Positions 1-64,000 of a stretch of DNA of 64,000 nucleotides are shown piece by piece. The stretch comes from an uncultured Candidatus Actinomarina sp. Its GTDB lineage: Bacteria > Actinomycetota > Acidimicrobiia > Actinomarinales > Actinomarinaceae. How positions within the stretch are numbered: the stretch's first letter is position 1; every line of letters starts with the position of its first letter. Location of the stretch: contig CACHBU010000001.1 of the NCBI GenBank assembly GCA_902578135.1, positions 211,569-275,568 on the forward strand. The letters run 5' to 3'. The translations under genes were made by a program, and so were the position numbers. A model generated the notes under the pieces. It ran no database searches. It saw only the letters and a program-made list of their open reading frames with translations, and was not told where the DNA came from.

Positions 1-653
1 TCTTCGTTAATGTCGAAAAGGGTTTTTGCGACACCATATCCAATAAACACAGACCTGTCTAGGTCAGGATGAATTTTTAACTCTTCTAATATACCAACTA
101 CACCAAACCACTCGTTTTCAATTAGTATTTTTGTTGGCTTAGTTAAGTTATTAATTCCTAATCTTTGAGCTGTTACACTTCCTAAAACTGTTACTGGGAT
201 ATCAGATAATCCATCTTGTATAAATCTTCCATCGGCTAAATCTCCACCAATAACATCTAGAAGTTCGGCACTAGTAATTATTGTCGAGATGCCGCCACCT
301 TCAAATTCAGAAATAAAATTGCTTCTCCTGACTAATAGGTCTGTCTGTGTAGTTGAAGTAACTTCTTGAACGGGGCCGATTCTTTCAACCATTCCTAAAA
401 CACCTTTAGGAAGTTCTTCTTGGGTCCCAAAAAATCCAGCTTGTGGTGATGCTTTGACTAGATTTGTACCTAGAGATTCTAAAGTTGAAAGAAGATCTGC
501 TCTTCCAGATGCTGAAATTCCAGACACAGCAACTATTGCTGCAATACCGATACCTATTCCTATAGAGGTGAGTGTTGCTCTTCCTTTTCTTGCACGAACG
601 CCATACAGAGCTACAAAGAACAAATCTTTAGTTTTTAATCTTTTTCTTTTCAT
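1..653 (-). CDS. ABC transporter permease, MacB/FtsX-type (N-terminal part; gene runs off the window edge)
   Basis: Absent from the ORF track because it is open-ended. My translation from the ATG at 653-651 (ATGA overlap with the stop of the upstream ATPase) reads MKRKRLKTKDLFFVALYGVRARKGRATLTSIGIGIGIAAIVAV... This gives a basic N-terminus, TM1 and the start of an extracytoplasmic domain, as in MacB-like permeases. It follows the adaptor and ATPase genes. Confidence 0.75.
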   Translation of the reverse strand, partial: MKRKRLKTKDLFFVALYGVRARKGRATLTSIGIGIGIAAIVAVSGISASGRADLLSTLESLGTNLVKASPQAGFFGTQEELPKGVLGMVERIGPVQEVTSTTQTDLLVRRSNFISEFEGGGISTIITSAELLDVIGGDLADGRFIQDGLSDIPVTVLGSVTAQRLGINNLTKPTKILIENEWFGVVGILEELKIHPDLDRSVFIGYGVAKTLFDINE

Positions 654-1333
654 TTACTTACGATTTTTCCATCAACTAATTCAATAACTTTTTTAAACAT
701 ATTTGCATGTTCCTGGTTGTGGGTAATCATTATGACCGTTTTTCCTTGATTATTAAGGTCTTTTAAAATATTTAAAATATTTATACCAGATTCTTTATCA
801 AGATTTCCAGTTGGTTCGTCTGCTAACACAAATGCTGGATCTTGAACAAGTGCTCTTGCTATTGCGACTCTTTGCTGCTGTCCACCAGATAATTCTTTTG
901 GAAGGTGAGTTAATCTGTCAGCTAAACCTACTTGATCTAAAACTTCTTTTGCTTTTTCTAGTCTTTCAGTTCTAGAAATACCTTGATAAAGGAGTCCTTC
1001 AGCTACATTTTCTTGAGCAGTCAGTCCAGGTAAAAGAAAGAAGCTTTGAAAAATAAATCCTATTTTTTCTCCCCTAAATTTAGAAAGTTCATTATCAGAA
1101 AGTTTTGAAACATCGCTTTCTTCAATCTCAATTGACCCTTCTGTTATGCTATCCAGTAATCCAATCATGTTAAGTAAGGTTGATTTTCCACTTCCAGATT
1201 GACCCACTATCGCTACAAAGTCACCTTCCTTTACCTCAATAGATACTCCATCTAAAGCTCTTACGGGGGGTGGACCTTCGTAAACTTTGGAAATATTGTT
1301 TATAGATATTACAGTTTTAGTACTGGTTTTCAT
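650..1333 (-). CDS. ABC transporter ATP-binding protein (MacB/LolD-like)
   Basis: Walker A GQSGSGKST, signature LSGGQQQRVAIARAL, Walker B FVLADEPTGNLD, H-loop ITHN. It overlaps both neighbours by 4 nt. Confidence 0.92.
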   Translation of the reverse strand: MKTSTKTVISINNISKVYEGPPPVRALDGVSIEVKEGDFVAIVGQSGSGKSTLLNMIGLLDSITEGSIEIEESDVSKLSDNELSKFRGEKIGFIFQSFFLLPGLTAQENVAEGLLYQGISRTERLEKAKEVLDQVGLADRLTHLPKELSGGQQQRVAIARALVQDPAFVLADEPTGNLDKESGINILNILKDLNNQGKTVIMITHNQEHANMFKKVIELVDGKIVSK

Positions 1334-2895
1334 CTTGGAACGACTACGATTTGACCTTCTGAGATGTTACCTTTTACTTCAACAAAACCGTCTGTAAAAA
1401 CTCCTATTTCTACAGCAACGTAGCTGGTGTCAACTCCAGACTCTCCCTCGAAGGTACCTCCCTCGACTTCTCCATCATAAACTTCTAGGGCATAACCACC
1501 TTCTGCCAATGCAAGTAGTGCATTTACAGGAACATACAAGACATTTTGAGATACTTCAGTTGTTACAAATACTTTTACAGGTGCTTGATCGTAAGCTTCA
1601 ATTTCTTCGGGGTTAAGAACTTCTAACGTTACTTCTATAAATTCTCCTGCTTGAGTTTGTGTCACAACTTGATCAATGAATGTAATTACTGTTGGGACTC
1701 TTTCGTCTGTTGGAAGTTCTATCTGAACACTATCTCCAAGAGATACTGTTTCTTGGTCTGAGGCATCTACCTGAAAAACTACTTCTATTCCTGTTGAAGA
1801 AATATTATATAAAGGTGAATTTAAAGCTACAGCAGACCCTACGTCATTAATGTATGATCCAACAATAACTGAAGTTTTTGAAGCAAAAGCATTAGTAGGG
1901 CTAAATGTTTCTGATACAGCACTTAATTTTAATTCAACTAATTCTTCTCTTGCTTTTTGTAATTCAGCCTCTCTATTAACACCTTCATTGTAAGACTCAA
2001 GAGCTTCGTCATAAGCTTTCTGTGCATTTTCAATAGCTAGGGCTTCTGTAGCATCAATTCCAGATTCTTTTCCTGCTTCCCTGCTTTGTATACGTTCTTG
2101 TGCTTTAATGTCTTCTTCATAATCTGCCTTCTTCCCAGCTCGGGTTTCTTCAGACATGGATTCATACTTGAGCTCATCTATTAAATTACGAATTCTTTCA
2201 ATCTCTGCATCTGCAGCCTGCCAAGCAGCATTTTCTTTTGTTGCATTTTCTATTGCGTCATCTAATAGTTTTTTCTTATTATCAACTTCTTTGAGAGTTG
2301 TTCCTCCTTCAGCAACAATTTCTTCAAGGTTTTCGATTTCATTTTCTTTTTGGTTTATTAAAACTTGTTCGCTTGGAGTAATCTCTGATTTGGTTTCAAT
2401 TCCATAATCAATATATAATTTATTTAGCATTTGTGATGTTTCGGCGTCAAAAATATTATCTGGTACAAAAGAGCTTTCTGCGTAGCCTAAATAAACTAAA
2501 GCTTCTTCAACTTGTTTAACGTCAACACCAGGATCCGAATTTAAATCAAGAGTTCTATAAAAGGGAGTACTTCCTTCAAGCAGTATTACTGGTTTATTGT
2601 CAATAATGAAAAGTATCTCTCCAAAGTTAATTATTGTGCCTTCTTTAGGTAGAAAAGTAACAACTCCATTGGTTGGTGAGTTAAGAACTTTTTTGTCTGT
2701 CTGCCTTAATGTTCCGTTGTACTCTTCTTTTTTTGCTAAGTCACCTTTTTGTATGGCAACTGTAGTTAGTTCTAAAGTTTTATTATTAGAGGATGTGTCG
2801 ATATTTTGTGTGCCAAAATAGTATCCGCCATAAGCCAAACCAGCTAATGCAATTAGTATGGAGAGGTTTTTTAATTTAAATATATTTTTTATCAT
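1330..2895 (-). CDS. Membrane-anchored periplasmic adaptor (HlyD/MFP-like) with a peptidoglycan-binding-like segment and a long coiled coil
   Basis: N-terminal TM segment LSILIALAGLAYGGYYF. VKQVEEALVYLGY resembles a PG_binding_1 helix. A roughly 140 aa E/K/A-rich coiled coil follows. The C-terminus GFVEVKGNISEGQIVVVP is typical of MFP adaptors. The gene is translationally coupled to the ABC ATPase. Confidence 0.65.
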   Translation of the reverse strand: MIKNIFKLKNLSILIALAGLAYGGYYFGTQNIDTSSNNKTLELTTVAIQKGDLAKKEEYNGTLRQTDKKVLNSPTNGVVTFLPKEGTIINFGEILFIIDNKPVILLEGSTPFYRTLDLNSDPGVDVKQVEEALVYLGYAESSFVPDNIFDAETSQMLNKLYIDYGIETKSEITPSEQVLINQKENEIENLEEIVAEGGTTLKEVDNKKKLLDDAIENATKENAAWQAADAEIERIRNLIDELKYESMSEETRAGKKADYEEDIKAQERIQSREAGKESGIDATEALAIENAQKAYDEALESYNEGVNREAELQKAREELVELKLSAVSETFSPTNAFASKTSVIVGSYINDVGSAVALNSPLYNISSTGIEVVFQVDASDQETVSLGDSVQIELPTDERVPTVITFIDQVVTQTQAGEFIEVTLEVLNPEEIEAYDQAPVKVFVTTEVSQNVLYVPVNALLALAEGGYALEVYDGEVEGGTFEGESGVDTSYVAVEIGVFTDGFVEVKGNISEGQIVVVPR

Positions 2896-2958
2896 TGTTC
2901 TAATTCAATTAGTTTATTAAATCTACACGCTTTCTGTGAAATTATTTTATTAAGTTTT

Positions 2959-3558
2959 TTATTCATCCCATTCATCATCCTTTAATTCATCTGGAAGATT
3001 TTCTTCGCATGCTTGCCATGTTTGTACAATTGGGTCGTCTTCTCTAAGTTCCCAATCATCATCAATATAAGCATCTAACCTAACTTCTCGGTTGAAATAG
3101 TTTGGATCAGGTACTTTTGGATAGCCATTTTCTCGAAAACATTTTGCCATGAATAGGGATCTATCAATCTCTTTTGAAACCTGGACAGGATCTTCAAACT
3201 GATTTTCGTCAGCCACACCCCACAAGTTATACTTTAAAGCACATTCCTCAATAATACTCCAAAGTTCTTGTGCCTCTTGTTCAGTTATTGTTTCAAAATA
3301 TGAAGCTATAGTCGTATATAGGTCCAGAAAGTTTTTTGGCTCTTTAAATTTATAACCAGACTCATTTACACATTGGACAAGAACTAAAGGAGCATCTTCA
3401 TCTGAAATTTCTTCTCGTTCGTCTGCTAAGTCAACACCCAAAGCAATTGCCTCTTTACCTTTGTCGGTATCTGCAACAGAGATAACAGCTTGCTCGTCTT
3501 GTTGAAAAAAAGAGCATGCTGATAAAAAGATTAATACAACTGATGCTTTTTTATACAT
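2959..3558 (-). CDS. Secreted Cys-containing lipoprotein, tandem paralogue 3 of 3 (unknown function)
   Basis: I prefer the internal ATG at 3558 (MYKKASVVLIFLSAC, lipobox LSAC), which removes the overlap with the upstream gene. It shares two internal repeats with the two upstream ORFs: VQCVNESGYKFKEP and AKCFRENGYPKVPDP, plus EECALKYNLWG. Confidence 0.6.
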   Translation of the reverse strand: MYKKASVVLIFLSACSFFQQDEQAVISVADTDKGKEAIALGVDLADEREEISDEDAPLVLVQCVNESGYKFKEPKNFLDLYTTIASYFETITEQEAQELWSIIEECALKYNLWGVADENQFEDPVQVSKEIDRSLFMAKCFRENGYPKVPDPNYFNREVRLDAYIDDDWELREDDPIVQTWQACEENLPDELKDDEWDE

Positions 3559-3583
3559 AGGAAAATTATAAAGAAACCTAGTC

Positions 3584-4168
3584 TTATCCTCCACCTTGTT
3601 CTGGCGGTTCAAGTCCGAGGTCATCAAAGCACTCTGCAGCAGCTTCTCTAATTTGATCTTCAAGATATTGTCCAGACTGTACTAATCCAACAAGAATTGG
3701 CCTTAGGGGTCTGTCTGCACTTGGGTCTTCAACCTCTATACCTTTTTCCCTCAAACATTGAGCAAACTCAAGTTCTGTATCGAGCCTATCTGCAACATCT
3801 TCTGGATTTTCAAAATCTGCGTTATCTCCTAATGGTATATTGTTTTCTTCTGCACATGCTTGAATAGTCTCAAAAAGTTGTGTTCTTCCTTTTTCATTAG
3901 CTGCAAGAAAAATTGGCGTTAAAACACTTCTAAGACCTTGATCATTTTTTGGATCTTTGACGTCATAGCCATTGTCCCTTAAGCATCTTGCCATTAAAAG
4001 CTGGGCATCTTCAGGTGATAAATTGTCTTCAATAATATTTTCTACAATTGTTGTAACTGTAGTGACTGTAGATAGATCTTCTATGGAAACTACACCTTGT
4101 GAACTATCTGGAGCTGAACACGCAGCAATCAAAATAGACATAAAGATTATTAAGCAATTATTTTTCAT
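3584..4168 (-). CDS. Secreted Cys-containing lipoprotein, tandem paralogue 2 of 3 (unknown function)
   Basis: Signal peptide with lipobox IAAC. Repeats ARCLRDNGYDVKDP and AQCLREKGIEVEDP. The Cys motif IQACAEENNIPLG matches its neighbours. Confidence 0.6.
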   Translation of the reverse strand: MKNNCLIIFMSILIAACSAPDSSQGVVSIEDLSTVTTVTTIVENIIEDNLSPEDAQLLMARCLRDNGYDVKDPKNDQGLRSVLTPIFLAANEKGRTQLFETIQACAEENNIPLGDNADFENPEDVADRLDTELEFAQCLREKGIEVEDPSADRPLRPILVGLVQSGQYLEDQIREAAAECFDDLGLEPPEQGGG

Positions 4169-4664
4169 ATCCTAATTCACCATATCCACACTCTTTTAAT
4201 AATGGAGAAATTTCCTCTTTTGATTTATCTAATTCACTTAAATCTATTTTAGGTTCTTGTTGAGTTGGGTCTGAGACGTTGATGCCTTTTTCTCTTAAAC
4301 ATTTCGCTAGTTGAAGATTTTCATCATATAGTTTTGCAAGATCATCTGGGTTTGATGAAGATGAATCTGACCACAGATTATATTTATTTATACAATAATT
4401 AATGTCTTCTCCTAACTGTGATTCCTCATCTTTAGTATTACTTAATTGACTAATAGTTGTTTTCAAGTCTTGTATATCAAAAGGGGTTGCAATGTTGTAA
4501 CCCTTTTCTTTATTTAAACATTGAGTTAAAACAATCGGATAGTCTTCTTCTGCAATTACTAAAGAAGTGGTCGTGGTATCTGTTAGAGAAGCTACTCCTT
4601 CATTACTGGTTGTTGAGCATAAGTTTATAAAAAGAATAAAAATTAAAAGATTTACTTTTTTCAA
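4158..4664 (-). CDS. Secreted Cys-containing lipoprotein, tandem paralogue 1 of 3 (unknown function)
   Basis: Signal peptide with lipobox INLC. Repeats TQCLNKEKGYNIATP and AKCLREKGINVSDP. INYCINKYNLWS matches the ALKYNLWG motif of paralogue 3. Confidence 0.6.
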   Translation of the reverse strand: MKKVNLLIFILFINLCSTTSNEGVASLTDTTTTSLVIAEEDYPIVLTQCLNKEKGYNIATPFDIQDLKTTISQLSNTKDEESQLGEDINYCINKYNLWSDSSSSNPDDLAKLYDENLQLAKCLREKGINVSDPTQQEPKIDLSELDKSKEEISPLLKECGYGELGYEK

Positions 4665-4666
4665 AT

Positions 4667-5758
4667 TTATTTATTCCTTAAACCAAACAAGGGTCTTAAT
4701 AGTTTGATATTTTTTACAGCATGGTAAATAGTTAGAGATAAGAAACAAATTAAAAATAAAGCAATTGGAAATTTTATTATTGGATGAATGTTTGATCCAG
4801 CAAAAAAATACATGACTGCCATTTGTACCGGCAGGTGAACAATATATACAGGATAAACAGCTGTTTTGTAATATGTTAATTGTGGTGAATCTTTGTTTAG
4901 GTAAACTGCAGCAATGCCGAGAAGTGCAAAAATAAAATTAAAAGACTCAAAAGCTATCAGCCTGTTGTCTAAGGCGTAGTCTTCAAGGAAATTGTTAAAA
5001 AATCTGTAAAAATATGATGTTGCACCTAATCCTAGATGTAACCGCCAATTTTTTTTATTCGATTCCCAAAATGCATCCCCCTGAGAAGTGAGAATTATTC
5101 CTATAAAAAACCATAGAAAGCCAAGTAGAAAACCATGGTCTGTAAGCGCATATGAGTTGTAATAATCTCCATATGTTTCAGTTTTAAACCTTGATAGATT
5201 CAATAGGTGCCCCTCAGCTATTATGGGAATTGCGAATAAAAATATGCCTCCAGGTTTGTTGAGTAATGAAGCAATAAAGTTTTCTTTTGAGATAAAATTC
5301 AAAATCGGAATAAGAACTATGCAGTAAACAAAAATATTAATCAAAAACCATAGATGTAGCCCGTCATACTCTAAAACAAAGAAAACAGCTTCGCTAATTT
5401 CGTCTAGCCACCAATAGTTATAATATCTTCCGACAATCAAAGCAGAAGAGGTTGAAAATACAAGAGTTCCAAATAACCAGGGTAAGATAAGGATTTTTCC
5501 TCTCTCTTTGAATATCTGCATCTTAGTTCTTTTGCTAAATGAAAGCCTTAGAGCGACTCCTGCAATTAAGAAAACAAGGGGTATTCTCCAGTTGTTCATG
5601 ATGTTTAATAACGGCCATACACCCCCTGACATTCTTTTGTTCTGAACAAAGAGTATTTGTGGAGCAATCAAAGTGAATGAAATTCCGAGATGATAAAAAA
5701 TAAGAAGAAACATTGCTATGGATCGCAATGCATCAATATCATATCTTCTTTGATTCAT
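4667..5758 (-). CDS. Integral-membrane acyltransferase (acyltransferase-3/OpgC-like family)
   Basis: The N-terminus RRYDIDALRSIAMFLLIFYHLG matches the R-x-x-x-D-x-L-R...H signature of acyltransferase family 3. About 10 hydrophobic segments. Confidence 0.6.
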   Translation of the reverse strand: MNQRRYDIDALRSIAMFLLIFYHLGISFTLIAPQILFVQNKRMSGGVWPLLNIMNNWRIPLVFLIAGVALRLSFSKRTKMQIFKERGKILILPWLFGTLVFSTSSALIVGRYYNYWWLDEISEAVFFVLEYDGLHLWFLINIFVYCIVLIPILNFISKENFIASLLNKPGGIFLFAIPIIAEGHLLNLSRFKTETYGDYYNSYALTDHGFLLGFLWFFIGIILTSQGDAFWESNKKNWRLHLGLGATSYFYRFFNNFLEDYALDNRLIAFESFNFIFALLGIAAVYLNKDSPQLTYYKTAVYPVYIVHLPVQMAVMYFFAGSNIHPIIKFPIALFLICFLSLTIYHAVKNIKLLRPLFGLRNK

Positions 5759-5786
5759 ATGAACAATATTACAGCTTAAGAGGTGA

Positions 5787-6221
5787 TTAATTAAACTTCA
5801 GTTTTGCTTTAAGTTCTTCAGTAATGGGTGTTGGCTTCATTGTAGTTTGATCTGTGTAGACATGAACAGCCTCGCAAGAGCTAACTAAATCCCCTGCTTC
5901 TTTTAGAAACATTCCCATAATCCAAGTCATGCTCGAATTCCCTATTTCTTTTACTTTGACGCCAATTTCTATATCTTGATCAAAGTAAAGAGGTTTGTTG
6001 TACTGAACTAACACCTGTACGGTGTGAAAATCTTTTTTTGTCTCTTCGATATCGCTCAAGTAGTCGTAATTAACATGCTTAAAATAGGCAGTAATTGCTT
6101 GATCAAAAAATGCGACGTGATTAGCGTTGTGCATTACTCCTTGAGGATCTAGTTCGTAGTATCGAACTGTTGCCTCCCAAAAAACTTCAAATTGGTCTTT
6201 TGATAGTTTTATTTTTGACAC
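5787..6221 (-). CDS. Acyl-CoA thioesterase, hotdog fold (YbgC/4HBT-like)
   Basis: 144 aa. VRYYELDPQGVMHNANHVAFFDQA matches the catalytic Asp region of 4HBT/YbgC thioesterases. Confidence 0.7.
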   Translation of the reverse strand: MSKIKLSKDQFEVFWEATVRYYELDPQGVMHNANHVAFFDQAITAYFKHVNYDYLSDIEETKKDFHTVQVLVQYNKPLYFDQDIEIGVKVKEIGNSSMTWIMGMFLKEAGDLVSSCEAVHVYTDQTTMKPTPITEELKAKLKFN

Positions 6222-7424
6222 TTAAACAAATATTTGGGTTTTTGGTTGTATTCCGCCGGTAAGCGGCATGGCATATTCAAAAAAGTCATTTGTAACATAT
6301 GGTTTGGATTCGTCTAAAAATTCCTTAGGCATGTCTTTTGTGTGTTTAGCGACTTTGCTCAAATCTACAACATCAACATCGCAGTGGTATGTTTCTGACA
6401 GTTGTCTTTTAAGAACTACCGATCCACTCTGTAATTCTTTTGAAGAAACCACAGCATGGTGTCCAACCCTCTCAGCTTCTTCAGCGTCTATATCGGATAC
6501 ATCGGCTAAAAATGATCTCTGTAAATAACCAAAGGTGTCCGCCCTAACTCTTGCACCATCAATATGTTGCGAAACTATATTTGTTAATGTATCACCTAGC
6601 GCACCTGAGCCTGAAAGTTGGATGTTCCCATGGCTATCTTTTTTTCCTGCCAGTCCAGAGCCTGTTTCGCTAGCATATGTTTGAAGAAAATATTCACCAT
6701 CTTCGTTGTGAATTCCTTCAGAAACAGCAACTACACACCTTCCAAGCGAATCATATACTTCTTTAACTTCTTTCAAAAAGGTTTCAATGTTGAACACTTT
6801 TTCAGGGACATATACTAAATGCGGACCATCTTCTTCGGTAGATTTCCCCAAGGTACTTGCAGCAGTAAGCCACCCCGCATGTCTGCCCATTAAAACGTTT
6901 ATTTTAATACCTCTGAGACTCCTGTTGTCTGCATCATCGCCCTGAAAAGCATGAGCTACAAATCGAGCTGCTGAACCGTATCCGGGACAATGGTCTGTTT
7001 CACGTAAATCATTGTCAATTGTTTTAGGTATATGGAATGCTTTCATTTCATATCCTATAGATTTTGCCCCTTCAGAAACTAAATTAGCTGTTTCAGCCGA
7101 ATCATTACCTCCTATGTAGAAAAAGTTTCTGATATTCTGTTGTTCAAATATTGAAACAAGTTTTTCTATATCTGAATCAGTAGGCTTTTTTCTTACTGAA
7201 CCTAAAGCTGCAGCAGGTGTTTTTCCAATGCCATAAAGTTGTGCTTCAGAGAGATTTGAAAGATCTACAAAATCTTCATTGAGCATTCCTTCTAGTCCGT
7301 GCTTTGCTCCTAGGATTTCATCAAAATCTGATTTAGTTGCTTCTTTAATAAAGCCCACTAGTGATCTGTTTATGACAGCTGTTGGACCGCCTGATTGTCC
7401 AATAACTGCTTTGCCTAGTGGCAT
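6222..7424 (-). CDS. 6-phosphofructokinase family, probably the pyrophosphate-dependent type
   Basis: GQSGGPTAVINRSL, IGGNDSAETA, IPKTIDNDL and PGYGSAA motifs. The 400 aa length and GGND instead of GGDG fit the PPi-PFK clades. Donor specificity is not proven. Confidence 0.85.
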   Translation of the reverse strand: MPLGKAVIGQSGGPTAVINRSLVGFIKEATKSDFDEILGAKHGLEGMLNEDFVDLSNLSEAQLYGIGKTPAAALGSVRKKPTDSDIEKLVSIFEQQNIRNFFYIGGNDSAETANLVSEGAKSIGYEMKAFHIPKTIDNDLRETDHCPGYGSAARFVAHAFQGDDADNRSLRGIKINVLMGRHAGWLTAASTLGKSTEEDGPHLVYVPEKVFNIETFLKEVKEVYDSLGRCVVAVSEGIHNEDGEYFLQTYASETGSGLAGKKDSHGNIQLSGSGALGDTLTNIVSQHIDGARVRADTFGYLQRSFLADVSDIDAEEAERVGHHAVVSSKELQSGSVVLKRQLSETYHCDVDVVDLSKVAKHTKDMPKEFLDESKPYVTNDFFEYAMPLTGGIQPKTQIFV

Positions 7425-7427
7425 TTT

Positions 7428-8336
7428 CTAACTCCCGTTTTGATATACCGAAATAAAGCTTAAATAAGAATTGGCAATTTCTGAAACTGCTTCTTCTCTG
7501 GATTTATCACCACTGTGCCAACCTTTAAGTGAGTTCCAAAATATTGATCTTCCAATTGCAAATCCCTTGTAGCCATCTACAGATGAGCCTGCTCTGAGCC
7601 ATTCATTAACTTTTTCATCATTCGCTCCTCTTCCCAGAACAACTGCAATTACATCTTCTCTTCCGCCATCTTTAATAACTTTTGAAACATTTTCATTGTC
7701 TTCAACGGTGTCTAGGCCTTCAATCTTCCATATATCTGGATCAGCACCTTTTTCCCTCATTTCCTCAACAACCTGGATGGCAAGCTTAGGTCTTATCTCA
7801 GAGTCATATTTAGCCTGGTCTCCATCTACACTTGCTAGCTGTTCTTCAGTCGCAGGCACTAAAAACTCTAAAAGAAACTTTCTTTCGTTTTCATCTAGCC
7901 AGTCTGAAAGAGTTTTTATTCTTTCACCTTGAACCTGTCTAGTATAAGAATCGTCACTAGGATTCCAACGTACAAGTATCTTTACAAAATCTGCATTCAC
8001 TTCTTTTATTTTTTCACCGAAATCACTACCGTATTCAAAGTCAAAAATCTTTTGTCCTGACTTTTCAGCGGGGGCTGCAAACTTTATTCCCATTTCTTTA
8101 GCTTTTTCTTGAACTTGAAGACCAAAAGTCTCATCAACAAGAATTGCTGGATCTCCTCCATTTATACCTTTGTTTTGTGCTTCAAGAAAACCGTCAAAAA
8201 TAATGTCTTTCATGGAAGATACACGAGAAACTTCATCCTCGGTCGGAGCTCTGCCTTCAACACCAAGAAGACCTTTTGTTAGTGTGCCTCTGTGGTCAAA
8301 TGCAAGAATGTATAAGTCGTTTGAATACCCTTTCAT
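7428..8336 (-). CDS. LacD/DUF2090-like class I aldolase-fold protein (putative sugar-bisphosphate aldolase)
   Basis: I prefer the ATG at 8336 (MKGYSNDLYILAFDHRG). LAFDHRG, FLLEFLVP, WKIEG and GFAIGRSIFW resemble tagatose-bisphosphate aldolase/DUF2090 TIM barrels. The gene sits 3 nt upstream of the PFK gene. Confidence 0.55.
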   Translation of the reverse strand: MKGYSNDLYILAFDHRGTLTKGLLGVEGRAPTEDEVSRVSSMKDIIFDGFLEAQNKGINGGDPAILVDETFGLQVQEKAKEMGIKFAAPAEKSGQKIFDFEYGSDFGEKIKEVNADFVKILVRWNPSDDSYTRQVQGERIKTLSDWLDENERKFLLEFLVPATEEQLASVDGDQAKYDSEIRPKLAIQVVEEMREKGADPDIWKIEGLDTVEDNENVSKVIKDGGREDVIAVVLGRGANDEKVNEWLRAGSSVDGYKGFAIGRSIFWNSLKGWHSGDKSREEAVSEIANSYLSFISVYQNGS

Positions 8337-8346
8337 GAACTCTCCT

Positions 8347-9267
8347 TTATACTTTTGCCCTTGTACTGTCTCGTGTGAGTACAAATAGCATAATTACTAA
8401 AAACAATAATGATACTAATAGTAAATAGTCTGAATATGGGTTGGTTTCAGCACTTTCTTCAAAAGTAGCTGATAAAGTTTCAACAAGCTCTAGCGTTGTT
8501 GTTCCCCAGTTGCTGGCTAATGTATCATCCAAAAAATATACATTGGAACTCTGAACTGCATTTATGTTTTCCCAACCATCTCTAATTGAAAGGTCTTTAT
8601 TTAAATAGTCAGAGTGTCCTACAACAATAAAGTCGGGGTTTGCTTCTATTACCATTTCTTCAGTTAATGCGGGGTATCCGCTTCCGAAAGGATCCTCCTC
8701 GGAGTTAGCAATATTTATAATTCCAAGTGAGTTGTAAATTTCTCCAATTAATGAGTTTGCATTTACACTATAAATTCCATAGGAATAACCAATTTCGTGA
8801 TATACGGTAATATTTTCATAATTTGAATTGCTTATGATTCTATTAATTGCAAGCTTCATATCTCTTATTTGTGTTTCTGCAACAGTTTTTTTATCTACTA
8901 ATTCTCCAATAATTTGAATCTGAGAATACACATCTTCAAGATTTCTAGCAGGAGGTAAAAGGATATGGTTAATCTCTTGTGCTTCCAATCCTTCAATAAT
9001 GCCATTGAAATCAAAAGCAACTATTACCATATCTGCATCAAGGGGTGCGAGTTCTTCAGCTGTGACTGTGTATGCGTCAATTCTTTGGACTGGGAAGTCA
9101 ACTTCAGAAAAAGCATCAACAGCAATTAATGTATTTTCTGCACCTAATGATTGAATAATTTCAGTGTGGGTTGTAGACAATGAAATAATTTTTACTTCAT
9201 TCTTTTCTTGCGCTTGATTTGAACACATTGATACAAACAAGGCAAGAATAATAAGTTTCGTTTTCAT
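8347..9267 (-). CDS. Periplasmic-binding-protein family (BtuF/siderophore class), putative cobalamin-binding lipoprotein with a C-terminal hydrophobic anchor
   Basis: I prefer the ATG at 9267 with RBS AAAGGAA (MKTKLIILALFVSMC, lipobox). KIISLSTTHTEIIQSLGAENTLIAVD is the typical Peripla_BP_2 start. The C-terminus LLLVSLLFLVIMLFVL is a TM-like tail. A cobalamin riboswitch lies directly upstream. Confidence 0.7.
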   Translation of the reverse strand: MKTKLIILALFVSMCSNQAQEKNEVKIISLSTTHTEIIQSLGAENTLIAVDAFSEVDFPVQRIDAYTVTAEELAPLDADMVIVAFDFNGIIEGLEAQEINHILLPPARNLEDVYSQIQIIGELVDKKTVAETQIRDMKLAINRIISNSNYENITVYHEIGYSYGIYSVNANSLIGEIYNSLGIINIANSEEDPFGSGYPALTEEMVIEANPDFIVVGHSDYLNKDLSIRDGWENINAVQSSNVYFLDDTLASNWGTTTLELVETLSATFEESAETNPYSDYLLLVSLLFLVIMLFVLTRDSTRAKV

Positions 9268-9353
9268 ATTTTCCTTTCTTACCTTGAGAAAATAAAGAAA
9301 CTTCAAGAATTTATAGAAACTTCATTCCTTCTCTCGAGGACTGTTGTCTTAAC

Positions 9354-9434
9354 AATAATGAAGGCGACCTGACTTATCTTTCGAATTACAGTTGCGGGAC
9401 AGTGTTAGATTTTCACTAACTTCGCTCCATTATT
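9354..9434 (-). promoter_or_regulatory. Cobalamin (B12) riboswitch aptamer, compact form; the expression platform continues to about 9268
   Basis: The minus-strand read is AATAATGGAGCGAAGTTAGTGAAAATCTAACACTGTCCCGCAACTGTAATTCGAAAGATAAGTCAGGTCGCCTTCATTATT. It contains the conserved GTGAAAATC...CCCGCAACTGTAA core and a B12-box-like AAGTCAGGTCGCC. It is closed by P1 AATAATG/CATTATT. Confidence 0.85.
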
Positions 9435-9453
9435 CTTGATAAATAGTAGCAGA

Positions 9454-10059
9454 TTAGTTTTCTTCGTCTTCTTCGTTTTCTGTGTTTTTTAATGCATCCA
9501 TAAGAGTAGGTTCTTCAATATCTCTTGGGACGTCTGGTCTTGGTAAATCTTCATTAGGCAAACTTGCCTCTTCTGAGGATTCTTGTCTCACCTTTTTAAT
9601 TGAATTTACAATCGACATCAGAACTGTTTCTTTTTGTTCGTTTTTTTTCTGAGTTTTAAATTCCTCTTTTGTTGTCTTCTGAGGTGTTTCTAAATGAGAC
9701 TCCTCTAATACAACCACTTCAATACCCCCAACAAGGTCTGAAACGAGGTTGTAGAAAAAGGCGCCGATAGTAGCGAGGGCTGTTTGGGTCAGCATATAAA
9801 CTGCTGCTAAAGAAACTACACTTGTAAAGAGTGTTTCAATATTTCCGACAAGCGAGGCATCTTGATCAAGAAGCGCCAGTCTTCTTGCAATATCTTCAAG
9901 GCCTTGTGGAACTCCTGCGTTAACCAATAAAACCCACATTATTGATAATCCAAGCACCACAGTTAATGCAACAACAAAATTAAGTACTAGCGTGACTTTT
10001 AATACGGTCCAAGGGTCTATTTTTCTGATTATTCTTCTTACTCTGTTTACTCTGACCAT
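9454..10059 (-). CDS. DUF3566-like transmembrane protein (the conserved actinobacterial gene downstream of gyrA)
   Basis: RRIIRKIDPWTVLKVTLVLNFVVALTVVLGLSIMWVLL matches the DUF3566 N-terminal pattern. It sits immediately 3' of gyrA. Acidic tail. Confidence 0.75.
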   Translation of the reverse strand: MVRVNRVRRIIRKIDPWTVLKVTLVLNFVVALTVVLGLSIMWVLLVNAGVPQGLEDIARRLALLDQDASLVGNIETLFTSVVSLAAVYMLTQTALATIGAFFYNLVSDLVGGIEVVVLEESHLETPQKTTKEEFKTQKKNEQKETVLMSIVNSIKKVRQESSEEASLPNEDLPRPDVPRDIEEPTLMDALKNTENEEDEEN

Positions 10060-10061
10060 TT

Positions 10062-12563
10062 TTAGCTCTTTATAGGTATGAAAGCTGAAACTTCTTCTTC
10101 AGAAGACAGCTTCATAACCCTTACTCCTTGTGCTGATCTACTCATTTGTTTTATTTGCTTTACTGCACATCTTATTGCAGTACCGCCTGTACTCATAAGC
10201 ATAACCTCGGTATCTTCATCTACAGACCTTGCTCCAACTAAATTTCCTTTACTTTCCGTAATTTTAAGAGCTTTCACTCCCATGCCGCCTCTTCCTGCTC
10301 TTCTAAATTCATCAAGTTTCGTACGTTTCCCATATCCCTTAGCTGTAATAAATAGGAGAGTTTCATCTCTAGAGGTAGCTGCACCTACAACCTTGTCTCC
10401 CTCTCTAAGTTTTATTCCCCTCACACCCATTGCTGTTCTTCCTTGGGGTTTAAGGTTGGTCTCATCAAATCTAATTGCTTGCCCGTTTTGAGAAACAAGT
10501 ATGACATCTTCTTTGCCAGAGGTCGTTTTTACAGAAACAACCCTATCTTCGTCTTTTAGTTTTATTGCTTGTAAGGATTTGTAATTCGAATCAAAATCCT
10601 TAAAGCTAGATTTTTTAACTGTTCCTTTTTCTGTCATTATTAGTAAAAACTTCTCAGTTTCGTAGTCTCTTGTGTCAATAATTGCTTGCACCTTTTCGTC
10701 TTGTCCCATCGAAAGAACATTTTGAATTAAAGAACCCTTTGCTGTTCTGTTGGTTTTTGGAATTTCATGTGCTTTGGCCCGATATACTTTTCCGCGGTCT
10801 GTAAAGAATAAAAGATATGAGTGTACAGAAGTAGAAAGAAGGTGCTCTATGACATCTTCATTTGATGAAGCAGCTTTAACTCCTTTGCCGCCTCTGCCTT
10901 GCTTTTTGTATGAAGTTGATGGTACAGATTTTACATATCCATTTGCCGATACAGATACAATGATTTCTTCATCTTCAATAAGGTCTTCTATTGAAACCTC
11001 TCCAACGTCTGGAACAATTCTTGATCTTCTTTCGTCGCCAAACTTGTCGGTAATTGCTTCTAGTTCTTCGATTAAAATCTTATCTTGTTTTGCTCGACTT
11101 TTTAAAATTGAAGTTAGTTCTTTGATTGTTTCTTTTAGGTCTTTTTTTTCTTCTTCTAGTTTTTCCATTTCAAGCGCGGTTAGTCTCCTAAGGGGCATAT
11201 CCAATATGTGAGAAGCCTGTATCTCACTAAGTTTAAATTTTGTCATTAAAGATTTTCTTGCTGTGTCTACATCTTTTGAGGCTTTTATGACTTTAATAAT
11301 TTGGTCAATCTTTTTTAAAGCCAGAAGCAAGCCTTCTACTATATGGAGTCTGTTTTCGGCTTTTTGTAGTCTGTGTTTTGTTCTTCTTTGTATTACATCG
11401 ATTTGATGATCAATATAATATTTAATTAACTCAGGAACTGAAAGTACTTTTGGAACTCCTTCAACAAGAGCTACTGAGTTTACGGAAAAAGTGTCTTGTA
11501 GTTGAGTTTGTTTAAAAAGTTGATTAAGTACCACTTGTGGAACTGCATCTCTTTTTAGCTCGACAACTAATCTTGTTCCGTTCCTGTCACTGCTTTCGTT
11601 CCTAAGATCAGAAATTCCCAGGAGTTTCTTGTCTTGAACAAGTGTTGCAATTTTTTCCATAATTCGGTCTGTAGATGCTTGGTAGGGTAATTCTTTAACA
11701 ACTATTGCAGACCTACCTCTGCCTAGTTCTTCTACATCAGCAACAGCTCTTATTTTGATTGATCCTCTTCCTTTTAATATTGCTTCTTTAATTGTTGGTG
11801 TATCGACAACAAGACCACCCGTTGGGAAATCCGGTCCTTTAATTATTTTTAGATAGTCTTTTGGTTTTACATCCTTGTTTTCAACAGTGTATTTAACAGC
11901 TTCTGTTATCTCTCTAAGGTTATATGGCGGCATATTTGTTGCCATTGCTACAGCAATTCCTTCTGCACCGTTAACAAGGAGGTTTGGAAATCTTGCAGGT
12001 AAAACTTTAGGCTCTGATGTTTCGCCTGAATAGTTTGGTTCAAAATTTACAGTGTCCTCATCAATTCCATCCAATAATTGTGATGAGAGAGATGACATTC
12101 GTGACTCTGTGTATCTCATAGCTGCGGGTGGATCGTCGGGTGTTCCAAAGTTGCCTTGGGGCTCGATAAGTGGGTATCTTGTACTAAAGTTTTGTCCAAG
12201 CCTTACTAGTGTTCCATAAATTGCATCATTGCCGTGAGGGTGATAATTACCCATTACATCACCAACGACTTTTGAACATTTTCTAAATGGACCTGTTGGT
12301 CTTATACCCGTTTCATACATAGAATACAAAATTCTTCTCTGAACTGGCTTTAAACCGTCCTTAACATCTGGCAAGGCTCTTGATACAATTACAGACATTG
12401 CGTAGTCTAAAAAAGACTTCGATATTTCGTCTTCTACAGCAATAGTTCCGTTTGATGTGTTGTCAGTGTTTTTTTCTTCTTTTATAGATTTTTTAGCTGC
12501 TGGTTTTTTAGCTGCTGGTTTTTTAGCTGCTGGTTTTTTTGATGGTGGTTTTTTAGTTGGCAT
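10062..12563 (-). CDS. gyrA: DNA gyrase subunit A, with a Lys/Pro/Ala-rich N-terminal extension
   Basis: AMSVIVSRALPDVKDGLKPVQRRILY and the active-site region AAMRYTESRM, plus C-terminal beta-pinwheel repeats. The ATG overlaps the gyrB stop by 1 nt (TAATG). Confidence 0.97.
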   Translation of the reverse strand: MPTKKPPSKKPAAKKPAAKKPAAKKSIKEEKNTDNTSNGTIAVEDEISKSFLDYAMSVIVSRALPDVKDGLKPVQRRILYSMYETGIRPTGPFRKCSKVVGDVMGNYHPHGNDAIYGTLVRLGQNFSTRYPLIEPQGNFGTPDDPPAAMRYTESRMSSLSSQLLDGIDEDTVNFEPNYSGETSEPKVLPARFPNLLVNGAEGIAVAMATNMPPYNLREITEAVKYTVENKDVKPKDYLKIIKGPDFPTGGLVVDTPTIKEAILKGRGSIKIRAVADVEELGRGRSAIVVKELPYQASTDRIMEKIATLVQDKKLLGISDLRNESSDRNGTRLVVELKRDAVPQVVLNQLFKQTQLQDTFSVNSVALVEGVPKVLSVPELIKYYIDHQIDVIQRRTKHRLQKAENRLHIVEGLLLALKKIDQIIKVIKASKDVDTARKSLMTKFKLSEIQASHILDMPLRRLTALEMEKLEEEKKDLKETIKELTSILKSRAKQDKILIEELEAITDKFGDERRSRIVPDVGEVSIEDLIEDEEIIVSVSANGYVKSVPSTSYKKQGRGGKGVKAASSNEDVIEHLLSTSVHSYLLFFTDRGKVYRAKAHEIPKTNRTAKGSLIQNVLSMGQDEKVQAIIDTRDYETEKFLLIMTEKGTVKKSSFKDFDSNYKSLQAIKLKDEDRVVSVKTTSGKEDVILVSQNGQAIRFDETNLKPQGRTAMGVRGIKLREGDKVVGAATSRDETLLFITAKGYGKRTKLDEFRRAGRGGMGVKALKITESKGNLVGARSVDEDTEVMLMSTGGTAIRCAVKQIKQMSRSAQGVRVMKLSSEEEVSAFIPIKS
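12489..12533 (-). repeat. Perfect 15-nt x3 tandem repeat inside the gyrA 5' end
   Basis: TTTTTTAGCTGCTGG is repeated three times on the plus strand. On the coding strand this is CCAGCAGCTAAAAAA, encoding (PAAKK)x3. Confidence 0.95.
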
Positions 12564-14488
12564 TATACGTCGAGAAACCTCACGTCTTTAGCGTTCTTTT
12601 CAATAAAAAGTTTTCTTTTTGAAACATCATTTCCCATTAAAATTTCAAACATGTCAGAAGCTTTTGCCATCGCACCTTTAGCGTCTGCAAGCGTAACTTT
12701 AATTAGGGTTCTAGTCTCAGGATTCATTGCGGTGTCCCACAGCTCCCCAGCGTTCATTTCTCCCAACCCTTTGAATCTGCTTATATCAAACTTTTTGTTT
12801 TTGTTTTCTTTTTTAAATTTATTTAGTGCTTCGTCGTCTTTTAGGTATGTTATTCCTGATGATGCTTTTACTCGATATAACGGTGGTTCTGATATCCAGA
12901 CTTTTCCGCTTGTTATCAAACCTGGCATAAATTTAAAAAAGAACGTAAGAAGCAGTGTTCTAATATGTGCACCGTCAACATCAGCATCTGTTAAAAATAT
13001 TATTTTGTCATATCTTGACTCTTCTTCGTTGAACTGAAGCTTTATACCGGTACCAATAGCTTTAATAAGTGCGCTTATTTCTTCATTTTGAAGTGCTCTG
13101 TTTTCTGTAACTTTTTGAACGTTTATAATCTTTCCCCTGATTGGCAGAATTGCTTGAACTCTTGAGTCTCGTGCTTGTTTAGCAGGACCAGCTGCTGAGT
13201 CTCCTTCTACAATAAACAACTCACTTTCTGTTGGGTCTGTTGAAGAACAGTCTGCAAGTTTTCCTGGAAGACCTGAGGTCTCTAAAATGCTTTTACGCTT
13301 GGTGAGCTCTCTAGCTTTTTTTGCACTCATTCTTGCTTTTGCAGCAACTGCGCATCTTTCTACTATTGCTCTACCCTCTTTGGTGTTTTTGGTTAACCAT
13401 TTTGGAAATTCTTCATTAATTAGGACTTGAACCCTTGATTTCATTTCAGTATTTCCTAATTTTGTTTTTGTCTGTCCCTCGAATTGTGGTTCTTTTACTC
13501 TTACAGATACCACGCCTGTAAGCCCTTCTCTTATGTCGTCTCCCGTTAAAGATATGTCCGAATGAAGATTTCTTTTTTTTGCAAAGTCATTAATTGCTTT
13601 GGTAACAGCTGTTCTTAGCCCTTCTTCATGAGTGCCACCTTCTAGGGTGTGTATGTTGTTAGCAAAGCTTTTTATTGTTACGTCGTCTTCGTTTTTCCAT
13701 TGGAGTGCAACCTCAATTTCTGAATCTTTTGTTTGGTCTGAAAAAGAAATTATTTTTTGATGTAGTGGATCAAAACCGTCATTTAAATACTCAACAAAAT
13801 CTGTGAGGCCACCTTTATAGTGATATTCTTCTTTTGTAGGTGGCTTAACCCTGTTATCAACAAGTGTTATTTTCAAACCTTTGTTAAGAAATGCGGTTTG
13901 TCTAAGTCTTTCATCAACTATGTTGTAATCATATGTTTGAGTCTCATCAAATATTTCTGAATCTGCTAAAAAGTTAACTTTTGTACCTGTTTTTTTTGAA
14001 ATTTTTCCTTTTTTGATTTTGGATTTTGGTTTTCCCAAGTCAAAGTCTTGATTCCAAAAATGACCGTCTCTTTGAACCTCTACTTTAACGTATTTTGATA
14101 AAGCGTTAACAACAGATATTCCAACTCCATGCAATCCACCACTAACGGTATAGGCTCCCGATTCAAACTTTCCACCAGCATGAAGTGTTGTTAATACTGT
14201 TGTGAGTGCAGATATTTTTGTTTTGGGGTGCGGTTTTACTGGTATTCCGCTTCCGTCGTCTTCAACAGTAACTGAGCCATTTTTTTCTAGACTAACTTTT
14301 ATCTTAGAACATCTTCCAGCCATAGCTTCATCAACAGAGTTGTCTAAAACTTCCCAAATTAGGTGGTGTAATCCATTTGGACCTGTAGATCCAATATACA
14401 TTGCAGGGCGCTTTCTAACTGCTTCTAGACCCTCAAGAATTTTTATATCTTTTGAATCGTAACTATTATTTGAATCTTTTTTAGACAC
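12563..14488 (-). CDS. gyrB: DNA gyrase subunit B
   Basis: EGLEAVRKRPAMYIG, LHHLIWEVLDNSVDEA, EGDSAAGPAKQARD and PIRGKIINV. GTG start with GGAG RBS. Confidence 0.97.
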   Translation of the reverse strand: MSKKDSNNSYDSKDIKILEGLEAVRKRPAMYIGSTGPNGLHHLIWEVLDNSVDEAMAGRCSKIKVSLEKNGSVTVEDDGSGIPVKPHPKTKISALTTVLTTLHAGGKFESGAYTVSGGLHGVGISVVNALSKYVKVEVQRDGHFWNQDFDLGKPKSKIKKGKISKKTGTKVNFLADSEIFDETQTYDYNIVDERLRQTAFLNKGLKITLVDNRVKPPTKEEYHYKGGLTDFVEYLNDGFDPLHQKIISFSDQTKDSEIEVALQWKNEDDVTIKSFANNIHTLEGGTHEEGLRTAVTKAINDFAKKRNLHSDISLTGDDIREGLTGVVSVRVKEPQFEGQTKTKLGNTEMKSRVQVLINEEFPKWLTKNTKEGRAIVERCAVAAKARMSAKKARELTKRKSILETSGLPGKLADCSSTDPTESELFIVEGDSAAGPAKQARDSRVQAILPIRGKIINVQKVTENRALQNEEISALIKAIGTGIKLQFNEEESRYDKIIFLTDADVDGAHIRTLLLTFFFKFMPGLITSGKVWISEPPLYRVKASSGITYLKDDEALNKFKKENKNKKFDISRFKGLGEMNAGELWDTAMNPETRTLIKVTLADAKGAMAKASDMFEILMGNDVSKRKLFIEKNAKDVRFLDV

Positions 14489-14565
14489 GAACTATCTCCA
14501 AGATACGCTTCTTTTTGCTTATATTACAGCCCCTTGCTGAACTCTTATTTTACTAGATTTGCTGA

Positions 14566-14847
14566 TTATTGCTGGTTATTATCTACTTGAATATTCAGTT
14601 TTTTTAACTTTATTTTTGTATTTTTTTCTATATCAATTAATAGCTTTTCTTGTTGTAGTTCTATTAGATTTTTCAATCTTTTTGAGTCAACATAGAGGAT
14701 TAACTCATCCCCAACAACTGGTCCCGGTATTATTTCGCTGTAAAGGTTGGTTTTCTGGTTTTTAAAGTGTTTTCTAATCTTTTCGGATTTTGAAAAGTCA
14801 ATACCTGAATCGTTTGGATTGATTTTTTGGGGTTCTTTGTTGAACAT
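14566..14847 (-). CDS. Small DUF721/DciA-like protein (occupies the position of actinobacterial Rv0004)
   Basis: 93 aa. GDELILYVDSKRLKNLIELQQEKLLIDIEKNTKIKLKKLNIQV resembles the DUF721 core (L-x-V-x-V-x-S, then an ir-f-v type ending). Synteny between dnaN and gyrB supports it. The sequence similarity is weak. Confidence 0.4.
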   Translation of the reverse strand: MFNKEPQKINPNDSGIDFSKSEKIRKHFKNQKTNLYSEIIPGPVVGDELILYVDSKRLKNLIELQQEKLLIDIEKNTKIKLKKLNIQVDNNQQ

Positions 14848-15969
14848 TTATTGATTAGTTCTAACAGGCATTAATAAATACTTATAGTGTTCTTCTTCTC
14901 CTTGAATGACAGCTGGTTTGTCATTTCCAGAAAACCTCAGATAAGCTTTGTTTCCTTCCAAAACTTCAATGCCTTGAATTAGATAGTTTGGGTTAAACGA
15001 TGTTTCAAAACCAGAAACGTCCCCTACTTCAAGTCCTAATATTTTTATGTCTACCACTTCGTTGCCTCCACCAATATCTTTATTAGTAGACGAGATGTTA
15101 AGGGTTTTGTCATCCACTACCTTAAGGGTTACAGGTATAAAACCCTCTGCAACAACAGTTGATCTGTCTAGTGATTCCAATATAGATTTTTTATCAACTT
15201 CTATTGAAAAAAGATTTTCTTTAGGAAACAACATTTTATACTCTGGAAACGTTCCTTCTAGTTTTCTCACTGATGTGTAATATCTTTTGTTGTAAAAGTG
15301 AAGTTCTCTTTCTGTTGAGTTTATGTTTATTTCTTCTTCGCTGTCTTCAAATATTTTTATTGTTTCGTTTAAAGACCTAAATGAAACAATTCCTGCGTCG
15401 GAAATGGGAAGGTCAAAAACGGTATTGATTGCAAGCCTGTAGCTGTCGGTTGAAACGAGGTTTGTTTCGTTGTTTTCGTTATCAAAGAAGACTCCTGTGA
15501 GTATTGGTTTTCCTCCCTCTGGAGAGGCTGCTACACCTACTTTTTTTAGTGCATCAAAAAGGTTTGTTGTTTTAAGTTGTTTACCTTCAGAGATGTTGTG
15601 TTGTTCTTCTAGTAGTGTTTTGGGATAAGTTAAGTGATCTAGTTTTCTAAGCCTGTATTCTGTTTTTTTTGTTTCTACTTTGATCTCGTTCCCTATGTCT
15701 GAAAAGATAACTTCTCCTGAAGGTAGTTTCCTTACCACTTCTGAAAAAATTCTTGCATTAACGAGGCATTCTCCGTCGACAATAGACTCTACTTCAAAAC
15801 TGGCTTTTATAACTAGGTCCAGATCAGACCCTGTTAACTCACAAAGGTTTTCTTTATTTTTTATATAAAGACCTTGGAGTGCTGGGGTGGAGGGTTTAAT
15901 ATCAACAGCTTTTGACACTGTTAAAACATATTCTTTTATACTCTTGGTTGTTGTTTTAAATTTCAACAA
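14848..15969 (-). CDS. dnaN: DNA polymerase III beta sliding clamp
   Basis: 373 aa with three-domain clamp length and a C-terminal YLLMPVR motif. It lies directly downstream of dnaA. TTG start according to the ORF track. Confidence 0.92.
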   Translation of the reverse strand: MLKFKTTTKSIKEYVLTVSKAVDIKPSTPALQGLYIKNKENLCELTGSDLDLVIKASFEVESIVDGECLVNARIFSEVVRKLPSGEVIFSDIGNEIKVETKKTEYRLRKLDHLTYPKTLLEEQHNISEGKQLKTTNLFDALKKVGVAASPEGGKPILTGVFFDNENNETNLVSTDSYRLAINTVFDLPISDAGIVSFRSLNETIKIFEDSEEEININSTERELHFYNKRYYTSVRKLEGTFPEYKMLFPKENLFSIEVDKKSILESLDRSTVVAEGFIPVTLKVVDDKTLNISSTNKDIGGGNEVVDIKILGLEVGDVSGFETSFNPNYLIQGIEVLEGNKAYLRFSGNDKPAVIQGEEEHYKYLLMPVRTNQ

Positions 15970-16079
15970 ACACCTCTTGTTCTTCTATACATATAACAAT
16001 AATAAAGCTGTTTAAAGTGTTTAAAAAAACAGAAAACACCTTAAAAGGCTTTAAAAACACATTAGTAGTTTTCAACATT

Positions 16080-17420
16080 CTAAACACCAACAAACTTTGT
16101 TAAGTTATTGTCTATTTTGTTGTTGAAAATGTTAACTTCTTTTTTAAACAAACTTGAACCTTCGACTTTCTTTATAGAAGAGAGAACCGTTGAGTGAGAT
16201 CTGTTCCCTACGTATAAACCAATTTGGTTTAAGGAGTACTCAGTATGTTTCCTCATCAAATAAATAAACAGGTGCCTAGCGTTGCTTACAAGTTCACTTC
16301 TGTTTTTTGAAAGAACAAGCCTTTCGTCAACCTGATAAACCTCTGAACAGTATTTTAGAATAAACTCCGGAGTCAACTCCATTATCTTGTTGTTGCTATA
16401 CATTGAAACGAGCTCGGATATGTATTTGTTGTTACTTACACCAGTTTGTTTGTTAATAATTAGATTGTTAACAACACCATTTATTTCTCTAAAGCTTTGA
16501 AAGTCCAATGAAAGTAACATTTCTAAATCATTTTTAGAAAACAACAAACCTTCAAATTCAATATTGTTCTTTTTTAAGACTTCAGAAAAAATTTCCCTAT
16601 CAGGTTTTTCTATATCTGTTACTAGTCCGTTTAAAATTCTAGAAACCAAACGATCCGGAAAACCATTAAGTTCTTGGGGTTTCTGGTCGGATGCTAAAAC
16701 CACAGACTTTGAATTGTTTAAAAAATAGTTAATTGTATGAAAAAGCTCTTCAGAAACACCTTTTTTGCCTACAAAAAACTGAATATCATCTACTAATAAA
16801 ATGTCTACAGACCTAATTCTCTTTTTAAAGTTGTCAATATCATTATTTTTTATACCGGAAATATATGACTCAAGAAAAGATTCCGAGTCAATATAGAAAG
16901 AGGAATTACTTGACGACTCAATAGTTTTCAAAAGATGGGTTTTTCCAACACCCGGTTTACCATAAACAAAAAGTGGATTAAACCGTTTACCGGGTGCTAT
17001 AACGACATTTTTAGCTGCTGTTATTGCCAGATTATTACAACCACCAACAAAAAGCTCATCAAAAAAGGACAAATCATAATAAGTCTCAGCAACAATATCA
17101 TCTTGTTTTTTCTCAACTACGGTTGTTTCAACGCTTGACCTTTCATATACACTTGTTTTTTGAAAGTTTTTATCAACAACAAAAACACAATTAGCTTTGC
17201 TGTTATATTTAAGTTGATATACTGACTTAATTTTTGAATAGACCTTTTTCTCAATAGCTGATTTTATAAAATCAGATGAAACAACAATACAAAGGTCGTT
17301 CTCATCATTTATTTCAAAGCCAACCTGATCTAACCAATATCTATCTGTCTTGTTGGTCAAAGACTTTTCTAATAAAGCTTTAAACTCTTCAAGCAATACA
17401 GTATTTTCCCTACTCCCCAT
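16080..17420 (-). CDS. dnaA: Chromosomal replication initiator DnaA
   Basis: Walker A GKPGVGKTHLL, Walker B ILLVDDIQF, and the C-terminal DNA-binding signature RSHSTVLSSIKKV. Confidence 0.96.
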   Translation of the reverse strand: MGSRENTVLLEEFKALLEKSLTNKTDRYWLDQVGFEINDENDLCIVVSSDFIKSAIEKKVYSKIKSVYQLKYNSKANCVFVVDKNFQKTSVYERSSVETTVVEKKQDDIVAETYYDLSFFDELFVGGCNNLAITAAKNVVIAPGKRFNPLFVYGKPGVGKTHLLKTIESSSNSSFYIDSESFLESYISGIKNNDIDNFKKRIRSVDILLVDDIQFFVGKKGVSEELFHTINYFLNNSKSVVLASDQKPQELNGFPDRLVSRILNGLVTDIEKPDREIFSEVLKKNNIEFEGLLFSKNDLEMLLSLDFQSFREINGVVNNLIINKQTGVSNNKYISELVSMYSNNKIMELTPEFILKYCSEVYQVDERLVLSKNRSELVSNARHLFIYLMRKHTEYSLNQIGLYVGNRSHSTVLSSIKKVEGSSLFKKEVNIFNNKIDNNLTKFVGV

Positions 17421-17696
17421 AACCAGATATAAACTTAATTACCTAAACAAGATTTTCATAGAGTGTGAAAAACAGATTAAAATTTCACAAAGTGTTTAAA
17501 ACTTTGAAAAACCTCAATAAACATTGAGTAAAACCCTAAACAATTAATAAACATTAATTATTAATAAAGTTGTTTGTTAAAGCTAGTTAATTTGTTTTTC
17601 GCGAGCTAAAAATCTTTTTCGCGAACTAGTTAAAAATAAAATTTATTTTGTTTTGTTTAATTAATTTCTTCATTTATTCTTACAAACAGGTATTAA
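17421..17696. other. Candidate oriC / divergent dnaA-rpmH control region
   Basis: Gene orientation switches here. The spacer is very AT-rich. There is one perfect DnaA box (TGTGAAAAA at 17464-17472, the complement of TTTTTCACA) and a facing AATTTCACA at 17481-17489. GTGTTTAAAA at 17492-17501 also occurs in the dnaA-dnaN spacer at 16017-16026. Two TTTTTCGCGA repeats lie 20 bp apart. Confidence 0.45.
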
Positions 17697-17831
17697 ATGA
17701 AAAGAACATATCAACCTAGTAATAGAAAAAGAAGCAGAAAACACGGTTTTAGATCAAGAATGCGTACAAGAGCAGGACGCGAAATTCTTAAAAGAAGAAG
17801 AAAAAAGGGTCGTAAAATTCTGTCTGCCTAG
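17697..17831 (+). CDS. rpmH: 50S ribosomal protein L34
   Basis: Below the ORF-track size cut-off. My translation is [44 protein letters not shown]. Confidence 0.96.
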
Positions 17832-17834
17832 GTA

Positions 17835-18152
17835 GTGAGTGTGAAGTTCACTTCGCTGAATAAAAAAAATCATTTTGATAACCTGAAAAAAGAAGAACTT
17901 TGTATAGCCTCAAAAGGCCTAAAGGTTTTTGTTAAAGAAAACGGTACAACCTCTTCAAGACTTGGAATAAGTATTTCAAGCAAGCATGCAAATGCAGTTA
18001 ACAGAAATAAGTTTAAAAGAAGGATAAGGGAAGCAGTAAGGAGCCTATCAGAGAATAAAAATCTGGACATTTTAGTTGTTGGAAATAAAGATTCGTCAAA
18101 CCTAACATCATCTGAAATTTTGAAGATTTTTAAGTCTCACCCCTTACTCTAA
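17835..18152 (+). CDS. rnpA: Ribonuclease P protein component
   Basis: RLGISISSKHANAVNRNKFKRRIREA motif. GTG start 3 nt after rpmH. Confidence 0.85.
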   Translation: MSVKFTSLNKKNHFDNLKKEELCIASKGLKVFVKENGTTSSRLGISISSKHANAVNRNKFKRRIREAVRSLSENKNLDILVVGNKDSSNLTSSEILKIFKSHPLL

Positions 18153-18158
18153 AAAAGA

Positions 18159-18374
18159 ATGAAAATATTAGAGTTTTTTATTCAAGGATCAAGGTCTCTA
18201 CTCGCATTATTTGGTTTAGGTGGGGGCAACTGCATGTACTACCCATCATGTACAAGTGTTATCGTTGATAGTTTTGAAAAAAATGGGTTGATTAGGACTG
18301 TTTCAGTTATTTTCAGAAGAATATTCATTTGCAACCCAATATATAAGAAAATTGGTAAAAATTGGCAATATTAG
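18159..18374 (+). CDS. yidD: Membrane protein insertion efficiency factor YidD
   Basis: 71 aa. YYPSCTSVIVDSFEKNGLIRTVSVIFRRIFICNP fits the YidD Cys pattern. It lies between rnpA and yidC. Confidence 0.7.
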   Translation: MKILEFFIQGSRSLLALFGLGGGNCMYYPSCTSVIVDSFEKNGLIRTVSVIFRRIFICNPIYKKIGKNWQY

Positions 18375-19174
18375 AACCATTTGCGCTTGCTATAGGGTAT
18401 TTACTCTCTTATGTTTATGACTACACAGCATCATATGGATATTCAATTGTCATTTTGACAATAATAATTAACGTAATAATTTTCCCACTTACACTGAGAC
18501 AAACTAGATCAACAAAGAGAATGCAAGATGCTCAGTCAGACATAAAACGACTTCAAAAACAATACAAAGACAACAAAGAAGAACTCAACAAAGCAATGGC
18601 TGCAATGTATAAAGAAAAAGGCATTAATCCCCTTGGTTGCATACTTCCACTTTTAGTTCAAATGCCTATATGGTTTGCTCTTTTTAGAGTTCTAAGAGAG
18701 CCTTTGGCTTTTATACCAAGCTCATCTAACCTTTCAAACAGCCTAGCTGTCAGTACGAGCCTTAAATTTTTCAATATGGATCTCCAAATTCCACCCTCAG
18801 AAGTTGTTGAGTGGATTGAAAGAGTTCCTTATTTAGTGCTGATTTTATTGGTTATTCTTACTGCTTTATATCAGCAGAATCAGATAACTAAGAAGACTGG
18901 AAAAAGCGACAATCCTCAAGCACAACAAATGCAAATGGTAGGAAAAGTCATGCCTTTATTTTTCGGATTTATTTCTTGGACTTTACCAACAGGTTTAGTT
19001 GTCTACTTTCTAACAGGAAATATATTTCGTATTGGGCAACAAGCATTGATTGTAAAGCTTGATGATAAAGAAACTAATAAAAAAGAAGAAAACAAAAAAG
19101 AAAACGAGGAACAACAACAAAACCCTGTTCAAGAAAATTCTCGTAAAAACCGCAAAAAAAGAAGGAGAAAGTAA
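18362..19174 (+). CDS. yidC: Membrane protein insertase YidC/Oxa1 family
   Basis: PLGCILPLLVQMPIWFALFRVL and YFLTGNIFRIGQQ motifs, with a basic C-terminal tail. Confidence 0.88.
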   Translation: MAILEPFALAIGYLLSYVYDYTASYGYSIVILTIIINVIIFPLTLRQTRSTKRMQDAQSDIKRLQKQYKDNKEELNKAMAAMYKEKGINPLGCILPLLVQMPIWFALFRVLREPLAFIPSSSNLSNSLAVSTSLKFFNMDLQIPPSEVVEWIERVPYLVLILLVILTALYQQNQITKKTGKSDNPQAQQMQMVGKVMPLFFGFISWTLPTGLVVYFLTGNIFRIGQQALIVKLDDKETNKKEENKKENEEQQQNPVQENSRKNRKKRRRK

Positions 19175-19917
19175 TGGCTAACAACAAGTGGGTAGAGGTT
19201 GAAGCAAAATCTATAGATGACGCAATTAAAGCAGGATTAAACGAACTAAACCTTGAAGATGCAACGCAAGCAAATATAAATATTTTAAGAGAACCAGAAG
19301 GCGGTGTTTTTGGCGTGGGTGGAACTAAAGCACTTGTTCGGATTTCTGTAAGGAACGGAGGTTCTAGAAACTATAACAACAAAAATAAAAGAAATAACGG
19401 TAATAAAAACGGGTACAAAAAACAATATTCTCCTAAAAAGCCGCGTATAGAGGCCGATAAAGATGAACAGTTGAAGGTTTCTATTAACTTTTTAGAAGGT
19501 TTGGTAAAGTCTTTTGGACTTGATGGAAAAGTAGAAGGCACACTAGAAGACGAAAATCTAATTGTGAATGTAATAGGAGAACAAACAGAGGCATTAGTTG
19601 GAGAAAAAGGTTTTATTATAAGATCTATACACGAGCTGACAAGAACTGTAGTACAAAGAAAAACAGGCGCCGGAACAAGACTTAGGCTTGATGTCGCTGA
19701 TTATGCAACAAAACGCAAAGAAGCGCTGACAATATATGCAGAAAGATTGAGTAAACAAATTCTTGAAGACAAACAAGAAGTTATGTTAGAGCCAATGAAC
19801 TCTGTTGATAGAAAAACACTCCACGACGCCGCGGCAACGTTTGACGGAATTAGGTCTTATTCTGAAGGTAGAGAGCCGTATAGATCTGTTGTTTTTGCTC
19901 CTGAAGAGGAAGAATGA
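19174..19917 (+). CDS. jag: Jag/KhpB-type RNA-binding protein (Jag_N, KH, R3H)
   Basis: R3H region EPMNSVDRKTLHDAAATFDGIRSYSEGREPYRSVV. Conserved position after yidC. Confidence 0.82.
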   Translation: MANNKWVEVEAKSIDDAIKAGLNELNLEDATQANINILREPEGGVFGVGGTKALVRISVRNGGSRNYNNKNKRNNGNKNGYKKQYSPKKPRIEADKDEQLKVSINFLEGLVKSFGLDGKVEGTLEDENLIVNVIGEQTEALVGEKGFIIRSIHELTRTVVQRKTGAGTRLRLDVADYATKRKEALTIYAERLSKQILEDKQEVMLEPMNSVDRKTLHDAAATFDGIRSYSEGREPYRSVVFAPEEEE

Positions 19918-20510
19918 CCTTCGAGCCCCAAATTCCAGATTGGGGTAATGAGTACAAAAACTATCTTGAAAGGCTCAAAAGCTATCATGACTGGTTGTGC
20001 AAAACAGGCATAAACAATGGATTAATAAGTGAAAAGCCCTTGCAGTACATATGGGACGAATTCATAGTCCACTCGTTGTATTTTGGAAAAATACTGCAAA
20101 ATATTAAAAATAATGATAAAAATATATATGACCTAGGCACAGGCGGTGGAATTCCTGGAATTCCTATTGCTTTAACTAACCCAAACAAATTATTCACGCT
20201 TGTCGACATAAGCGAAAGTAGAGCTTTTGAACTTCAAAGGCTAAAAAATATATTAAATTTAGAAAATGTTGAAGTTCTTAATGAGAGTGCTGATGCAGTT
20301 TTAACAGATAACAACACGTACATTTCTCGCTGCTTTATCTCATCAAAAGACGTTTTGAAAAACATAAAACAATTAAAAAACGTAACATACATAGTCTCTT
20401 CAAACGGAGAAAATTTAAACGAAAATAAAGAAAAGTTTCACGTGAAACAAGAAAAATTCACCATTAATTCAACAAACATAAGACACATTGATGTTATAAA
20501 TGTTAAGTGA
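19914..20510 (+). CDS. rsmG: 16S rRNA (guanine527-N7)-methyltransferase
   Basis: SAM-binding motif DLGTGGGIPGIPIAL. Position between jag and parA. Confidence 0.85.
   Translation: MTFEPQIPDWGNEYKNYLERLKSYHDWLCKTGINNGLISEKPLQYIWDEFIVHSLYFGKILQNIKNNDKNIYDLGTGGGIPGIPIALTNPNKLFTLVDISESRAFELQRLKNILNLENVEVLNESADAVLTDNNTYISRCFISSKDVLKNIKQLKNVTYIVSSNGENLNENKEKFHVKQEKFTINSTNIRHIDVINVK
20434..20449. other. parS centromere-like site
   Basis: AGTTTCACGTGAAACA has one mismatch to the TGTTNCACGTGAAACA consensus. It is palindromic, sits inside the 3' end of rsmG and is 58 nt upstream of parA. Confidence 0.8.
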
Positions 20511-21262
20511 AGGTTATTACAATATTGTGCCAAAAAGGTGGAGTTGGTAAAACAACTTTTGTTGTAAATTTAGGAAAACTACTTTCACACAAAGGCCACA
20601 AAACTCTATTGATAGATACCGATCCTCAAGGAAATGTATCAACATACCTAAATTTTGATAAAAACTCTAAAGAAGCGCTAAACACAACAGATTTATTTGA
20701 AAACAGGCTAGATAAAGAAATTATGAAAGTTTCTGAAAGTCTTTATTTGATTCCTTCAAATAAATCAATAACTAAGCACAGTAATGAAAAAATTATAGGT
20801 GGATCAAAACTCATGAAACATAAAAACTTTTTTAGGGAAAAGGGCTTTGACTTAATTTTGATTGATACCCCACCAACGATAAGCTCTTTAACACAAGAGT
20901 CTTTAACAATAAGTGATTATTACTTGATACCATCAAAACCTGAATTTTTAGCTGTAGAAGGAGTTTCTCAAGCAATGGATTTTGCAAAGGAAACAATAAA
21001 TAACGTTATCAAAGCGGACCCTATATTTTTAGGTGTTGTTTTAAACCAAGTTGACACTAGAAGATCAAGCTTTCAGTCCTTTGAAAACGAACTCAGGTTT
21101 TTATTGGCTGACAAACTTTTTAATTCAAAAATTTCCCAATTAACTGAAATAGCTGACAGCCCATTCTATTCTAAGACCGTGCTTGATTTCAATGAAAACA
21201 GCAAAGCAAAGCTTGAATTTATTGAGCTTTCCGAAGAAATTTTTGAAAAAGTGGGATTATGA
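20507..21262 (+). CDS. parA: Chromosome partitioning ATPase ParA/Soj
   Basis: Deviant Walker A KGGVGKTT, DTDPQGN, and LIDTPP. Confidence 0.92.
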   Translation: MKVITILCQKGGVGKTTFVVNLGKLLSHKGHKTLLIDTDPQGNVSTYLNFDKNSKEALNTTDLFENRLDKEIMKVSESLYLIPSNKSITKHSNEKIIGGSKLMKHKNFFREKGFDLILIDTPPTISSLTQESLTISDYYLIPSKPEFLAVEGVSQAMDFAKETINNVIKADPIFLGVVLNQVDTRRSSFQSFENELRFLLADKLFNSKISQLTEIADSPFYSKTVLDFNENSKAKLEFIELSEEIFEKVGL

Positions 21263-22053
21263 AACGTACTTTAAGCGACCTAATAACCAATAGCGATACT
21301 AAAGATCTTGTGATAAAAAATGTGAATATTGACTCTATTAAGGAGAGTCCAACCCAGGCCCGTAAAAAGTTTGACCAAAAAAAATTAGAGGAATTAAGAG
21401 ATTCGATATCTAAAAATGGAATACTCCAACCACTTATTGTTCAGAAGCTTGAAAACAATCAATATGAACTGATTGCCGGCGAGAGAAGACTGAGAGCATC
21501 TAAAATGCTTAAATTAGAATCTGTTCCCTGTCTTATAAAGGACGTAAGTCAAAGAGATGCAGCAGTTCTCGGAATAGTTGAAAATATTCAAAGAAGCCAG
21601 TTAAATTCAATTGAAGAGGCTTTGGCTTATAAAAATCTAAAAGAAAACTATGAACTTTCTAACGATGAAATAGGCTTTTTAGTTGGTAAAAGTAGACCTC
21701 ATATTTCTAACATGCTTAGAATTTCTAACCTAAGCCCAAATGCTCAAAACGCTTTAAGTAATGAAGAGGTCTCGTTTGGCCAGATCAAACCAATTATAGT
21801 TTTAGAGCACAGCGTTCAAGATAAGATGCTGAAAGATATAATTGCATTAAATCTTTCTAGTAGAGATGTGGAAGAAAAAGTTCGTCAACTCCACAGTACT
21901 AACGCAGATGAAGAGTCTTATCATTATAAAAATATGTTGGAAAATCTACTTGGAACGAAGGTCACATTTAAAAAAAGCAAAAATAAAACAAAAATAAGTT
22001 TTACATTAAATTCAAAAGAAGACCTTGATTCGTTTATAAAAAAAATCTCTTAA
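21259..22053 (+). CDS. parB: Chromosome partitioning protein ParB/Spo0J
   Basis: LQPLIV, IAGERRLRAS (ParB box) and VENIQRSQLNSIEEA (HTH region). Confidence 0.92.
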   Translation: MKRTLSDLITNSDTKDLVIKNVNIDSIKESPTQARKKFDQKKLEELRDSISKNGILQPLIVQKLENNQYELIAGERRLRASKMLKLESVPCLIKDVSQRDAAVLGIVENIQRSQLNSIEEALAYKNLKENYELSNDEIGFLVGKSRPHISNMLRISNLSPNAQNALSNEEVSFGQIKPIIVLEHSVQDKMLKDIIALNLSSRDVEEKVRQLHSTNADEESYHYKNMLENLLGTKVTFKKSKNKTKISFTLNSKEDLDSFIKKIS

Positions 22054-23000
22054 TCTTTATAAATTTCTTTTAATTCCTCAAGAATGCAAGAAAGTAAATC
22101 GATTATTGCATATTGGTAAAAATTACCATTTATTACTAAAGTGACAGATTTAGTATTTTTTAAAACAGACAAAGACCTGCCCTCTGCAACAAACCCCATT
22201 GAGGATTCAATCTTTCTTGAGATTCTTTCACCAATTGAACTTGATGAATGTTTACCTTGGAAAAAATTTACTTTTAAATCTACAGAGTTTCTTAAACTCA
22301 AAAACAAAGTGGGATTAACTTTGTTTACGTACTCGATACTGTTTTCTTCATCATTGTCTTGTGTGATTTCTGAAGAAAAAGAAATATTTAAGTTGTTTTC
22401 ATTACAGAAGTCTTTTATTTTTTGATATAAACCTATCTGTTCTTTATAATCTCCACGGTTTTCTATGTCAAAACAGATTGAAAGATTGCTAGAACTCCCC
22501 TTAAAGGTTTTTACAGCCTCATTCAAAGAAGTATTCATTGTTGGCCTTAGCAATTTTTTAATTTCAGCTGCAGTTTCTAGGCCTACCGTACCATCAACGG
22601 ACAATCCTCTATTTTCCTGAAACAACTTAACAGATCTACTTACATTATTATCAAAAGTAGAATTTATCGGTTCAGAGTAAAAACCCAACCTAGAAAGATA
22701 TTCTTGAAGCTCTTCTACATCAGAACCATATAAAACTGGTTTTGACAATAAAAGAATCCTATCACCCAAAACATAACCATTGTTTAAGAGTTCAAGCCAT
22801 AAATGCTCTTTCGAAATAGTTTTTGAAAGGTTGTGATCTTCTATAAACAACTCTACAAGATTGATTAACTCTTCAACGTTTTTAGAACCAGGATAACCAC
22901 ATGAATTGAGTTTTATATTTATATCATCTAACTCTTCGTTTGAAAGTTCTTGTAAGTATTTTGTAAAGTTTAAATTAGTGGTCAAGCCATCTCTCAACAT
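22050..23000 (-). CDS. CwlM-like protein: peptidoglycan-binding domain plus a degenerate amidase-3-like domain
   Basis: LSRLGFYSEPINSTFDNNVSRSVKLFQENRGLSVDGTVGLETAAEI is a PG_binding_1 repeat. The C-terminal half aligns loosely with MurNAc-L-Ala amidase, but ICFDIENRG and LFLSLRNS replace the usual DPGHGG and ISIHAN metal ligands. It lies next to trxB, as cwlM does in mycobacteria. The start is uncertain (26-nt overlap with trxB). Confidence 0.55.
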   Translation of the reverse strand: MLRDGLTTNLNFTKYLQELSNEELDDINIKLNSCGYPGSKNVEELINLVELFIEDHNLSKTISKEHLWLELLNNGYVLGDRILLLSKPVLYGSDVEELQEYLSRLGFYSEPINSTFDNNVSRSVKLFQENRGLSVDGTVGLETAAEIKKLLRPTMNTSLNEAVKTFKGSSSNLSICFDIENRGDYKEQIGLYQKIKDFCNENNLNISFSSEITQDNDEENSIEYVNKVNPTLFLSLRNSVDLKVNFFQGKHSSSSIGERISRKIESSMGFVAEGRSLSVLKNTKSVTLVINGNFYQYAIIDLLSCILEELKEIYKD

Positions 23001-23904
23001 CCATTGCTGCTTGACACCCGGTACCAGCAGCAGTAATTGCTTGTCTGTATAAAGAATCTGCTACATCGCCAGCTGCAAACACACCAGGTACTGAAGTGCT
23101 TGTCTCCGTTGTGAACCCAGTTTTTATGTATCCTTTTTCATCAAGTTCTACAAGCTCGTCTAAAAATTTTACATTTGGATCATGACCTATGGCAACAAAC
23201 ACTCCATCAAGCTCTAATTCACTCGTTGTTTCGTTTTCTACATCTTTCAACTCAATTGATGAAACGCTCCCATCACCATTAATTTTTTCAACAGTTTTGT
23301 TCCAAACAACTTCTATTTGTTCATGATTTAGTACCCTGTCTTGCATTATTTGGCTTGCTCTAAACTGGTCTCTTCTGTGTATTACATAAACTTTTGATGC
23401 AAACTTTGTTAAAAACAGTGCCTCTTCCATTGCAGAATCACCGCCACCCACAACTGCAACAATCTTCTCTTTAAAGAAAAAACCATCACAGGTAGCACAT
23501 GCTGAAACGCCATATCCCTGTAATTCTTTTTCACCTTCTACTCCAAGCCATCTCGCTGATGCCCCAGATGCAATTATTACTGATTTAAACAGGTACTCTC
23601 CCTTAGAACTTGTTAGCTTAAAACCATTATCAAGTTTTTCTATTGAATCTATTGTTTCTGTTTTAATTTCTGTTCCAAACCTTTCAGCTTGTCCTTTAAA
23701 AACTTGCATTAATTCAGGACCCATAATGCCATCGACAAAACCTGGATAATTTTCAACATCTGTGGTCAACATCAACTGACCCCCAGATTCTAAACCTTCA
23801 AAAAGTACTGGAGAGAGACTTGCTCTTCCAGCATAAATTCCTGCAGTATATCCTGCCGGACCAGAACCAATAATTGCTACACTTTCCATTACTTTTTTCT
23901 CCAA
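22975..23904 (-). CDS. trxB: Thioredoxin-disulfide reductase
   Basis: FAD motif GSGPAGYTAG, redox centre CATCDG, NADPH motif GGGDSAMEEA. Confidence 0.96.
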   Translation of the reverse strand: MEKKVMESVAIIGSGPAGYTAGIYAGRASLSPVLFEGLESGGQLMLTTDVENYPGFVDGIMGPELMQVFKGQAERFGTEIKTETIDSIEKLDNGFKLTSSKGEYLFKSVIIASGASARWLGVEGEKELQGYGVSACATCDGFFFKEKIVAVVGGGDSAMEEALFLTKFASKVYVIHRRDQFRASQIMQDRVLNHEQIEVVWNKTVEKINGDGSVSSIELKDVENETTSELELDGVFVAIGHDPNVKFLDELVELDEKGYIKTGFTTETSTSVPGVFAAGDVADSLYRQAITAAGTGCQAAMDVERWLDH

Positions 23905-24170
23905 TAATTTCTTAAAGACATAATTAAGAAGAGTAGTCCTATTGAGGCAAAAGCAAAGCCTGTTGGATTAATTCCAAGAAGTAACCCAAGCCCCTGCATA
24001 ATTTTTATTATTCCAATAATAAGAAATCCCAAAGCCATTAAAAGCAAAACAACCAACAGAAATCCCATTGATGCAAACCCTGCAATTCTTTTTACAGGTT
24101 TAACAACTAACCTTTTAATAGTTTCAATTAAGCTTTCTACGGATTCTACAAAACTATCTTCTTGTTCCAT
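23889..24170 (-). CDS. Small two-TM membrane protein (holin-X-like size and topology; function unknown)
   Basis: 93 aa with two long hydrophobic segments and a basic C-terminus. It overlaps the trxB start by 16 nt. Confidence 0.5.
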   Translation of the reverse strand: MEQEDSFVESVESLIETIKRLVVKPVKRIAGFASMGFLLVVLLLMALGFLIIGIIKIMQGLGLLLGINPTGFAFASIGLLFLIMSLRNYWRKK

Positions 24171-24217
24171 ATATCTAATATTAAGCGTTCAAAAATTATT
24201 AATGTAGTTCTAAAAAT

Positions 24218-24940
24218 CTAACTAGTACTTAAGATTATGAAATTAGTTTTTGTAAATTCAAAACCATGTTTTGTATAGAGGCCTTTAGCAGCCTCGTTAT
24301 TCTCTTGTGTATTTAAACGTATATTTATGTATTTTTTTTCTTTGGCAAAGTTAAGAACACTATTAAGCAATTTGGAACCATGACCATTGTGTTGATATTC
24401 TGTACTAATTCCAAATCTTTGTAAGAATGAAAAGTTTCTTGTTGCTCCCAAAATCGCATACCCAATAAGACTATCTCCGCTATATTCTTTGAACAAAAAG
24501 TTTTGATTACAGCTATCAAGAGTTTCTACAAATGCCGCCCTTGAATTTTGCCAATAAGGGCTAAATATAGATCTATCAAGATCAATTAATTCATCGATAT
24601 TGTTTTTTGTAAAATTTTCATAATGCGAAGGCTCAATATTTTTTAGTTCTAAACTTCTTAAATTTATTGACAGAACATTTAATTTTTCAGCAGCATTCCA
24701 TCCAGATGACAACCAACTGTGGGTTTCATTTTCTTGAACCATTGATGAATTAAATTTAAACCCTGTATTTTCAGCTTCTAGTTTTATTCTCTTTAGAAGA
24801 CTCCTCCCACCATAAACTTTTTCAAAATAAATTATCGAAGTAACATCGTTCCATTTTCTTGTTTGGTAACTTCCAACCCAAGAACTGTGTTTGGTTTTCT
24901 CATCTGTTAAATACATACTTAAGTATCTTCTTATCTTCAT
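24218..24940 (-). CDS. GNAT family N-acetyltransferase
   Basis: The C-terminal half GYAILGATRNFSFLQRFGISTEYQHNGHGSKLLNSVLNFAKE...GLYTKHGFE is a GNAT acetyl-CoA-binding core. The start may be the internal Met at 24916. Confidence 0.7.
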   Translation of the reverse strand: MKIRRYLSMYLTDEKTKHSSWVGSYQTRKWNDVTSIIYFEKVYGGRSLLKRIKLEAENTGFKFNSSMVQENETHSWLSSGWNAAEKLNVLSINLRSLELKNIEPSHYENFTKNNIDELIDLDRSIFSPYWQNSRAAFVETLDSCNQNFLFKEYSGDSLIGYAILGATRNFSFLQRFGISTEYQHNGHGSKLLNSVLNFAKEKKYINIRLNTQENNEAAKGLYTKHGFEFTKTNFIILSTS

Positions 24941-25325
24941 CGTGTGTTAGGAGATTTTCAGCCGTTTCATAATCAACTAAAGCCACTTCCTCAATTTCAT
25001 CATCAGGTTCGCTATCAAACGCTTTCACTACATACATTTTGAAAAACCAAACTGTTTTCTTAACCTTTTCATTGTTAACCGATATTTCATAGCGTGATTC
25101 AGCCAAGGGCTTTTCATCAGATAGTTCTACGATAAAACCGGTTTCTTCTGATACTTCTCTTTTTGCAGCGTCCTTTGGTGTTTCACCTTCTTCCATGTGC
25201 CCTTTAGGAAAGCCCCAAAAGGATTTTGGATCATCTACATATTCACTTTTTCTGTTCTTAACAAGCAATACCTTGTCGTTATCTACAACAATTCCCCCAG
25301 CTGCAAAATCTACTTTTGAATTCAT
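24900..25325 (-). CDS. NUDIX hydrolase
   Basis: Nudix box GFPKGHMEEGETPKDAAKREVSEETG. Confidence 0.88.
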   Translation of the reverse strand: MNSKVDFAAGGIVVDNDKVLLVKNRKSEYVDDPKSFWGFPKGHMEEGETPKDAAKREVSEETGFIVELSDEKPLAESRYEISVNNEKVKKTVWFFKMYVVKAFDSEPDDEIEEVALVDYETAENLLTHDEDKKILKYVFNR

Positions 25326-25362
25326 ATTTCTTTTTATATAAAACTTCTTCTAAGCTATCCAT

Positions 25363-26736
25363 ATGGTACCAAGAACTCTTTTAGATTTAATTGAGAATAA
25401 TGGATATTTAAGATCTTTATCGAACCTCTACAGTTCAAATGGTTATGATTTTTATCTTGTTGGAGGTGCAGTAAGAGATGGTATTTTAGATATTCCAACA
25501 AAAGACTTTGATTTTACAACTAATGCCCCTCCAGAAGAATCTATAAAAATGCTAAATGATGGAGGATATAAAACCACAGAAGTGGGGATAGCATTTGGAA
25601 CCATTGAGCTACAACTTAAAAAAAACTCAATTCACATTACAACTTACAGGAAAGATACATACGAAAATTCTTCAAGAAACCCATCTATAGAATCAGCAGC
25701 AGATTTAAATACAGATCTTTCTAGAAGAGATTTCACAATTAATGCGATAGCTTATTCGATTAAGGAAAACGAACTTCTTGATCCGTTTTTTGGACTAAAA
25801 GATTTATCCTTAGGAACAATTAAAACACCGGACGATCCGATTATTTCTTTTTCAGATGACCCATTAAGAATGCTGAGGCTTTGTAGGTTCATTAGTACTC
25901 ACGGATTTTCACCCGATGATGATACATATACAGCAATGAGAAACAACGTTGAAAGAATCAAAATAGTATCAGTTGAAAGAATAAGAGATGAACTAAATAA
26001 ACTATTACTAGGAAATGATGCGCCAATGGGTATTCGTGCTTTAGTAGAGAGCGGTTTAAGTTCGTATATTATTCCAGAAATAAATGAACTTAAAATGGAA
26101 GTTGACCCAAAGCATCATCACAAAGATGTATACGAACACTCACTAGAAGTTTTAAGTGGAGTACCACCAAGACTTTCATTAAGAATGGGGGCACTCCTGC
26201 ATGATATTGCCAAACCGAACACTAAAGGAATAGAAAATGGCAAAGTACACTTTAGACACCACGAAGTTGTAGGTGCAAGGATGACAAAAAAGATATTAAA
26301 ACGATTGAAGTATGACAATAAAACAATTGAAGATGTAGCGCAACTTGTAGAACAGAGTGCACGCCCACATACGTTCAAGATGGGATGGACTGATTCCGCA
26401 GTAAGAAGGTATATTGTCGATGCTGGACACATGCTTGAGGACTTAAATGCCTTAGTAAGAGCAGATGTAACAACTAAAAACAAACAAAAAAAACGAGAGA
26501 TACATCAAACGCTTGATGAGTTGGAAAAAAGAATTGAGGAAGTTAAAGCTAAAGAGGAACTATCCAAAATTAGACCAGCTTTATCAGGAGATGAGATTAT
26601 GGAACATTTCAACATTCAACCTGGACCTAAAGTTGGAGTTATTATGAAAGCCCTATATGAACAAAGGATCAACGACGGTGAGGTGTCCAAAAAAGACGCT
26701 TTAAAACTTGCTGAGGAAATATATAAAAATTTATAA
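25363..26736 (+). CDS. cca: CCA-adding enzyme / poly(A) polymerase family nucleotidyltransferase with an HD domain
   Basis: LVGGAVRDGIL, RRDFTINA, and HD region HHKDVYEHS...LLHDIAKP. Divergent from the NUDIX gene, as in mycobacteria. Confidence 0.85.
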   Translation: MVPRTLLDLIENNGYLRSLSNLYSSNGYDFYLVGGAVRDGILDIPTKDFDFTTNAPPEESIKMLNDGGYKTTEVGIAFGTIELQLKKNSIHITTYRKDTYENSSRNPSIESAADLNTDLSRRDFTINAIAYSIKENELLDPFFGLKDLSLGTIKTPDDPIISFSDDPLRMLRLCRFISTHGFSPDDDTYTAMRNNVERIKIVSVERIRDELNKLLLGNDAPMGIRALVESGLSSYIIPEINELKMEVDPKHHHKDVYEHSLEVLSGVPPRLSLRMGALLHDIAKPNTKGIENGKVHFRHHEVVGARMTKKILKRLKYDNKTIEDVAQLVEQSARPHTFKMGWTDSAVRRYIVDAGHMLEDLNALVRADVTTKNKQKKREIHQTLDELEKRIEEVKAKEELSKIRPALSGDEIMEHFNIQPGPKVGVIMKALYEQRINDGEVSKKDALKLAEEIYKNL

Positions 26737-26772
26737 TTGTATAAATATACATTTGTTTGTATATTTATAAAT

Positions 26773-27234
26773 ATGACAAAAGCAACTATTCAAAGACAAA
26801 AGCTGATTGCTGACTTTATTGATTCTGGAAATATTTCATCACAGAATCAACTTAAAGGAATGCTTAAAAAGAATGGGACAGTTATTACGCAAGCCACTCT
26901 GTCAAGAGACTTAAATGAGCTTGGAGCTATAAAGAAAAGATTAAAAAATGGTAGGTTGGTTTACTTGTTACCAAAAAATCAAGATAATAACGCTCAATAC
27001 AAAATAGCCAAAAGAGCACTTCAAGACTTTGTTTTAGAAATAGAGCCAGTTTCTAACCAAGTTGTTGTTAAGACAACTACTGCTGCTGCTCAAGTAATCG
27101 CTGAGTCAATTGATAACTTGTACATTGAAGGTATAGTTGCATCAATTGCTGGAGACAATGTAGTTTTAATAATCACTCCAAATGAAAAGATAGCTAAAGA
27201 CGTAGCAAACACTATTGAGAACAACATAAACTAA
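26773..27234 (+). CDS. argR: Arginine repressor
   Basis: I prefer the ATG at 26773 (MTKATIQRQKLIADFI). Winged-helix region ISSQNQLKGMLKKNGTVITQATLSRDLNELGAIK. The C-terminal region GIVASIAGDNVVLII is the arginine-binding motif. Confidence 0.85.
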   Translation: MTKATIQRQKLIADFIDSGNISSQNQLKGMLKKNGTVITQATLSRDLNELGAIKKRLKNGRLVYLLPKNQDNNAQYKIAKRALQDFVLEIEPVSNQVVVKTTTAAAQVIAESIDNLYIEGIVASIAGDNVVLIITPNEKIAKDVANTIENNIN

Positions 27235-27238
27235 CTGA

Positions 27239-28045
27239 ATGCTCCTGTTTTCAAAATATGAGAATGCTTTTGACAATATTTTTATAAGCCAACCTGTTGT
27301 TGATATCGACATAGAAGACTCCAACTGTTTTATCGTAAGATTTCCGAAATTCAGAAGAATAACGCATTTTATTCTTTCTTTTGATGCAGAGAATCTTTTT
27401 TTAGACTCAAAAAGTGCATTTGGATACTCGTTTAACCTAGAGGAACTGCTTTTAAAGCATGAGAACAACAGCGAAAACGGTTACTTCGTCATGGGAGTTA
27501 CATCAAATAAAAATAGAAAAAAACAATACAACCCTTATCCGCCAAGTAGAAACAACAACTATGCAATCAGCCATATACAATCAATTGTTGAACAATACTT
27601 ACCTATAGTCTTAGCTGATTATGATGTTGAATTTAGCTCGACTAAAAGGATTGTTATGGGATCGTCAATGGGAGGTCTTATGTCAATAAAAACATCAATT
27701 TTATACCCCACCTTTGATAATGTTATTTCATTCTCTCCTGCATTTTGGTATGGATATACAGATTTTATAAATGACCTAAAGAACCTCAATAAGAAAGTTA
27801 TATGTAATATCTCCGTTGGTTCTGAAGAAGGTGAAATATTTGAAGATAAAACAAACAGTATCAAACCTGCTGAATGGGGTTTAGATTACACTAACAACAG
27901 TGACTTTTATGTTTCTGGTGTAAAAAAAATTAATGAAACTATCAAAGAAAACAATATTGAGACAAACTTTATTCAACTACCAAACGGGAAGCATAACGAA
28001 AATTCATGGAACCAAGTATTAGATAAATTCTTGATTTCTACATAA
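27239..28045 (+). CDS. Alpha/beta-hydrolase, putative esterase family
   Basis: Nucleophile elbow GSSMGGLMS, with a C-terminal GKHNENSW consistent with the catalytic His region. Confidence 0.6.
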   Translation: MLLFSKYENAFDNIFISQPVVDIDIEDSNCFIVRFPKFRRITHFILSFDAENLFLDSKSAFGYSFNLEELLLKHENNSENGYFVMGVTSNKNRKKQYNPYPPSRNNNYAISHIQSIVEQYLPIVLADYDVEFSSTKRIVMGSSMGGLMSIKTSILYPTFDNVISFSPAFWYGYTDFINDLKNLNKKVICNISVGSEEGEIFEDKTNSIKPAEWGLDYTNNSDFYVSGVKKINETIKENNIETNFIQLPNGKHNENSWNQVLDKFLIST

Positions 28046-28090
28046 AACACTAGCAATTTGGGACTGTTGTACATTATTCTTATTCAATAG

Positions 28091-29512
28091 ATGAATAATT
28101 CTACCGACGCAAGAAAACATTTAGCACAACAAATTGGAAATGGCGCAGTCCTAATTCATAGTGGAAAAATTACATACAGAAATAATGACACCTGGTATCC
28201 GTTCAGACAAGATTCAAATTTCTACTACTTAACTGAATGGCCTGAGCCACAAGCCCACGCTGTTATTGTAATTAAAGATTCAACGCCCGAACTGCATCTA
28301 TTTGTTCAGGATCGCAATGAAGAAATGGAAACATGGGAAGGAAAAAGAATTGGGCAGGAGGGTGCATTAGAAAAATATAATGCAAAAAAAGCTTATTCAT
28401 TTAATGATTACCAAAAAGAACTTGGAAACCTTCTTGAGGGTGTAACAGATGTATATTGCGATTATTCTTCTCCATTTTTTGAAAAATACGACAGAGATGG
28501 GTTAGCATACGCTATTCCTTATGACCAGAGAGGATCGGAGTTTAGTAAAGCAACTCTACATTCATTGTCTCCCTTGATTTCAGAATTACGATTAATTAAA
28601 AACAATGGCGAGTTGGAGCTATTAAAAACAGCCTGTGACATAACAGTATTAGGTCATATTGAAGCTATGAAACACACTGAGCCAGGAAAATATGAGTATC
28701 AGATTGCTGCCGAAATGGAAAAAGTATTTTATGACAATGGAGCAGAAAGACTAGGATATCCATCAATTGTTGCAGGAGGTGATAACTCTTGTATTCTCCA
28801 TTATTCAACAAATAGAGAAATTCTTAATGAAGGAGAACTCCTTTTAATTGATGCAGCAGCAGAGTACGGAATGTACTCCTCAGATGTAACCAGGACATTT
28901 CCAATACACAAGAAATTTTCTTCACCACAAAAAGATATATATAACGAAGTATTAAAAGCTCAGAATCTAGGAATAGAGGGAGTTGTTGTAGGCAACTCTA
29001 TGAAAAATCTCCATGAAGATACTATAAAATCATTATCTGAATCAATGGTGAATTTAGGTCTAGTTCCTTTAGGAGTAGACGAAACAATTTCAATGATGCA
29101 CTTTTTTGAATTTTTTATGCACGGTACAGGCCACTGGCTTGGACTTGATGTACATGATGCTGGAAGCACAGAGGTTGACGGTCAACCTAGACAATTCAAA
29201 GATGGAATGGTGACTACAGTTGAACCGGGAATTTATGTTCGTCCAACAAAACCTGTAATTGAATTTCCACTAATTGAACGAGATCCAAAAAAAATTAGAG
29301 AAAGAAGAAAACTGCTCGGTATGGAAAAAGCAACAATTCTGGAAAAAGAGGAAATTAGCAATGCAAAAACTATTAAGCATGAAATTCCGAAAGAACTTCT
29401 GGGTGTAGGAGTTAGGATAGAAGACGATATTATCTGCACTAATGACGGACCAGTAAACATGACCGAAAAAGCTCCAAAAACTATTGAGGAAATAGAAGCT
29501 ATTACTTCATAA
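28091..29512 (+). CDS. pepP: Xaa-Pro aminopeptidase (M24B)
   Basis: HGTGHWLGLDVHD, VEPGIY and IEDDI metal-ligand motifs, with an N-terminal AMP_N-like domain. Confidence 0.85.
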   Translation: MNNSTDARKHLAQQIGNGAVLIHSGKITYRNNDTWYPFRQDSNFYYLTEWPEPQAHAVIVIKDSTPELHLFVQDRNEEMETWEGKRIGQEGALEKYNAKKAYSFNDYQKELGNLLEGVTDVYCDYSSPFFEKYDRDGLAYAIPYDQRGSEFSKATLHSLSPLISELRLIKNNGELELLKTACDITVLGHIEAMKHTEPGKYEYQIAAEMEKVFYDNGAERLGYPSIVAGGDNSCILHYSTNREILNEGELLLIDAAAEYGMYSSDVTRTFPIHKKFSSPQKDIYNEVLKAQNLGIEGVVVGNSMKNLHEDTIKSLSESMVNLGLVPLGVDETISMMHFFEFFMHGTGHWLGLDVHDAGSTEVDGQPRQFKDGMVTTVEPGIYVRPTKPVIEFPLIERDPKKIRERRKLLGMEKATILEKEEISNAKTIKHEIPKELLGVGVRIEDDIICTNDGPVNMTEKAPKTIEEIEAITS

Positions 29513-29516
29513 GCAA

Positions 29517-30287
29517 ATGTCATCACCAAAATTAATTTATTCAATCTATGAAAATCGTCTACAAAATAGACTCAAAAAAGAAAACCTTCCCAAACATATA
29601 GGACTAATTCATGATGGTCACAGAAGATACGCAAGGAAAGAAGGCCTCTTAAGTTTCGAAGTATCTTATAAAATTGGAATGACCAGACTTAAAGAGTGTA
29701 TAGCGTGGTGTGATGATGTAGGGATTGACCACATAACCAGTTGGCTGTTGTCTAGAGAAAATTTAGCAAGGCCTAAAGAAGAACTAGAGCCATATTTTGA
29801 GATACTAAATGAGCTATTTGAAGATTTATTAATTGATGACGTTGTTGATAATTTTAAAATTGAATTTATTGGAAGCACAGATCTTCTTCCAGAATTCTTA
29901 CAGACAACCATTGAACAACTTGAAGAGGTCCGAGGGGGGGGTCAAAAAACTTTAACAATAGCCCTTGGATATGGTGGCAGACAAGAAATCCTTGATGCTA
30001 TTAAAGGATTGATCGACGATAACAGAAATGAAGAAAATGATTTCGATAGGTTGATTGAAAACGTTACTGATGAACAACTAAGACAACATCTTTATTCCCC
30101 AAAAGCCCCTGATATAGATTTGATAATAAGAACTAGTGGAGAATCTAGACTTTCTGGCTTCTTGCTTTGGCAAAGTGCTTATTCAGAAGTAATTTTTCAA
30201 GATGTATATTGGCCAGAATTTAGAAAAATTGATTTTCTTAGATGTCTTAGAGAATATTCACAAAGAGAGAGAAGATTCGGTCAATAA
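29517..30287 (+). CDS. uppS: Isoprenyl (Z-prenyl/undecaprenyl) diphosphate synthase
   Basis: HIGLIHDGHRRYA and DLIIRTSGESRLSGFLLWQSAYSE motifs. Confidence 0.9.
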   Translation: MSSPKLIYSIYENRLQNRLKKENLPKHIGLIHDGHRRYARKEGLLSFEVSYKIGMTRLKECIAWCDDVGIDHITSWLLSRENLARPKEELEPYFEILNELFEDLLIDDVVDNFKIEFIGSTDLLPEFLQTTIEQLEEVRGGGQKTLTIALGYGGRQEILDAIKGLIDDNRNEENDFDRLIENVTDEQLRQHLYSPKAPDIDLIIRTSGESRLSGFLLWQSAYSEVIFQDVYWPEFRKIDFLRCLREYSQRERRFGQ

Positions 30288-30362
30288 ATTTAATGTTACA
30301 TATAGTAGCATAAAAAAGAATAGATGATATTATGTTACTAAGTATTACATAAAGGAAAAACA

Positions 30363-30803
30363 TTGAATTTAGTTGGATTAAAAGAATTATCCGAACTGCT
30401 AGATGTTTCTTACGACACATTAAAAGTTTGGAAAAACAGAAATAGATTACCAGATCCATTTCAAGTTATTAGTGGAACACCAGTCTGGGACTGGGATGAA
30501 TCTGAGGAAGACTTTAGATCAATTCAAAAAAATGAAAACTCTGGTAGGCCAAGAAAACCTAAAATTTCTATAGCCGGTGGTTTGGTTGAGATTGATTTAA
30601 ATGAAAATAAAAAAGATAAAGACGGTAATGTTTCAATTAAGGTAATGGGCAAGTCATTTGTAGACATACAAACTGAATCTGCTGAATCTAATTCAAAATC
30701 AAAAAATGTTTCTATAAGAGTTTTAGGTAAAAAAGTAGTAGATATAAATACTGATGATTTCATTGAAGTTGATAAAGAGGATAAAAGTAGTGAAAACAGT
30801 TGA
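30363..30803 (+). CDS. Small HTH (MerR/excisionase-like) DNA-binding protein with an internally repeated tail
   Basis: TTG start with RBS AAAGGAAAA. The N-terminus LKELSELLDVSYDTLKVWKNRNRLPDP is an AlpA/MerR-type HTH. The tail carries the repeat NVSIKVMGKSFVDIQT / NVSIRVLGKKVVDINT. Confidence 0.5.
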   Translation: MNLVGLKELSELLDVSYDTLKVWKNRNRLPDPFQVISGTPVWDWDESEEDFRSIQKNENSGRPRKPKISIAGGLVEIDLNENKKDKDGNVSIKVMGKSFVDIQTESAESNSKSKNVSIRVLGKKVVDINTDDFIEVDKEDKSSENS

Positions 30804-30942
30804 AGTAAAAACTAGAAAAATTCCAGGAATAATAATTTCATTGCTACTTCTTTATCTGACTGCGGTAGTAAGCATTTTTGTTTTAAAAGTCGCCTTTTTC
30901 TTTGCAGCTATTGGGGTTATTTTTAAATCGTTAACTAAATGA
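30790..30942 (+). CDS. Small hydrophobic protein (hypothetical)
   Basis: GTG at 30790 in the frame of track ORF 30754-30942. One or two TM segments (IIISLLLLYLTAVVSIFVLKVAFFFAAIGVIF). The stop overlaps the next start (ATGA), which suggests translational coupling. Confidence 0.35.
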   Translation: MKTVEVKTRKIPGIIISLLLLYLTAVVSIFVLKVAFFFAAIGVIFKSLTK

Positions 30943-31505
30943 ACAATTCCCATACACCTTTAGCTAAGTTCATTCACTGGACTTTTACCGTGCTATACGC
31001 TTACGGAATATTTAAACAGGTGGAAGACCTTGAAGACCTTAACGACGTATCTTTGCTTAATTTCGAGATATTTTTTGCAATTGTTTTCTTAATTATTGTT
31101 TTGCTTAGATATTTTTACATGAAAGATGTTAAAACGCTTCTAGGTGCACATGAGGAAATGCACAAAGGTCATCTGTTTATAGCCAAAGCTACTCATAGGC
31201 TTGTTTATATTAGTTTGATAATGCTACCAACAACAGGTTTGTTAATTGCAGGAATGCTAGCAGCAGATATTCCAGGCATGCAAATAGCAATAGGTCTACA
31301 TGAATTTTCAGCTTTTTTAAGTTACGTGACAATAGCTATACACGTTGGCGCATCACTTTATTCAAGATTTAAAGGAGAAGGAGTGTGGAACGGTATGGTA
31401 CCTATCTGGAAAGAAGGTGGTAAAAATGAATCTGAGCTAATTTCACATTTAGAAAAAGCTGAAGATAAAGTTTACGAAACAATTGAAAAAACTTTAAGGT
31501 TATAA
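30939..31505 (+). CDS. Cytochrome b561-like membrane protein
   Basis: 188 aa with four TM segments. The N-terminal FIHWTF and later ATHRLVY, HEFSAF and AIHVGASLY give the His spacing expected for a di-haem b561/CybB protein. Confidence 0.5.
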   Translation: MNNSHTPLAKFIHWTFTVLYAYGIFKQVEDLEDLNDVSLLNFEIFFAIVFLIIVLLRYFYMKDVKTLLGAHEEMHKGHLFIAKATHRLVYISLIMLPTTGLLIAGMLAADIPGMQIAIGLHEFSAFLSYVTIAIHVGASLYSRFKGEGVWNGMVPIWKEGGKNESELISHLEKAEDKVYETIEKTLRL

Positions 31506-31528
31506 AACACTTAGTCTAATATCGATAT

Positions 31529-32791
31529 ATGCAAGATTTTCTAAATTCCACAAATTTTACTCAAATTTTTATTTCTCTCATATTGATCAAGTTTTTATTA
31601 GAAACTTATTTAAAAATAAGAAACCTTAAATCTATTGACAACAATAAAGACTCTGTACCGCCTAGATTTAAGGATGTTGTAACAGAAGAAGAGTACAAAA
31701 AATCAATCCTCTACAATACAGATCGAATTAAATTTCAGATATTTACTGCTTTATTTGGCTCAGTTGTTCTTGTCATTTTTACAATCGGGGGCCTACTTAA
31801 TTATTTAACTCAAGTTGTTATGGACATGACCTCATCAAATGTCTTGGGAGCAGTACTTCTTGGATTACTTTTAATAATTGTTGAAGAGATAATTTCAATT
31901 CCGATATCAATATATTCAACTTTTGTGATTGAAGAAAGACATGGTTTTAACAAAACAACCAGAAAAACATTTGTTACTGACATATTTAAAGGACTCCTTG
32001 TTTCTGGCGCAATATCTTCTATTCTTTATGCAACTGTAATTTTTATTATTATTAGCGCGGGTGATCTATGGTGGATTTATGCATTTGCTGCAGTCTTTAC
32101 CTTACAGGCCATAATTTTCTTTTTATACCCAGTATTAATTATGCCTTTATTCAATAAATTTGAACCATTAGATGACGAACAGTTTAAAAAACCAATTGAA
32201 AAATTATTAGAAAAAGTCGATTTTAAATCAAAAGGTTTATTTGTGATGAATGCAAGCTTGCGTAGCACACACGGTAATGCATTCTTCACAGGCTTTGGAA
32301 AAAACAAGAGAATTGTATTTTTTGATACACTTCTAAAAACAATTAACCCTGATGAAATGGAAGCAATACTTGGGCACGAATTGGGTCACTATAAACTAGG
32401 CCATGTTCGTAAAACATTAATCAGCTCTTTAGTTTTTGGTTTCCTAGGGTTTTATATTTTAAATGAAATATTTAAGAGCGATAATTTTTTCATAGCCCAT
32501 GGTTTAGAAAATTTAACAGTGTATTCAAAGTTTTTAATGTTTTATTTAGTTATTGGTTCCTATACATTCTTCACTAAACCTATAACATCTGCTTTATCTA
32601 GGAAGAGAGAATTTGAGGCAGACGATTTTTCCTTTCAATTTACTGACGGAGAACACATGATATCTGGTTTATTAAAACTCACTAAAGATAATGCTTCTAA
32701 TTTAACTCCCGATCCGCTTTTCAGTTCTTACTATTACTCACACCCTCCAATTGCTGAAAGGGTCGCAAGTATAGAAAATAAGTTACAATAG
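31529..32791 (+). CDS. M48 family zinc metalloprotease, Ste24/HtpX-like
   Basis: HELGHYKLGH (HEXXH) with the downstream REFEAD third ligand. The roughly 420 aa multi-TM architecture matches Ste24. Confidence 0.82.
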   Translation: MQDFLNSTNFTQIFISLILIKFLLETYLKIRNLKSIDNNKDSVPPRFKDVVTEEEYKKSILYNTDRIKFQIFTALFGSVVLVIFTIGGLLNYLTQVVMDMTSSNVLGAVLLGLLLIIVEEIISIPISIYSTFVIEERHGFNKTTRKTFVTDIFKGLLVSGAISSILYATVIFIIISAGDLWWIYAFAAVFTLQAIIFFLYPVLIMPLFNKFEPLDDEQFKKPIEKLLEKVDFKSKGLFVMNASLRSTHGNAFFTGFGKNKRIVFFDTLLKTINPDEMEAILGHELGHYKLGHVRKTLISSLVFGFLGFYILNEIFKSDNFFIAHGLENLTVYSKFLMFYLVIGSYTFFTKPITSALSRKREFEADDFSFQFTDGEHMISGLLKLTKDNASNLTPDPLFSSYYYSHPPIAERVASIENKLQ

Positions 32792-32801
32792 TAATTGAAA
32801 C

Positions 32802-33125
32802 ATGAGCACTGCAGACGAAATTAAAAAGTTAAATGAATTACTCAGAGATAGGGTTATATCTCAAGAAGAGTTTGACGCACAAAAAGATAAACTTCTTAAA
32901 AAAAGTAGCCCATCAGAAAGTGATTCTCAGTGGGTTGTAACTTTGCTTTTAGCATTTCTCCTAGGAGTTATAGGAGCGCACAGATTCTATGTCGGTAAAA
33001 CAGGGACTGGAATATTAATGCTTTTAACCTTTGGAGGCTTGGGAATATGGCTATTAATAGATTTAATCCTTATTATTACAGGACAATTTACTAACAAAAA
33101 CGGAGAAAAAATAGCTAGAATTTAG
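32802..33125 (+). CDS. SHOCT plus TM2 domain membrane protein
   Basis: LLRDRVISQEEFDAQKDKLL is SHOCT-like. LGVIGAHRFYVGKTGTGILMLLTFGGLGIWLLIDLILI is the TM2 domain signature. Confidence 0.75.
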   Translation: MSTADEIKKLNELLRDRVISQEEFDAQKDKLLKKSSPSESDSQWVVTLLLAFLLGVIGAHRFYVGKTGTGILMLLTFGGLGIWLLIDLILIITGQFTNKNGEKIARI

Positions 33126-35542
33126 TCATCTAGGCTTATCCAGTAAACCCCACCAGCTCTTGTGCCAGCGTACAAAATTCTTGTTTCAGGATTCAACTCT
33201 AAAGAAAATACTCCAGGGTGTAGTAATCCTTTATTGAAATCTACCCATGTTGTTCCACCATCAGTGCTTTTATAGATACCAAAATCTCCTAATGCACCCC
33301 TGTCTCCTGCAAGCCTAAAGTAATCGACTGTTGCTAAATAAAGCATATTGCTATCTTTTGGATCAACTGCAATATCACCCACGCCAAATGGTTCAGATAT
33401 TTGTGGTACATTAAGCTGTGTCCAGTTTGCTCCTCCATTAGTGCTTTTATAAAGCCCATCATCGTCAGTACCTAGGTAAAGAGTATTTGAATCATTTGGA
33501 TCAACAACTAAAACATTTGTCTCTAAAGTGTTTAAACCATTATTTATTTGTTCCCAGCTTGAACCTCTGTCTACACTTTTGAAAACACCTGCACCATCAC
33601 CTATTTTATCCGTGTAGTCTGTTTGACCCTGAGTAGTGGCATAGAACACATCACTATTATTTGGATCTATAACTAATTTGCTTACGTGAACATCACGAGT
33701 AAAACCATCGTCTGAGTTTCTCCAAGATTCACCTAAGTTTTCAGAACCTGTGATACCCACTCCTCTTTTAGCTGATTGATCGCCTCCACTACCTACTAAT
33801 ACTTTGTAGGGGCTTTCTGTCTCAACTATTATCCCGTGATAATGACAGTTTCCACCTCCTGGTTCTGGATCGTCACAGAGATCCGCACCACCAATAATTT
33901 CCCAGGATCCCCCAGCATTTTCGGACTTGTAGACACCACCACCAAATGTCGCAAATACAATATCTGGATCAATAGGGTGAGGAGCTATTTGCATTCCGTA
34001 CCAATTCTTGATTCCAAAAGAGGCAAAACCCCAATTTTTACCATTATCAATGCTTTTAAATATTCCAATATTGTAAGTTGTTGCATACATTGTTCCATCA
34101 GTAGCAGTTGCTATATCAACAACCTCAGAACCAACAAATCCAGTATTTGTCTCAATCCAACTACTTCCTTCGTCGTATGTTCTGTACACTCCTTGAAGTC
34201 CAGCCATAATTACTTCTGTACTATTTTCACCTGTCATTATTATTTCAACACCCACATCAGGAATTATTGGGTGTTCGCTAGTGCTTAGAAATTCTTCAGA
34301 AGAATTACCCCCATCTTTGCTAATAAACGTAACTCTTGAAAACACAGAATAAACTACATTTTCATTGAAATCATCTACATAAACACCACCTTCAGAAGGG
34401 TCTCCACTTACTCCATCTAGTAAAACCCAGCTATTTCCTCCATCAACACTTCTGTAAATTCCAGCACAATACCTAGCAACATCTTCTTCATAATCTGGGT
34501 CTTCATCTTCTAAATTAAAACAGTCGGCAAAAGTATATTTCCCAACTCTTACATAAACTACGTCTGAGTTCTCTGGATGAATAGCAATACCATTGACATC
34601 TGACCTATGAAAAGATTCACTTACTATTTTCCAAGTTTCTCCCGAGTCCTCGGTTTTTGCTACTAGGTTGTCAGTCCCAACAAAAATAGTGCTTGGATTT
34701 TGTGGATCGACATATACGGTTTCGATTCTATCAATTTCTTCTTCATCAAGCTCTTGTCCTTCTTCTAGCTCAATTTCTTCAAACACTCCTTTTGGCACGG
34801 GATTAGTTCTTGTCCACTGATCTCCCCAATCAGGAGAAATATAAACAGCTGAGTTTTCTATTGGAGAACAATCTCCATTTTCATCATCTTCACAGTCTTC
34901 TCCAAATGGTAAATATCTACCTGCTACATATAGAAAATCCATAGTTTTGTCTATAGCAATTCCTGTATATTCAACCACACCAGGCTCAAAATCTCCTATG
35001 GGATTCGTTTCTGTCCATGTGAGGCCTTTGTCGAGTGATATAAATAATTTTGAGTCCGATGTGTTTGATGCTTCTGTAATGAAAGCAACTCCATCTGGAT
35101 TATGTTTACCAACAACAACTCCAGCCATATTTCCGCCTATAGTTTTTTTCAATTCCCAAGTAAAAGTTTCTTTGTCAATAAAATATAAGTTACTATCGGC
35201 AAACCCAGAGTTATCTGTTGTAGTTGCCCAGTATCCATCTACAGTTTTAAATAAGCTTGTTACAGTTCCGCCAAATGGTCCATTTACTTGATTCCATTTA
35301 GAAGAACTTAGTGCGGGATCTGGTAAATCTGGTAATTCAGGAGGTATAAATTCTGTAACTTCATTATCAATTTCTTCTTCATCGCTATCTTCTTCATCCT
35401 CATTTTCTTCTTCAAAATCTTCACTTTCTTCATCAGAAGATATCTCAACCAATGTAGGACCAGAGGAATCACTACTTGAACAGGCAGAAACAACTAAAAA
35501 AAACAAGAATAAGACGATTAATTTATTACTTATTTTTAACAC
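33122..35542 (-). CDS. Large secreted lipoprotein with about 11 BNR/Asp-box repeats (sialidase/GH74/Ycf48-like beta-propellers)
   Basis: Lipobox VVSAC. A poly-acidic linker (EESEDFEEENEDEEDSDEEE). Repeated S-x-D-x-G-x-x-W motifs: SLDKGLTW, SPDWGDQW, TEDSGETW, SVDGGNSW, TYDEGSSW, SIDNGKNW, SENAGGSW, SENLGESW, SVDRGSSW, STNGGANW, STDGGTTW. Confidence 0.78.
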   Translation of the reverse strand: MLKISNKLIVLFLFFLVVSACSSSDSSGPTLVEISSDEESEDFEEENEDEEDSDEEEIDNEVTEFIPPELPDLPDPALSSSKWNQVNGPFGGTVTSLFKTVDGYWATTTDNSGFADSNLYFIDKETFTWELKKTIGGNMAGVVVGKHNPDGVAFITEASNTSDSKLFISLDKGLTWTETNPIGDFEPGVVEYTGIAIDKTMDFLYVAGRYLPFGEDCEDDENGDCSPIENSAVYISPDWGDQWTRTNPVPKGVFEEIELEEGQELDEEEIDRIETVYVDPQNPSTIFVGTDNLVAKTEDSGETWKIVSESFHRSDVNGIAIHPENSDVVYVRVGKYTFADCFNLEDEDPDYEEDVARYCAGIYRSVDGGNSWVLLDGVSGDPSEGGVYVDDFNENVVYSVFSRVTFISKDGGNSSEEFLSTSEHPIIPDVGVEIIMTGENSTEVIMAGLQGVYRTYDEGSSWIETNTGFVGSEVVDIATATDGTMYATTYNIGIFKSIDNGKNWGFASFGIKNWYGMQIAPHPIDPDIVFATFGGGVYKSENAGGSWEIIGGADLCDDPEPGGGNCHYHGIIVETESPYKVLVGSGGDQSAKRGVGITGSENLGESWRNSDDGFTRDVHVSKLVIDPNNSDVFYATTQGQTDYTDKIGDGAGVFKSVDRGSSWEQINNGLNTLETNVLVVDPNDSNTLYLGTDDDGLYKSTNGGANWTQLNVPQISEPFGVGDIAVDPKDSNMLYLATVDYFRLAGDRGALGDFGIYKSTDGGTTWVDFNKGLLHPGVFSLELNPETRILYAGTRAGGVYWISLDD

Positions 35543-35586
35543 TCACCGAAATATTACTAGTAAAAACTATACGTCGCTTGAATATT

Positions 35587-36822
35587 TTATGGAACACTCA
35601 GTACAAATAAAGCTTGCAATGTTAATGCCACAGTTATAAATAAGAAAATATATTGTGTTTTATCGCTTTTTTGATGCCCAAATATTTTAACCGACAGATC
35701 ATGAGCTAAAACCACACTTAGCATATGTCCTGCAAGGGTAACGATGACCATAACTGTCCATAAAACAATTGGCTCCAAAAAATAATCAACAGTAGTTTCT
35801 TGTGCGTTAAATAGGTTCCACCCAAAACCTAGAGGATCGTTAAGTCTGTATAACAATGTTTGAGACTCAAACAAAAGTAGCCCTAGGTAATGAGTTACAT
35901 GATATGCAAAAGCAATTGGCAGCATAGTGTGGCCAAATTTAAGCGAGATTTCATTAAGATCATAATTTTCTCCACTGACGCGTATCGCAAAATAACAAGC
36001 AAACCTATAAAAAATTATGACAATCAAATTCATTGAGAGAAAAGCCGTTGTTGAAAAAGATGTTTCATAGCTTCTGGTTCCAAATAAGTTGAACCAAAAT
36101 GTTGTTTCCCGCAGCCCGTCGTAAGTAACCGTTCCAATCATTAGAAGAATAAAGTATTCCATTCCTTTTAGCTGAGCCAGGTTGGAAAGGTTGTTTAAAA
36201 GACTTCTAAAAACAGGAGCTTTATGAGTAATCCTCATCTTGCTATAAAGATGATGTAGAACAAGCAAAGGATCAACTTCGATAATAGTTTTTTTGTAAAA
36301 CTTTTGTACAAGCGACACAACAACAATCAACAGTAAAAACACTATACCGATATGTCTTGGATTGCCGGGTTTAGTCCAAACTAGTTCAAACCAAGTTAAA
36401 CAAACAAACAGGAACGATGCAACATATACATTTTTAGAATCTCCTTCTTGATTCACAATTATTGACAAAGGATTGAACTTTGCATATAAATCACCAAAAA
36501 GAAGTCCAAGAACTGGAACTCCAATCCACAAGAAAACCCACAAAATTAGGGGAGTTACTGAAACCTTAGCTGCTTCATTATTTACTAAACCAGGAACAGT
36601 TAGTAAAACTAGTACCAGGAGACCTAGAAGCTTCCCACTTGAAGATTGCTTTGTTGAAAAAAGTTTCTCTTCAGAAGTTAAGATTGATTCTTTCCAAGAA
36701 ACCTTCAAAAAGACAAAAGTAACAACTACAGTCAAAACAGCAGCATTTAAAACCATATTAAAAGGAATGGGCAAGTCACCTACATTTATGATTCCGTGAC
36801 TTAAGTTTTGTTGAATTAACAT
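35587..36822 (-). CDS. Polytopic membrane protein, unknown function
   Basis: 411 aa with about 10 hydrophobic segments and an N-terminal HGIINVGDLPIPFN motif. No catalytic signature recognised. Confidence 0.6.
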   Translation of the reverse strand: MLIQQNLSHGIINVGDLPIPFNMVLNAAVLTVVVTFVFLKVSWKESILTSEEKLFSTKQSSSGKLLGLLVLVLLTVPGLVNNEAAKVSVTPLILWVFLWIGVPVLGLLFGDLYAKFNPLSIIVNQEGDSKNVYVASFLFVCLTWFELVWTKPGNPRHIGIVFLLLIVVVSLVQKFYKKTIIEVDPLLVLHHLYSKMRITHKAPVFRSLLNNLSNLAQLKGMEYFILLMIGTVTYDGLRETTFWFNLFGTRSYETSFSTTAFLSMNLIVIIFYRFACYFAIRVSGENYDLNEISLKFGHTMLPIAFAYHVTHYLGLLLFESQTLLYRLNDPLGFGWNLFNAQETTVDYFLEPIVLWTVMVIVTLAGHMLSVVLAHDLSVKIFGHQKSDKTQYIFLFITVALTLQALFVLSVP

Positions 36823-36896
36823 ATGATAACCTCATTATATGTTTTCCAATTACAAAATCTCCACTAGAATTAAAATGATTAAACAGGGAAATCATT

Positions 36897-37076
36897 ATGT
36901 GTATAGTTTGTAACATTACTCAAAACGAATTTATTGAAACAGCTTTAGCCGTAGAGAATGTTTTTGATGGTGAATACATGACAATACCGTTAAGAGCGAC
37001 ACCTGAGCAAGTTCATTCATTTGAAGTTATTCAATCTATGCTGTTGAACGCAAATTTGATAGCTTTAATCTTTTAA
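36897..37076 (+). CDS. Small hypothetical protein (59 aa) with an N-terminal CxxC
   Basis: My translation is MCIVCNITQNEFIETALAVENVFDGEYMTIPLRATPEQVHSFEVIQSMLLNANLIALIF. It is just under the ORF-track cut-off and fills an otherwise empty 256-nt gap. Confidence 0.3.
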   Translation: MCIVCNITQNEFIETALAVENVFDGEYMTIPLRATPEQVHSFEVIQSMLLNANLIALIF

Positions 37077-37078
37077 AC

Positions 37079-37516
37079 TTATTTGCAATTAGAACACTGA
37101 TCGGTACACGTACCAAACATTTCGACTCTGTGATCATTGATATGAAAATTAAACTTTCTTTCAATTTTTTTTATTTCTTCCGATAAAAGCTTTTCAAACT
37201 CATCGCTTAAACCAACATCAATAATCTCACCACAGTCACCACAAAATAAGTGATGATGATGTTCGGCATCATGCAGTAGTAGCTCAACAACTGTTGTGTT
37301 GTCTGGAGAGGTAAATTCGTTTAAAACATTTATTTTTTTAAGATCTCCTAGGACTCGATATAGCGTAGACTTTGCTACTTTATTTTCTAACTTTTTTTGC
37401 AGGTCGTCTATTGTTTGTGGATTCCGACTCTCCATGAGCGCTTCAAGAACAAGAATTCTTGGGTTTGTAATTGAAACATTATGATCTGATAAAATTTTTC
37501 TTGAACTCTCTGACAT
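37079..37516 (-). CDS. zur: Fur-family metalloregulator, probably Zur
   Basis: I prefer the ATG at 37516 (MSESSRKILSDHNVSITNPRILVLEAL). HTH region STLYRVLGDLKKINVL. Metal sites HDAEHHHHLFCGDCG and C-terminal CTDQCSNC. Divergent from a ZnuA-like operon. Confidence 0.8.
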   Translation of the reverse strand: MSESSRKILSDHNVSITNPRILVLEALMESRNPQTIDDLQKKLENKVAKSTLYRVLGDLKKINVLNEFTSPDNTTVVELLLHDAEHHHHLFCGDCGEIIDVGLSDEFEKLLSEEIKKIERKFNFHINDHRVEMFGTCTDQCSNCK

Positions 37517-37546
37517 ATTTTTATTATAGAATGCTGTGTCAAAAAA

Positions 37547-37563
37547 ATGAGATAAATTCTCAT
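37547..37563. promoter_or_regulatory. Zur/Fur-type operator palindrome 1
   Basis: ATGAGAtaaatTCTCAT, a perfect 6-5-6 inverted repeat in the zur/znuA divergent spacer. Confidence 0.6.
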
Positions 37564-37583
37564 CTATACTTGACAATAAAAAA

Positions 37584-37602
37584 AATGAGACTTATTCTCA
37601 TT
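37584..37602. promoter_or_regulatory. Zur/Fur-type operator palindrome 2, overlapping the putative znuA promoter
   Basis: AATGAGActtatTCTCATT, a perfect 7-5-7 inverted repeat. TTGACA at 37570-37575 with a TATTCT -10 candidate at 37593-37598 lying inside the palindrome. Confidence 0.6.
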
Positions 37603-37630
37603 TATTGTTATAAATTAGAAGGAGAAACTT

Positions 37631-38677
37631 TTGAAAAATAAATATAGTTTCAAATTTGGTGTAATCGTACTTTCTTTAGTATTGATAGCGTGTTCAGGCG
37701 GAAGTGCTGATGCAGGCTGTCCCGAAATAGACGGAAGAGAGATTAATGTTGTAGCGACAACACCAATGATTGGAGAATTTGTTAATCAAATAGGTGGAGA
37801 TAGTATAAACCTTACAGTTTTAATGCCGCCAGAAGCAAATCCCCATACGTACGAACCAGCTCCCCAGGATGCTGGAACAATTGCTGATGCAGATTTAGTT
37901 TTCTATACAGGGTTAATGTATGAACCAGCCCCACTCATAGAGTTGCTGGAAAACTCCGTCTGTGGTTCTGAAGCTTTGGCTGAGGTTGGCGAAAGTGTTT
38001 TTCCCATAGAGTTTAAAGAAGGTGGTCATGATGACCATCACGATGATCATGGAGAAAAAGGACATGATGACCATGACGAAGAGGGACATGATGACCATGA
38101 CGAAGAGGGACATGATGACCATAGTGGACATGAAGGCCACGGACACGGTGCATATGATCCTCACTTTTGGTTCGACCCAAATAGAGTCGCCTATGCAGCG
38201 GAATTTATAGAATCAAAATTAATTGAACGAGATCCAAGCAATACAGCTAGTTATCAAGCAGCTGGAGACGCTTACGGTAATGTTTTGAATAGCTTGACAG
38301 GACAGGTTTCACAATTAATTGCATCAATACCTTCTCAAAACCGAAAACTCATTACAACACATGAGTCTTTAGGTTATTTAGAAGCTAAATTCGGACTTGA
38401 AGTGCTTTCAACTATTATTCCTGATTTAGATTCTTCAAACGAGATATCACCTTCACAGCTTGTTGGTGTTATCGATGTAATTGAAGACAACAATATAAAG
38501 GTAATCTTTATTGAGGCTGAAGCTCCATCTGTTTACTCAGAAACAATTGTTGCAGAAACAGGAATAAAAGCCGTTGAAGGATTATGGGTGGAGACACTCA
38601 GGCCGGGTCAAACCTATCCAGAGTTCTTAATTACAGCTGTTGAATTAATTGTGGAGAATTTAACAAATACTGATTAA
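37631..38677 (+). CDS. znuA: Metal ABC transporter substrate-binding lipoprotein (ZnuA/TroA family) with a His/Asp-rich loop
   Basis: Lipobox LIACSG. NPHTYEP and DPHFWFDP metal-ligand motifs. The loop HDDHHDDHGEKGHDDHDEEGHDDHDEEGHDDHSGHEGHGHG is typical of zinc-specific ZnuA. Confidence 0.85.
   Translation: MKNKYSFKFGVIVLSLVLIACSGGSADAGCPEIDGREINVVATTPMIGEFVNQIGGDSINLTVLMPPEANPHTYEPAPQDAGTIADADLVFYTGLMYEPAPLIELLENSVCGSEALAEVGESVFPIEFKEGGHDDHHDDHGEKGHDDHDEEGHDDHDEEGHDDHSGHEGHGHGAYDPHFWFDPNRVAYAAEFIESKLIERDPSNTASYQAAGDAYGNVLNSLTGQVSQLIASIPSQNRKLITTHESLGYLEAKFGLEVLSTIIPDLDSSNEISPSQLVGVIDVIEDNNIKVIFIEAEAPSVYSETIVAETGIKAVEGLWVETLRPGQTYPEFLITAVELIVENLTNTD
38060..38123 (+). repeat. 24-nt tandem repeat (2.7 copies) encoding the GHDDHDEE units of the ZnuA loop
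   Basis: GGACATGATGACCATGACGAAGAG occurs perfectly at 38060 and 38084, with a partial third copy from 38108. Confidence 0.95.
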
Positions 38678-38722
38678 ATTTATTGTAGATAACTTTCGTT
38701 ACCCAATAAGAAAGAAATCACA

Positions 38723-39514
38723 ATGAATTCAACAACAGATAAAGTATTTGACAACACAGCAATCATCATATCTGATGGTTGCTGTGTTCAACTTGGGAAC
38801 ACTCAAGCATTAGATGACGTCACCTTTTCTATTACTAAAGGGAAAAAGGTTGCAGTAGTTGGACCAAATGGTGGTGGAAAGTCTACATTATTTAACGCAT
38901 TAGCTGGCCTAGTTCCGGTAGTTAATGGTTCTTTGAAAATTAACGGGCTGAGCCCACAAGATGCAAAAGGGTCAATTAGTTATGTTCCCCAGAGAGATTT
39001 AATAAATCGAAATTTTCCACTTTCGGTAAAACAAGTAGTTGAAATGGGTTTAGTAAGTAAATACTCTTTAAATCTTTTTTCAAGAAAGCAAATAAATTTA
39101 AAAATCAAAGAAGCACTTGAAAACGTAGGTCTATCTGAAAAAATAAATCAAAACATTAATAATTTATCTGGTGGCCAGTTCCAGAGAGTTTTAATAGCAA
39201 GAGGGCTTGCTCAGGATGCAGATATTTTACTATTAGATGAAGCTTTCAGCGCTGTCGATGTAGGCGCACAAGAAGACATCATGAGCTTAATAAGTGACAT
39301 TAACTTAGATGGAAAAACGATTTTAGTAGCGACTCATGATATAAACAATCTTGAAGAAAAATTTGATGAGGTTCTTTGTTTAAATAGACATTGCTGTGCT
39401 TACGGCAATCCATCTGAAGTCTTAACCAAAGATGTAATTAAAGAAATGTATGGTTCACACTACGAGATGTTCAAAAGCCACACTCCAGAGAGTCATGAAA
39501 AAAATAATGATTGA
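38723..39514 (+). CDS. znuC: Metal (Zn/Mn) ABC transporter ATP-binding protein
   Basis: Walker A GPNGGGKST, signature LSGGQFQRVLIARGL, Walker B ILLLDEAFSAVD. Confidence 0.88.
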   Translation: MNSTTDKVFDNTAIIISDGCCVQLGNTQALDDVTFSITKGKKVAVVGPNGGGKSTLFNALAGLVPVVNGSLKINGLSPQDAKGSISYVPQRDLINRNFPLSVKQVVEMGLVSKYSLNLFSRKQINLKIKEALENVGLSEKINQNINNLSGGQFQRVLIARGLAQDADILLLDEAFSAVDVGAQEDIMSLISDINLDGKTILVATHDINNLEEKFDEVLCLNRHCCAYGNPSEVLTKDVIKEMYGSHYEMFKSHTPESHEKNND

Positions 39515-40328
39515 GATAATAATTGATCCTTTTAAATATGAATTTATGATTCGTTCTCTTATTACAGCAACAGCTTCGGGAATTATGTTGTCAATACTGG
39601 GACCTTTTGCAATCAACAGAAATATGGGTTTTATGGCTGATGCAATGGCTCACGCCACACTCCCAATTATCGCAGTGGGTGTATTTTTAGGTTTTAGTAT
39701 TTCTGAATTAGGGGTTCCAGCATCTATATTGATTGCATTTTTTCTGGGTTATATAATTAAAAATTCAAATGTAGGCGAGGATACTGCAATAGGGATTATT
39801 TTTTCATCGTTTTTTGCATTAGGATTTATTCTGATTTCAATACTTAATGTAACAATTAACCTAGAGGATTTATTATTTGGACAGATACTAGCAGTTAGCA
39901 GCTTTGATGTATTTATAGTTACTGCAATGTGTATTTCCGTAGTCAGTTTGATCATAATATTTTTCAAACAGTTGCTTTTCTACTCTTTTGATCCGATTGG
40001 TGCTGAAGTTAAGGGTCTAAATACAAACTTTTTAAATTATTTATTTCTTGTAATATTGTCGGTGGCAATTGTAGCTTCTCTTCAAACTGTTGGTATTATT
40101 TTAGTTTTAAGTATGCTTCTTATTCCAGCTGCTGCATCGAAGCAGATAACAAATACATTTGTTTCTTCTATATACGTAAGTATTCTCTTTGGTGTATTTT
40201 CTTCAGTTTCAGGACTTTATCTTTCTTACTTTTTTAATTTACCTTCAGGACCAACCATGTCTATGGTTGCAACCTCCCTTTTTATTGTCTGCTTTTTTCT
40301 AAACAAATTAAAAAAAACAAAAATTTAA
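39507..40328 (+). CDS. znuB: Metal (Zn/Mn) ABC transporter permease (ABC-3 family)
   Basis: I prefer the ATG at 39507, which overlaps the znuC stop. About 8 TM segments. FMADAMAHATLP and LLIPAAAS are typical of ZnuB/TroCD permeases. Confidence 0.85.
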   Translation: MIEIIIDPFKYEFMIRSLITATASGIMLSILGPFAINRNMGFMADAMAHATLPIIAVGVFLGFSISELGVPASILIAFFLGYIIKNSNVGEDTAIGIIFSSFFALGFILISILNVTINLEDLLFGQILAVSSFDVFIVTAMCISVVSLIIIFFKQLLFYSFDPIGAEVKGLNTNFLNYLFLVILSVAIVASLQTVGIILVLSMLLIPAAASKQITNTFVSSIYVSILFGVFSSVSGLYLSYFFNLPSGPTMSMVATSLFIVCFFLNKLKKTKI

Positions 40329-40335
40329 TAAAATA

Positions 40336-40803
40336 ATGTACTCGATTTGGCTTACAAGTTCAGAGCATGACCGTGAGATTTACAACTTAATTCAAAGATT
40401 TGCAGATGAAGAGGGTCAAGATGCTTTTATTCCCCACGTAACACTAGTCACACAAATCTCTACCCAAGAAAAAGCAGCTGAAATTCTAAATCAAATTTTT
40501 AAGAACAAATGCAGTGTTCTCTTTGATCAGATTTCCGTTGGTAATACCTATTTCCAGAAACTTTTCCTAGAGTCTTCTGATAACTCATATTTTTTTAAAG
40601 CTATCTCAAATATTCAAGGTTGGCCAAGTTTATGGGTACCTCATTTATCGCTGTACTATGGGGATGAGTTACCCAAATCTTTTGACCTGGGGGAGCTCAA
40701 TAAACTCATCCCTGTAGCACTCACTTTTGACACTATTGCTGTTTACAAAACAGGACCTAAAGTGTCAGAATGGAAGGAGATAACCACTCTTTATTTGGAT
40801 TGA
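40336..40803 (+). CDS. 2H phosphoesterase superfamily protein (cyclic phosphodiesterase/LigT-like)
   Basis: Two H-x-[TS]-x motifs at the expected spacing: IPHVTLV and VPHLSLYY. Confidence 0.65.
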   Translation: MYSIWLTSSEHDREIYNLIQRFADEEGQDAFIPHVTLVTQISTQEKAAEILNQIFKNKCSVLFDQISVGNTYFQKLFLESSDNSYFFKAISNIQGWPSLWVPHLSLYYGDELPKSFDLGELNKLIPVALTFDTIAVYKTGPKVSEWKEITTLYLD

Positions 40804-40832
40804 TTCCAAAACAACAAATATATTGGTGATAC

Positions 40833-43067
40833 CTAAACAATTGCAAAACTTTCATTTGAAAAATCTATTGATAAGCTTTGCGATGTAGATATCATTGAAA
40901 AATTACTTTCACCAACACCAAGAATTGCTGGAATATTGTGCTCAGCACACCTTATCGCCATGTGAGAGTTTGGTCCCCCATATTGGGTAATCAAAGATTT
41001 GATTTTGTAATTAAAAATCCAATCCCATCCGGGATCTGCTGCTGGAATAACTACAATTTTATTATCGAGGTCATAAGGCTGATTTGAATAATTATCCAGA
41101 AGTAAAACTTTCCCAGAAACTGTTCCCTGTCCAATGTAATTTCCGTCTTTGCTCATTTCCTCATATAAATAAAAATCATCAGATGACGAGATTAAGTCAG
41201 GCATTAATGTATTTTTAAGATCTAAATTAATCGTATTCTCTTGGTTAAATTCAATATTTAGTCGTTGAAAAAGCTCTTCGTCGCTTATATTTTGCTCATC
41301 TATTTCATTTAAAATACCGTCAATTCCTTTTGTGTAGTAAAATTTTGAATTCTCTCTTGTTGCTATAGCGGTTTGAAACATTTCAACCCATGATGATGCC
41401 GTGTATGGAATATTGTTTAATTCAAAATATTTATCAATATTTGAAAATATAACTTTTTGCAATGAAATATTTTCATCTTGTGGTTCACTATTCTGAATCA
41501 ACAGCTCTGTAAACTCTAAATTATTTTTTAGATTAGATGAAGACAAATTATAGTTACCGGCCCTTATGTGTCCATAAATGTCTAAAAAGCTACTAAGACT
41601 TTTTTTTCCAAGTTTGACCTGATAAGCGTCCGACTTCATTTTCGTACTTATCGACTTTACTGACAACAGTAATGAGTTCTTTTGTGCTTCGGTAATTACA
41701 TCTTTTCTCAAAATATTGTTTACTTGAGCAAAATACACAAATCCCAACCTTGAATGATGTGTAAATGGCAATGCCATATTGTCTCTAATAAATTTTATAT
41801 TTTCTTTTTTAGAGTAATCAAAATTCCCATCAAGCAAAGAGAATGCTTTTAACATAGTTTTATTATTTTTTTCTAGGGTTGATTTGTTTAAGCTATTAAT
41901 TTCAATTAAATCCTGATGCCATTTATGAATCTCTTCTGGGCTAATAATGTCTTTATATTCAATAGCAAATTCATCCTCAGTATCAAACACATATGAAGAT
42001 CGAGAGATATTAAATTCAATTGAGTCATGTAAATGTGGATTCTCTTTCAATTTTTCTAATTGATGCTGTATTATTTTTTCACAGCTATCGACTTGTAAGC
42101 TTCGAGTTAAAAAACTATTTAAACTATGGTTTACATTTATGTAGGCCACATTGTTGAAAAGTTCCATTAATTTAGCCGGTTTATAATTTCTATAACCAAA
42201 TTCACCACGCTGTATATTCCATGTTGAGTCTGTAAACATAAATTTGTATAAGCCAAATGCAACATTGTCGGGTTTTTTACCAATCATTTCGGCTGGATTC
42301 ATGTCTGACATGTTGCTAAATAGCTGATTGACACCAAAACGATCGATCGTAGTTTCTTTTAAAGCTTCATATTTTTTGACATTCTGCTCAATAACTTTCT
42401 TCTCTGCAAATATCAAATCCTTATAAACTTTTTTCTCCATCAGAGGCCGTACTTGTAAAAGCAGAGGAGAAGAATTGCTATCTAGAACCATTTCAATGTC
42501 TAAATGTTTGTTCCCAAATAAATCTTCTAGTTTTGTCAGAATTTTTAGATATATAGAATATTCATCATATTTTTTTGGCAACTTGTTTATCGATCTATGA
42601 ACATAAAAATTTTTAATCTGATTGTATTTTCCAGATGTAACCGCATCAGTTTCTGGCCCATTATAAATTGAAAATGAACGATAAAGAGAGTCTGTTCCAA
42701 CCCTAAAAGATGTAAGCACAGATACGCTCTTTGCGTTTTTTATATAATCTTGCAAAATTACTGTTTGATTGGCATCTTTTTCATAGCTATTTAAAACCTG
42801 ATTCCATGATTCTTTTATATCGTCTATTCTTTCCTTGCTAATTGGTCCGATGGAAAGATATTTACCTGCATTAGATGAGCTTTCTAAGTCTTCATTAGAA
42901 CTATTGCTTCTTATCATTATTTCTTCTGAAAAATCATAAAGAATTTCGTTAATATTTCCTATATCTTCCAAAGAAAGCTCTCTAAAGTATGGAATTTCTA
43001 TATCCGTATGATTTGCTACAAACTCAAGGTTTTTAGCTTTATTACCATAATTTATTTGATCATCCAT
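40833..43067 (-). CDS. PEP-utilising-enzyme family phosphotransferase (ATP-grasp PPDK_N domain, large middle region, swivelling His domain; no PEP/pyruvate TIM barrel)
   Basis: N-terminal YGNKAKNLEFV and IRSNSSNEDLESSSNAGKYLSI (PPDK_N). C-terminal GGPNSHMAIRCAEHNIPAILGV (mobile phospho-His domain). The architecture resembles PEP synthase or rifampicin-phosphotransferase-type enzymes. Confidence 0.75.
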   Translation of the reverse strand: MDDQINYGNKAKNLEFVANHTDIEIPYFRELSLEDIGNINEILYDFSEEIMIRSNSSNEDLESSSNAGKYLSIGPISKERIDDIKESWNQVLNSYEKDANQTVILQDYIKNAKSVSVLTSFRVGTDSLYRSFSIYNGPETDAVTSGKYNQIKNFYVHRSINKLPKKYDEYSIYLKILTKLEDLFGNKHLDIEMVLDSNSSPLLLQVRPLMEKKVYKDLIFAEKKVIEQNVKKYEALKETTIDRFGVNQLFSNMSDMNPAEMIGKKPDNVAFGLYKFMFTDSTWNIQRGEFGYRNYKPAKLMELFNNVAYINVNHSLNSFLTRSLQVDSCEKIIQHQLEKLKENPHLHDSIEFNISRSSYVFDTEDEFAIEYKDIISPEEIHKWHQDLIEINSLNKSTLEKNNKTMLKAFSLLDGNFDYSKKENIKFIRDNMALPFTHHSRLGFVYFAQVNNILRKDVITEAQKNSLLLSVKSISTKMKSDAYQVKLGKKSLSSFLDIYGHIRAGNYNLSSSNLKNNLEFTELLIQNSEPQDENISLQKVIFSNIDKYFELNNIPYTASSWVEMFQTAIATRENSKFYYTKGIDGILNEIDEQNISDEELFQRLNIEFNQENTINLDLKNTLMPDLISSSDDFYLYEEMSKDGNYIGQGTVSGKVLLLDNYSNQPYDLDNKIVVIPAADPGWDWIFNYKIKSLITQYGGPNSHMAIRCAEHNIPAILGVGESNFSMISTSQSLSIDFSNESFAIV

Positions 43068-43074
43068 TTTTCAC

Positions 43075-44430
43075 CTATTTTTTGACTGACTCCAAAGCTA
43101 CTTGAACTTTTTCAGACGGAAATTCGTAATCAACCATCTCCCCACTCAAAAAGTTTTCATAAGCTTTCATATCAAAGTGACCATGTCCACACATTGCTGT
43201 CAAAACAGCAATACTTTCAGAATTTTGGTCGGCATCTTTCACGGCCCTAATTGCTGATGCAATTGCATGAGTTGCTTCTGGAGCAGGAACTATTCCTTCT
43301 GTTTTAGCAAAAAGTTGACCAGCTTCGAAACATTCTTTTTGGCCAATCGCTTCTGCTTCTATTGCTTTGTCTTCGTAAAGTGCACTCACAAGAGGAGCCA
43401 TTCCATGGTATCTTAATCCACCGGCATGAATAGGATCTGGGACAAAACTTGAACCAAGAGTGTGCATTTTGACAACAGGTGCCATACCTACTGAATCCCC
43501 AAAGTCATATGTGTAAACACCTTTAGTTAATGAAGGGCATGCCTCTGGTTCAACCGCACGAATAATAGTTTTTTGCTCTGTTTTCATATTGTTCCTAGCA
43601 AACGGTGAAAATAGCCCAGTAAAGTTTGAACCTCCACCAGTACAACCAACAATTATATCTGGGTAGTCATCAGCCATCTCCATTTGTTTCAGTGCCTCAA
43701 GACCAATTATTGATTGGTGCATTAGAACATGGTTTAGCACGCTTCCCAATGCGTATCTTGTTCCTTCTTCCTTCCTTGCAACCTCAATTGCTTCAGAGAT
43801 TGCTATTCCAAGGCTTCCTGGAGTATTTGGATCTTCTGACAAAAATTGTTTACCGATATCAGTCCTCTCAGACGGGCTTGGATGGACAGTAGCCCCATAT
43901 ATTTCCATCATTGTTTTTCTGTAAGGCTTTGACTCAAAAGATGCGGCTACCTGAAAAACTTCAAGTTCAATTCCAAAGGCTTGGCATGCAAATGACAAAG
44001 CTGAACCCCACTGACCAGCACCCGTTTCTGTAACCATTTTTTTTATTCCTTCTTCCGCGTTGTAATACGCTTGAGGAATTGCAGTATTTGGTTTGTGAGA
44101 ACCTGATGGTGACCCACCTTCGTATTTATAATATATTCTTGACTTTGTTCCTAAAGCTTTTTCAAGCCTTAAAGCCCTATACATTGGTGAAGGCCTGTAT
44201 AGCTTATACAAATCTAAAACGGGTTCAGGAATATCTATATAGCTTTGGTCAGATACTTCCTGCAAAATCAATCCCATTGGGAATAACGGTGCTAAATCCT
44301 CTGGGCCGATTGGATCCATTGTCTGTGGATTCAACTGCGGTGGTAAAGGATTTGGTAAATCAGGCACGATGTTGTACCACTGTTTTGGAATATCATTTTC
44401 ATCTAATAAAAATTTGTACTGTTCTTTCAT
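43075..44430 (-). CDS. trpB: Tryptophan synthase beta-chain-like protein, long TrpB2 type
   Basis: GGSPSGSHKPNTAIPQAYY (PLP lysine), GAGQWGSALS and GCTGGGSNFTGL. The 451 aa length fits TrpB2 rather than TrpB1. No trpA or other trp gene is nearby. Confidence 0.85.
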   Translation of the reverse strand: MKEQYKFLLDENDIPKQWYNIVPDLPNPLPPQLNPQTMDPIGPEDLAPLFPMGLILQEVSDQSYIDIPEPVLDLYKLYRPSPMYRALRLEKALGTKSRIYYKYEGGSPSGSHKPNTAIPQAYYNAEEGIKKMVTETGAGQWGSALSFACQAFGIELEVFQVAASFESKPYRKTMMEIYGATVHPSPSERTDIGKQFLSEDPNTPGSLGIAISEAIEVARKEEGTRYALGSVLNHVLMHQSIIGLEALKQMEMADDYPDIIVGCTGGGSNFTGLFSPFARNNMKTEQKTIIRAVEPEACPSLTKGVYTYDFGDSVGMAPVVKMHTLGSSFVPDPIHAGGLRYHGMAPLVSALYEDKAIEAEAIGQKECFEAGQLFAKTEGIVPAPEATHAIASAIRAVKDADQNSESIAVLTAMCGHGHFDMKAYENFLSGEMVDYEFPSEKVQVALESVKK

Positions 44431-44483
44431 CTTTACTCCTTTGTTTGGGTTGAGCCCGGAGTTTTAATTTCAGTGACAGTAAC

Positions 44484-44575
44484 AAAAAAACCGGGCTGTG
44501 CCCGGTTTAAGAACTAACTAGTGGGGCACCTACCTATGTAGTTGACCACCAATTCCAGCTAGTTACATTTTTCAT
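44484..44575 (-). promoter_or_regulatory. Trp-codon leader peptide (MKNVTSWNWWSTT, 44575-44534) plus a rho-independent attenuator (stem 44505-44491, U-tract 44490-44484)
   Basis: The minus strand reads ATGAAAAATGTAACTAGCTGGAATTGGTGGTCAACTACATAG...GGTGCCCCAC...AAACCGGGCACAGCCCGGTTTTTTT. There are three TGG codons among four consecutive codons. GTGCCC can pair with GGGCAC, the 5' arm of the terminator, as an antiterminator. Confidence 0.72.
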
Positions 44576-44653
44576 TACTTATAAGTTACCAAATAAGACT
44601 TAAGATGCAAAATTTATTTAAGTATAATTTTTAATTCTTCTATTCTTTATTAA

Positions 44654-45382
44654 ATGGAAAACATAATACAAGCTACAAAGTTAACCAAAATTTATGGAGA
44701 AAAAGAAACCAGTGTTACAGCACTCGACAATGTAGATGTCCAATTTAACGAAAATGAATTTACAGCAATAATGGGACCTTCTGGTTCTGGTAAGTCAACA
44801 TTGCTTCATTGTTTAGCAGGTTTAGACAGACCAACATCAGGACAAATATTCCTGAAAGATCAAGATATATCAACTTTAAACGACAAACAATTAACAAAAA
44901 TTAGAAGAGACAGTTTTGGATTTGTTTTTCAAGCTTTTAATTTAATACCAACCCTAACAGCTGAAGAGAATATAACCTTGCCAGCATCCATTTCAGGTAA
45001 AAAACCAGATATGGACTGGATTAAACAAGTTGTAGAAACAGTTGATATCGGTGACAGATTAACACATAGGCCCAATGAGTTATCTGGTGGTCAACAGCAG
45101 AGGGTTGCTGCTGCCAGAGCAATGGCAACAAAACCAGAGGTTATTTTTGCTGATGAGCCTTCAGGAAACTTAGACTCCAAATCAAGCAAAGAGCTCTTAA
45201 CTTTCATGAAATCTGTTGTGGAGGAATTAAACCAAACAATAATAATGGTGACACACGATCCATATGCTGCCTCTTATGCAAGCAGAGTAATTATGCTTAA
45301 AGATGGAAGTATTGCAAGCGATTTAAACGAACCAACTCAAGAAGAAATTGTTGCAGAGGTTACAGCACTCACTAATATCTGA
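44654..45382 (+). CDS. ABC transporter ATP-binding protein (MacB/FtsE-like)
   Basis: Walker A GPSGSGKST, signature LSGGQQQRVAAARAM, Walker B VIFADEPSGNLD, H-loop VTHD. Confidence 0.92.
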   Translation: MENIIQATKLTKIYGEKETSVTALDNVDVQFNENEFTAIMGPSGSGKSTLLHCLAGLDRPTSGQIFLKDQDISTLNDKQLTKIRRDSFGFVFQAFNLIPTLTAEENITLPASISGKKPDMDWIKQVVETVDIGDRLTHRPNELSGGQQQRVAAARAMATKPEVIFADEPSGNLDSKSSKELLTFMKSVVEELNQTIIMVTHDPYAASYASRVIMLKDGSIASDLNEPTQEEIVAEVTALTNI

Positions 45383-47997
45383 TGTTTGGTTTTACAAAAC
45401 GCCCTCTTTTTTTGATTGCATGGAAAAACTTAAAAACCTATCCCATTAGAATTTTTCTCACTACGTCTTCCATTATTCTTGGTGTCGCAGTAATAATTGC
45501 TTCAAATATATTTTCAGAAAGTAATAAATCTGCGTTCGATAACTTATTTTCAGGAATTTATGAAGGAGTTGACTTAGTTGTACAGCCGATTCAGGAAGAT
45601 TTTGCACAGGGCTTTAGTGGAGATGGAGGACAGGGTCCTATTTCTTTCGAGGTAAAAAAAATACCCGATAATAGAATTCAGGAGATTACAAACTTGCCTA
45701 GTGTAAGAGCTGCATGGGGTGAGGTTTTAGGTTTTGCACAATTCATAAAAATTGTAGATGGTGAAACAGTATTAATTTCAAATGGATTTGCTCCTACATT
45801 TGGTGCAGCATGGGATAGTAATCCATATGCACAACAGTGGTCACTTGTAGAGGGACAACCCCCAACAAACAAAAAAGAAGTTGTCATGGATGTCGTAACT
45901 GCTGAAAATCATAATTTCTTAGTCGGAGATAGGGTGACAGTTCTTGCCGGTGCGACACCTGCATCATTTACAATTGTTGGAATTGCAGAGTTTGCTAATG
46001 TTGGTGCACCAGGTGGCGCAACTTTTGCTTTATTTGAATTTAGAACTGCCCAAGCACTTCTTGATTCAAAAGGAGAAGTTGATCTTATCAATGTAGTTAT
46101 AGAAAACAATTTTGATATTAACGATGTAAAAAATGATATAACAAACCTAGATTCAGAAAATTTAAATGTAATTAACGCTCAAGAAGCTGCAGCCGAACAA
46201 GCTGATTCAATTAAGCAGGGTCTAGATTTTTTTAACACAATACTTAATGTTTTTGCAGGGATTGCAATTTTTGTTGGTGCTTTTATTATTCAAAATACCT
46301 TTAGAATACTTTTACTCCAAAGAACAAAAGAACTGTCTTTGCTTAGAGCGCTCGGCACATCCAAAAGACAGATTTATAGGTTGGTCATATCTGAGTCTTT
46401 GTTTATGTCAATAATTGGTTCAGGGCTCGGTATAGCTTTAGGTATTGGACTAGCAGTAGCAGTTAAAGAGGGGTTACAGTATTTTGAATTTGGTCTTCCT
46501 GACGGCCCTTTGGTTCTGACTACAGAAGCTGCAATCACAGGATTAATTATTGGTATTACAGTTACGATCTTTTCTTCTCTACTCCCTGCTAGAAAAGCTT
46601 CACAAGTAAGTCCAATGGAAGCAATCAGAGATAGTGTTTCAACCCCACAAAGAAAATCTTTACTTACAAGACTTTTGTTTGGCTCGATAATTTCTATTGT
46701 TGGATTTGGAGTACTGTTTGGAGTTTTGTACGACTTCTTAGATCTCCCAACCTTATCATCCTTGCAACAAGTTGGATTTGGTGCAGGTGTTATATTTATT
46801 GGAATCTCAGTTGTAACTCCGTCTATTACAAAGCCTTTTGTTTTTATATTTGATAAAATTTACAACTTATTATTTGGAATTTTAGGCAAATTAGCAACTG
46901 AAAACTCTAAAAGAACTCCAAGAAGAACTGCATCTACAGCTTCTGCTTTGATGATTGGCCTTACATTGATTTCTTTAGCAAATGTTATTACAACTTCGTT
47001 TAAGGCACAGGCAGAGTCTCTAATTAGCGAAGTTATTCTTGCAGACTATCAGGTGAGTGCAGCAAATGTTTTTGCTTCTCCAGGTATTCCAACAGGTTTG
47101 TCTGAGGAACTTTTACAGCTCGATGAAGTAACCAAGCTCTCAAGAACAAGAGCAACAGTTGTTGGATTTAACGATAGACCTTTGATTTTGGGTGCTGTTG
47201 ACGAGACTGTTTTTGATCTCGTAAAAACTGACGATGTATCAGGAGATAGAAAAGACTTTCTTGATGAGAACGCTATCGGAATATTAAAACAAACTGCGGA
47301 AAGAGAAGAGCTTTTTGTTGGAGACGAAGTTGTTTTAACAATTCCTGAAGAAGGGGAAAGAACATTTACAGTGTCTTACATATTTGACTGGACTACACAA
47401 CCTCCAGCAGAATTTTTTGTCTTACTTGAAAATAATTCTTTTTTTGCGGATGAGTCTTTAGACACAGAACTATATTTCAATGTTGATAAAAAAACTCCAG
47501 AGTTAGAAGAGAAAATTAATGCAATCGTTGATGAATATCCAGGAGTAGAAATAAGAGATGAAGATGGTCTGGTTGAAGAGGCAAACAACCAAATTCAGTT
47601 ACTTTTAAATGTAATATACGGATTCCTGTCGATATCTATTTTTGTAGCACTTTTTGGAATAACCAACACACTATCACTTTCTGTTTTTGAAAGAACAAGA
47701 GAAATAGGTCTTATGAGAGCTATAGGTACTTACAGAAAACAAATTAGAAGAATGATATTTATTGAATCATCGATAATTTCAATATTCGGAGCAGCATTAG
47801 GAACAAGTCTAGGTATATTTTTTGCTTGGAGCCTCATACAAACCCTTGCTGACGAAGGGTTCACTATGTTCGCAGTGTCTATCCCTCAGACAGCATTATG
47901 GATTGGAATTTCGATTATTGCAGGAGTAATCGCTGCAATACTTCCTGCAATTCGAGCATCCAGACAAAATATTCTTGAAGCTATCTCTTATGAGTAA
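45382..47997 (+). CDS. Double FtsX-domain ABC transporter permease (YbbP-like, about 10 TM)
   Basis: 871 aa with two FtsX-type 4-TM modules (RTKELSLLRALGTSKRQI and RTREIGLMRAIGTYRKQI), each preceded by a large extracytoplasmic domain. ATGA overlap with the ATPase gene. Confidence 0.85.
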   Translation: MFGFTKRPLFLIAWKNLKTYPIRIFLTTSSIILGVAVIIASNIFSESNKSAFDNLFSGIYEGVDLVVQPIQEDFAQGFSGDGGQGPISFEVKKIPDNRIQEITNLPSVRAAWGEVLGFAQFIKIVDGETVLISNGFAPTFGAAWDSNPYAQQWSLVEGQPPTNKKEVVMDVVTAENHNFLVGDRVTVLAGATPASFTIVGIAEFANVGAPGGATFALFEFRTAQALLDSKGEVDLINVVIENNFDINDVKNDITNLDSENLNVINAQEAAAEQADSIKQGLDFFNTILNVFAGIAIFVGAFIIQNTFRILLLQRTKELSLLRALGTSKRQIYRLVISESLFMSIIGSGLGIALGIGLAVAVKEGLQYFEFGLPDGPLVLTTEAAITGLIIGITVTIFSSLLPARKASQVSPMEAIRDSVSTPQRKSLLTRLLFGSIISIVGFGVLFGVLYDFLDLPTLSSLQQVGFGAGVIFIGISVVTPSITKPFVFIFDKIYNLLFGILGKLATENSKRTPRRTASTASALMIGLTLISLANVITTSFKAQAESLISEVILADYQVSAANVFASPGIPTGLSEELLQLDEVTKLSRTRATVVGFNDRPLILGAVDETVFDLVKTDDVSGDRKDFLDENAIGILKQTAEREELFVGDEVVLTIPEEGERTFTVSYIFDWTTQPPAEFFVLLENNSFFADESLDTELYFNVDKKTPELEEKINAIVDEYPGVEIRDEDGLVEEANNQIQLLLNVIYGFLSISIFVALFGITNTLSLSVFERTREIGLMRAIGTYRKQIRRMIFIESSIISIFGAALGTSLGIFFAWSLIQTLADEGFTMFAVSIPQTALWIGISIIAGVIAAILPAIRASRQNILEAISYE

Positions 47998-48022
47998 AAC
48001 ATACAGGACTTAAAATTATAAT

Positions 48023-49318
48023 ATGGCTCAACAAGAAATAATTAATTTGCTATCTGAGATGGTAAAAATTCCATCCATAAGTTCTGATAAAGATCATAGA
48101 GATGATGTGGATGCTTCGGCCCAATTCGTAGAAAACTTATTTGCGGACCTTGGTCTCAATACACAAGTTATAAAAGTACCAGGAGGAATGCCTGCTGTGG
48201 TCGCTCACACTGAGATTGATCCGGATAAAAAGACTGTACTTTTATATGCTCACCATGATGTTCAGCCTGTCGGAGATATAAGTTTATGGAACACTGACCC
48301 TTTTCAACCAGAAATGATTGATGGAAGACTATTTGGTAGAGGATCTGGAGATAATAAATCTGGAGTAGTGGTACATTACAACGTCATAAAACAATTAATT
48401 GATGTACTGCCTGTAAACATAAAAGTGTTTATTGAAGGTGAAGAAGAAATTGGGTCTCCAACAATGGCTTTATTCATAGAGCAAAACAGAGAGGCGCTTG
48501 AGGCAGATGTAATAATTATTGCTGATTCTGGAAATGTAAAAATTGGAGTACCAACCATTACAACAACCCTTAGAGGTTTAGTTGATGGAATTATTGAAGT
48601 TGATCAACCAATGAGGCCAATTCATTCAGGTGTTGGAGGAGGTGTTGTACCAGATGCTTTTATGGTACTTAGTAGAATCATTTCCTCGTTTCATGATGAC
48701 AAAGGAAATCTCATGATAGAAGGTTTAACTTCTACAGATATGAAAGTTACCGAACTTGAAGAGTCTTTTCTTAAAAAAATGCTTGGCTCAGATGATATTA
48801 CCCTTTTTGATACTGAAAGTATTTCAAAGAGACTCTGGTTAGAACCAGCTTTAGATGTACTTGCAATCGACGCCCCGCCAGTAAAAGAAGCTGTTAACTT
48901 AGTTATTCCAAAAGCTAGAGCAAAAGTCAGTTTAAGACTTCCACCAACAGAAGACCCAGACCATGCAATGAAAATGCTCGAGGAGCACATAATGAAAAAT
49001 ATTCCTTGGGATGCATCAGTTAAGTTTATTCCAAACTCTAAAGGCTCGGGAGTTGTGGCAGATCCAAACAAACCCTTCACTACAGAATTAGTAAATAGTT
49101 TTAACTCTACTTGGGAAAATGAAACTGCATATATAGGAGTAGGCGGATCAATTCCTTTTGCTAATGACTTTGTCAGAGAGTTTCCAAATGCAGAACTTGT
49201 TTTAATTGGAGCTGCTGATGAAGAACTAGGAAATGCTCATGCTCCAAATGAAAGCGTACAAATCGACCATATTGAGATGCTTATTGAAAGTCTTGTTAAG
49301 ACTTTGAAGAATATTTAG
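48023..49318 (+). CDS. M20 family metallopeptidase/dipeptidase
   Basis: LLYAHHDVQPVG, GRGSGDNKSG, EGEEEIGS, and a C-terminal HAPNE motif. Confidence 0.8.
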   Translation: MAQQEIINLLSEMVKIPSISSDKDHRDDVDASAQFVENLFADLGLNTQVIKVPGGMPAVVAHTEIDPDKKTVLLYAHHDVQPVGDISLWNTDPFQPEMIDGRLFGRGSGDNKSGVVVHYNVIKQLIDVLPVNIKVFIEGEEEIGSPTMALFIEQNREALEADVIIIADSGNVKIGVPTITTTLRGLVDGIIEVDQPMRPIHSGVGGGVVPDAFMVLSRIISSFHDDKGNLMIEGLTSTDMKVTELEESFLKKMLGSDDITLFDTESISKRLWLEPALDVLAIDAPPVKEAVNLVIPKARAKVSLRLPPTEDPDHAMKMLEEHIMKNIPWDASVKFIPNSKGSGVVADPNKPFTTELVNSFNSTWENETAYIGVGGSIPFANDFVREFPNAELVLIGAADEELGNAHAPNESVQIDHIEMLIESLVKTLKNI

Positions 49319-49335
49319 ACCCTAAAATTACACAA

Positions 49336-50367
49336 ATGGAAATAGGAATAGACTCCTTTGCTAAGAAGACTTTAACTAATGAAGGAGGCACTGTTGACGA
49401 TGATGCAAAGGCCATGTCGGAGCTCATTGAACGAATTGTACATGCCGATAAAGTTGGGATTGATGTTTTTGGTCTTGGGGAACACCATAGAGAAGAGTTT
49501 CTAGACTCTGCAGCTCATAATATACTCTCAGCTGCAGCATCAAAAACAGATAGTATACGATTAACTAGTGCAGTCGCAGTAATTAGTGCAATGGATCCAG
49601 TAAGATTATTTCAAAATTACTCAACATTAGATTTGATTTCTAACGGCAGAGCAGAAATAGTTGCAGGCAGAGGCTCTTTTACGGAGGCTTTTCCTTTATT
49701 TGGACTTGACTTTAGTGATTATGACGACCTCTATGCTGAAAAACTCGACCTTCTTTTGAAAATTAGAGATGAACAACAAGTTACTTGGGCCGGAAGATTT
49801 AGACCATCTTTAGAAAATCAGATTGTTTATCCGAGGCCTGTTCAAAAAAAATTACCAATATGGGTAGGTGTTGGAGGAACTCCCGCATCATTTGTGCGAG
49901 CAGGTTCCTTAGGCCTACCTCTTATGATTGCTGTAATTGGAGGTGAGACACATAGGTTTAGGCCGTTAGTTGATCTTTACTATAAAGCAGCTGAAGAGGC
50001 AGGCCATGAAAAATCTACCTTGAAAATAGGACTCCACTCACTTGGTTTTGTGGCAAACACAAAAGAAGAAGCAGTGGAAAAATACTATCCGGGTTATAGA
50101 GTATGGTTTAACCAAATTGGCAAAGAGCGCGGCTGGCCACCAGTTACTATGGAGAGATTTGAACAACAAATTGGTGACTTAGGAGCTTATGTTATTGGAG
50201 GTCCAGAAGAAGTTGCTGAGAAATTAGTACGACATAGTAAGGCTTTGGGAGGCATTTCACGCTTTACTTTTCAAATAGACAATGCTGGTCTGTCTCATGA
50301 TGACCTTCTTCAGACATTTACGCTTATCGGGCAAGAAGTAAAACCGTTAGTTCTCGAAAAGTCCTAG
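49336..50367 (+). CDS. LLM-class (luciferase-like) flavin/F420-dependent oxidoreductase
   Basis: GIDVFGLGEHH, a TIM-barrel LLM pattern and 343 aa length. Confidence 0.78.
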   Translation: MEIGIDSFAKKTLTNEGGTVDDDAKAMSELIERIVHADKVGIDVFGLGEHHREEFLDSAAHNILSAAASKTDSIRLTSAVAVISAMDPVRLFQNYSTLDLISNGRAEIVAGRGSFTEAFPLFGLDFSDYDDLYAEKLDLLLKIRDEQQVTWAGRFRPSLENQIVYPRPVQKKLPIWVGVGGTPASFVRAGSLGLPLMIAVIGGETHRFRPLVDLYYKAAEEAGHEKSTLKIGLHSLGFVANTKEEAVEKYYPGYRVWFNQIGKERGWPPVTMERFEQQIGDLGAYVIGGPEEVAEKLVRHSKALGGISRFTFQIDNAGLSHDDLLQTFTLIGQEVKPLVLEKS

Positions 50368-50368
50368 A

Positions 50369-50461
50369 TTTACACAAACTTTACACAAATTTAACAAAAT
50401 CCAGCACAAGCCCAATAAAAATTTTGTAGACTGACCATGTAATTTAGAGAAGTTAAATTAC
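50369..50461 (+). promoter_or_regulatory. Candidate control region of the 50.5-55.9 kb array: a direct repeat plus a 5' hairpin
   Basis: TTTACACAAA occurs twice with an 11-nt period (50369-50390). A possible promoter is TTAACA-17-AATAAA at 50391-50419. A hairpin GTAATTTA-gagaagt-TAAATTAC lies at 50439-50461. RBS AAAGGAG precedes the first gene. Confidence 0.35.
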
Positions 50462-50505
50462 GCCAACAAATTAATAAAAGGAGCTTATGGAAGGTAGGTT
50501 ATCAT

Positions 50506-51075
50506 ATGAAAACATTTTTTACGCAACCAATCGGTAATTTAGCAAGACAAAACGCTATTACATTTCTGGTCTTGAATCTTTTATTTGTAGCATTACAGCT
50601 ATCAGGCACAACAGCACTTGATGCACTTGAAGATTTGATAAACTTCATCTGGGGTTTCTCTCTCGCCACAATAGTTATTACTGCATATTATCTTGCTGAA
50701 GATCATGTTCCAGATTATTGGAGATCAGCACACAGCATTTTAGCTACAGTCATAATATTCGGAACATTTCTTGAAATTACTGAATTAGAGGATGGATTTC
50801 TACCAATGTACTTTTTTTGGGCATTTAATTCATTAATTTATAGCGTTACTCTCAGAGGTAATGGAGTATTTCGTCCAATTTATGAGAACATGACAATACT
50901 TGGAGCACTGTTTCTACTTATTGGAAGCTCAGCAACTTTATTTTTTGGCTTTGAGCCTTCAGATTCCTTTCAACAGTTTGGATTTATTGGATGGCTTGTT
51001 TTGATAATTGGTTTTAGTTTAGGAAATTATTTTGCCTGGGGCGATAAATCAACCACAAGCAATGAAGGGGAGTAA
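50506..51075 (+). CDS. Small polytopic membrane protein, family A member 1 (unknown function)
   Basis: 189 aa with about 5-6 hydrophobic segments. It shares the N-terminus MKTFFTQP, HVPDYWRSA and a C-terminal FAWGDK with the ORFs at 51423 and 52020. Confidence 0.7.
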   Translation: MKTFFTQPIGNLARQNAITFLVLNLLFVALQLSGTTALDALEDLINFIWGFSLATIVITAYYLAEDHVPDYWRSAHSILATVIIFGTFLEITELEDGFLPMYFFWAFNSLIYSVTLRGNGVFRPIYENMTILGALFLLIGSSATLFFGFEPSDSFQQFGFIGWLVLIIGFSLGNYFAWGDKSTTSNEGE

Positions 51076-51077
51076 AC

Positions 51078-51398
51078 ATGGCAATAACTAATTCAAGAGA
51101 ATTTACCATCAATGTTGGAAAGATAGCTGATGCAGAAAAGTGGCTTTCTGAAGGAGCAGATTTATGGAAAGAAATTACAGGCAAAGATGCTGTAATTTAC
51201 AAAGAGGGTTGGGGAGACCAATACAAGATGTTATTTGTCACTACATACGAATCAATGGGAGAGACTGAAGAAGTCGGAGAAAAAGTAATGGCTGACAAGA
51301 GAGTAACCGATTGGCTTCAAAATGGAATGACAAATGGCGATTTAATTTCTGGTGCTGTCGATCGTTTTTTTACAACAATTAAAGATACAAGGGAATAG
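51078..51398 (+). CDS. Single-domain ABM/NIPSNAP-sized soluble protein (unknown function)
   Basis: 106 aa, starting 2 nt after the previous stop with RBS GGGGAG. The pattern of alternating beta/alpha segments and the YESMGETEE motif is compatible with a ferredoxin-like ABM fold. This is my inference, not a profile hit. Confidence 0.6.
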   Translation: MAITNSREFTINVGKIADAEKWLSEGADLWKEITGKDAVIYKEGWGDQYKMLFVTTYESMGETEEVGEKVMADKRVTDWLQNGMTNGDLISGAVDRFFTTIKDTRE

Positions 51399-51422
51399 TT
51401 ATAAAGAACAGGAGTTAAATCG

Positions 51423-51980
51423 ATGAGATCATTTTTTGTACAACCAGATAAACAACAAGCTAAAGGATCTGCAGTCATGTTTATCTTTTCAGAGGTCTAC
51501 GGCTTTCTTGAGCTAGGAATAAATGGTTTAGATAAACTAATTGCGTTTTTTGGGGCAGTCGCTTTTGCTAATGTGATTTTGTTAAGTTACCAATTAGTCG
51601 AAAACAACAATGTTCCAAAAAGTTGGAAAACTGGAACAGCAATGATCGCAGCTGTGGCTTTAGGTTTTGGAATCTTTGATACAGCTTACATTGGAACGGA
51701 AGCTCCCATAAATACTGATGGAATTTACTTGTTTATATTGATAACGATAATTGGATTCAATGTTGTTGCTGAAGGCGTTGTTTCAAACATATGGAGGTAC
51801 ATGGCAATAACTGGCTCATTAGGTCTGCTTTTTTTTATAGGATCTGATTATTTCTTTGATGGCTCATTCCTTGATAATTTGCCTGAATGGGTATTTCCTA
51901 TCGGCTTAGTTTTTTATGTTTCATGGCTTCTTGGAATAGGGGTTGGAACATATACAGCTTGGAACAAGAGAGAAGATTAA
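51423..51980 (+). CDS. Small polytopic membrane protein, family A member 2
   Basis: 185 aa. MRSFFVQP, NVPKSWKTGTAMIAA, SNIWRYMAI and a C-terminal TAWNKRED. Clear paralogue of the ORF at 52020. Confidence 0.72.
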   Translation: MRSFFVQPDKQQAKGSAVMFIFSEVYGFLELGINGLDKLIAFFGAVAFANVILLSYQLVENNNVPKSWKTGTAMIAAVALGFGIFDTAYIGTEAPINTDGIYLFILITIIGFNVVAEGVVSNIWRYMAITGSLGLLFFIGSDYFFDGSFLDNLPEWVFPIGLVFYVSWLLGIGVGTYTAWNKRED

Positions 51981-52019
51981 AAAGAAAGATAATATTAGAA
52001 AAAGGAGAAAGAAAATAAA

Positions 52020-52556
52020 ATGAAAAAGTTCTTTATACAGGACGCTAAAGAAGGATCACAACAAGCAGCCTACATGTTTATAGCTATAAATGTTGTTTGG
52101 TTTGTTGGAGGCATAGCTGAACTAGATTATGGAGTTTTTGAAAATGTACTTCAATTATTCTGGTCCTTCTCACTTGTAGGAATACTTTTAGGATTGAAAG
52201 ACCTTCAAGGAGATACAGTTCCTGAAGATTGGAGACAGGGATACACAATGATTGCTGCGGCAGTGTTTGTTGCATCACTTCTTGGTGTTAATGAAGATCT
52301 AAACACTTCTGGGGTTTGGACATTTTTTGGATTTGTAATACTAGGTTTAGGTGTAACCTCTGAAGGTGTAATCGATAATATTTGGAGATATGCAGCAATC
52401 ATTGCTGGATTGTTTGGAATTGTTGGAGCAGGTAGTGAATTTATTACTGGAACTAGTATCATTGCAGACGACTCTCCATTGCAGTTTGTCGGTTTCATAA
52501 CGTTTATTGCAGGTGTTGGAATAGGTCCACTACTTGCTTGGAATAAAAAAGAGTAG
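52020..52556 (+). CDS. Small polytopic membrane protein, family A member 3
   Basis: 178 aa. MKKFFIQD, TVPEDWRQGYTMIAA, DNIWRYAAI and a C-terminal LAWNKKE. Confidence 0.72.
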   Translation: MKKFFIQDAKEGSQQAAYMFIAINVVWFVGGIAELDYGVFENVLQLFWSFSLVGILLGLKDLQGDTVPEDWRQGYTMIAAAVFVASLLGVNEDLNTSGVWTFFGFVILGLGVTSEGVIDNIWRYAAIIAGLFGIVGAGSEFITGTSIIADDSPLQFVGFITFIAGVGIGPLLAWNKKE

Positions 52557-52559
52557 TTT

Positions 52560-53201
52560 ATGTATGTAAGACTAGGATTAGCGAACCCCAAAGAGGGTAT
52601 GGCAGAAGACGCTTTAAATTACTTTAGGGACGTAGCAATACCAGTATACGATCAGGTAAGCGGACTATTAGGAGCTGCTGCTTGCATTAATAATGAAGGA
52701 CAGCTTATGGCTTGGACAACATGGGCTAATAATGAAGCTAAAGAAGCAGCTATGGCTGAATTCCAACAGAATCTTGCTGGACTTGCTGAACTGTTGAGTG
52801 AACCTCCAACTATTCTTGAGGGCCCAATGGTAGCTGGACAACAATACATTATGGTACCTAAAGATGGTGAAGAACCATTTTTTGCAAGATTTGTAATGGG
52901 TGGAGGCACACAAGAAGAAAAAACTTACGACGACATCGCTGATTTTATGACAAATACTGTTTACACAGCATATGAAAATGTGGAGGGTATTTATGCTTCT
53001 GGAGCTTGCAAAATAGATGAAAACAGTGGGTTTAGTTTTAACTTTTGGACAAGCCATGATGCCGCGCACGCGGCTTCAGAAGTAATTTCATCTGTTGTTT
53101 CAGATGCAGTCGCAAGCTTGATAAAAGAAGCTCCCAAAGAACTTACCGGTGAATGCAACGTTTGGAAAAATTATGTTGATTTTCCAGTAGGAAAAATTTA
53201 A
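52560..53201 (+). CDS. Tandem ABM-like (double ferredoxin-fold) soluble protein, family B member 1
   Basis: 213 aa, N-terminus MYVRL. Two repeats each carry a W-x-x-W-x-[SN]-x-[ED]-A type motif (MAWTTWANNEAKEA; FNFWTSHDAAHA), as in ABM domains. Linker EPPTILEGPMVAGQQY. C-terminus CNVWKNYVDFPVGK. Confidence 0.72.
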   Translation: MYVRLGLANPKEGMAEDALNYFRDVAIPVYDQVSGLLGAAACINNEGQLMAWTTWANNEAKEAAMAEFQQNLAGLAELLSEPPTILEGPMVAGQQYIMVPKDGEEPFFARFVMGGGTQEEKTYDDIADFMTNTVYTAYENVEGIYASGACKIDENSGFSFNFWTSHDAAHAASEVISSVVSDAVASLIKEAPKELTGECNVWKNYVDFPVGKI

Positions 53202-53227
53202 TACTATTGATTTGTTAAAGGAGGAAA

Positions 53228-53878
53228 ATGTATTTTAGATTAACTCAAGTCGATGTACAAGAAGGAAAAATGGATGAAACTATTGCTTACGCATCAGGTG
53301 TCATGGATTCATTTGTTGATACACCAGGACTATATCAGATTTGTATAGCTGAAATGAGTAATGGCCAAATGACTTCATGGACAACATGGGCAAGCGAAGA
53401 TGCAATGAATGCTGCAGGCCCTCAAATTCAAGAAGCTTTGGGAGGATTGGCAGATTATATTGCTGGCCCGCCAACTATTTCACATGGTCCAATGAATGCT
53501 GGGCAAATTTACCAAAACTTAATGAAGGGTGAGAGAGACGGAGAGCCTTTTGTCGCTCGACTTGGCTTTGGAGCCGAATACCAAGATGGCAAACTAGAAG
53601 AAGCAACTGATTGGGTACAGAATACTGTGTATGCTGGCTATGAAGGCACCCCAGGACTAATGGGTGCATTAGCTGCCGATGTTGGGGGTTCAGTGGTAAC
53701 AATGAGCACCTGGGAAAATCAGGAATCTTTAGATGCTTCACAAGAAAAGTTTCAAGAAATCATGGAAGATGCCATGAAATATGTAAAAAATCCTCCAACA
53801 GTTGTGACTGGTGTTTGCAACCTTTGGAGAAATAACGTGAGTTTTCCAGCAGGAAAATTATCACAGTGGAACAAATAA
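53228..53878 (+). CDS. Tandem ABM-like soluble protein, family B member 2
   Basis: 216 aa. MYFRL, SWTTWASEDAMNAA, GPPTISHGPMNAGQIY, MSTWENQESLDAS, CNLWRNNVSFPAGK. Strong RBS AAAGGAGGAAA. Confidence 0.75.
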   Translation: MYFRLTQVDVQEGKMDETIAYASGVMDSFVDTPGLYQICIAEMSNGQMTSWTTWASEDAMNAAGPQIQEALGGLADYIAGPPTISHGPMNAGQIYQNLMKGERDGEPFVARLGFGAEYQDGKLEEATDWVQNTVYAGYEGTPGLMGALAADVGGSVVTMSTWENQESLDASQEKFQEIMEDAMKYVKNPPTVVTGVCNLWRNNVSFPAGKLSQWNK

Positions 53879-53890
53879 GAAAGGAAATAT

Positions 53891-54517
53891 ATGTTAAGTA
53901 CTAAAGAAGTAGCAATTGGGTCAAGCATGGCTAGAATTTTTGTTATTGGAATAATTCCTAATTTCTTAATTCAGGCACTTGCTATTGATCCAACAGTCGT
54001 TGATTACAACGAAACATGGGGACCAGTTATCTCGACACTAAATGTGATTACTGGGTTTGCATTGTTATTTGTTTTTGCTCTAACAACTAAGTTGTTTGGA
54101 GACGACAATAATCCATATGTAAGAATTACTGGAACAATAGCTTTTGTTACTCAGTGCATTTTTGTTCAAGATGCATTTGCAGGACCCTTAGCTTCAAATA
54201 GCGACAATGCTTTTTTGACAACTAATCAAGTTTTGCAAACAACAGGAACCAATGGTCCTGTTTGGGCTCTTTTTCTTGGAATATTTACAATTACTGTTTT
54301 GCGAAGCAGTAAGGTAGATCTCTTACCAAGCTGGGGTGTTATTGCAGGATATGGAGCAGCCATTTTAGTAATGACTAATGGTTTAGGTTCAGCCTTTGGT
54401 TTAATTCCTGATGCTGCAAATTTGATTATCTTGATATTAGGCGGAGTGATACTTTACCCTGCTACAGTTTGGGCACTAGGTGTTTCATTTAGAGCATCTT
54501 TAAACACAGCAGAATAA
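53891..54517 (+). CDS. Polytopic membrane protein (divergent; possibly a distant family A member)
   Basis: 208 aa with about 6 hydrophobic segments. It is embedded between B-family genes. I see no shared motif with A1-A3, only similar size and topology. Confidence 0.62.
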   Translation: MLSTKEVAIGSSMARIFVIGIIPNFLIQALAIDPTVVDYNETWGPVISTLNVITGFALLFVFALTTKLFGDDNNPYVRITGTIAFVTQCIFVQDAFAGPLASNSDNAFLTTNQVLQTTGTNGPVWALFLGIFTITVLRSSKVDLLPSWGVIAGYGAAILVMTNGLGSAFGLIPDAANLIILILGGVILYPATVWALGVSFRASLNTAE

Positions 54518-54556
54518 GTCTGAGGAAATTATTCCGTAGAGTAAAAAATTAAAAAA

Positions 54557-55201
54557 ATGTATGCAGTAGCAGTTAGTATTTTATTTCAAGACGGGAAGCT
54601 TGATGAACTCAAAGAGTTCTTTGAAAATACAGGCTTCCCAGCTTTAGAAATTCTTAAAGGAGACTTGTATTCAATAGCCTTTTTTAATCCAAAAGACAAT
54701 GTAAACCTAGGCATTGCTTTTATGAAGGACAAAGAGACTGCAGATAAATTTGCACAAATTAGAAACGAGAACTTGATGCAAATACAAGATCTGCTTGCTA
54801 GTTTCCCAAGGGTTTATGAAGGTGAACTATTGACTGGCAAGACCCTTAAAGACTCCCTTGTTGCAGAACCAAGAGAATCTTTGTTTTTAGCATTCGCAAA
54901 GTTGGATGTAAAAAATGCTGACGAATATATGAATCTCCAAAAAGAAATTTATCTACCAAAACTAGAAAAAGATGAGGGAATTATTTCTTACGGATCAATT
55001 AAAATCGATGATAACACAATTGTTTTGTTCGAGTTTTGGACTTCACATGATGCAAAACACAGTTTCGATGAAAAACTTAATGCTGATGAAAATGTATATG
55101 AAAAATTCATGCCATTGATGGATGGATTTACAGATTACTATGGTGAACCGTTTGCCATGAGGCAATTTACCGACTTTAAAGCAGGAGAATCAATTAATTA
55201 A
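54557..55201 (+). CDS. Tandem ABM-like soluble protein, family B member 3 (most divergent)
   Basis: 214 aa. MYAVAV, SFPRVYEGELLTGKTL, LFEFWTSHDAKHSF and a C-terminal FTDFKAGES, collinear with B1, B2 and B4. Confidence 0.68.
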   Translation: MYAVAVSILFQDGKLDELKEFFENTGFPALEILKGDLYSIAFFNPKDNVNLGIAFMKDKETADKFAQIRNENLMQIQDLLASFPRVYEGELLTGKTLKDSLVAEPRESLFLAFAKLDVKNADEYMNLQKEIYLPKLEKDEGIISYGSIKIDDNTIVLFEFWTSHDAKHSFDEKLNADENVYEKFMPLMDGFTDYYGEPFAMRQFTDFKAGESIN

Positions 55202-55216
55202 AAAAGAAAGGAAATT

Positions 55217-55852
55217 ATGTACTTTAGAATAACGATTCCATCTCTTCAGGATGGAAAAAAAGACGAAGCTATATCTTTTGTTAAAGAAAAAGTTATGCCT
55301 GAGTTTGATGGGACACCCGGACTTCTAACGATGATGGCAGCTATTACAGGGGAGACTTCTGGCGTTAATTTGGCTGCTTATGAAAGTAAGGAAGCTGTAG
55401 AAGCCGTGGAAGAAAAAATACAAGGAGTATTATCAGAAGCAGCTGGAATGATGTCAGCACCTCCTGTAATTTATCAAGGGGATGCAGTTTATGGTAAGGT
55501 CTATCAGACTATGGCTAAGGACAGTACAAGACCAAGCTATTTGAGGTTGGTTGTTGGTGTTGCAAAAGACACAGACGCAGTATTGAGCTTTCTTAAAGAA
55601 AAAGTAGAACCAATTTATGAAGAGTCTGAAGGCCTTCAAGTAACAGGGGCGGTTTTTGACGGAAGTAGCGCTATTAGTTGGAACTTCTGGGATTCTGAGG
55701 AAGAAATGAATGCAGCTGTTGAAAAATTACAAGCAGCACTAGATAGTGAATCAGAGTCTGAACTGTTTGATGGAAGCACTATAGCTTATATGGGACCTGT
55801 GTATGCAGGTAAGTTGTTTATTGATTTTAATGAGGGAGATACTCCAACATAA
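55217..55852 (+). CDS. Tandem ABM-like soluble protein, family B member 4
   Basis: 211 aa. MYFRI, GTPGLL (as in B2), APPVIYQGDAVYGKVY, SWNFWDSEEEMNAA and a C-terminal FIDFNEGD. Confidence 0.72.
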   Translation: MYFRITIPSLQDGKKDEAISFVKEKVMPEFDGTPGLLTMMAAITGETSGVNLAAYESKEAVEAVEEKIQGVLSEAAGMMSAPPVIYQGDAVYGKVYQTMAKDSTRPSYLRLVVGVAKDTDAVLSFLKEKVEPIYEESEGLQVTGAVFDGSSAISWNFWDSEEEMNAAVEKLQAALDSESESELFDGSTIAYMGPVYAGKLFIDFNEGDTPT

Positions 55853-55884
55853 ATCTAAGTGAATAGATAACGCATAGAAAAAAA

Positions 55885-55912
55885 GGGATTTTTTTTAAAA
55901 TCCCTTTTTTTT
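55885..55912 (+). terminator. Rho-independent terminator closing the nine-gene array
   Basis: GGGATTTT-tttt-AAAATCCC followed by T8, and preceded by an A-run, so it could act in both directions. Confidence 0.78.
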
Positions 55913-55938
55913 ATATTGAAAATATTTAGCATATTTCT

Positions 55939-56064
55939 ATGTTTAGAAAGATAACACTTACAAGAGTAATACTTATTTTGTTGCTTCTCTATATACTTTT
56001 TTCTGAAGATGACACAGCAAGAAGATTTAAACAACTTCCTGAACTATTATTAAATTATTTTTAA
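55939..56064 (+). CDS. Very small hydrophobic protein (41 aa, hypothetical)
   Basis: My translation is MFRKITLTRVILILLLLYILFSEDDTAARRFKQLPELLLNYF, with one TM segment. It ends 9 nt before the next gene. Support is weak. Confidence 0.25.
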   Translation: MFRKITLTRVILILLLLYILFSEDDTARRFKQLPELLLNYF

Positions 56065-56073
56065 ACTGAGTTT

Positions 56074-56445
56074 ATGAATTTAAAAGATTTTTCAAATGTC
56101 GAATACATAAATCTAATCACATACAAAAAAGACAAAACGCCCATTACAACACCAGTATGGGTTGCAGATTTTTCAAACTCATTAGTTGTAACAACAAGCC
56201 TTAACGCTGGAAAAGTAAAGAGGGTTCGAAACAACGGTAAAGCAACAATTTATACCACCAACCAAAACGGCTCTAAAAAGTTATCAGAAAGCCTTGACCT
56301 AAAAGCATCTCTTATAGAGGATGCGGATATCAAAAAGCAGGCTGCAGATATAATCAGGAAAAAATATGGCATGATGGCAAAAATGATTATGAAAGGACCT
56401 GATAAGAATCGGGCAATTATAAAACTAGAAGAAAGGAGAGGGTAA
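56074..56445 (+). CDS. PPOX-class (pyridoxamine-5'-phosphate-oxidase-like) flavin/F420-binding split-barrel protein
   Basis: 123 aa. INLITYKKDKTPITTPVWV...GKVKRVRNNGKATI fits the small actinobacterial PPOX/F420 family pattern. Confidence 0.6.
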   Translation: MNLKDFSNVEYINLITYKKDKTPITTPVWVADFSNSLVVTTSLNAGKVKRVRNNGKATIYTTNQNGSKKLSESLDLKASLIEDADIKKQAADIIRKKYGMMAKMIMKGPDKNRAIIKLEERRG

Positions 56446-56484
56446 TGTTTTGTCCAGAATGCGGATGTGAAGATGAAAATTAAT

Positions 56485-56976
56485 TTATGAAAACCAACGA
56501 TGTTTTCCAAATTGGTTTCTAGGTACTGCTGTTCCTTTATCTAGGTACCATTTGAAACCTCCTACAACAGAATTTAAATAAGATGTTAATTTAGGATTTA
56601 TGTATAAATAATATGGTAAAAAAGCAATAAACTTAGGCCATTCCCTAAAGAAGAAAGGGTATACAGTTATTTTTAACTCGGATCCTAGATAATGCTCTGT
56701 AATTCTCCATTCAACATAAGACTTTGGACCACGTTTTGTTCCAATCCACAAATTATAACCAGTACCCTCAAACCATTCTGAAAACTCTCTGATAAATGTG
56801 AGGCCATTTAAATACACGAGTTTATCTTTATGGCTTTCTTCGTTCCAAATTAATATTTCATTTTCTTTACAAAATGGATGTGTATTGTTTAGATTATTTT
56901 CTTTTGAAATAGCATTCCATAACTCGCCAGGTTTTTGAGAAAATACCTGACTACAAGATGAGTTAAAACCTTTCAT
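56485..56976 (-). CDS. SRPBCC/START-like small protein (tentative)
   Basis: I prefer the ATG at 56976 (MKGFNSSCSQVF). The size and the pattern PGELWNAISK...YVEWRI...LKITVYP resemble polyketide-cyclase/SRPBCC folds. No catalytic motif. Confidence 0.45.
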   Translation of the reverse strand: MKGFNSSCSQVFSQKPGELWNAISKENNLNNTHPFCKENEILIWNEESHKDKLVYLNGLTFIREFSEWFEGTGYNLWIGTKRGPKSYVEWRITEHYLGSELKITVYPFFFREWPKFIAFLPYYLYINPKLTSYLNSVVGGFKWYLDKGTAVPRNQFGKHRWFS

Positions 56977-57300
56977 TTTATAAATATAAATCATCTTTAT
57001 AAAAATAAAAAAATATGTCACAAATAAAATTTAGAACCCACTACTTTGGGCATAGGTCAACCACCTATGGAAGTGTGTTTGAGTGATTTTCAACGCATAC
57101 ACGTGATTGACCTTTTACTACATTATAATTTTTTCTTCACAACCTTGCAAGATTGTGATTTTATTTTCACAAAAGCTCTCAATTTGTGAAAATGTAGTTT
57201 TAAATGTATTCCAGAACACTGATTTGTACAATGATTATGGGGAGATTATATCTTCAAATACTTAGTGAAAACTTTGGGGGAAGATTTCACAGGTTATTTT

Positions 57301-57330
57301 AACAAACCGGACTTAAATCCGGTTTGTTTT
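57301..57330. terminator. Hairpin terminator immediately after the permease gene (possibly bidirectional)
   Basis: AACAAACCGGA-cttaa-ATCCGGTTTGTT followed by TTTT on the plus strand. It starts 1 nt beyond the stop codon of the minus-strand gene at 57331. Confidence 0.55.
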
Positions 57331-58497
57331 TTATATGAGAACTAGAGAAAACCCGAGAACCACGCACATCAAAAGACCATAATACGCTATGGAGACTGAG
57401 TATAGTCTTTGGTTTTTGTGTAAGTTGATCACACTTAAATTAGTAAGTGAATAATAAATGAGAATAAAGAATGCACTGAGCTTTATTGCGTTTGTAATAT
57501 TTATGGTATAAATTCCTACAACCACTGTTAGTAAAACAAACAATTCTGAAACATATGCCGAGTTATTTTTATTATGTATTTTTGAAAACACATTTGGAAG
57601 AATACCGTCTCTTGACATTGCAACATATATTCTGCTTATCGCTGGAAGTAAAGCAAGAAATACTGAAGCAGTAGCAATCGTAGATGCAAAAACTATTAGA
57701 AATGAAAAATTAGACATTACTGATACATCCATTGCGATAAGCAAGGGAGTGTTTGAGTTTGCAACAACTTCTGGCCCTATGATTGCTAGCGCTAGCCAAT
57801 TTACCAAAAGATAAATTGTAACTGTTACACCTAAGCCAGTAAGTATTGAACTAGGGATTATTTTTTCAGGATTTTTTACTTCTTCTCCGTATGTTGCAAG
57901 TCTTGAATAACCTGTAAAAGCAAAAAACCATATAGCTGCTGATAAAAACAAATTACTAGTACTAAAGCCTTCAAGTAAAGGAATAGCAATATTTGTTGAA
58001 GGTGTCATAAGTATTGCAATACAGAAAAAAGCTAAAATGGATATCACTATAAGAACAAACCATCTTGCTAAAGTTGCTGTCTTTGTAATTCCTTGGTATC
58101 CAATTAAAAAGACAATTACAGATAAACCCACACCAAGTTCTTTGCCATAAATCGGAGAAATGTAATTTCCAAGAGTTAAAGCAATAGCAACACAACTAAC
58201 TGTCTTTCCTAATATAAATACAATTCCAGCAATATTTCCAGGCAGTTTCCCCAACACTTTGTTTGCATACAAGTAGGTTCCACCAGTTTGTGGATATAAC
58301 GATGCGAGCTGAGCAGATGATGAGGCATTTGCAAATGCAAGAGTGCTTGCGAGCAATAATCCTAAAATGGATGAGTAAGAACTAATTTTTGAAGTAGGAG
58401 CTAAATTATAAAATAATCCCGCACCAATCATTGAACTCAAACCTAGATATAAAGAATTTCTCTTAGTTAATGTTCTTGAAAAATTATTTTCTTTCAT
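57331..58497 (-). CDS. APC-superfamily amino acid permease
   Basis: 388 aa with about 11-12 TM segments. N-terminal GLSSMIGAGLFY motif and the GGTYLYA motif typical of APC transporters. Confidence 0.78.
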   Translation of the reverse strand: MKENNFSRTLTKRNSLYLGLSSMIGAGLFYNLAPTSKISSYSSILGLLLASTLAFANASSSAQLASLYPQTGGTYLYANKVLGKLPGNIAGIVFILGKTVSCVAIALTLGNYISPIYGKELGVGLSVIVFLIGYQGITKTATLARWFVLIVISILAFFCIAILMTPSTNIAIPLLEGFSTSNLFLSAAIWFFAFTGYSRLATYGEEVKNPEKIIPSSILTGLGVTVTIYLLVNWLALAIIGPEVVANSNTPLLIAMDVSVMSNFSFLIVFASTIATASVFLALLPAISRIYVAMSRDGILPNVFSKIHNKNNSAYVSELFVLLTVVVGIYTINITNAIKLSAFFILIYYSLTNLSVINLHKNQRLYSVSIAYYGLLMCVVLGFSLVLI

Positions 58498-58575
58498 GAG
58501 TAAATTTTAATTTAGTTTTAGTAATTTCAAGAATAAGAAATAAAACAATTGTTTAAAATAAGCTATAGATAAAAA

Positions 58576-59553
58576 ATGTTTAATAAATTGTCACCAACAC
58601 CCATTACAAATCAAACTCATAGAAGACTATTAATATTTTCTATGATCTGGTTCTTTTCAGGAGCATGGATTGATTCAAGCGCACATACATATCTCATAGA
58701 TGACATTGAGACATTCTTTACACCTTGGCATGGTGTACTTTATACAGGATATGCTTTTTCAGTTTTGGTAGTCATGTATATAAAAAATAAAATGAAGGAT
58801 TATAAATTTGATATAGGTGTTCTAGGCGCAGTTGTTTTTGGAATAGGTGGTGCATCAGATGCTATATGGCACACATTACTTGGAATAGAAACTGGAGTAG
58901 AGCCTCTTATTACCCCATCTCATCTCATGTTATTTCTTGGATCATTTCTGATGTTAGATTATGTTTTTACTACAAGGCCATCAAAAGAGAGTTTGGATTA
59001 TGCATCAATATTTTCTGTAGCGACAAGTTATGGGTTAGTTATGTTTATAACACTATTTATAAATCCATTTTTAAATATTTGGTCTTTTGTCGAAAGAGAA
59101 GATGAACTTGCTGCCGGCGGTGTAATACTGCAGGCAATGCTTGCCAGTTTTATATTTGTTTATGTAGTGCGTTTTAAAGTTTCACCAAAACAGATGTCAC
59201 TGGTTTATTTAATTTCTTTTTTGTATATTTCAATAAATCCAAGCCTTGGTGAATTTAATCGAACAATTCTAATTTGTGTCTCTGGTTCATTAATGTCTGC
59301 ACTTATATATCAAATCACTAAATGGTATCAAACAACAAATCATGATAGAAAAATTCAAGTTAGTGCGGCCTTAGTCGCTGGCTCTTATGGCTTAGTATTC
59401 GTGATACATTTATTGGCTTTTTCTGCACTTAATGGAGTTGATCTCTCATGGCGTTTTTACGGCCTTGGAGGCTTGATTACAACACCACTTTTATTTGGGT
59501 ATATGTTAGGAAACTTAGGTGTGAGTCCAACGTCTGGTGAAGTAGTTAGGTAA
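58576..59553 (+). CDS. Polytopic membrane protein, unknown function
   Basis: 325 aa with about 9 hydrophobic segments. Conserved-looking His motifs SSAHTYL, FFTPWHGVLYTGY, DAIWHTLLG and TPSHLMLFLG. Confidence 0.55.
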   Translation: MFNKLSPTPITNQTHRRLLIFSMIWFFSGAWIDSSAHTYLIDDIETFFTPWHGVLYTGYAFSVLVVMYIKNKMKDYKFDIGVLGAVVFGIGGASDAIWHTLLGIETGVEPLITPSHLMLFLGSFLMLDYVFTTRPSKESLDYASIFSVATSYGLVMFITLFINPFLNIWSFVEREDELAAGGVILQAMLASFIFVYVVRFKVSPKQMSLVYLISFLYISINPSLGEFNRTILICVSGSLMSALIYQITKWYQTTNHDRKIQVSAALVAGSYGLVFVIHLLAFSALNGVDLSWRFYGLGGLITTPLLFGYMLGNLGVSPTSGEVVR

Positions 59554-60406
59554 TCTTTTTAAACTTTCTTAAATAAATAAACCTGTTTATTTTAAATAAG
59601 CCCTTCTTTCTTAAGCTCTCAACCTTATATCTCAACTGTTTAATAGCAACATCATTATTACTACTAAGTTCAGAAACTTTTACTGGTTTTCCTATTTTGA
59701 TTGAAATGTGTTTGTCTCTTTTATTCAATAGCTCATTGAGTTGTGAAACATCTCTTAATTGTTTGTTTATATAAGAAGCAAAATAAAAGAACCAGGAATT
59801 TTTACCCTCAACATGTACAGGAATTAGTGGAAAATTATTTTTTTTAGCAAGCACTATTGGAGTTTTCTCCCACTCTCTATCCCATAACCCAAATAATGTA
59901 AGTTTTGAGAGTCTTCCAGAAGGGAAAATTACTCCAGGTCTCTCATCATTAAAAAAAGTATGAAGTCTTTCTAGAGTAGCCTTAGTTGCAGAGTGTGTCT
60001 CTTTTTCTTTATTCCACACAACAGGTGCCATTACGTTATGGAATGAACCAAGCAAGTAAACAAAGAGTTCATTTGCAAAGAAAAAGGCATCTTTCCTCAC
60101 TTTATACAGCTGACTATATAAAGCTATTGCGTCTGCCGCACCCATAGGATGGTTAGCCACCAGAAGACAACTTCCATCACTAGGTATATTTTCCAAACCC
60201 TCAACAGAGCAGTTATTAGTGTATTGATCTCCTAACCAATTAAACGCCTCAGCACCAGATAAGTCTTGTATGTAATCTCCTGCGTAAATTGTTTCATCAA
60301 ACCTCAAAAGTTTTTTAAGGATGTTAAAAATCAATGAGGATATAAAATTTTTCTTAGCTAACCATGGTGCTCGCTCTTTAATAAGATGATTAATTTTTTC
60401 TTCCAT
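59546..60406 (-). CDS. Lysophospholipid/glycerolipid acyltransferase family protein (PlsC superfamily, HP-x-G-x-x-D type)
   Basis: LLVANHPMGAADAIAL acyltransferase motif I. VIFPSGRLS resembles motif III/IV. Confidence 0.6.
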   Translation of the reverse strand: MEEKINHLIKERAPWLAKKNFISSLIFNILKKLLRFDETIYAGDYIQDLSGAEAFNWLGDQYTNNCSVEGLENIPSDGSCLLVANHPMGAADAIALYSQLYKVRKDAFFFANELFVYLLGSFHNVMAPVVWNKEKETHSATKATLERLHTFFNDERPGVIFPSGRLSKLTLFGLWDREWEKTPIVLAKKNNFPLIPVHVEGKNSWFFYFASYINKQLRDVSQLNELLNKRDKHISIKIGKPVKVSELSSNNDVAIKQLRYKVESLRKKGLFKINRFIYLRKFKKIT

Positions 60407-61074
60407 TACGCTTTAAATCTACTTTTCTTCCCTTTAATTCCATCAAACTTAAGTCTCAGATTTTTAATAACACTTTCTGTATCTCCTTCAATATTGAAAG
60501 ATTCTAAGATATTAAATATTTCATTCTCATAATCTATCTGTACTGGCATTACTTCTGCATTGAGTTCTTTTGCAATAAATAGAAAGCTTGTTCTAAATCT
60601 TGTCGCGTCAAACCTTCCTTCTGGTGTGACGATCAGTAAAAAAGAATCTCTTTTTTTCAGCTCTTCAATTACAGAATCGTACTGTCCACTATTTCCTTTT
60701 CTATCAACTGGAATTGCTCCAAACTTTCTAAAGATTATTTCCTGTAACCATCCAAGTGGCCATCTAATTCCTTGATCGTCTATATCTTTAGATTTTTCAA
60801 ATGGATTAGGTATTCTTCTCATTGTCCATTTTGCAGACAGATAACAAACATCAACATCCAGTGCGAGAATTATTAAAATCATTAAGTACTCATCTTTACC
60901 GGATTGATGTGGTGCTGCGACAAGAACAACTCTTTTGTTATCTAAAAAATTACCTACAGGTCGTATATTTTCAAATAGAAGTAGAAATCTAGCAAGATAT
61001 TTCAAGAAGAACCTTTTTTTTCGAGGGGTAAGAGAGCTAACAGTTATATCTGGAAGAATTTTAGTATATGTCAT
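60406..61074 (-). CDS. 1-acyl-sn-glycerol-3-phosphate acyltransferase-like protein (PlsC family)
   Basis: H-x4-D motif VAAPHQSGKDEY and VTPEGRF (motif III). The stop overlaps the start of the downstream acyltransferase by 1 nt. Confidence 0.62.
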   Translation of the reverse strand: MTYTKILPDITVSSLTPRKKRFFLKYLARFLLLFENIRPVGNFLDNKRVVLVAAPHQSGKDEYLMILIILALDVDVCYLSAKWTMRRIPNPFEKSKDIDDQGIRWPLGWLQEIIFRKFGAIPVDRKGNSGQYDSVIEELKKRDSFLLIVTPEGRFDATRFRTSFLFIAKELNAEVMPVQIDYENEIFNILESFNIEGDTESVIKNLRLKFDGIKGKKSRFKA

Positions 61075-61093
61075 TTTCCTCTAAGTTAATATT

Positions 61094-61789
61094 TTAGTAG
61101 GTTTGCTCCTCTGGATTTTCTATAAAAGACACATTATTAAACTCTTTAAGCCTAAAAAAGTGACCGTCTGATATTTCAGTAGATTTTAACCTTGTATGAC
61201 CTGTGTGTCTTGGTAGGAATTTTTTCCATGTCCACGCATAAAGTGGCATATTTAAAAAATATGACAGTAAAACAGACATTGTTCCAGCGTGTGAAATTAT
61301 CATTAAATTTTCTACAGAATCATTTTTTATTTCAAATTTCTTATCAAATGCATCATCTGTACACACAATTCCTAAGCTTTTTAATTCCTTTTCAAGATTG
61401 GTGATTATATTCTTAGCAAAATCCTGCATATACACTCCATGGTTACTAACAGACCACTCTTCAAACGTTTGACTATTTCTTTTTTCAAAAAAACTCATTA
61501 TCTCATCGGTGCTTTTTCCATACAAAGCAACCTCGTCTTTATCTTCCATTTCTTTTAGCCACTCGAAAGTCTTTATCTCTTTTGCAACTTCATTTTCTTC
61601 AAAGGGTACAAGTGTTTGTGCGGTTCTGTTTAAAGGAGAAACCCAGAGCTGATCGATGCTACCTTTTGGAAACTGGTCAGCAGATTTTTTAGCCTGAACA
61701 CTTCCAAGTTCGGTGAGGCCAGGGTTTCTTGTATATTCATCGTTTAGCATCCATTCAGGCTGTCCATGACGTATAAGTACAATTTCCAT
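61094..61789 (-). CDS. Histidine phosphatase family protein (phosphoglycerate-mutase-like)
   Basis: The N-terminal VLIRHGQPEW (RHG motif) and the later ISHAGTM. Confidence 0.8.
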   Translation of the reverse strand: MEIVLIRHGQPEWMLNDEYTRNPGLTELGSVQAKKSADQFPKGSIDQLWVSPLNRTAQTLVPFEENEVAKEIKTFEWLKEMEDKDEVALYGKSTDEIMSFFEKRNSQTFEEWSVSNHGVYMQDFAKNIITNLEKELKSLGIVCTDDAFDKKFEIKNDSVENLMIISHAGTMSVLLSYFLNMPLYAWTWKKFLPRHTGHTRLKSTEISDGHFFRLKEFNNVSFIENPEEQTY

Positions 61790-61854
61790 ACCAAAACAAT
61801 AGCTAAATTAGGTTATTCTGATACCTAAAGATAAAAAATATAAAGAGAGAAAAA

Positions 61855-62082
61855 TTGATAAGACCTTTTCTATTTGGAGTGACATTAACATATCTAGCCT
61901 TAGATAATATTCTTGATGGGCCGTTTAGAGAATTTCTCAAAACCTACTTTGATCTAAAAGAGTTTGGCACTAACACTAGAGAAGAGTATTTGTATTATCT
62001 ACTTCTTTTTCTTGGACTTTTTCAAATTATAGTTTCAATTAAAGAAGCCTTTAGGTCTGATAACACTTTAGAAGAAGAGTAA
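61855..62082 (+). CDS. Small hypothetical membrane protein
   Basis: 75 aa with a TTG start according to the track and two hydrophobic segments. No recognisable motif. Confidence 0.3.
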   Translation: MIRPFLFGVTLTYLALDNILDGPFREFLKTYFDLKEFGTNTREEYLYYLLLFLGLFQIIVSIKEAFRSDNTLEEE

Positions 62083-62146
62083 ACCTCGCGAAAAATAGAT
62101 TAAAAAATATTTTGCTTAGGGCTTAAAAGAAGCCTATATTTATATA

Positions 62147-62233
62147 ACTATCGGAAAAGAAATCGAAAGATAGAAAAGAAGATAGTATAAAAATCCCGAA
62201 GGGCCGAGAGGTCAATCGGGATTTTTGCTTTTT
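62147..62233 (+). ncRNA. Structured small RNA-like unit, copy 1 (unknown class)
   Basis: Upstream CTCGCGAA (62085), -35 TTGCTT (62112), 17-nt spacer, -10 TATATT (62135). The transcript would contain P1 ACTATC/GATAGT and an ATC-GAAA-GAT hairpin. It ends in a long terminator helix AAAATCCCGA...TCGGGATTTT that encloses GGCC-GAGA-GGTC, followed by a U-tract. Confidence 0.5.
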
Positions 62234-62329
62234 ATAGGTAAACTTTTATAAAATTTATGTATAAAAGTTCGCGAAAAAAACTATCAAAAATTTCTTGCCA
62301 AAAGATAAAATCTACACTAATTTTATATA

Positions 62330-62412
62330 ACTATCAGAAATGAAGTCGCAAGACCTAATAGAAGATAGTTCGAAAATCCCGGAGGGTCGCAAGATCAATC
62401 GGGATTTTCACT
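62330..62412 (+). ncRNA. Structured small RNA-like unit, copy 2 (183 nt downstream of copy 1)
   Basis: Same layout as copy 1: TTCGCGAA (62268), -35 TTGCCA (62295), -10 TAATTT (62318). It has P1 ACTATC/GATAGT and a GTC-GCAA-GAC hairpin. The terminator helix AAAATCCCGG...TCGGGATTTT encloses GGTC-GCAA-GATC. The inner helices differ from copy 1 by compensatory changes. Confidence 0.5.
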
Positions 62413-62589
62413 TTATATAACCTTTTTTCTTGAAAAAAATGCAAAAAGACTCCCTGTGGCTGTAATTTTTTGTTTTATCGCCCTTTTGAAGTGGCTCAAA
62501 GCACGAAAGGAAGTCCTACTCTTATTTTAGTGGTTTACCGTTTATTTTTATCATTTGGGCAAAAATTAGGATGATTTATACTTAAATTC

Positions 62590-63357
62590 ATGAATATTGG
62601 TGCTCATATACCCTCAAAAAACGCAATTGAAGAGATAAAACTCCGAAAAGGTGATACTTTTCAGATATTTATATCCAGTCCACAAATGTGGAAAAGCCCA
62701 AAACCTCGAGAAGATGTCGATGTTTTACAAGATTATGAAGGACCAATATATGTCCACGCACCATATTTAATAAATGTTGCTACTCCAAATAATAAAGTGC
62801 GTCATCCAAGCAGGAAACTATTAAAAGACACATGTAAAGTTGCTGCCAGTTTCGGCGCTAAAGGAGTCATTGTTCACGGAGGGTCTGTTGGAGAAGGTGG
62901 AGACATTGGTGTTGGTTATGACAACTGGAGAAAAGCTATAGAACATGTTGAAGATACTGGAATGCGAGTACTGGTAGAAAATACAGCTGGTGGAAAAAAC
63001 TCAGTTGCCAGATACATGGACTCTATTGAGAGACTTTGGGAAGTAATTGGCCATTTAAACGTCGGGCTCTGTCTAGATACATGTCATACATGGGCAGGAG
63101 GAATTCCTACAGAAAAAGCAGTAAAGGGATTTAAAAAACTTGTTAAGAAGATAGACCTTGTTCATTTCAATGACTCAAAAGATGGCTTTGAAAGCTCAAG
63201 AGATCGTCATGAGAACTTGGGCAAAGGACAGATTCCGAAAGCTGAACTTGAATATGTTATTAAAAACTGTAAAACAGATATTGTTGTTGAAACTCCTGGA
63301 GGACTAGAAGCGCAAAAGAAAGACATTGCGTGGATTAAACGTCGCTTAAAGAAATGA
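62590..63357 (+). CDS. nfo: Deoxyribonuclease IV (AP endonuclease family 2)
   Basis: VHAPYLINVATPN, VIVHGGS, VLVENTAG, CLDTCHTWAGG, HFNDSKD...RDRHENLGKG metal-ligand motifs. Confidence 0.9.
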   Translation: MNIGAHIPSKNAIEEIKLRKGDTFQIFISSPQMWKSPKPREDVDVLQDYEGPIYVHAPYLINVATPNNKVRHPSRKLLKDTCKVAASFGAKGVIVHGGSVGEGGDIGVGYDNWRKAIEHVEDTGMRVLVENTAGGKNSVARYMDSIERLWEVIGHLNVGLCLDTCHTWAGGIPTEKAVKGFKKLVKKIDLVHFNDSKDGFESSRDRHENLGKGQIPKAELEYVIKNCKTDIVVETPGGLEAQKKDIAWIKRRLKK

Positions 63358-64000
63358 ACTATTTACCATCTAACCTTGAATTCAGAGATGGAGTCGCTTT
63401 TATCGGAGAGACTTCACTACTTGATGTCGCCAAAGAGTACGGGACTCCCCTCTACGTCTATGACTGGGAGCACCTACGAGATAATATAGATTATTTTACG
63501 AATGCTTTTGGAGAGGAGACCTATTTTAGATATGCAGCAAAAGCTTTTATCTGTAAAGCCTTAGTCAAAGAACTTGATGACAAAGGTTGGGGAGTAGATG
63601 TTGTCTCAGGTGGGGAGATGGCAACAGTCCAAGCTGTTACTGGAACCTTAGAAAACTCTTTATTTAATGGAACCTTTAAACATAAAGATGAGATTGAGTT
63701 CTTTATGCAACATAATGGTGGCCATATCTCTGTAGATAATCGTTTTGAGATTCCAATGCTTGAAGAAGTTGCAAGTAAATTAGACAGAAAACAACCAGTC
63801 ATTATGCGTATAAACCTAGATGTTGGAGCCGAGACCCATCCAATGGTATTGACTTCAGGGTACGACCAACAGTTTGGTATATCTATTGGTTTTGCTGAAG
63901 AGGCATTACAACAAATATATAACTCAAAACATTTACTCTTTTCTGGAGTTCACGTCCATATTGGAAGCCAGATAAAAGATCCAGATCGGTACAAAAAAGC
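63354..64000 (+). CDS. lysA: Diaminopimelate decarboxylase (N-terminal part; runs off the window edge)
   Basis: Absent from the ORF track because it is open-ended. My translation from the ATG at 63354 (ATGA overlap with the nfo stop) reads MNYLPSNLEFRDGVAFIGETSLLDVAKEYGTPLYVYDWEHL...YAAKAF...DVVSGGE...HVHIGSQI. This is the PLP Orn/DAP/Arg decarboxylase family 2 pattern. Confidence 0.85.
   Translation, partial: MNYLPSNLEFRDGVAFIGETSLLDVAKEYGTPLYVYDWEHLRDNIDYFTNAFGEETYFRYAAKAFICKALVKELDDKGWGVDVVSGGEMATVQAVTGTLENSLFNGTFKHKDEIEFFMQHNGGHISVDNRFEIPMLEEVASKLDRKQPVIMRINLDVGAETHPMVLTSGYDQQFGISIGFAEEALQQIYNSKHLLFSGVHVHIGSQIKDPDRYKK

What the first reader, a model, noticed from the sequence alone, without database searches (positions are those of the whole stretch)
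50506..55912. Nine-gene array built only from small polytopic membrane proteins interleaved with ABM-like ferredoxin-fold proteins
Nine co-directional genes with gaps of only 2-39 nt sit between a 138-nt leader and a strong terminator at 55885-55912. The order is A1 (membrane), b (106-aa single domain), A2, A3 (membrane), B1, B2 (double domain), A4 (membrane), B3, B4 (double domain). I recognise no enzyme active site, transporter ATPase, regulator or secretion component among them. The array contains only these two protein types, each present in about four copies. In an otherwise streamlined, mostly single-copy genome, 5.4 kb of paralogues is conspicuous. Such a layout suggests a modular membrane-plus-soluble partner system. 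The soluble partner would be a cofactor-independent oxygenase-like, haem-, quinone- or polyketide-binding barrel. The membrane partner would be a dedicated small membrane protein. The array is flanked by an LLM-class oxidoreductase (49336-50367) and a PPOX-class protein (56074-56445). Both families are typically flavin/F420-dependent in actinobacteria, which hints at a redox or small-molecule-modification context. I know of no described system with this architecture.
Basis: partly seen in the sequence, partly recalled or inferred. Interest (0 to 1): 0.85.

Follow-up and report, generated by a model that had tools for sequence, protein, structure and literature searches.

The report
Hypervariable membrane-plus-ABM-fold operon of Actinomarina
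A tightly packed nine-gene operon in the abundant ocean bacterium Candidatus Actinomarina is made only of orphan six-helix membrane proteins and small cytoplasmic barrel proteins; every species has it at the same site but with reshuffled gene cassettes, and it matches no described system.

Summary
Nine co-directional ORFs (50506-55852, gaps of 2-39 nt) sit between a 138-nt leader and a terminator hairpin.

- **Soluble proteins:** B1-B4 are significant paralogues with an internal duplication. The B1 model is a tandem ABM/ferredoxin-like barrel, but no Pfam threshold is reached.
- **Membrane proteins:** A1-A3 are paralogous 6-TM proteins. "A4" joins them only by deep profile comparison. An exhaustive search of 1.84 billion proteins and a PDB fold search find no outside relatives.
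- **Distribution:** The array occurs only in Ca. Actinomarina/OCS155, always between an M20 peptidase and a PNPOx-like gene. It has 3-9 genes and 29 architectures in 34 species.
- **Evolution:** Every gene is under purifying selection (omega 0.02-0.3). Cassette phylogeny is decoupled from the flanks, and alleles are shared across genera.
- **Expression signals:** A promoter-like pair, a covarying 5' hairpin, a strong SD and the terminator are conserved.
- **Flanking genes:** The flavin/F420 context is not supported. The LLM gene is adjacent in only 12 of 33 species.

Best reading (low confidence): variable membrane subunits feed or dock cytoplasmic ABM-fold binders or oxygenases that act on small hydrophobic molecules. 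Function remains unknown.

The parts
50405..50432 (+). Putative sigma-70-type promoter: -35-like CACAAG (50405-50410), a 16-nt spacer, and -10-like TAGACT (50427-50432). Other species have TAGAAT or TATAAT.
   Evidence: The ACAAG...TA(G/T)A(A/C)T pair is conserved at the same distance from the start codon across genera. Its role as a promoter is inferred. No TSS data are available.
50438..50462 (+). 5'-UTR stem-loop of 10 bp with an R-GAAG loop, predicted to lie at or near the 5' end of the transcript.
   Evidence: RNAalifold on 16 species predicts 10 pairs, 6 with both-sided compensatory changes between clades, and the loop GAAG is conserved. The motif is unique in the window (0 expected). 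No Rfam family matches.
50484..50500 (+). Conserved ribosome-binding element CTTATGGAAGGTAGGTT (SD-like GGAAGG flanked by a short imperfect inverted repeat), 5 nt upstream of the A1 ATG.
   Evidence: It is nearly invariant in 16 species. The only other match in the window has 2 mismatches.
50506..51075 (+). A1: a 189-aa orphan 6-TM membrane protein. This is the universal subunit. Its orthogroup is present in all 34 species arrays, where it is the first gene or occasionally the second.
   Evidence: The AF2 model has pLDDT 85 and pTM 0.83, with helices at 9-33, 39-64, 71-92, 99-115, 122-147 and 153-187. There is no PDB or viral fold match. Only 81 hits, mostly fragments, turn up among 1.84e9 representatives.
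51078..51398 (+). b: a 106-aa soluble accessory protein carried on a rare cassette.
   Evidence: NIPSNAP scores 19.8 bits, below the cut-off of 22.3. Only 20 clusters exist in 5.8e9 proteins. It is present in 2 of the other species arrays. Compared with L009 it is a clean insertion between the A1 stop and the A2 RBS.
51423..51980 (+). A2: a 185-aa A-family membrane paralogue.
   Evidence: BLASTP against A3 gives 2e-27 and against A1 5e-12. Its orthogroup occurs in 4 other species.
52020..52556 (+). A3: a 178-aa A-family membrane paralogue.
   Evidence: Its orthogroup occurs in 10 species. It is 87% identical (dS 0.52) to the copy in another genus whose flanks are saturated.
52560..53201 (+). 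B1: a 213-aa cytoplasmic tandem ABM-fold protein and the most widespread B type. Its C-domain carries the motif FWTSHDAAH.
   Evidence: The AF2 model has pLDDT 94. Foldseek matches 3f44 and 3mcs at E about 1e-10 and TM 0.74-0.76. The orthogroup occurs in 28 species-representative loci plus the window, 29 of the 34 arrays. Conserved residues are listed.
53228..53878 (+). B2: a 216-aa tandem ABM-fold paralogue, the sister of B1.
   Evidence: BLASTP against B1 gives 2e-38 at 34% identity. Pfam ABM scores 22.8 bits against a cut-off of 23.1. The orthogroup occurs in 13 species.
53891..54517 (+). A4, here called the C family: a 208-aa membrane protein and a very distant A homologue. It typically opens the second module.
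   Evidence: It is not significant against A1-3. It becomes significant with diverse profiles (hhalign 92.8%, E 3.8e-7). Six subgroups exist.
54557..55201 (+). B3: a 214-aa tandem ABM-fold paralogue. Its C-domain carries the motif FWTSHDAKH.
   Evidence: The orthogroup occurs in 18 species.
55217..55852 (+). B4: a 211-aa tandem ABM-fold paralogue and the terminal gene of the operon.
   Evidence: The orthogroup occurs in 17 species.
55877..55912 (+). Intrinsic terminator, bidirectional in type: A-tract, GGGAT stem, T-tract.
   Evidence: It folds at -17.4 kcal/mol with z = -5.5. The same hairpin is conserved after nearly all arrays that end in a B4-type or B5-type gene.

Best explanation
This is a single, probably strongly expressed operon that is specific to the order Actinomarinales.

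**Building blocks.** There are two ancient kinds:
- orphan six-helix membrane proteins (the A/C superfamily, with further divergent types in other species);
- cytoplasmic proteins made of two fused ABM-type ferredoxin-like domains (the B family), sometimes joined by small single-domain alpha+beta proteins.

**Proposed unit (inferred).** The working unit is a membrane subunit plus a soluble ABM-fold partner. The membrane proteins would be the variable, specificity-determining parts. They would bind or conduct a small, probably hydrophobic or aromatic, molecule. They would present it at their conserved cytoplasmic face (N-terminal MKxFF helix, VPxxW loop, loop 4, C-terminal AW) to the B proteins. 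The B proteins would bind it or transform it without a cofactor, by oxygenation or isomerisation, as ABM-fold proteins typically do. This could serve uptake-and-trap or detoxification.

**Evolution.** Different species, and near-identical genomes too, carry different cassette sets. The cassettes move by homologous recombination anchored in the conserved leader and flanks. Divergent alleles are kept across genera.

**Shown:** gene structure, folds, orphan status, distribution, selection, cassette exchange, the conserved leader and the terminator.

**Inferred:** physical A-B docking, a small-molecule ligand, catalysis, and high expression.
For: **Operon**
- Gaps are 2-39 nt and each gene has its own SD.
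- The promoter-like pair, a covarying 5' hairpin and the SD element are conserved.
- The terminator is conserved.

**Folds**
- B1 is a tandem ferredoxin-like barrel. Its nearest solved relatives are cofactor-independent or uncharacterised oxygenases.
- An ABM-like W-x-S-H-D-A-x-H motif is kept in the C-domains of B1 and B3.
- A1 is a confident 6-TM bundle.

**Pairing logic**
- Among complete arrays, all 57 (34 species + 23 metagenomic) start with an A protein and contain at least one B.
- 30 of 34 species arrays consist of exactly two 'membrane run then soluble run' modules.
- A and C are distant homologues, as are the B types. This fits duplication of an ancestral membrane+B pair.

**Docking face**
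- All K/R residues and the family-wide conserved motifs of A lie on one face.
- The opposite loops L1 and L3 are the least conserved (0.30 and 0.37, against 0.58-0.77 on the conserved face).

**Specificity subunits**
- Membrane proteins diverge far more than B proteins. Median identity to the window is 32-52% for A and C, against 71-81% for B1, B3 and B4.
- A1 orthologues keep many intramembrane polar residues (Q15, N16, N24, N108, R123, E127) that the paralogues do not share.

**Real and functional**
- Omega is 0.02-0.3 for all nine genes.
- The array is present in every Actinomarina species representative found.
Against: - There is no direct evidence of an A-B interaction, a ligand or catalysis.
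- The numbers of membrane and soluble genes are uncorrelated (r = -0.01).
- Recombination breakpoints fall between membrane and soluble genes, for example in L036 and L007. Partners are therefore not co-inherited as cognate pairs.
- 8 of 23 complete metagenomic arrays end in a membrane gene with no following B.
- Family-wide invariant residues of B are mostly Gly, Pro and hydrophobic. No catalytic residue is shared by all paralogues.
- The A fold shows no detectable internal inverted repeat and no similarity to any solved transporter.
- Hypervariability with allele sharing across genera is also what an arms-race locus would show.
Confidence: 0.4

Rival explanations
1. Arms-race locus. The A/C membrane proteins would be targets or gatekeepers for phages or other antagonists, for example DNA-entry factors or superinfection-exclusion proteins. 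Negative frequency-dependent selection would drive the cassette turnover. The B proteins would be accessory.
For: - There are 29 orthogroup-level architectures in 34 species and 18 family-level ones in 23 metagenomic arrays.
- 16 of 24 locus pairs with M20 flanks at least 97% identical have A1 below 80% identity.
- Alleles are shared across genera. Examples are L033/L036 (M20 65%, A1 93%) and L023/L025 (65% and 97%).
- The outward-facing loops are the least conserved part of A.
- The only order-wide flexible island reported so far is attributed to phage evasion (PMC7771536).
Against: - There are no PADLOC or PHROGs hits and no viral fold match.
- The outer loops are only about 5-6 residues long, so very little surface is exposed.
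- Divergence is spread over whole proteins, not confined to the loops.
- The cytoplasmic B proteins also show decoupled phylogeny (M20-B1 r = 0.10), which receptor variation does not explain.
- Universal retention in genomes of about 1 Mb argues for a housekeeping benefit.
Confidence: 0.2
2. Co-regulated but non-interacting stress genes. ABM/Dabb-type 'stress-responsive' barrels and small membrane proteins would be induced together, for example by light, oxidative or membrane stress, without forming complexes or sharing a ligand.
For: - Members of the dimeric alpha+beta-barrel superfamily include stress-responsive proteins of unknown activity (established knowledge of the Dabb family).
- B shares no catalytic residues across all paralogues.
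- Gene counts of the two classes are uncorrelated.
- The structured 5' UTR is consistent with post-transcriptional control.
Against: - Exclusive co-occurrence of the two classes across 57 complete arrays, with every array starting with A and holding at least one B, is hard to explain without a functional link.
- Tight translational coupling.
- The conserved cytoplasmic face of A.
Confidence: 0.15
3. Immunity or resistance gene array. The genes would be tandem, rapidly exchanged immunity genes against membrane-active or small-molecule toxins. Membrane proteins would block or export the toxin, and ABM-fold proteins would inactivate it.
For: - Tandem paralogues, copy-number variation, cassette exchange and allele sharing across lineages are typical of immunity arrays.
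- ABM enzymes act on antibiotic-like aromatics (family knowledge; structural neighbours 5f9p and 9kdp).
Against: - No toxin, bacteriocin, secretion or export ATPase gene lies between the conserved flanks in any of the 32 species loci examined, and the family-level gene lists of the 23 complete metagenomic arrays show none either.
- The order is reported to have no identifiable toxin-antitoxin systems or mobile elements (PMC7771536).
- These are dilute planktonic cells.
- The Imm40 hit of B3 is noise (E 0.36).
Confidence: 0.08
4. Respiratory or quinone accessory. The array would be a lineage-specific quinol-oxidising or quinone-modifying membrane complex that compensates for the missing complex III.
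For: - Complex III is reported missing in the order (PMC7771536).
- One B orthologue was named 'quinol monooxygenase YgiN' by JGI.
- The membrane-plus-ABM composition would fit.
Against: - Core respiratory components are not hypervariable in copy number and allele.
- No haem-, Fe-S- or quinone-site motifs are conserved across paralogues.
- B reaches no ABM/YgiN model threshold.
Confidence: 0.05
5. A strain-specific duplication, an annotation artefact, or non-functional ORFs.
For: None beyond the absence of any database annotation.
Against: - The array occurs in 34 species-representative genomes and 80 metagenomic loci at the same position.
- Paralogues are only 23-35% identical, so they are ancient.
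- Omega is 0.02-0.3.
- Confident structure models exist.
Confidence: 0.01

Closest known systems
Uncharacterised tandem-ABM 'putative monooxygenases' (PDB 3f44 from Lactobacillus acidophilus, 3mcs from Fusobacterium nucleatum) and the marine-metagenome tandem ferredoxin-like protein 2pgc
   Same: They have the same size (about 205-218 aa) and the same two-domain beta-alpha-beta-beta-alpha-beta pseudo-dimer barrel. Foldseek gives E about 1e-10 and TM 0.74-0.76 for 3f44 and 3mcs, and TM about 0.6 for 2pgc.
   Different: Sequence identity is 6-12%, and a profile search against PDB sequences finds nothing real. Their function is also unknown. I know of no link to partner membrane proteins for these entries, and I did not check their genomic context.
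ABM-family cofactor-independent oxygenases (Pfam PF03992: ActVA-Orf6, YgiN; the anthrone-oxidase-like 5f9p; PenE 9kdp) and the structurally related sulfur oxygenase reductase
   Same: They share the fold and give sub-threshold PF03992 matches (best 22.8 bits). The B1 and B3 C-domains keep a W-x-S-x-x-A-x-H pattern that resembles the ABM signature.
   Different: No member reaches the Pfam cut-off. Only 7 of 46 members match at E < 0.01. B2 and B4 lack the His residues. No catalytic residue is invariant across the family. The classical enzymes are homodimers of single domains in biosynthetic clusters, not fused tandems in operons with membrane proteins.
S-components of ECF transporters (functional analogy only)
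   Same: They are small (about 180-210 aa) six-helix membrane proteins that occur as many highly divergent paralogues and act as interchangeable specificity subunits docking onto a conserved partner at the cytoplasmic side.
   Different: The A1 model has no significant PDB fold match at all (best E 0.86), so it does not resemble the solved S-component structures that, to my knowledge, are in the PDB. No EcfT or EcfA genes were found among the window ORFs I scanned or in the array loci. The partner here is an ABM-fold protein, not an ATPase module.
Flexible (replacement or additive) genomic islands of marine bacteria, such as the envelope-glycosylation fGI1 of Actinomarinales and the hypervariable regions of SAR11
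   Same: They share a fixed chromosomal position, different gene content even between very close genomes, cassette transfer between genera, and core-like GC (PMC7771536).
   Different: This locus is only 2-5.4 kb. It is built from two or three protein superfamilies instead of heterogeneous glycosyltransferases. It is not tRNA-associated. It was not reported in that study, which states that only one fGI is preserved throughout the order.
NIPSNAP (PF07978) and DUF1428 (PF07237), for the small single-domain proteins b and X1
   Same: Both give weak matches to families in the ferredoxin-like barrel clan. b matches NIPSNAP at E 9e-4. X1 and some B proteins match DUF1428 at E about 1e-2 to 1e-3.
   Different: All matches are below the gathering thresholds. 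hhalign finds no link between b or X1 and B.

Membership tests
Pfam ABM (PF03992, antibiotic biosynthesis monooxygenase) | A sequence match at or above the gathering score (23.1 bits) | tested here: not met
   The best scores are 22.8 bits (B2), 17.1 (B1) and 12.6 (B3); B4 has no match. Only 7 of 46 family members match at E < 0.01, and none reaches the cut-off.
Dimeric alpha+beta barrel superfamily (the ABM / Dabb / DUF1428 / NIPSNAP clan) | A ferredoxin-like beta-alpha-beta-beta-alpha-beta domain that pairs into a barrel, here as a fused tandem | tested here: met
   The AF2 model of B1 has pLDDT 94.1 and pTM 0.88 and contains two such units. Foldseek finds 128 PDB hits at E <= 1e-3, and the leading hits are tandem or dimeric ABM-type proteins. 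The internal duplication scores hhalign E 3.5e-23.
Dimeric alpha+beta barrel superfamily (the ABM / Dabb / DUF1428 / NIPSNAP clan) | Cofactor-independent oxygenase or isomerase activity, or ligand binding in the sheet-helix pocket | not testable with these tools
   This needs biochemistry.
IsdG/MhuD/HmoB haem-degrading ABM enzymes | The conserved catalytic Asn-Trp-His triad with a proximal His (family knowledge) | tested here: inconclusive
   HmoB (3tvz) is only hit 28, with TMq 0.49. No His or Asn is invariant across B paralogues. The B1 and B3 C-domains do have W163/H166/H170-type residues. No residue-level alignment to IsdG was made.
NIPSNAP (PF07978), for protein b | A sequence match at or above the gathering score (22.3 bits) | tested here: not met
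   The score is 19.8 bits at E 9e-4.
ECF-transporter S-component (considered for A/C) | The S-component fold, and an EcfT/EcfA module encoded in the genome | tested here: not met
   The A1 model has no significant PDB fold match (best E 0.86). No profile hit to PDB sequences. No Pfam or NCBIfam hit. No ECF module was found among the scanned ORFs of the window or in the array loci. The whole genome was not examined.
Known anti-phage defence systems (PADLOC) | A match of any component to a PADLOC model | tested here: not met
   All nine proteins give 0 hits at E <= 0.1.
Flexible genomic island (as the term is used for marine bacteria) | An equivalent chromosomal position with different gene content between closely related genomes, and cassette exchange | tested here: met
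   Five genomes whose upstream flank (M20) is 99% identical to the window's carry five different architectures. There are 29 architectures in 34 species. Flank and cassette phylogenies are decoupled.
Any Rfam family, for the leader RNA | A covariance-model match | tested here: not met
   There are 0 matches at E <= 10 in 50300-50600.

The most novel reading that the evidence does not exclude
The array would be a previously unrecognised kind of modular membrane system confined to Actinomarinales. Interchangeable orphan 6-TM 'specificity' subunits would work with fused-ABM cytoplasmic partners to take up or neutralise diverse small molecules. The cassette repertoire would be kept polymorphic by balancing selection, with alleles shared across genera. 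That would make it a second order-wide hypervariable locus, and the main site of physiological microdiversity, in one of the most streamlined and abundant marine bacteria.
Probability: 0.3. Interest if true: 0.85.

Novelty: categorically new. Interest (0 to 1): 0.72.

Why it matters
Candidatus Actinomarina is among the smallest and most abundant free-living cells in the surface ocean. Its genomes of about 1 Mb are reported to carry only 29-48 paralogues and a single order-wide flexible island.

Here up to nine genes, a noticeable share of all paralogues, are devoted to families that have no relatives elsewhere. They are retained in every species, under purifying selection, yet reshuffled even between near-identical genomes.

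Such a locus is a prime candidate for what differentiates co-existing Actinomarina populations, whether by substrate range, chemical defence or phage interaction. It offers a new six-helix membrane fold family and a new branch of the ABM-fold superfamily to characterise.

It also gives a compact marker for tracking microdiversity in metagenomes. It yields concrete hypotheses for heterologous expression in an uncultured lineage.

Tried and rejected
**Family and fold searches that found nothing**
- Pfam, NCBIfam, PADLOC and PHROGs scans of all nine proteins gave nothing at threshold.
- PDB sequence searches with the B profile, the A profile, b, X1 and A4 gave nothing real. The designed-TPR hits are low-complexity artefacts.
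- Foldseek of the A1 model against the PDB and BFVD gave no significant hit.

**Relationships tested between array proteins**
- b or X1 as a single B domain: not supported by hhalign.
- A 3+3 internal repeat in A or C: not supported.

**Leader RNA**
- A known riboswitch or RNA family: no Rfam hit at E <= 10.
- A uORF at the upstream ATG (50487): rejected, because the ATG is absent in the second clade, where the element reads AAGGAAGG.
- A second SD hairpin: the pairing register differs between clades and RNAalifold did not predict it, so I do not claim it.
- Leader motifs as a regulon signal: they are unique within the window.

**Functional linkage to neighbouring genes**
- LLM is adjacent in only 12 of 33 species loci.
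- PutA and Pyridox_ox_2 are occasional insertions.
- Acyl_transf_3 is adjacent in one clade only, and its window orthologue lies 45 kb away.
- No ECF module is nearby.

**Other**
- The rule 'arrays always end with a soluble gene' held for 34 of 34 species arrays but failed in 8 of 23 complete metagenomic arrays.
- The first attempt to scan genomes with the four-paralogue B alignment failed for lack of a conserved stretch.
- A literature search for Actinomarina plus ABM found no paper.

Full report
**1. The observation**

The ORF list reproduces the nine + strand ORFs at the stated coordinates. Gaps are 2, 24, 39, 3, 26, 12, 39 and 15 nt, and each gene has its own SD-like sequence. The leader (50368-50505) is 138 nt. 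The hairpin at 55877-55912 folds at -17.4 kcal/mol (z = -5.5).

Pairwise BLASTP makes A1/A2/A3 mutually significant (5e-12 to 2e-27). B1-B4 are also significant (2e-13 to 2e-38), except B2-B3, the weakest pair at 1e-3. The two halves of each B protein are homologous (1e-8 to 1e-15; hhalign 3.5e-23 with deeper profiles).

A4 is not significantly similar to A1-3 by BLAST or shallow profiles. With profiles built from 37 species it is a very distant homologue (hhalign 92.8%, E 3.8e-7 over 168 columns). The signal is carried mainly by the N-terminal halves.

The 106-aa 'b' cannot be tied to B. It has only a sub-threshold NIPSNAP hit.

**2. What the proteins are**

No Pfam or NCBIfam model reaches threshold for any of the nine proteins. 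Among 46 B-family members, ABM matches 7 and DUF1428 matches 6, all below the cut-off.

The AlphaFold2 model of B1 (pLDDT 94, pTM 0.88) is two beta-alpha-beta-beta-alpha-beta units. Foldseek against the PDB puts it next to:
- uncharacterised tandem 'putative monooxygenases' 3f44 and 3mcs (E about 1e-10, TM 0.74-0.76);
- an anthrone-oxidase-like protein, PenE, sulfur oxygenase reductases, and the marine-metagenome protein 2pgc.

All are at 6-15% identity. So B is a new family of the dimeric alpha+beta-barrel superfamily by fold, not a member of Pfam ABM.

Within orthogroups the B proteins are strongly conserved. B1 and B3 keep an ABM-like FW(T/S)SHDAxH motif in the C-domain, and B2 and B4 lack the two His. 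Across all paralogues the invariant residues are mostly Gly, Pro and hydrophobic.

The A1 model (pLDDT 85, pTM 0.83) is a compact bundle of six TM helices with loops of about 5-6 residues. It has no significant fold match in the PDB (best E 0.86) or in BFVD, and no PDB sequence match.

An exhaustive HMMER scan of 1.84 billion representative proteins with the A profile finds only 81 hits. Most are fragments, and about ten are full length. The word-indexed searches give:
- 180 clusters for A/C;
- 414 for B, where all 120 listed are 71-98% identical to window B1, B3 or B4;
- 20 for b.

The hits that carry a source name are largely from Tara Oceans marine data, and none has a precomputed Pfam domain apart from one truncated b hit.

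**3. Distribution and architecture**

A scan of one genome per GTDB species finds the locus in 37 contigs. Nearly all are titled Candidatus Actinomarina, OCS155 cluster or Acidimicrobiaceae, apart from a few oddly titled MAGs.

HMM annotation shows an array in every one, always co-directional. An M20 peptidase lies upstream in 33 of 33 and a 123-aa PNPOx-like gene lies downstream in 33 of 33.

The LLM monooxygenase (TIGR03858, 477 bits) lies between M20 and the array in only 12 of 33. PutA, a Pyridox_ox_2 protein or an unassigned 215-aa ORF on the opposite strand occasionally sit there too. In one clade an Acyl_transf_3 gene follows the array, but its window orthologue is 45 kb away. Neighbours therefore give no functional lead, and synteny is generally preserved in this order (PMC7771536).

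Arrays hold 4-9 genes in the species set, and the window's nine is the maximum. They hold 3-8 genes in 23 complete metagenomic arrays.

Other species add further components:
- a 117-aa soluble family (X1);
- two more membrane types, X2 (linked to C at E 3.5e-5) and X3.

Rules that hold in all 57 complete arrays: the first gene is an A protein, and at least one B is present. The A1 orthogroup was assigned only in the species set, where it is present in all 34 arrays. 30 of 34 species arrays are exactly two 'membrane run then soluble run' modules. However, 8 of 23 metagenomic arrays end in a membrane gene. Counts of membrane and soluble genes are uncorrelated.

**4. Evolutionary dynamics**

All nine genes are under purifying selection (omega 0.02-0.3), and the paralogues are ancient (23-35% identity). 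Gene phylogeny is nevertheless decoupled from the flanks:

| Comparison | Flanks | Array genes |
|---|---|---|
| L036 vs window | M20 99%, dS 0.15 | A1 47% (dS 2.9), B1 69%, C 45%; B3/B4 98-99% |
| L010 vs window | M20 99%, dS 0.15 | A1 76% (dS 1.0), B1 67%; B3/B4 95-99% |
| L007 vs window | dS 1-1.5 | A1-A3 98-99% (dS 0.02) |
| L026 vs window (other genus) | dS > 2 | A3 87% (dS 0.52) |

Over 561 locus pairs, M20 identity correlates with A1 identity at r = 0.37 and with B1 identity at r = 0.10. Of 24 pairs with M20 at least 97% identical, 16 have A1 below 80%. Eleven pairs with M20 at 75% or less share A1 at 85-97%.

Five genomes whose upstream flank (M20) is 99% identical to the window's (window, L009, L008, L036, L010) have five different architectures. 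The b gene is a clean cassette insertion relative to L009. L036 and L032 have a chimeric leader, with the hairpin of one clade and the SD of the other, which places a breakpoint inside the 5' UTR.

Membrane proteins turn over much faster than B proteins. Median identity to the window is 32-52% for A and C, against 71-81% for B1, B3 and B4.

The published comparative study of the order reports a single order-wide flexible island (envelope glycosylation). It states that no other was detected in all genera. This small locus therefore appears to be undescribed.

**5. Expression signals**

The leader is conserved across genera. It contains:
- a -35-like ACAAG and a -10-like TAGAAT, TAGACT or TATAAT;
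- a 10-bp hairpin (window 50438-50462), with 6 pairs changed on both sides between clades and a conserved GAAG loop;
- an A-rich linker;
- an SD-like GGAAGG element just before the ATG.

No Rfam family matches, and the motifs are unique in the window. The terminator is conserved after nearly all arrays that end in a B4-type or B5-type gene.

From general knowledge of 5'-terminal stem-loops I infer a stable, well-translated polycistronic mRNA. The two GGA-containing elements could also be sites for an RNA-binding regulator. This is untested.

**6. Mechanism**

*Shown:* an operon of orphan 6-TM proteins and cytoplasmic tandem ABM-fold proteins. It is universally retained in a lineage with extreme genome economy, is under purifying selection, and exchanges cassettes.

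*Inferred:* the A proteins have N-in/C-in topology, because all K/R residues (K2, R14, R73, R117, R123, K181) lie on the N-terminal face. The family-wide conserved motifs (MKxFF, VPxxW, loop 4, C-terminal AW) lie on that same face. The opposite loops L1 and L3 are the least conserved. This fits docking of a cytoplasmic partner, for which the co-encoded B proteins are the obvious candidates.

A1 orthologues keep several intramembrane polar residues (Q15, N16, N24, N108, R123, E127) that the paralogues do not share. This fits different ligands for different membrane subunits.

The nearest structural relatives of B act on hydrophobic or aromatic small molecules without cofactors.

My best reading is therefore that variable membrane subunits capture or conduct a small molecule, and ABM-fold partners bind or transform it, for uptake-and-trap or detoxification. 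Confidence is about 0.4.

Evidence against strict cognate pairing:
- gene counts of the two classes are uncorrelated;
- recombination breakpoints fall between membrane and soluble genes;
- some arrays end in a membrane gene;
- no catalytic residue is shared across B paralogues.

Rivals:
- an arms-race locus (0.2): no defence or phage signal, tiny outer loops, and the B proteins left unexplained;
- co-regulated but non-interacting stress proteins (0.15);
- an immunity array (0.08): no toxin genes in any locus examined;
- a respiratory accessory replacing the missing complex III (0.05): at odds with hypervariability;
- an artefact or strain-specific duplication: refuted.

**7. Comparison and novelty**

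By fold, B is a new family of a known superfamily. A/C has no relative by sequence or by fold. The combination, its cassette grammar and its population behaviour match no system in Pfam, NCBIfam, PADLOC, PHROGs, Rfam, the PDB or the literature searched.

The closest analogies are functional or evolutionary: ECF S-components as interchangeable small specificity subunits, and flexible genomic islands. Neither passes a membership test.

I therefore class the system as categorically new, with function unknown. I rate interest at 0.72. It stays high because of the orphan fold, the order-wide retention in a streamlined genome, and the allele sharing across genera.

Noticed in passing
window 55939-56064 (+), with a promoter-like TTGAAA-16-TATGTT at 55916-55943: A 41-aa ORF with one hydrophobic stretch (probably single-TM; MFRKITLTRVILILLLLYILFSEDDTARRFKQLPELLLNYF) lies between the array terminator and the PNPOx-like gene. 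It is conserved at the same length, with conservative substitutions, in 13 other species loci. The start codon follows the -10-like box almost directly, which suggests a leaderless small membrane protein.
   Followed up: partly
window 9314-9450 (-): An AdoCbl (cobalamin) riboswitch, Rfam RF01482, scores 63.3 bits against a gathering score of 50. It is the only Rfam hit in the window.
   Followed up: no
L036 and L032, about 90 nt upstream of the first array gene (alignment A8): The 5' UTR is chimeric. The promoter and hairpin are of the window clade, but the SD and start context (AACTTAGGGAAGGAAGTTTTATG) are of the other clade. This puts a recombination breakpoint inside the leader.
   Followed up: partly
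L019 (LUSA01000094.1, titled Marine group II euryarchaeote), L042 (titled Wenyingzhuangia sp. MAG), P0145 (NCBI name 'Hellea sp.'): Contigs or proteins carrying Actinomarina-type A1 genes are filed under unrelated taxa. This is probably mis-binning in public MAGs.
   Followed up: no
window 44654-47997 (+): A MacB-type ABC transporter (a 242-aa ATPase plus an 871-aa FtsX/MacB_PCD permease) lies directly upstream of the M20 peptidase. It is conserved there in 27 of 33 species loci. No link to the array was established.
   Followed up: partly
window 56485-57021 (-) and 58576-59553 (+): Two further conserved ORFs (178 aa and 325 aa, found in 22-23 species loci) have no Pfam match. They are more lineage-specific unknowns next to an amino-acid permease (57331-58497, -).
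   Followed up: no
window 4667-5758 (-): This Acyl_transf_3 membrane acyltransferase has orthologues that sit immediately downstream of the array, with no terminator between, in a second Actinomarina clade (L020, L023, L026-L030, L033-L035, L037-L040). It marks a rearrangement between genera.
   Followed up: partly
window 59546-61074 (-): Two adjacent PlsC-type lipid acyltransferase genes (286 and 222 aa) are followed by a histidine phosphatase (61094-61789). This is a small lipid-metabolism cluster 4-6 kb downstream of the array.
   Followed up: no

What the first reader, a model, noticed from the sequence alone, without database searches (positions are those of the whole stretch)
50506..52556. 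New-looking family of 180-190 aa membrane proteins with shared N-terminal, VPxxW[RK] and AWNK motifs, present in three copies within 2 kb
The ORFs at 50506, 51423 and 52020 align collinearly. Their N-termini are MKTFFTQP / MRSFFVQP / MKKFFIQD. After the second or third hydrophobic segment they carry HVPDYWRSAHSILA / NVPKSWKTGTAMIAA / TVPEDWRQGYTMIAA. A2 and A3 share the exact NIWRY[MA]AI, which is degenerate in A1. Their C-termini are FAWGDK / TAWNKRED / LAWNKKE. I cannot assign them to any transporter or enzyme family from motifs. The conserved charged VPxxW[RK] loop and the cytoplasm-like basic or acidic ends look like interaction surfaces rather than a channel signature.
Basis: seen in the sequence. 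Interest (0 to 1): 0.6.

Follow-up and report, generated by a model that had tools for sequence, protein, structure and literature searches.

The report
Orphan six-helix membrane protein family, Actinomarina
Three neighbouring genes in the tiny-genome ocean bacterium Candidatus Actinomarina encode real, expressed six-helix membrane proteins of a family with no known relatives, and they sit in an operon with ABM-fold barrel proteins whose gene set is reshuffled between strains; their function is still unknown.

Summary
The ORFs at 50506, 51423 and 52020 are true paralogues (BLASTP E 5e-13 to 2e-28) and carry the quoted motifs. The window is from Candidatus Actinomarina. An exhaustive profile search of 1.84 billion proteins found only 72 cluster representatives, and all 34 genome loci lie at one syntenic site in this lineage. 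Pfam, NCBIfam, PADLOC, PHROGs and PDB sequences give no match. The AlphaFold model (pLDDT 90) shows six TM helices, N-in/C-in, with no significant Foldseek hit in PDB or BFVD. All conserved motifs lie on the cytoplasmic face, and the outer loops are acidic and the most variable parts. The 208-aa membrane ORF at 53891 is a distant fourth member (HHalign 95%). Orthologues are under purifying selection (dN/dS about 0.1), and metatranscriptome contigs cover the array. The array always starts with an A gene and ends with a tandem-ABM gene. Membrane subtypes (20) outnumber ABM subtypes (5). Cassettes are gained, lost and moved between lineages. My most likely reading, which is inferred, is that these are membrane partners of the cytosolic ABM barrels that handle lipophilic small molecules. 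Function remains untested.

The parts
50427..50432 (+). -10-like box TAGACT (TAGAAT/TATAAT/TATACT in relatives), the putative promoter of the array
   Evidence: It is conserved in position in all aligned upstream regions of 32 loci. Metatranscriptome contigs start just downstream, at 50452-50480. Its promoter function is inferred; the generic sigma-70 scan did not call it.
50439..50461 (+). Conserved 5'-leader hairpin (9 bp stem, purine-rich loop) ahead of the first A gene
   Evidence: RNAalifold on 14 loci predicts 9 pairs, 6 of them with compensatory double changes. It matched no Rfam family at gathering threshold.
50506..51075 (+). A1, a 189-aa six-TM protein of the universal 'A1-type' subfamily with an AWGDK...S-S-x-E tail
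   Evidence: Each of the 34 loci has exactly one A1-type gene: the 60%-identity cluster that holds this gene (17 loci) or its ~50% identical sister cluster (15 loci). dN/dS is 0.10-0.29.
51078..51398 (+). b106, a 106-aa soluble alpha+beta protein (weak NIPSNAP/ABM-like match), an optional cassette
   Evidence: Pfam NIPSNAP E 9e-4, below cutoff. It is present in 5 loci and always follows an A gene, usually with a 2-nt gap. It is absent in the near-identical strain L006 and in a metatranscriptome contig joint at 51093/51388. HHalign does not relate it to the B family.
51423..51980 (+). A2, a 185-aa six-TM paralogue (NIWRY, AWNKRED)
   Evidence: Its subtype occurs in 5 loci. dN/dS is 0.10-0.12 at informative divergence.
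52020..52556 (+). A3, a 178-aa six-TM paralogue (NIWRY, AWNKKE), and the sequence modelled
   Evidence: AF2 gives pLDDT 90.2, pTM 0.86 and helices 9-33, 40-66, 69-88, 97-113, 120-143 and 153-176. dN/dS is 0.11-0.15. It is an optional cassette: absent in L021 and in an RNA contig joint at 51956/52536, with a chimeric A2/A3 3' end at the shared GCTTGGAA (AWN) codons.
52560..53201 (+). B1, a 213-aa fused tandem ABM-fold barrel and the near-universal soluble member of the array
   Evidence: AF2 gives pLDDT 91.9. The Foldseek top hits are 3mcs (TM 0.77, E 6e-11), 3f44, 5f9p and 9kdp. It is present in 30 loci. It starts 3 nt after the A3 stop.
53228..53878 (+). B2, a 216-aa tandem ABM-like paralogue
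   Evidence: Pfam ABM E 1e-4, 22.8 bits against a cutoff of 23.1. Its subtype occurs in 13 loci.
53891..54517 (+). C208, a 208-aa polytopic membrane protein and a distant fourth member of the A superfamily ('C family')
   Evidence: HHalign A-profile vs C-profile: probability 94.9%, E 4.8e-8, 174 aligned columns. There are 9 C subtypes at 60% identity. The word-plus-profile search returns only unnamed marine proteins. dN/dS is 0.05-0.24.
54557..55201 (+). B3, a 214-aa tandem ABM-like paralogue
55217..55852 (+). B4, a 211-aa tandem ABM-like paralogue and the last gene of the array
   Evidence: It has the highest metatranscriptome contig depth in run X6.
49336..50367 (+). Luciferase-like monooxygenase (Atu2307/SP_0267 family), an optional gene at the left edge of the variable region
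   Evidence: TIGR03858 scores 477 bits, above its cutoff, and Pfam Bac_luciferase gives 1e-49. It is present in about half of the loci. It was co-transferred with A1-A3 in L001.
56074..56445 (+). Conserved right flank: a PPOX-class (F420-type) oxidoreductase-like protein of 123 aa
   Evidence: TIGR03666 scores 78.5 bits (cutoff 84.9) and Pfam PNPOx_N gives 3e-6. It lies downstream of the array in every complete locus.

Best explanation
SHOWN. A1, A2 and A3, plus the distant C208, are genuine, expressed, selectively constrained members of a superfamily of six-helix inner-membrane proteins of about 180-210 aa. Both termini are cytoplasmic. In all searches run here the superfamily occurs only in Ca. 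Actinomarina and close relatives, and only at one chromosomal site, between a MacB/FtsX-type ABC transporter plus M20 peptidase and a PPOX-class oxidoreductase. There they form one operon with fused tandem-ABM barrel proteins. The operon has a fixed grammar: it starts with an A1-type gene and ends with a B gene. It has a conserved backbone of one A1-type gene, B1 and a terminal B. Its remaining content is mosaic, made of ancient paralogue subtypes that are gained, lost and exchanged between lineages. INFERRED (most likely mechanism). The A/C proteins are the membrane-embedded partners of the cytosolic tandem-ABM proteins. Their conserved cytoplasmic face (the N-terminal MKxFFxQP helix, the VPxxW[RK] turn, the EGVxxNIWRY loop and the AWNK tail) would dock or hand over to a barrel protein. 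Their divergent helices and acidic outer loops would set which lipophilic or amphipathic small molecule is bound, passed or presented. Candidates are quinone-like or aromatic compounds, given that flavin/F420-type oxidoreductases flank the array. The many membrane subtypes set against few barrel subtypes suggest interchangeable specificity modules on a conserved soluble engine. The confidence given (0.4) is for this mechanism. That this is a real, new, lineage-restricted membrane protein family I rate at about 0.9.
For: Real genes. Paralogy E-values are 5e-13 to 2e-28. Orthologue dN/dS is 0.10-0.15, against 0.03 for core genes. The AF2 model has pLDDT 90. Contigs from four seawater metatranscriptomes tile 50452-55825 at 95-100% identity, while the adjacent LLM and p123 genes are barely covered. 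Restricted and orphan. Only 72 representatives were found among 1.84 billion proteins. All genome loci are Actinomarina/OCS155, or contigs of other MAGs that carry the same syntenic array. No family, PDB or fold match was found. Topology. K/R are almost absent from loops 1-2, 3-4 and 5-6 (0.05, 0.14 and 0.00 per sequence). Those loops are acidic and among the most variable segments, whereas the N-terminus, the VP turn and loop 4-5 are the most conserved. Within the A3 subtype pN/pS is 0.15 on the cytoplasmic side, against 0.24 in the TM helices and 0.26 outside. Link to ABM proteins. All loci read past the first genes (31 of 34; the other three are cut off or frameshifted) combine A with B genes on one strand, with a median gap of 16 nt. 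Gaps of 5 nt or less are enriched at membrane-to-soluble junctions: 20/63 against 4/86 at other junctions, Fisher p = 1e-5, although the loci are not independent. There are 20 membrane subtypes against 5 B subtypes at 60% identity. The B1 model is a tandem ABM barrel like 3mcs/3f44, the anthrone-oxidase-like protein 5f9p and PenE. The flanks are an LLM monooxygenase and a PPOX-class F420-type enzyme, and Actinomarinales synthesise F420 (PMC7771536). No strictly conserved charged residue lies mid-membrane. The invariant residues are G116, G165 and G169 plus interface W, P and F, which fits a binding or scaffold role better than an ion-coupled carrier.
Against: In L001 the LLM+A1+A2+A3 block moved between lineages without B1, so A and B genes are not inherited as fixed pairs. 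The numbers of membrane and soluble genes are not 1:1. The conserved cytoplasmic W/R/K/Y/P residues could be purely structural. The B proteins lack a conserved catalytic residue set that I could recognise; the invariant columns are mostly G/P, plus E139 and W163. The tight-junction statistic treats related loci as independent. No ligand is indicated by any riboswitch.
Confidence: 0.4

Rival explanations
1. The A/C proteins are stand-alone small-solute channels or substrate-capture components, analogous to SatP/AceTr six-helix channels or to ECF S-components. Each paralogue would be specific for a different scarce nutrient, and the ABM genes would be merely co-transcribed metabolic enzymes.
For: They have six TM helices, are about 180 aa and are N-in/C-in, like SatP and S-components. 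The best, though non-significant, structural neighbours include SatP 5ys8 (TM 0.51/0.50, prob 0.82). Many divergent paralogues per genome, in an organism with several auxotrophies (PMC7771536), would suit specificity diversification. The flexible islands of this order carry transporters.
Against: There is no Pfam hit to Gpr1_Fun34_YaaH or to any S-component family in any of 37 members. The AceTr NP[AV]P[LF]G motif occurs in 0/37. No S-component appears in the top 50 Foldseek hits. There are no conserved polar or charged residues in the membrane core. No EcfT/EcfA genes lie in the array.
Confidence: 0.2
2. The array is a variable envelope or conflict locus. The membrane proteins would be phage- or toxin-facing surface components, or immunity proteins against membrane-targeting toxins. 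Frequency-dependent selection would maintain the diversity and recombination would shuffle it.
For: Presence/absence and replacement of cassettes occurs among strains with 97% identical flanks. A1-A3 were recently transferred between lineages: dS is 0.02 against about 1.0 for the flanking M20 gene. The outer loops are among the most variable segments. Tandem arrays of paralogous small membrane proteins are typical of immunity loci (my background knowledge).
Against: There is no PADLOC or PHROG hit, no toxin, secretion or mobile-element gene in or beside the array, and none was reported for the order. The outer loops are only 6-9 residues and show pN/pS 0.26 within a subtype, which is not positive selection. 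A conserved backbone (A1-type, B1, terminal B) is present in nearly every genome. The scan of the viral contig collection could not be run because the alignment was too diverse, and the viral fold library gave nothing.
Confidence: 0.12
3. The family is a very divergent member of an already characterised membrane family (DoxX, TspO, PAQR/HlyIII, YhhN and the like) that sequence and PDB-only fold searches missed.
For: Scattered sub-threshold Pfam hits occur in single members: ETR1_N 5/37 (best E 0.0013), DUF2721 5/37, TspO 3/37 (E 0.055), HlyIII 1/37. No AlphaFold-DB-scale library of cellular proteins was available, so fold novelty is shown only against PDB and BFVD.
Against: No family recurs in more than 5 of 37 members and none reaches its gathering score. 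The profile search of PDB sequences returned 0 hits even at E 10. Foldseek gave no hit with E <= 1e-3, and the best TM scores, about 0.5, are to unrelated six-helix bundles, including a de novo design.
Confidence: 0.06

Closest known systems
Succinate-acetate permease SatP (AceTr / Gpr1-Fun34-YaaH family; PDB 5ys8)
   Same: It is about 185 aa with six TM helices and both termini cytoplasmic. It is the best natural structural neighbour of the A3 model (TM 0.51/0.50, rmsd 5.5 A).
   Different: Foldseek E is 0.8, which is not significant. There is no Pfam PF01184 hit and the NPAPLGL signature is absent (0/37). SatP has no known link to ABM proteins. The resemblance is at the level of a generic six-helix bundle; a de novo designed six-helix barrel scores equally well.
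Operons pairing a small polytopic membrane protein with a soluble redox partner, e.g. DoxX with SseA/SodA in Mycobacterium tuberculosis (recalled from my own knowledge, not tested here)
   Same: A small membrane protein without catalytic motifs would serve as the anchor or organiser for cytosolic redox proteins. Both occur in actinobacterial hosts.
   Different: There is no DoxX (PF07681) similarity. A has six helices rather than four. The partners here are tandem ABM barrels. A multi-paralogue cassette array is not a feature of DoxX loci.
Single-chain tandem-ABM 'putative monooxygenases' (PDB 3mcs FN1347, 3f44), anthrone-oxidase-like 5f9p and PenE 9kdp: the closest relatives of the neighbouring B proteins
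   Same: B1 shares their fused double ferredoxin-like barrel (TM 0.73-0.77, E 6e-11 to 3e-10).
   Different: These are relatives of the neighbours, not of the A family. Sequence identity is 7-13%. Whether they have a membrane partner of the A type is not known to me and was not tested here.
Additive flexible genomic islands of streamlined marine bacteria (fGI concept; Lopez-Perez et al. 2020, PMC7771536)
   Same: The chromosomal position is conserved, the content differs between strains, small cassettes are swapped, and GC content is core-like.
   Different: This array is not among the islands described for the order. It has no tRNA boundaries. It is built from only two or three lineage-specific protein superfamilies with a conserved backbone, rather than from imported cargo.

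Membership tests
DoxX (PF07681) | Match to the Pfam DoxX model | tested here: not met
   No hit at E <= 1 for A1, A2, A3 or C208, or for any of the 37 family members.
DoxX (PF07681) | Architecture of about 4 TM helices | tested here: not met
   The AF2 model has six TM helices.
AceTr / SatP (PF01184 Gpr1_Fun34_YaaH) | Pfam model match and the N-terminal NP[AV]P[LF]GL signature | tested here: not met
   No Pfam hit, and the signature is present in 0/37.
AceTr / SatP (PF01184 Gpr1_Fun34_YaaH) | Significant fold similarity to a solved SatP structure | tested here: inconclusive
   5ys8 gives TM 0.51/0.50 and prob 0.82, but E = 0.8 and rmsd 5.5 A.
ECF-transporter S components | Match to an S-component family model (ECF_trnsprt, BioY, ThiT, RibU and others), or fold similarity to solved S components | tested here: not met
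   No such Pfam or NCBIfam hit, and none among the top 50 Foldseek PDB hits.
ECF-transporter S components | EcfT/EcfA energising module encoded in the genome | not testable with these tools
None lies within the array.
TspO/MBR (PF03073) | Pfam model match and five TM helices | tested here: not met
   Only 3/37 members give E >= 0.055, far below gathering. The model has six helices.
Rhomboid-like / CPBP / other membrane enzymes | Conserved catalytic residues (Ser-His dyad, EExxxR and the like) inside the membrane | tested here: not met
   The invariant or near-invariant columns are M1, F4, F20, L62, P68, G116, G165, G169, A173 and W174. No conserved Ser/His/Glu lies in the membrane core.
Known anti-phage defence or phage proteins | Match to PADLOC or PHROG models | tested here: not met
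   PADLOC gave 0 hits. PHROGs gave only E >= 0.04 noise.
New A/C superfamily (proposed here) | Six TM helices, N-in/C-in, about 175-210 aa | tested here: met
   AF2 model and the positive-inside distribution.
New A/C superfamily (proposed here) | Cytoplasmic motif set: N-terminal M[KR]xFF, [VI]Pxx[WF][RK] turn after TM2, G-x3-[IVL][WYF]x[YN] after TM4, and GxxxG in TM6 followed by AW[NG][KD] | tested here: met
   34/37, 34/37, 36/37 and 36/37 members. G165 and G169 are invariant. C-family members keep only degenerate versions.
New A/C superfamily (proposed here) | Located in the FtsX/M20 ... PPOX-class array together with tandem-ABM genes | tested here: met
   Seen in the loci with enough flank: L001-L034 and L035-L038.

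The most novel reading that the evidence does not exclude
The A/C superfamily arose within Actinomarinales as a set of interchangeable membrane 'specificity modules'. Each would dock through its conserved cytoplasmic face onto a conserved cytosolic tandem-ABM barrel. This would be a previously undescribed kind of modular, membrane-coupled and possibly cofactor-independent small-molecule processing system. Its repertoire would be tuned strain by strain through cassette exchange, in part by unequal recombination at the conserved AWNK-coding 3' ends.
Probability: 0.25. Interest if true: 0.8.

Novelty: categorically new. Interest (0 to 1): 0.62.

Why it matters
Ca. Actinomarina is among the smallest and most abundant free-living ocean bacteria. 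Its genome is reported to hold only about 40 paralogous genes, with no toxin-antitoxin, CRISPR or two-component systems and only rare insertion sequences (PMC7771536). Yet it devotes a nine-gene, in-situ-transcribed operon to four paralogues of an orphan membrane protein, four paralogues of an orphan ABM barrel and one small soluble protein, and it keeps reshuffling them between lineages. Such investment in a streamlined genome implies an ecologically important function that current annotation misses completely. The family also gives a confident new six-helix model with no solved or viral structural relative. It offers a clean natural system of few families, many subtypes and known recombination junctions for studying how membrane-protein repertoires diversify in wild populations.

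Tried and rejected
1. Pfam, NCBIfam, PADLOC and PHROGs on all array proteins, and Pfam on all 37 A members, gave nothing above noise.
2. The profile search of PDB sequences gave 0 hits at E 10.
3. Foldseek of the A3 model against PDB and BFVD gave no hit at E <= 1e-3.
4. A test for an internal 3+3 helix duplication by HHalign of the two halves gave probability 18%, so I rejected it.
5. For riboswitch control of the array, Rfam at gathering threshold finds only an unrelated AdoCbl riboswitch at 9314-9450.
6. The generic sigma-70 and terminator scan found fewer promoter-like sites than shuffles and was uninformative.
8. Positive selection on the outer loops is not seen: pN/pS is 0.26.
9. b106 as a half-size B protein is not supported by HHalign (probability 0.3%).
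10. P0178, a 561-aa repeat protein among the profile hits, was judged spurious because it is a low-complexity repeat and not a membrane protein.
12. Searches with the C and B profiles for annotated outgroup relatives returned only unnamed marine proteins, a few of which JGI auto-named 'quinol monooxygenase YgiN'.
Full report
**1. Observation**

The three + strand ORFs exist exactly as described: A1 50506-51075 (189 aa), A2 51423-51980 (185 aa) and A3 52020-52556 (178 aa). They align end to end, with BLASTP E-values of 2e-28 (A2/A3), 8e-18 (A1/A3) and 5e-13 (A1/A2), so they are true paralogues and not compositional look-alikes. All quoted motifs are present.

The array continues downstream:
- b106 (51078-51398) lies between A1 and A2.
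- Four proteins of about 213 aa follow: B1 52560, B2 53228, B3 54557 and B4 55217.
- A 208-aa membrane ORF, C208 (53891-54517), lies between B2 and B3.

BLASTP does not relate C208 to A. Profile-profile comparison of the A and C families does, with HHalign probability 94.9%, E 4.8e-8 and 174 columns. The window therefore holds four members of one membrane-protein superfamily.

**2. Organism and distribution**

A scan of one genome per prokaryotic species returned 34 loci. Nearly all are titled Candidatus Actinomarina or OCS155, with L001 at 98% identity. The exceptions are one Caspian Actinomycetota MAG and two contigs filed in a Cryomorphaceae MAG and an MGII MAG; these two carry the same array, so I take them to be Actinomarina DNA that was mis-binned.

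An exhaustive HMMER profile search of 1.84 billion cluster representatives found only 72 with E <= 1e-3. About nine are full length, the rest are fragments and one is spurious. The word-based search found 177 close relatives, all from marine metagenomes, none with a Pfam domain or a name beyond 'hypothetical'. The C and B families behave in the same way. More distant C-like proteins (P0249, P0252) also sit at the same syntenic site.

**3. Not a known family**

- Pfam, NCBIfam, PADLOC and PHROGs gave nothing for A1-A3 or C208.
- Scanning all 37 non-redundant A members against Pfam gave only scattered sub-threshold noise. No family appears in more than 5 members and none comes near its gathering score.
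- The profile search of PDB sequences gave 0 hits at E 10.

**4. Structure and topology**

AlphaFold2 with a 37-sequence alignment gave a confident model of A3 (pLDDT 90.2, pTM 0.86). It has a short N-terminal helix and six TM helices at 9-33, 40-66, 69-88, 97-113, 120-143 and 153-176.

Foldseek found no match at E <= 1e-3 in PDB or BFVD. The best TM scores, about 0.5, are to SatP (5ys8), a de novo six-helix barrel (8qad) and TMEM45A, which amounts to generic bundle similarity. No library of predicted cellular structures was available, so fold novelty is shown only relative to PDB and BFVD.

Across the family, K/R are essentially absent from loops 1-2, 3-4 and 5-6 (0.05, 0.14 and 0.00 per sequence). 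These loops are acidic and are among the most variable segments. K/R concentrate at the N-terminus, the TM2/3 turn, loop 4-5 and the C-terminus.

Motif frequencies are M[KR]xF[FAVL] 34/37, [VIL]Pxx[WF][RKE] 34/37, the post-TM4 loop 36/37 and A[WF][NG..][KD..] 36/37. G116, G165 and G169 are invariant. No conserved charged residue lies in the membrane core. There is no detectable 3+3 internal repeat.

**5. Real, constrained and expressed**

Orthologue dN/dS is 0.10-0.15 at informative divergence, compared with 0.03 for the flanking FtsX and M20 genes. Within the A3 subtype, pN/pS is 0.15 for cytoplasmic segments, 0.24 for TM helices and 0.26 for outer loops. This is purifying selection everywhere, strongest on the cytoplasmic face, with no sign of an arms race in the outer loops.

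Contigs from four seawater metatranscriptomes tile 50452-55825 at 95-100% identity. The neighbouring LLM gene and the downstream p123 gene are almost uncovered in the same runs. That pattern argues for transcription rather than DNA carry-over, although contig depth is a poor measure of expression.

Upstream of the first A gene, all loci share a TAnnnT -10-like box (50427-50432). They also share a leader hairpin (50439-50461) with compensatory changes in 6 of 9 pairs, followed by a GGAAGG Shine-Dalgarno sequence.

**6. The array and its dynamics**

In every locus the genes lie on one strand with a median spacing of 16 nt, between the MacB/FtsX ABC transporter plus M20 peptidase (with or without the LLM gene) and the PPOX-class gene.

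The array follows a grammar:
- It starts with an A gene and ends with a B gene.
- A genes never follow B or C genes.
- C genes are followed only by C or B genes.

Clustering at 60% identity gives 11 A and 9 C subtypes but only 5 B subtypes. Further unclassified divergent membrane ORFs were seen in L029. Each locus has exactly one A1-type gene, from one of two sister clusters found in 17 and 15 loci. B1 is present in 30 loci, and every locus read through to its right flank ends with a terminal B. So there is a conserved backbone plus optional cassettes.

Strains with 97% identical flanks differ by whole genes:
- L006 lacks b106.
- L021 lacks A3 and has an extra C gene.
- L030 and L025 have A1 through B2 and C208 replaced by divergent alleles.

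The b106-less and A3-less forms also appear as joints in RNA contigs. In L021 the A2 3' end is chimeric: it switches to the A3 tail exactly at the shared GCTTGGAA (Ala-Trp-Asn) codons. A3 was therefore lost or gained by recombination between the conserved C-terminal motifs of neighbouring paralogues.

In L001 the block LLM+A1+A2+A3 (49.3-52.5 kb) is 97-100% identical to the window, while both flanks are 76-88% identical. dS is about 0.02 for the A genes and about 1.0 for M20, which indicates a recent transfer between diverged lineages. Other cargo can be inserted: PutA in L036-L038 and an Acyl_transf_3 gene in L029.

**7. Neighbours**

B1 models confidently (pLDDT 91.9) as a fused tandem ferredoxin-like barrel. 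Its closest structures are the uncharacterised tandem-ABM proteins 3mcs and 3f44 (TM 0.73-0.77). It is more distant from the anthrone-oxidase-like protein 5f9p, PenE, sulfur oxygenase reductase and HemQ/Cld.

The LLM gene belongs to the Atu2307/SP_0267 family. p123 is a PPOX-class F420-type oxidoreductase just under its cutoff. Actinomarinales synthesise F420 (PMC7771536).

Gaps of 5 nt or less occur at 20 of 63 membrane-to-soluble junctions, against 4 of 86 other junctions (Fisher p = 1e-5; the loci are not independent). This hints at translational coupling of membrane proteins to the barrel that follows.

**8. Interpretation**

It is shown that this is a new, lineage-restricted superfamily of six-helix membrane proteins. 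The genes are real, constrained and transcribed, and they are embedded in a mosaic operon with tandem-ABM barrels.

The mechanism is inferred. I consider it most likely (about 0.4) that the A/C proteins are membrane partners of the ABM barrels. Their conserved cytoplasmic face would be the docking or hand-over surface, and their divergent helices and outer loops would determine which lipophilic small molecule is handled. The many membrane subtypes would act as specificity modules on few soluble subtypes. The oxidoreductase flanks suggest quinone-like or aromatic substrates.

Several facts count against this reading:
- A genes can move without B genes.
- The stoichiometry is not 1:1.
- No interaction was tested.
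- The conserved residues could be purely structural.

The rivals are:
- Stand-alone small-solute channels or capture proteins (0.2).
- A variable envelope or immunity locus (0.12). The lack of any toxin, phage or defence signal and the lack of positive selection argue against it.
- A missed membership of a known family (0.06).
- Non-genes, which are excluded.

**9. Literature and earlier notes**

The two genome papers on the order do not describe this array, although they describe other flexible islands. The 2020 paper stresses how few paralogues these genomes have. No paper combines Actinomarina with ABM.

Earlier notes of this scan on two other Actinomarina genomes reached the same general picture. 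I re-derived each point here independently, and I do not count those notes as evidence.

**10. Verdict**

Function remains unknown.

On novelty, no family-level or fold-level relative was found, and no described analogue of the operon type is known to me, so I file it as categorically new. The caveat is that the fold comparison was limited to PDB and BFVD. Interest is 0.62.

Noticed in passing
window 50427-50461: The leader of the array is conserved. It has a TAnnnT -10-like box followed by a 9-bp hairpin with compensatory changes in 6 of 9 pairs across 14 Actinomarina loci, and then a conserved GGAAGG Shine-Dalgarno sequence. It matches no Rfam family.
   Followed up: partly
window 51956-51980 / 52536-52556; L021:6480-6570: In a strain that lacks A3, the A2 gene ends with the A3 tail. 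The switch is at the shared 8-nt GCTTGGAA that encodes the conserved AWN motif. Paralogue-to-paralogue recombination at the C-terminal motif therefore changes the copy number.
   Followed up: yes
window 49300-52500 vs L001:3611-6537: A 3.2-kb block (LLM+A1+A2+A3) is 97-100% identical between two lineages whose flanking core genes are only 76-88% identical. dS is 0.02 for the block against about 1.0 for the flank, which indicates recent inter-lineage transfer.
   Followed up: yes
L036:3698-7012, L037:2047-5361, L038:4178-7492: In another strain type a 1104-aa PutA (proline dehydrogenase / P5C dehydrogenase) gene is inserted in the middle of the array, between membrane-protein genes.
   Followed up: no
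L029:6595-7122, 7798-8157, 8166-8708, 9378-10466: This locus has further very divergent small membrane ORFs (175 and 180 aa) and a 119-aa DUF1428/ABM-like ORF that my family HMMs missed. A 362-aa Acyl_transf_3 gene lies just before the PPOX-class flank. The superfamily is therefore more diverse than the 20 subtypes counted.
   Followed up: partly
L010 (Cryomorphaceae MAG BOWN01000001) and L011 (Marine group II MAG LUSA01000094): These contigs carry the Actinomarina array with 83-94% protein identity to the window, so they are probably mis-binned Actinomarina DNA. In L010 the A3 gene is split by a frameshift into ORFs 6001-6525 and 6383-6535.
   Followed up: no
window 9314-9450 (-): An AdoCbl (B12) riboswitch (RF01482, 63.3 bits, E 2.8e-9) lies upstream of the minus-strand gene that ends at 9306.
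   Followed up: no
window 55224-55825: In metatranscriptome X6 the last gene, B4, reaches a summed contig depth of 100-187, against about 5 for the A genes. This could mean much higher expression of the terminal ABM gene, or pooling of many strains that share this more conserved gene.
   Followed up: no

What the first reader, a model, noticed from the sequence alone, without database searches (positions are those of the whole stretch)
62085..62412. Tandem 183-bp duplication encoding two promoter- and terminator-bounded structured RNAs with compensatory base changes
The two units (62085-62233 and 62268-62412) are collinear. Each has an upstream [CT]TCGCGAA motif. A -35 element follows 27 nt downstream (start to start), and a -10 element follows after a 17-nt spacer. 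Next comes a conserved TATATAACTATC. Each also has a P1 helix ACTATC/GATAGT and a GNRA-capped mini-hairpin. A long helix AAAATCCCG[AG]...TCGGGATTTT then encloses a second GNRA-capped hairpin, followed by a U-rich tail. The two mini-hairpins differ between copies by compensatory substitutions: ATC-GAAA-GAT versus GTC-GCAA-GAC, and GGCC-GAGA-GGTC versus GGTC-GCAA-GATC. Flanking unpaired sequence has drifted more. This is the signature of selection on RNA structure. No ORF is conserved between the copies. I cannot match the fold to any riboswitch or sRNA class I know (I considered preQ1, guanidine-II/III, fluoride, ZTP, glutamine and 6C). The units could be sibling trans-acting sRNAs, or tandem terminator-type riboswitches acting on the downstream nfo-lysA genes.
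Basis: seen in the sequence. Interest (0 to 1): 0.7.

Follow-up and report, generated by a model that had tools for sequence, protein, structure and literature searches.

The report
New small-RNA gene pair in Actinomarina
The two adjacent 183-base units are separate genes for about 85-base structured RNAs of an undescribed family, found in one to three copies in nearly all examined genomes of the abundant ocean bacterium Candidatus Actinomarina, where the copies lie at the borders of swappable gene cassettes.

Summary
Window 62085-62233 and 62268-62412 are two collinear units. Each has a conserved upstream TCGCGAAAAA box, a -35 TTGCnn, a 17-nt spacer, a -10 TAnnTT, an RNA of about 85 nt and a terminator hairpin.

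The window is Candidatus Actinomarina. A covariance model built from the two units finds 96 more copies in 47 of 52 related genome loci and 173 copies in 119 marine metagenome contigs. All lie on the strand of the neighbouring genes. None was found in distant Acidimicrobiia loci, in viral contigs or in Rfam 15.

The fold is kept in 96-100% of cells. It has compensatory changes in P1, the mini-hairpin and the terminator stem, and one invariant G·U pair.

These are old paralogues, not a recent duplication. In other genomes P450, lipoprotein, GNAT or tdh-kbl genes lie between and after them. Single copies occur in unrelated contexts such as metX-R-exonuclease and nuclease-R-ino1.

The riboswitch reading is not supported. 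Downstream genes are heterogeneous, no antiterminator is conserved, and neighbouring genes carry their own leaderless-type -10 boxes.

Best reading: sibling small-RNA genes of a new family, trans function unknown, which also serve as recombination anchors. A second conserved element (62446-62530) lies upstream of nfo.

The parts
62085..62095 (+). Upstream box CTCGCGAAAAA of unit 1. It is a candidate activator or UP-like site centred near -58.
   Evidence: 93 of 96 RNA copies in the genome loci carry [CT]TCGCGAAAA at this fixed distance. In about 1 Mb of Actinomarina DNA the only other occurrences are two upstream of dnaA.
62112..62140 (+). Promoter of unit 1: -35 TTGCTT (62112-62117), 17-nt spacer, -10 TATATT (62135-62140).
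   Evidence: The hexamers are conserved and the spacer sequence is variable across 46 distinct orthologous regions.
62147..62232 (+). RNA 1, about 85 nt. P1 is 62147-52/62181-86. The GNRA mini-hairpin is 62162-71. The terminator hairpin is 62189-62226, followed by the tail UUUUUGCUUUUU.
   Evidence: Fold. CM match of 119.7 bits. Pair counts.
62268..62280 (+). Upstream box TTCGCGAAAAAAA of unit 2.
62295..62323 (+). Promoter of unit 2: -35 TTGCCA (62295-62300), 17-nt spacer, -10 TAATTT (62318-62323).
62330..62414 (+). RNA 2, about 85 nt. P1 is 62330-35/62364-69. The GNRA mini-hairpin is 62345-54. The terminator hairpin is 62373-62408, followed by the tail UUUUCACUUU, which has a weaker U-tract.
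   Evidence: Fold. CM match of 118.4 bits.
62446..62530 (+). E2, a second conserved non-coding element. It is not part of the repeat. It is single-copy and always lies after the last RNA unit and before the first gene of the (lipoprotein cassettes)-nfo-lysA block.
   Evidence: nhmmer finds exactly one copy in each of 110 sources (the window plus 109 loci). Position map. No Rfam match. Structure unresolved.
62577..62592 (+). Candidate own promoter of nfo: -10 TATACT (62577-62582), 7 nt, then ATG at 62590, a leaderless-type arrangement.
   Evidence: Read from the sequence. The same arrangement is seen at 10 of 16 distinct genes that follow an RNA unit, against a 6% background.

Best explanation
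Each unit is a stand-alone gene for an RNA of about 85 nt.

Transcription starts at about 62147 / 62330 from a sigma-70-type promoter. An invariant upstream TCGCGAAAAA box probably makes that promoter strong or regulated. Transcription stops at an intrinsic terminator.

The RNA has two domains:
- A 5' domain, made of P1 closing a roughly symmetric purine-rich 9x9 internal loop around a C(GNRA)G mini-hairpin.
- A 3' hairpin, made of a 10-bp stem, a 2x2 A/G internal loop, a 4-bp stem with a fixed G·U pair, and a GNRA loop. It doubles as the terminator.

The two window units are members of two old paralogue types, A and B. They share the 3' hairpin and differ in the internal loop of the 5' domain. 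This is the pattern of sibling small RNAs: a common scaffold or partner-binding module plus diverged specificity regions.

I infer that the RNAs act in trans as riboregulators. The near-invariant 3' hairpin, homogenised between paralogues, would be bound by a common partner, most likely a protein. The purine-rich loops would give specificity.

As a by-product, the repeated 160-nt units serve as homologous-recombination anchors. Gene cassettes are gained and lost around them, and gene order is reshuffled at them.

Shown: conservation, structure with covariation, promoter and terminator architecture, and independence from neighbouring genes.

Inferred: actual transcription, trans action, the partner, and the recombination role.
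For: 1. Family and distribution. There are 96 CM matches of 69-120 bits in the window plus 47 of 52 Ca. Actinomarina loci. There are none in 27 loci of distant Acidimicrobiia or Mycobacteria. A further 173 copies occur in 119 metagenome contigs.

2. Structure. On 95 distinct sequences, 96.3% of cells are paired, and the mini-hairpin and 3' hairpin are 100% paired. Nine pairs show double-sided changes. 0 of 500 shuffles reach the observed values. Slid controls give 27-52% paired.
- P1 variants: CUAUC/GAUAG, CUAUU/AAUAG, CUAAA/UUUAG, CACUA/UAGUG, ACUUA/UAAGU.
- Mini-hairpin pair: G-C 52, A-U 40, U-A 3.
- Base of the terminator stem: A-U 61, G-C 18, G·U 16.
- An invariant G·U pair, which would be C·A on the other strand, fixes the strand.
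- Tetraloops vary only within GNRA.

3. Transcription unit. Conservation starts sharply at the TCGCGAAAAA box and stops right after the U-tract. The -35 and -10 hexamers are conserved while the spacer drifts. The same architecture is kept in unrelated contexts B and C.

4. Autonomy. Unit 1 is followed by another unit's promoter, by a convergent GNAT gene, or by P450, tdh or lipoprotein genes. Overall, more than 12 different upstream and downstream neighbour families are seen.

5. Downstream genes have their own -10 box 6 nt before the start codon in 10 of 16 distinct junctions, against a 6% background.

6. Concerted evolution of the 3' hairpin. The CCCGG..CUGGG variant is present in both copies in 7 of the 8 genomes whose first copy carries it. 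The window's unit 1 carries type-B ends on a type-A core.

7. Rearrangement junctions c2-R-exo, metY-R-R-nfo and metK-R-tdh occur. 34 of 173 copies lie within 150 nt of a contig end.
Against: - There is no expression data. Neither the promoter nor the terminator was picked up by the generic consensus scan.
- No target, seed or protein partner could be identified. The single-stranded regions are purine-rich, unlike the C-rich anti-Shine-Dalgarno seeds typical of actinobacterial sRNAs (my own knowledge).
- Gaps to downstream same-strand genes are often only about 25-45 nt. Read-through, and hence a cis role, cannot be excluded.
- The covariation statistics use related sequences and a model-fitted or consensus-derived structure, so they overstate independence.
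- Distribution outside the nfo neighbourhood in complete genomes was not surveyed.
Confidence: 0.62

Rival explanations
1. Cis-acting leader, attenuator or riboswitch. The 5' domain senses a ligand or protein and modulates read-through of the 3' terminator into the downstream genes (nfo-lysA, P450, lipoproteins, exonuclease-tilS-hpt-ftsH).
For: - Units are co-oriented with the genes that follow in most junctions.
- Gaps to the next start codon are often 25-47 nt.
- Type-B units, which are always last before the operon in the window's clade, have a weaker U-tract, UUUUCACUUU.
- The layout is a compact P1-enclosed domain followed by a terminator.
Against: - Downstream genes are functionally unrelated.
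- In at least 15 genomes unit 1 is followed only by unit 2's promoter, and in others by a convergent GNAT gene, yet it is equally conserved.
- Each unit in a tandem has its own promoter.
- The terminator hairpin is the most conserved part, the opposite of usual expression platforms.
- Consensus folds of the nascent RNA show no alternative pairing for the terminator's 5' strand.
- Most downstream genes have their own -10 box at leaderless distance.
Confidence: 0.15
2. Primarily a DNA-level element. On this reading it is a repeated recombination or insertion site, or a promoter-terminator insulator, that organises a cassette hotspot. The RNA would be incidental.
For: - Copies flank variable cassettes and lie at synteny breakpoints. 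Hybrid junctions exist. Contigs often break at the copies.
- The 3' part is homogenised between copies.
- tRNA genes play this role in the Actinomarinales glycosylation island (PMC7771536).
Against: - Compensatory substitutions preserve helices on one strand only, with a fixed G·U pair and GNRA-restricted loops.
- The conserved promoter hexamers point to a transcribed product under selection.
- No integrase or recombinase was seen among the neighbouring genes, and no partial copies or target duplications were found.
- Cassettes after the last copy are not separated by copies.
Confidence: 0.1
3. A selfish small repeat, MITE-like or REP-like, or a decaying remnant with no function.
For: It is repeated, contains a strong palindrome, and occurs at variable loci.
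Against: - There are only 1-3 copies per locus.
- Strand and architecture are fixed, there are no terminal inverted repeats, and positions are orthologous across species with 84-100% identical nfo.
- Purifying selection on structure is seen in a genome with about 97% coding density (PMC7771536).
Confidence: 0.04

Closest known systems
Adjacent sibling sRNA genes such as OmrA/OmrB (E. coli), PrrF1/PrrF2 (Pseudomonas) and AbcR1/AbcR2 (alpha-proteobacteria). This comparison comes from my own knowledge.
   Same: - Two or more paralogous RNA genes of about 80-110 nt lie side by side.
- Each has its own similarly regulated promoter, with a shared upstream regulator box, and its own intrinsic terminator.
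- Parts of the RNA are shared and near-identical, and other parts have diverged.
   Different: - There is no sequence or structural relation to those families.
- The regulator, targets and chaperone are unknown.
- The single-stranded regions are purine-rich rather than anti-SD-like.
- The most conserved module is the terminator hairpin itself.
- The copies are often separated by cassettes.
tRNA genes as insertion hot spots of the Actinomarinales flexible genomic island fGI1 (Lopez-Perez et al. 2020, PMC7771536; bioRxiv 10.64898/2026.04.03.716425).
   Same: Small structured-RNA genes bound regions where cassettes differ between closely related genomes.
   Different: - No direct repeats of RNA-gene fragments were seen at cassette ends, and no integrases.
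- Here full paralogous copies flank the cassettes, which suggests homologous recombination rather than site-specific insertion.
- This locus (nfo region, about 45 kb from dnaA) is not the described island.
Guanidine-II (mini-ykkC) riboswitch.
   Same: Two small hairpins with the same conserved tetraloop and closing pair, joined by a linker, with the second hairpin near or within an expression platform.
   Different: - The loops are GNRA (GCAA, GAAA, GAGA), not ACGR.
- There is no Rfam match.
- There are no guanidine-related genes downstream.
- There is no evidence of switching.
6C RNA of Actinobacteria.
   Same: A small, widely conserved actinobacterial sRNA made of hairpins plus a terminator.
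   Different: 6C is defined by C-rich loops. Here the loops are GNRA and the unpaired regions are A/G-rich. There is no Rfam match.

Membership tests
Any Rfam 15 family | A covariance-model score at or above the family's gathering threshold. | tested here: not met
   The gathering scan of the whole window finds only an AdoCbl riboswitch at 9314-9450. The permissive scan of 61780-62620 gives only E >= 0.05 matches, all far below the gathering scores.
Terminator-type riboswitch | An aptamer consistently upstream of genes of one pathway or function. | tested here: not met
   Downstream neighbours include nfo, P450, three lipoprotein families, tdh-kbl, 5'-3' exonuclease, ino1, a convergent GNAT gene, and another RNA unit.
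Terminator-type riboswitch | A conserved alternative (antiterminator) pairing that competes with the terminator. | tested here: not met
   RNAalifold on alignment A6 truncated before the terminator's 3' strand leaves the 5' strand unpaired. Single-sequence folds give only weak local pairs.
Terminator-type riboswitch | Ligand-dependent structural change or termination. | not testable with these tools
   This needs in-line probing or in vitro transcription.
Sibling trans-acting sRNA genes | An independent promoter for each copy. | tested here: met
   Box, -35, 17-nt spacer and -10 are conserved at fixed distances before every copy, with a variable spacer sequence, including in unrelated genomic contexts. 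This is sequence evidence only.
Sibling trans-acting sRNA genes | An intrinsic terminator ending a short non-coding transcript. | tested here: met
   A G+C-rich hairpin is followed by UUUUUGCUUU or UUUUCACUUU, and is 100% paired in 95 sequences. There is no AUG and no conserved ORF.
Sibling trans-acting sRNA genes | Conservation independent of the flanking genes, with several paralogues per genome. | tested here: met
   There are 1-3 copies per locus and many different neighbours.
Sibling trans-acting sRNA genes | A detected transcript and trans targets or a partner. | not testable with these tools
Guanidine-II (mini-ykkC) | Two hairpins with ACGR tetraloops. | tested here: not met
   The loops are GCAA, GAAA, GAGA, GGAA or GUAA.
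6C RNA | Two hairpin loops, each with runs of C. | tested here: not met
   There are no C-rich loops and no RF01066 match.
Integron-like cassette array (attC sites) | An adjacent integrase and a recombination site at every cassette boundary. | tested here: not met
   No integrase was seen among the genes mapped around the units, of which 10 representatives were checked against Pfam. Consecutive cassettes after the last unit are not separated by units.

The most novel reading that the evidence does not exclude
The RNA genes have two roles. Besides encoding a riboregulator, the 160-nt promoter-RNA-terminator units would be the recombination anchors of a cassette-exchange hotspot, and of chromosome rearrangements, in one of the most streamlined free-living bacteria. 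Cassettes for surface lipoproteins, P450, GNAT and tdh-kbl would be swapped between direct copies, and recombination between copies at different loci would produce the observed hybrid junctions. The shared 3' hairpin would be kept identical by gene conversion. That would be a cassette system built on sRNA genes rather than on tRNA genes or integron sites.
Probability: 0.25. Interest if true: 0.7.

Novelty: new member of a known kind. Interest (0 to 1): 0.55.

Why it matters
Candidatus Actinomarina is among the most abundant and smallest free-living ocean bacteria. It is uncultured, with about 97% coding density and a median intergenic spacer of about 2 bp (PMC7771536).

Keeping one to three non-coding units of about 190 bp, under clear structural selection and with a dedicated promoter box shared only with the dnaA upstream region, implies an important RNA function. 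No regulatory RNA has been described for this lineage: two full-text searches and two genome papers mention none.

The family gives three things:
- a ready covariance model for annotating marine metagenomes and metatranscriptomes;
- a candidate regulon marker, the TCGCGAAAAA box;
- a concrete, testable explanation for a local cassette hotspot and for some of the gene-order shuffling reported between Actinomarina species.

It is still an ordinary kind of object, a small RNA gene family, and its function is unknown.

Tried and rejected
- Rfam, with gathering and permissive thresholds, on the units and on E2: nothing.
- The generic promoter/terminator scan did not list the elements.
- IMG/VR scan with the hairpin pattern: 0 hits, so there is no phage link.
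- Literature searches for Actinomarina small RNAs and for TTCGCGAA: nothing relevant.
- parS hypothesis for the TTCGCGAA box: rejected, because a near-canonical parS is present elsewhere, at 20434-20449.
- A LexA, NrdR or DnaA-box identity of the motif: considered from memory and rejected, because the sequence and symmetry do not fit. This was not tested.
- A link with DNA-repair nucleases (nfo, 5'-3' exonuclease and PD-(D/E)XK adjacent in three contexts): not sustained. Other copies abut glycosyltransferases, metK, P450 and lipoproteins.
- Obligatory read-through into downstream genes: weakened by the start-codon-proximal -10 boxes.
- Antiterminator search: negative.
- Integron-like or partial-copy boundaries: not found.
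- E2 secondary structure: RNAalifold gives a weak consensus. The fold is no better than shuffles (z about +0.7). A hand model (P1 plus hairpin) is 99.7% paired but has almost no covariation, so it remains unresolved.
- Target prediction was not attempted. With A-rich loops in a 33% G+C genome and only 64 kb available, it would not be informative.
- I noticed a resemblance between the top of the 3' hairpin (GGYCGCAAGRUYAA) and 16S rRNA helix 27. This is from memory only and was not tested.

Full report
**What is in the window**

The region between a small membrane-protein ORF (61855-62082) and nfo (62590-63357, Pfam AP_endonuc_2), followed by lysA (Orn_Arg_deC_N), holds two collinear units with a 183-nt period.
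- the [CT]TCGCGAA box;
- a -35 TTGCnn exactly 27 nt downstream;
- a 17-nt spacer;
- a -10 TAnnTT;
- TATATAACTATC;
- P1 ACUAUC/GAUAGU enclosing a 3-bp GNRA mini-hairpin;
- a long hairpin AAAAUCCCGR..UCGGGAUUUU with a 2x2 internal loop and a GNRA-capped 4-bp top;
- a U-rich tail.

Both RNAs fold identically, with z = -5.0. The complementary strand folds less well. The generic promoter/terminator scan did not list these sites, so the promoter call rests on comparative evidence.

**Organism and homologues**

The nfo protein places the window in Candidatus Actinomarina (OCS155, Acidimicrobiia). The best match is SAG AG-447-P23 at 100% identity.

A covariance model built from the two window units gave 96 matches of 69-120 bits. 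These lie in the window and in 47 of 52 Actinomarina loci, all on the nfo strand. It gave none in 27 loci from distant Acidimicrobiia and Mycobacteria. Of the five Actinomarina loci without a match:
- four are contigs cut inside or just before the cassette region;
- one (L040) has the flanking genes fused directly to nfo with no unit between them.

The model finds 173 copies in 119 of them. IMG/VR has none. Rfam 15 has no matching family. Two genome papers on the lineage and the full-text searches mention no such RNA.

**Structure**

I counted pairs on 95 distinct sequences (alignment A6; the model-fitted A4 gives the same picture).
- 96.3% of cells form standard pairs, against 27-52% when partners are slid by 1-3 columns.
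- 9 of 23 pairs show changes on both sides.
- No shuffle of 500 reaches the observed pairing or covariation.

P1 occurs as CUAUC/GAUAG, CUAUU/AAUAG, CUAAA/UUUAG, CACUA/UAGUG, AUUAUC/GAUAAU and, in a divergent lineage, ACUUA/UAAGU.

The outer pair of the mini-hairpin is G-C in 52 sequences, A-U in 40 and U-A in 3. In some variants the hairpin extends to 5-8 bp.

The base of the terminator stem runs A-U, G·U, G-C. One inner pair is an invariant G·U, which would be a C·A mismatch on the other strand. The tetraloops vary only within GNRA. The 2x2 internal loop switches between AG/AA and AA/AG.

These are signatures of selection on an RNA read from the + strand. Two caveats apply. The sequences are related, and the structure was derived from members of the set, so the shuffle counts are not probabilities.

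**Transcription unit**

Upstream alignment of all copies and a column-conservation profile of 46 distinct first copies give the same picture.
- Conservation begins abruptly at the TCGCGAAAAA box.
- It covers the -35 and -10 hexamers, while the 17-nt spacer drifts.
- It runs through the RNA and ends right after UUUUUGCUUU.

The same architecture is retained where the unit sits directly after the metX stop codon (context B) and in the divergent lineage (context C).

In about 1 Mb of Actinomarina DNA the box occurs 95 times. Of these, 93 are before RNA units and 2 lie 20 nt apart upstream of dnaA (17595-17626, minus strand). It is not parS, because a near-canonical parS is present at 20434.

**Not a recent tandem duplication**

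Two paralogue types recur across species.
- Type A: AUCGMAAGAU with loops GGAAAAGAA / AGAAAAGAA.
- Type B: GUCGCAAGAC with loops AGAAAUGAA / CCUAAUAGAA, or AAAAAAGAA / CCGAAAAUGA.

They are adjacent (183-216 nt apart) in the window's clade. In other genomes they are separated by 0.67, 1.2, 1.47, 2.0 or 3.0 kb.

The intervening and following genes are a cytochrome P450, a convergent GNAT acetyltransferase, tdh-kbl, and secreted lipoproteins of three families. Some of the lipoproteins carry NHL repeats.

The 3' hairpin evolves in concert. The CCCGG..CUGGG variant is present in both copies in 7 of the 8 genomes whose first copy carries it, even where the 5' domains remain types A and B. The window's unit 1 has a type-A core but type-B ends (TATATAACUAUC..GAUAGU). 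In most relatives unit 1 begins UAGAACACUAUC. This points to gene conversion between the copies.

**Other contexts**

Single copies occur in several other gene neighbourhoods:
- metK-metY-metX-R-(5'-3' exonuclease)-tilS-hpt-ftsH;
- gdh / PD-(D/E)XK nuclease(-) / small ORF-R-ino1, which holds the divergent RNA;
- next to glycosyltransferase genes.

Hybrid junctions also exist: c2-R-exonuclease, metY-R-R-nfo and metK-R-tdh. In all, more than a dozen different gene families lie on each side, and 34 of 173 metagenomic copies are within 150 nt of a contig end. The units therefore behave as autonomous genes located at mosaic junctions.

**Riboswitch or attenuator reading**

Several observations count against it:
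- The downstream genes are functionally unrelated.
- Unit 1 is often followed only by unit 2's promoter or by a convergent gene, yet it is equally conserved.
- The terminator hairpin is the most conserved part.
- Consensus folding of the nascent RNA shows no competitor for the terminator's 5' strand.
- 10 of 16 distinct genes that directly follow a unit have a TAnnnT hexamer 6 nt (8 nt in one) before the start codon, against a 6% background. This fits leaderless transcripts, which are common in Actinobacteria (my own knowledge). nfo itself has TATACT-N7-ATG.

Some read-through cannot be excluded, and the type-B U-tract is weaker. I therefore keep this rival at about 0.15.

**Mechanism proposed**

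I propose sibling small-RNA genes. A box-dependent promoter gives an RNA of about 85 nt. Its invariant 3' hairpin, which is both terminator and candidate partner-binding module, is shared by the paralogues. The purine-rich, roughly symmetric internal loop of the 5' domain differs between types A and B. The trans function, by protein binding or by base-pairing, is inferred and not shown.

The repeated units probably also act as homologous-recombination anchors for cassette turnover and rearrangement. This is inferred from the flanking pattern, the hybrid junctions, the concerted evolution and the contig breaks.

**Second element (E2)**

The spacer before nfo contains E2 (62446-62530): AAGACUCCC..GUGGCUGUAAUUUUUGUUUUAUC-[variable]-AGUGGCUCAAAGCACGAAAGGAAGUC.
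- It is about 80-95% identical across species and occurs once per locus in 110 sources (the window plus 109 loci).
- It always lies after the last RNA unit, sometimes with P450 or a lipoprotein gene in between. It always lies about 55-60 nt before the first gene of the (lipoprotein cassettes)-nfo-lysA block.
- It has no Rfam match and no better-than-random fold.
- A P1-plus-hairpin model is 99.7% paired but almost invariant, so its structure is unproven.

It may be a leader, a separate RNA or an operator region.

**Verdict**

Its interpretation as structured RNAs under selection is supported. 'Sibling sRNAs' is the best reading, and 'tandem riboswitches on nfo-lysA' is not supported. The family appears undescribed, but it belongs to a familiar kind of element.

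Noticed in passing
window 62446-62530 (+): E2 is a second, single-copy conserved non-coding element of about 85 nt. It lies between the last RNA unit and the first gene of the lipoprotein-nfo-lysA block in 110 sources (the window plus 109 loci). It has no Rfam match. Its flanks are invariant (GACUCCC ... GGAAGUC), its middle segment varies in length, and its structure and function are unresolved.
   Followed up: partly
window 17595-17606 and 17615-17626 (-): Two copies of the G[CT]TCGCGAAAAA box lie 20 nt apart in the rnpA-dnaA intergenic region, upstream of dnaA (16080-17420, -). In about 1 Mb of Actinomarina DNA these are the only occurrences apart from the RNA promoters. The box may be a shared regulator or UP-like site.
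   Followed up: partly
L001-L056 and L081-L200, region between the c2 membrane-protein gene and nfo: A local cassette hotspot. Closely related genomes differ here by presence and order of cytochrome P450, GNAT (convergent, sometimes reduced to fragments), tdh-kbl, an SHMT-like gene, and one to three secreted lipoprotein genes of three families.
   Followed up: partly
window 62577-62592; L012 6069-6098; L017 7074-7101; L096 (context B): Genes following the RNA units usually have a TAnnnT hexamer 6-7 nt before the start codon and no Shine-Dalgarno sequence. This suggests leaderless transcription. It holds at 10 of 16 distinct junctions, against a 6% background.
   Followed up: partly
L040 8236-8679: One Actinomarina-like MAG (XB_MAG278) has the c1-c2 genes abutting nfo directly, with no RNA unit and no E2. 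The RNA must therefore lie elsewhere in that lineage or be absent.
   Followed up: no
L087 706-797, L097 2184-2275, L123 6588-6676, L132 3647-3738: A divergent branch of the RNA family. It has P1 ACUUA/UAAGU and a 5-bp mini-hairpin GAUUC-GCAA-GAAUC, but the same 3' hairpin and the same promoter box. It lies between a PD-(D/E)XK nuclease gene and ino1. Its taxon was not determined.
   Followed up: partly
window 9314-9450 (-): An AdoCbl (cobalamin) riboswitch, and the only Rfam family reaching its gathering score in the window: 63.3 bits.
   Followed up: no
window 20434-20449 (+): A near-canonical parS site, AGTTTCACGTGAAACA, with 1 mismatch. It lies about 3 kb from dnaA.
   Followed up: no
window 62200-62215 and all copies (top of the 3' hairpin): The top of the hairpin, GGYCGCAAGRUYAA, has a C-G closing pair, a G·U as third pair and A-rich flanks. 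From memory it resembles helix 27 (the 900 tetraloop) of 16S rRNA. This is a lead for a protein-mimicry idea only. No rRNA sequence of this organism was available for comparison.
   Followed up: no
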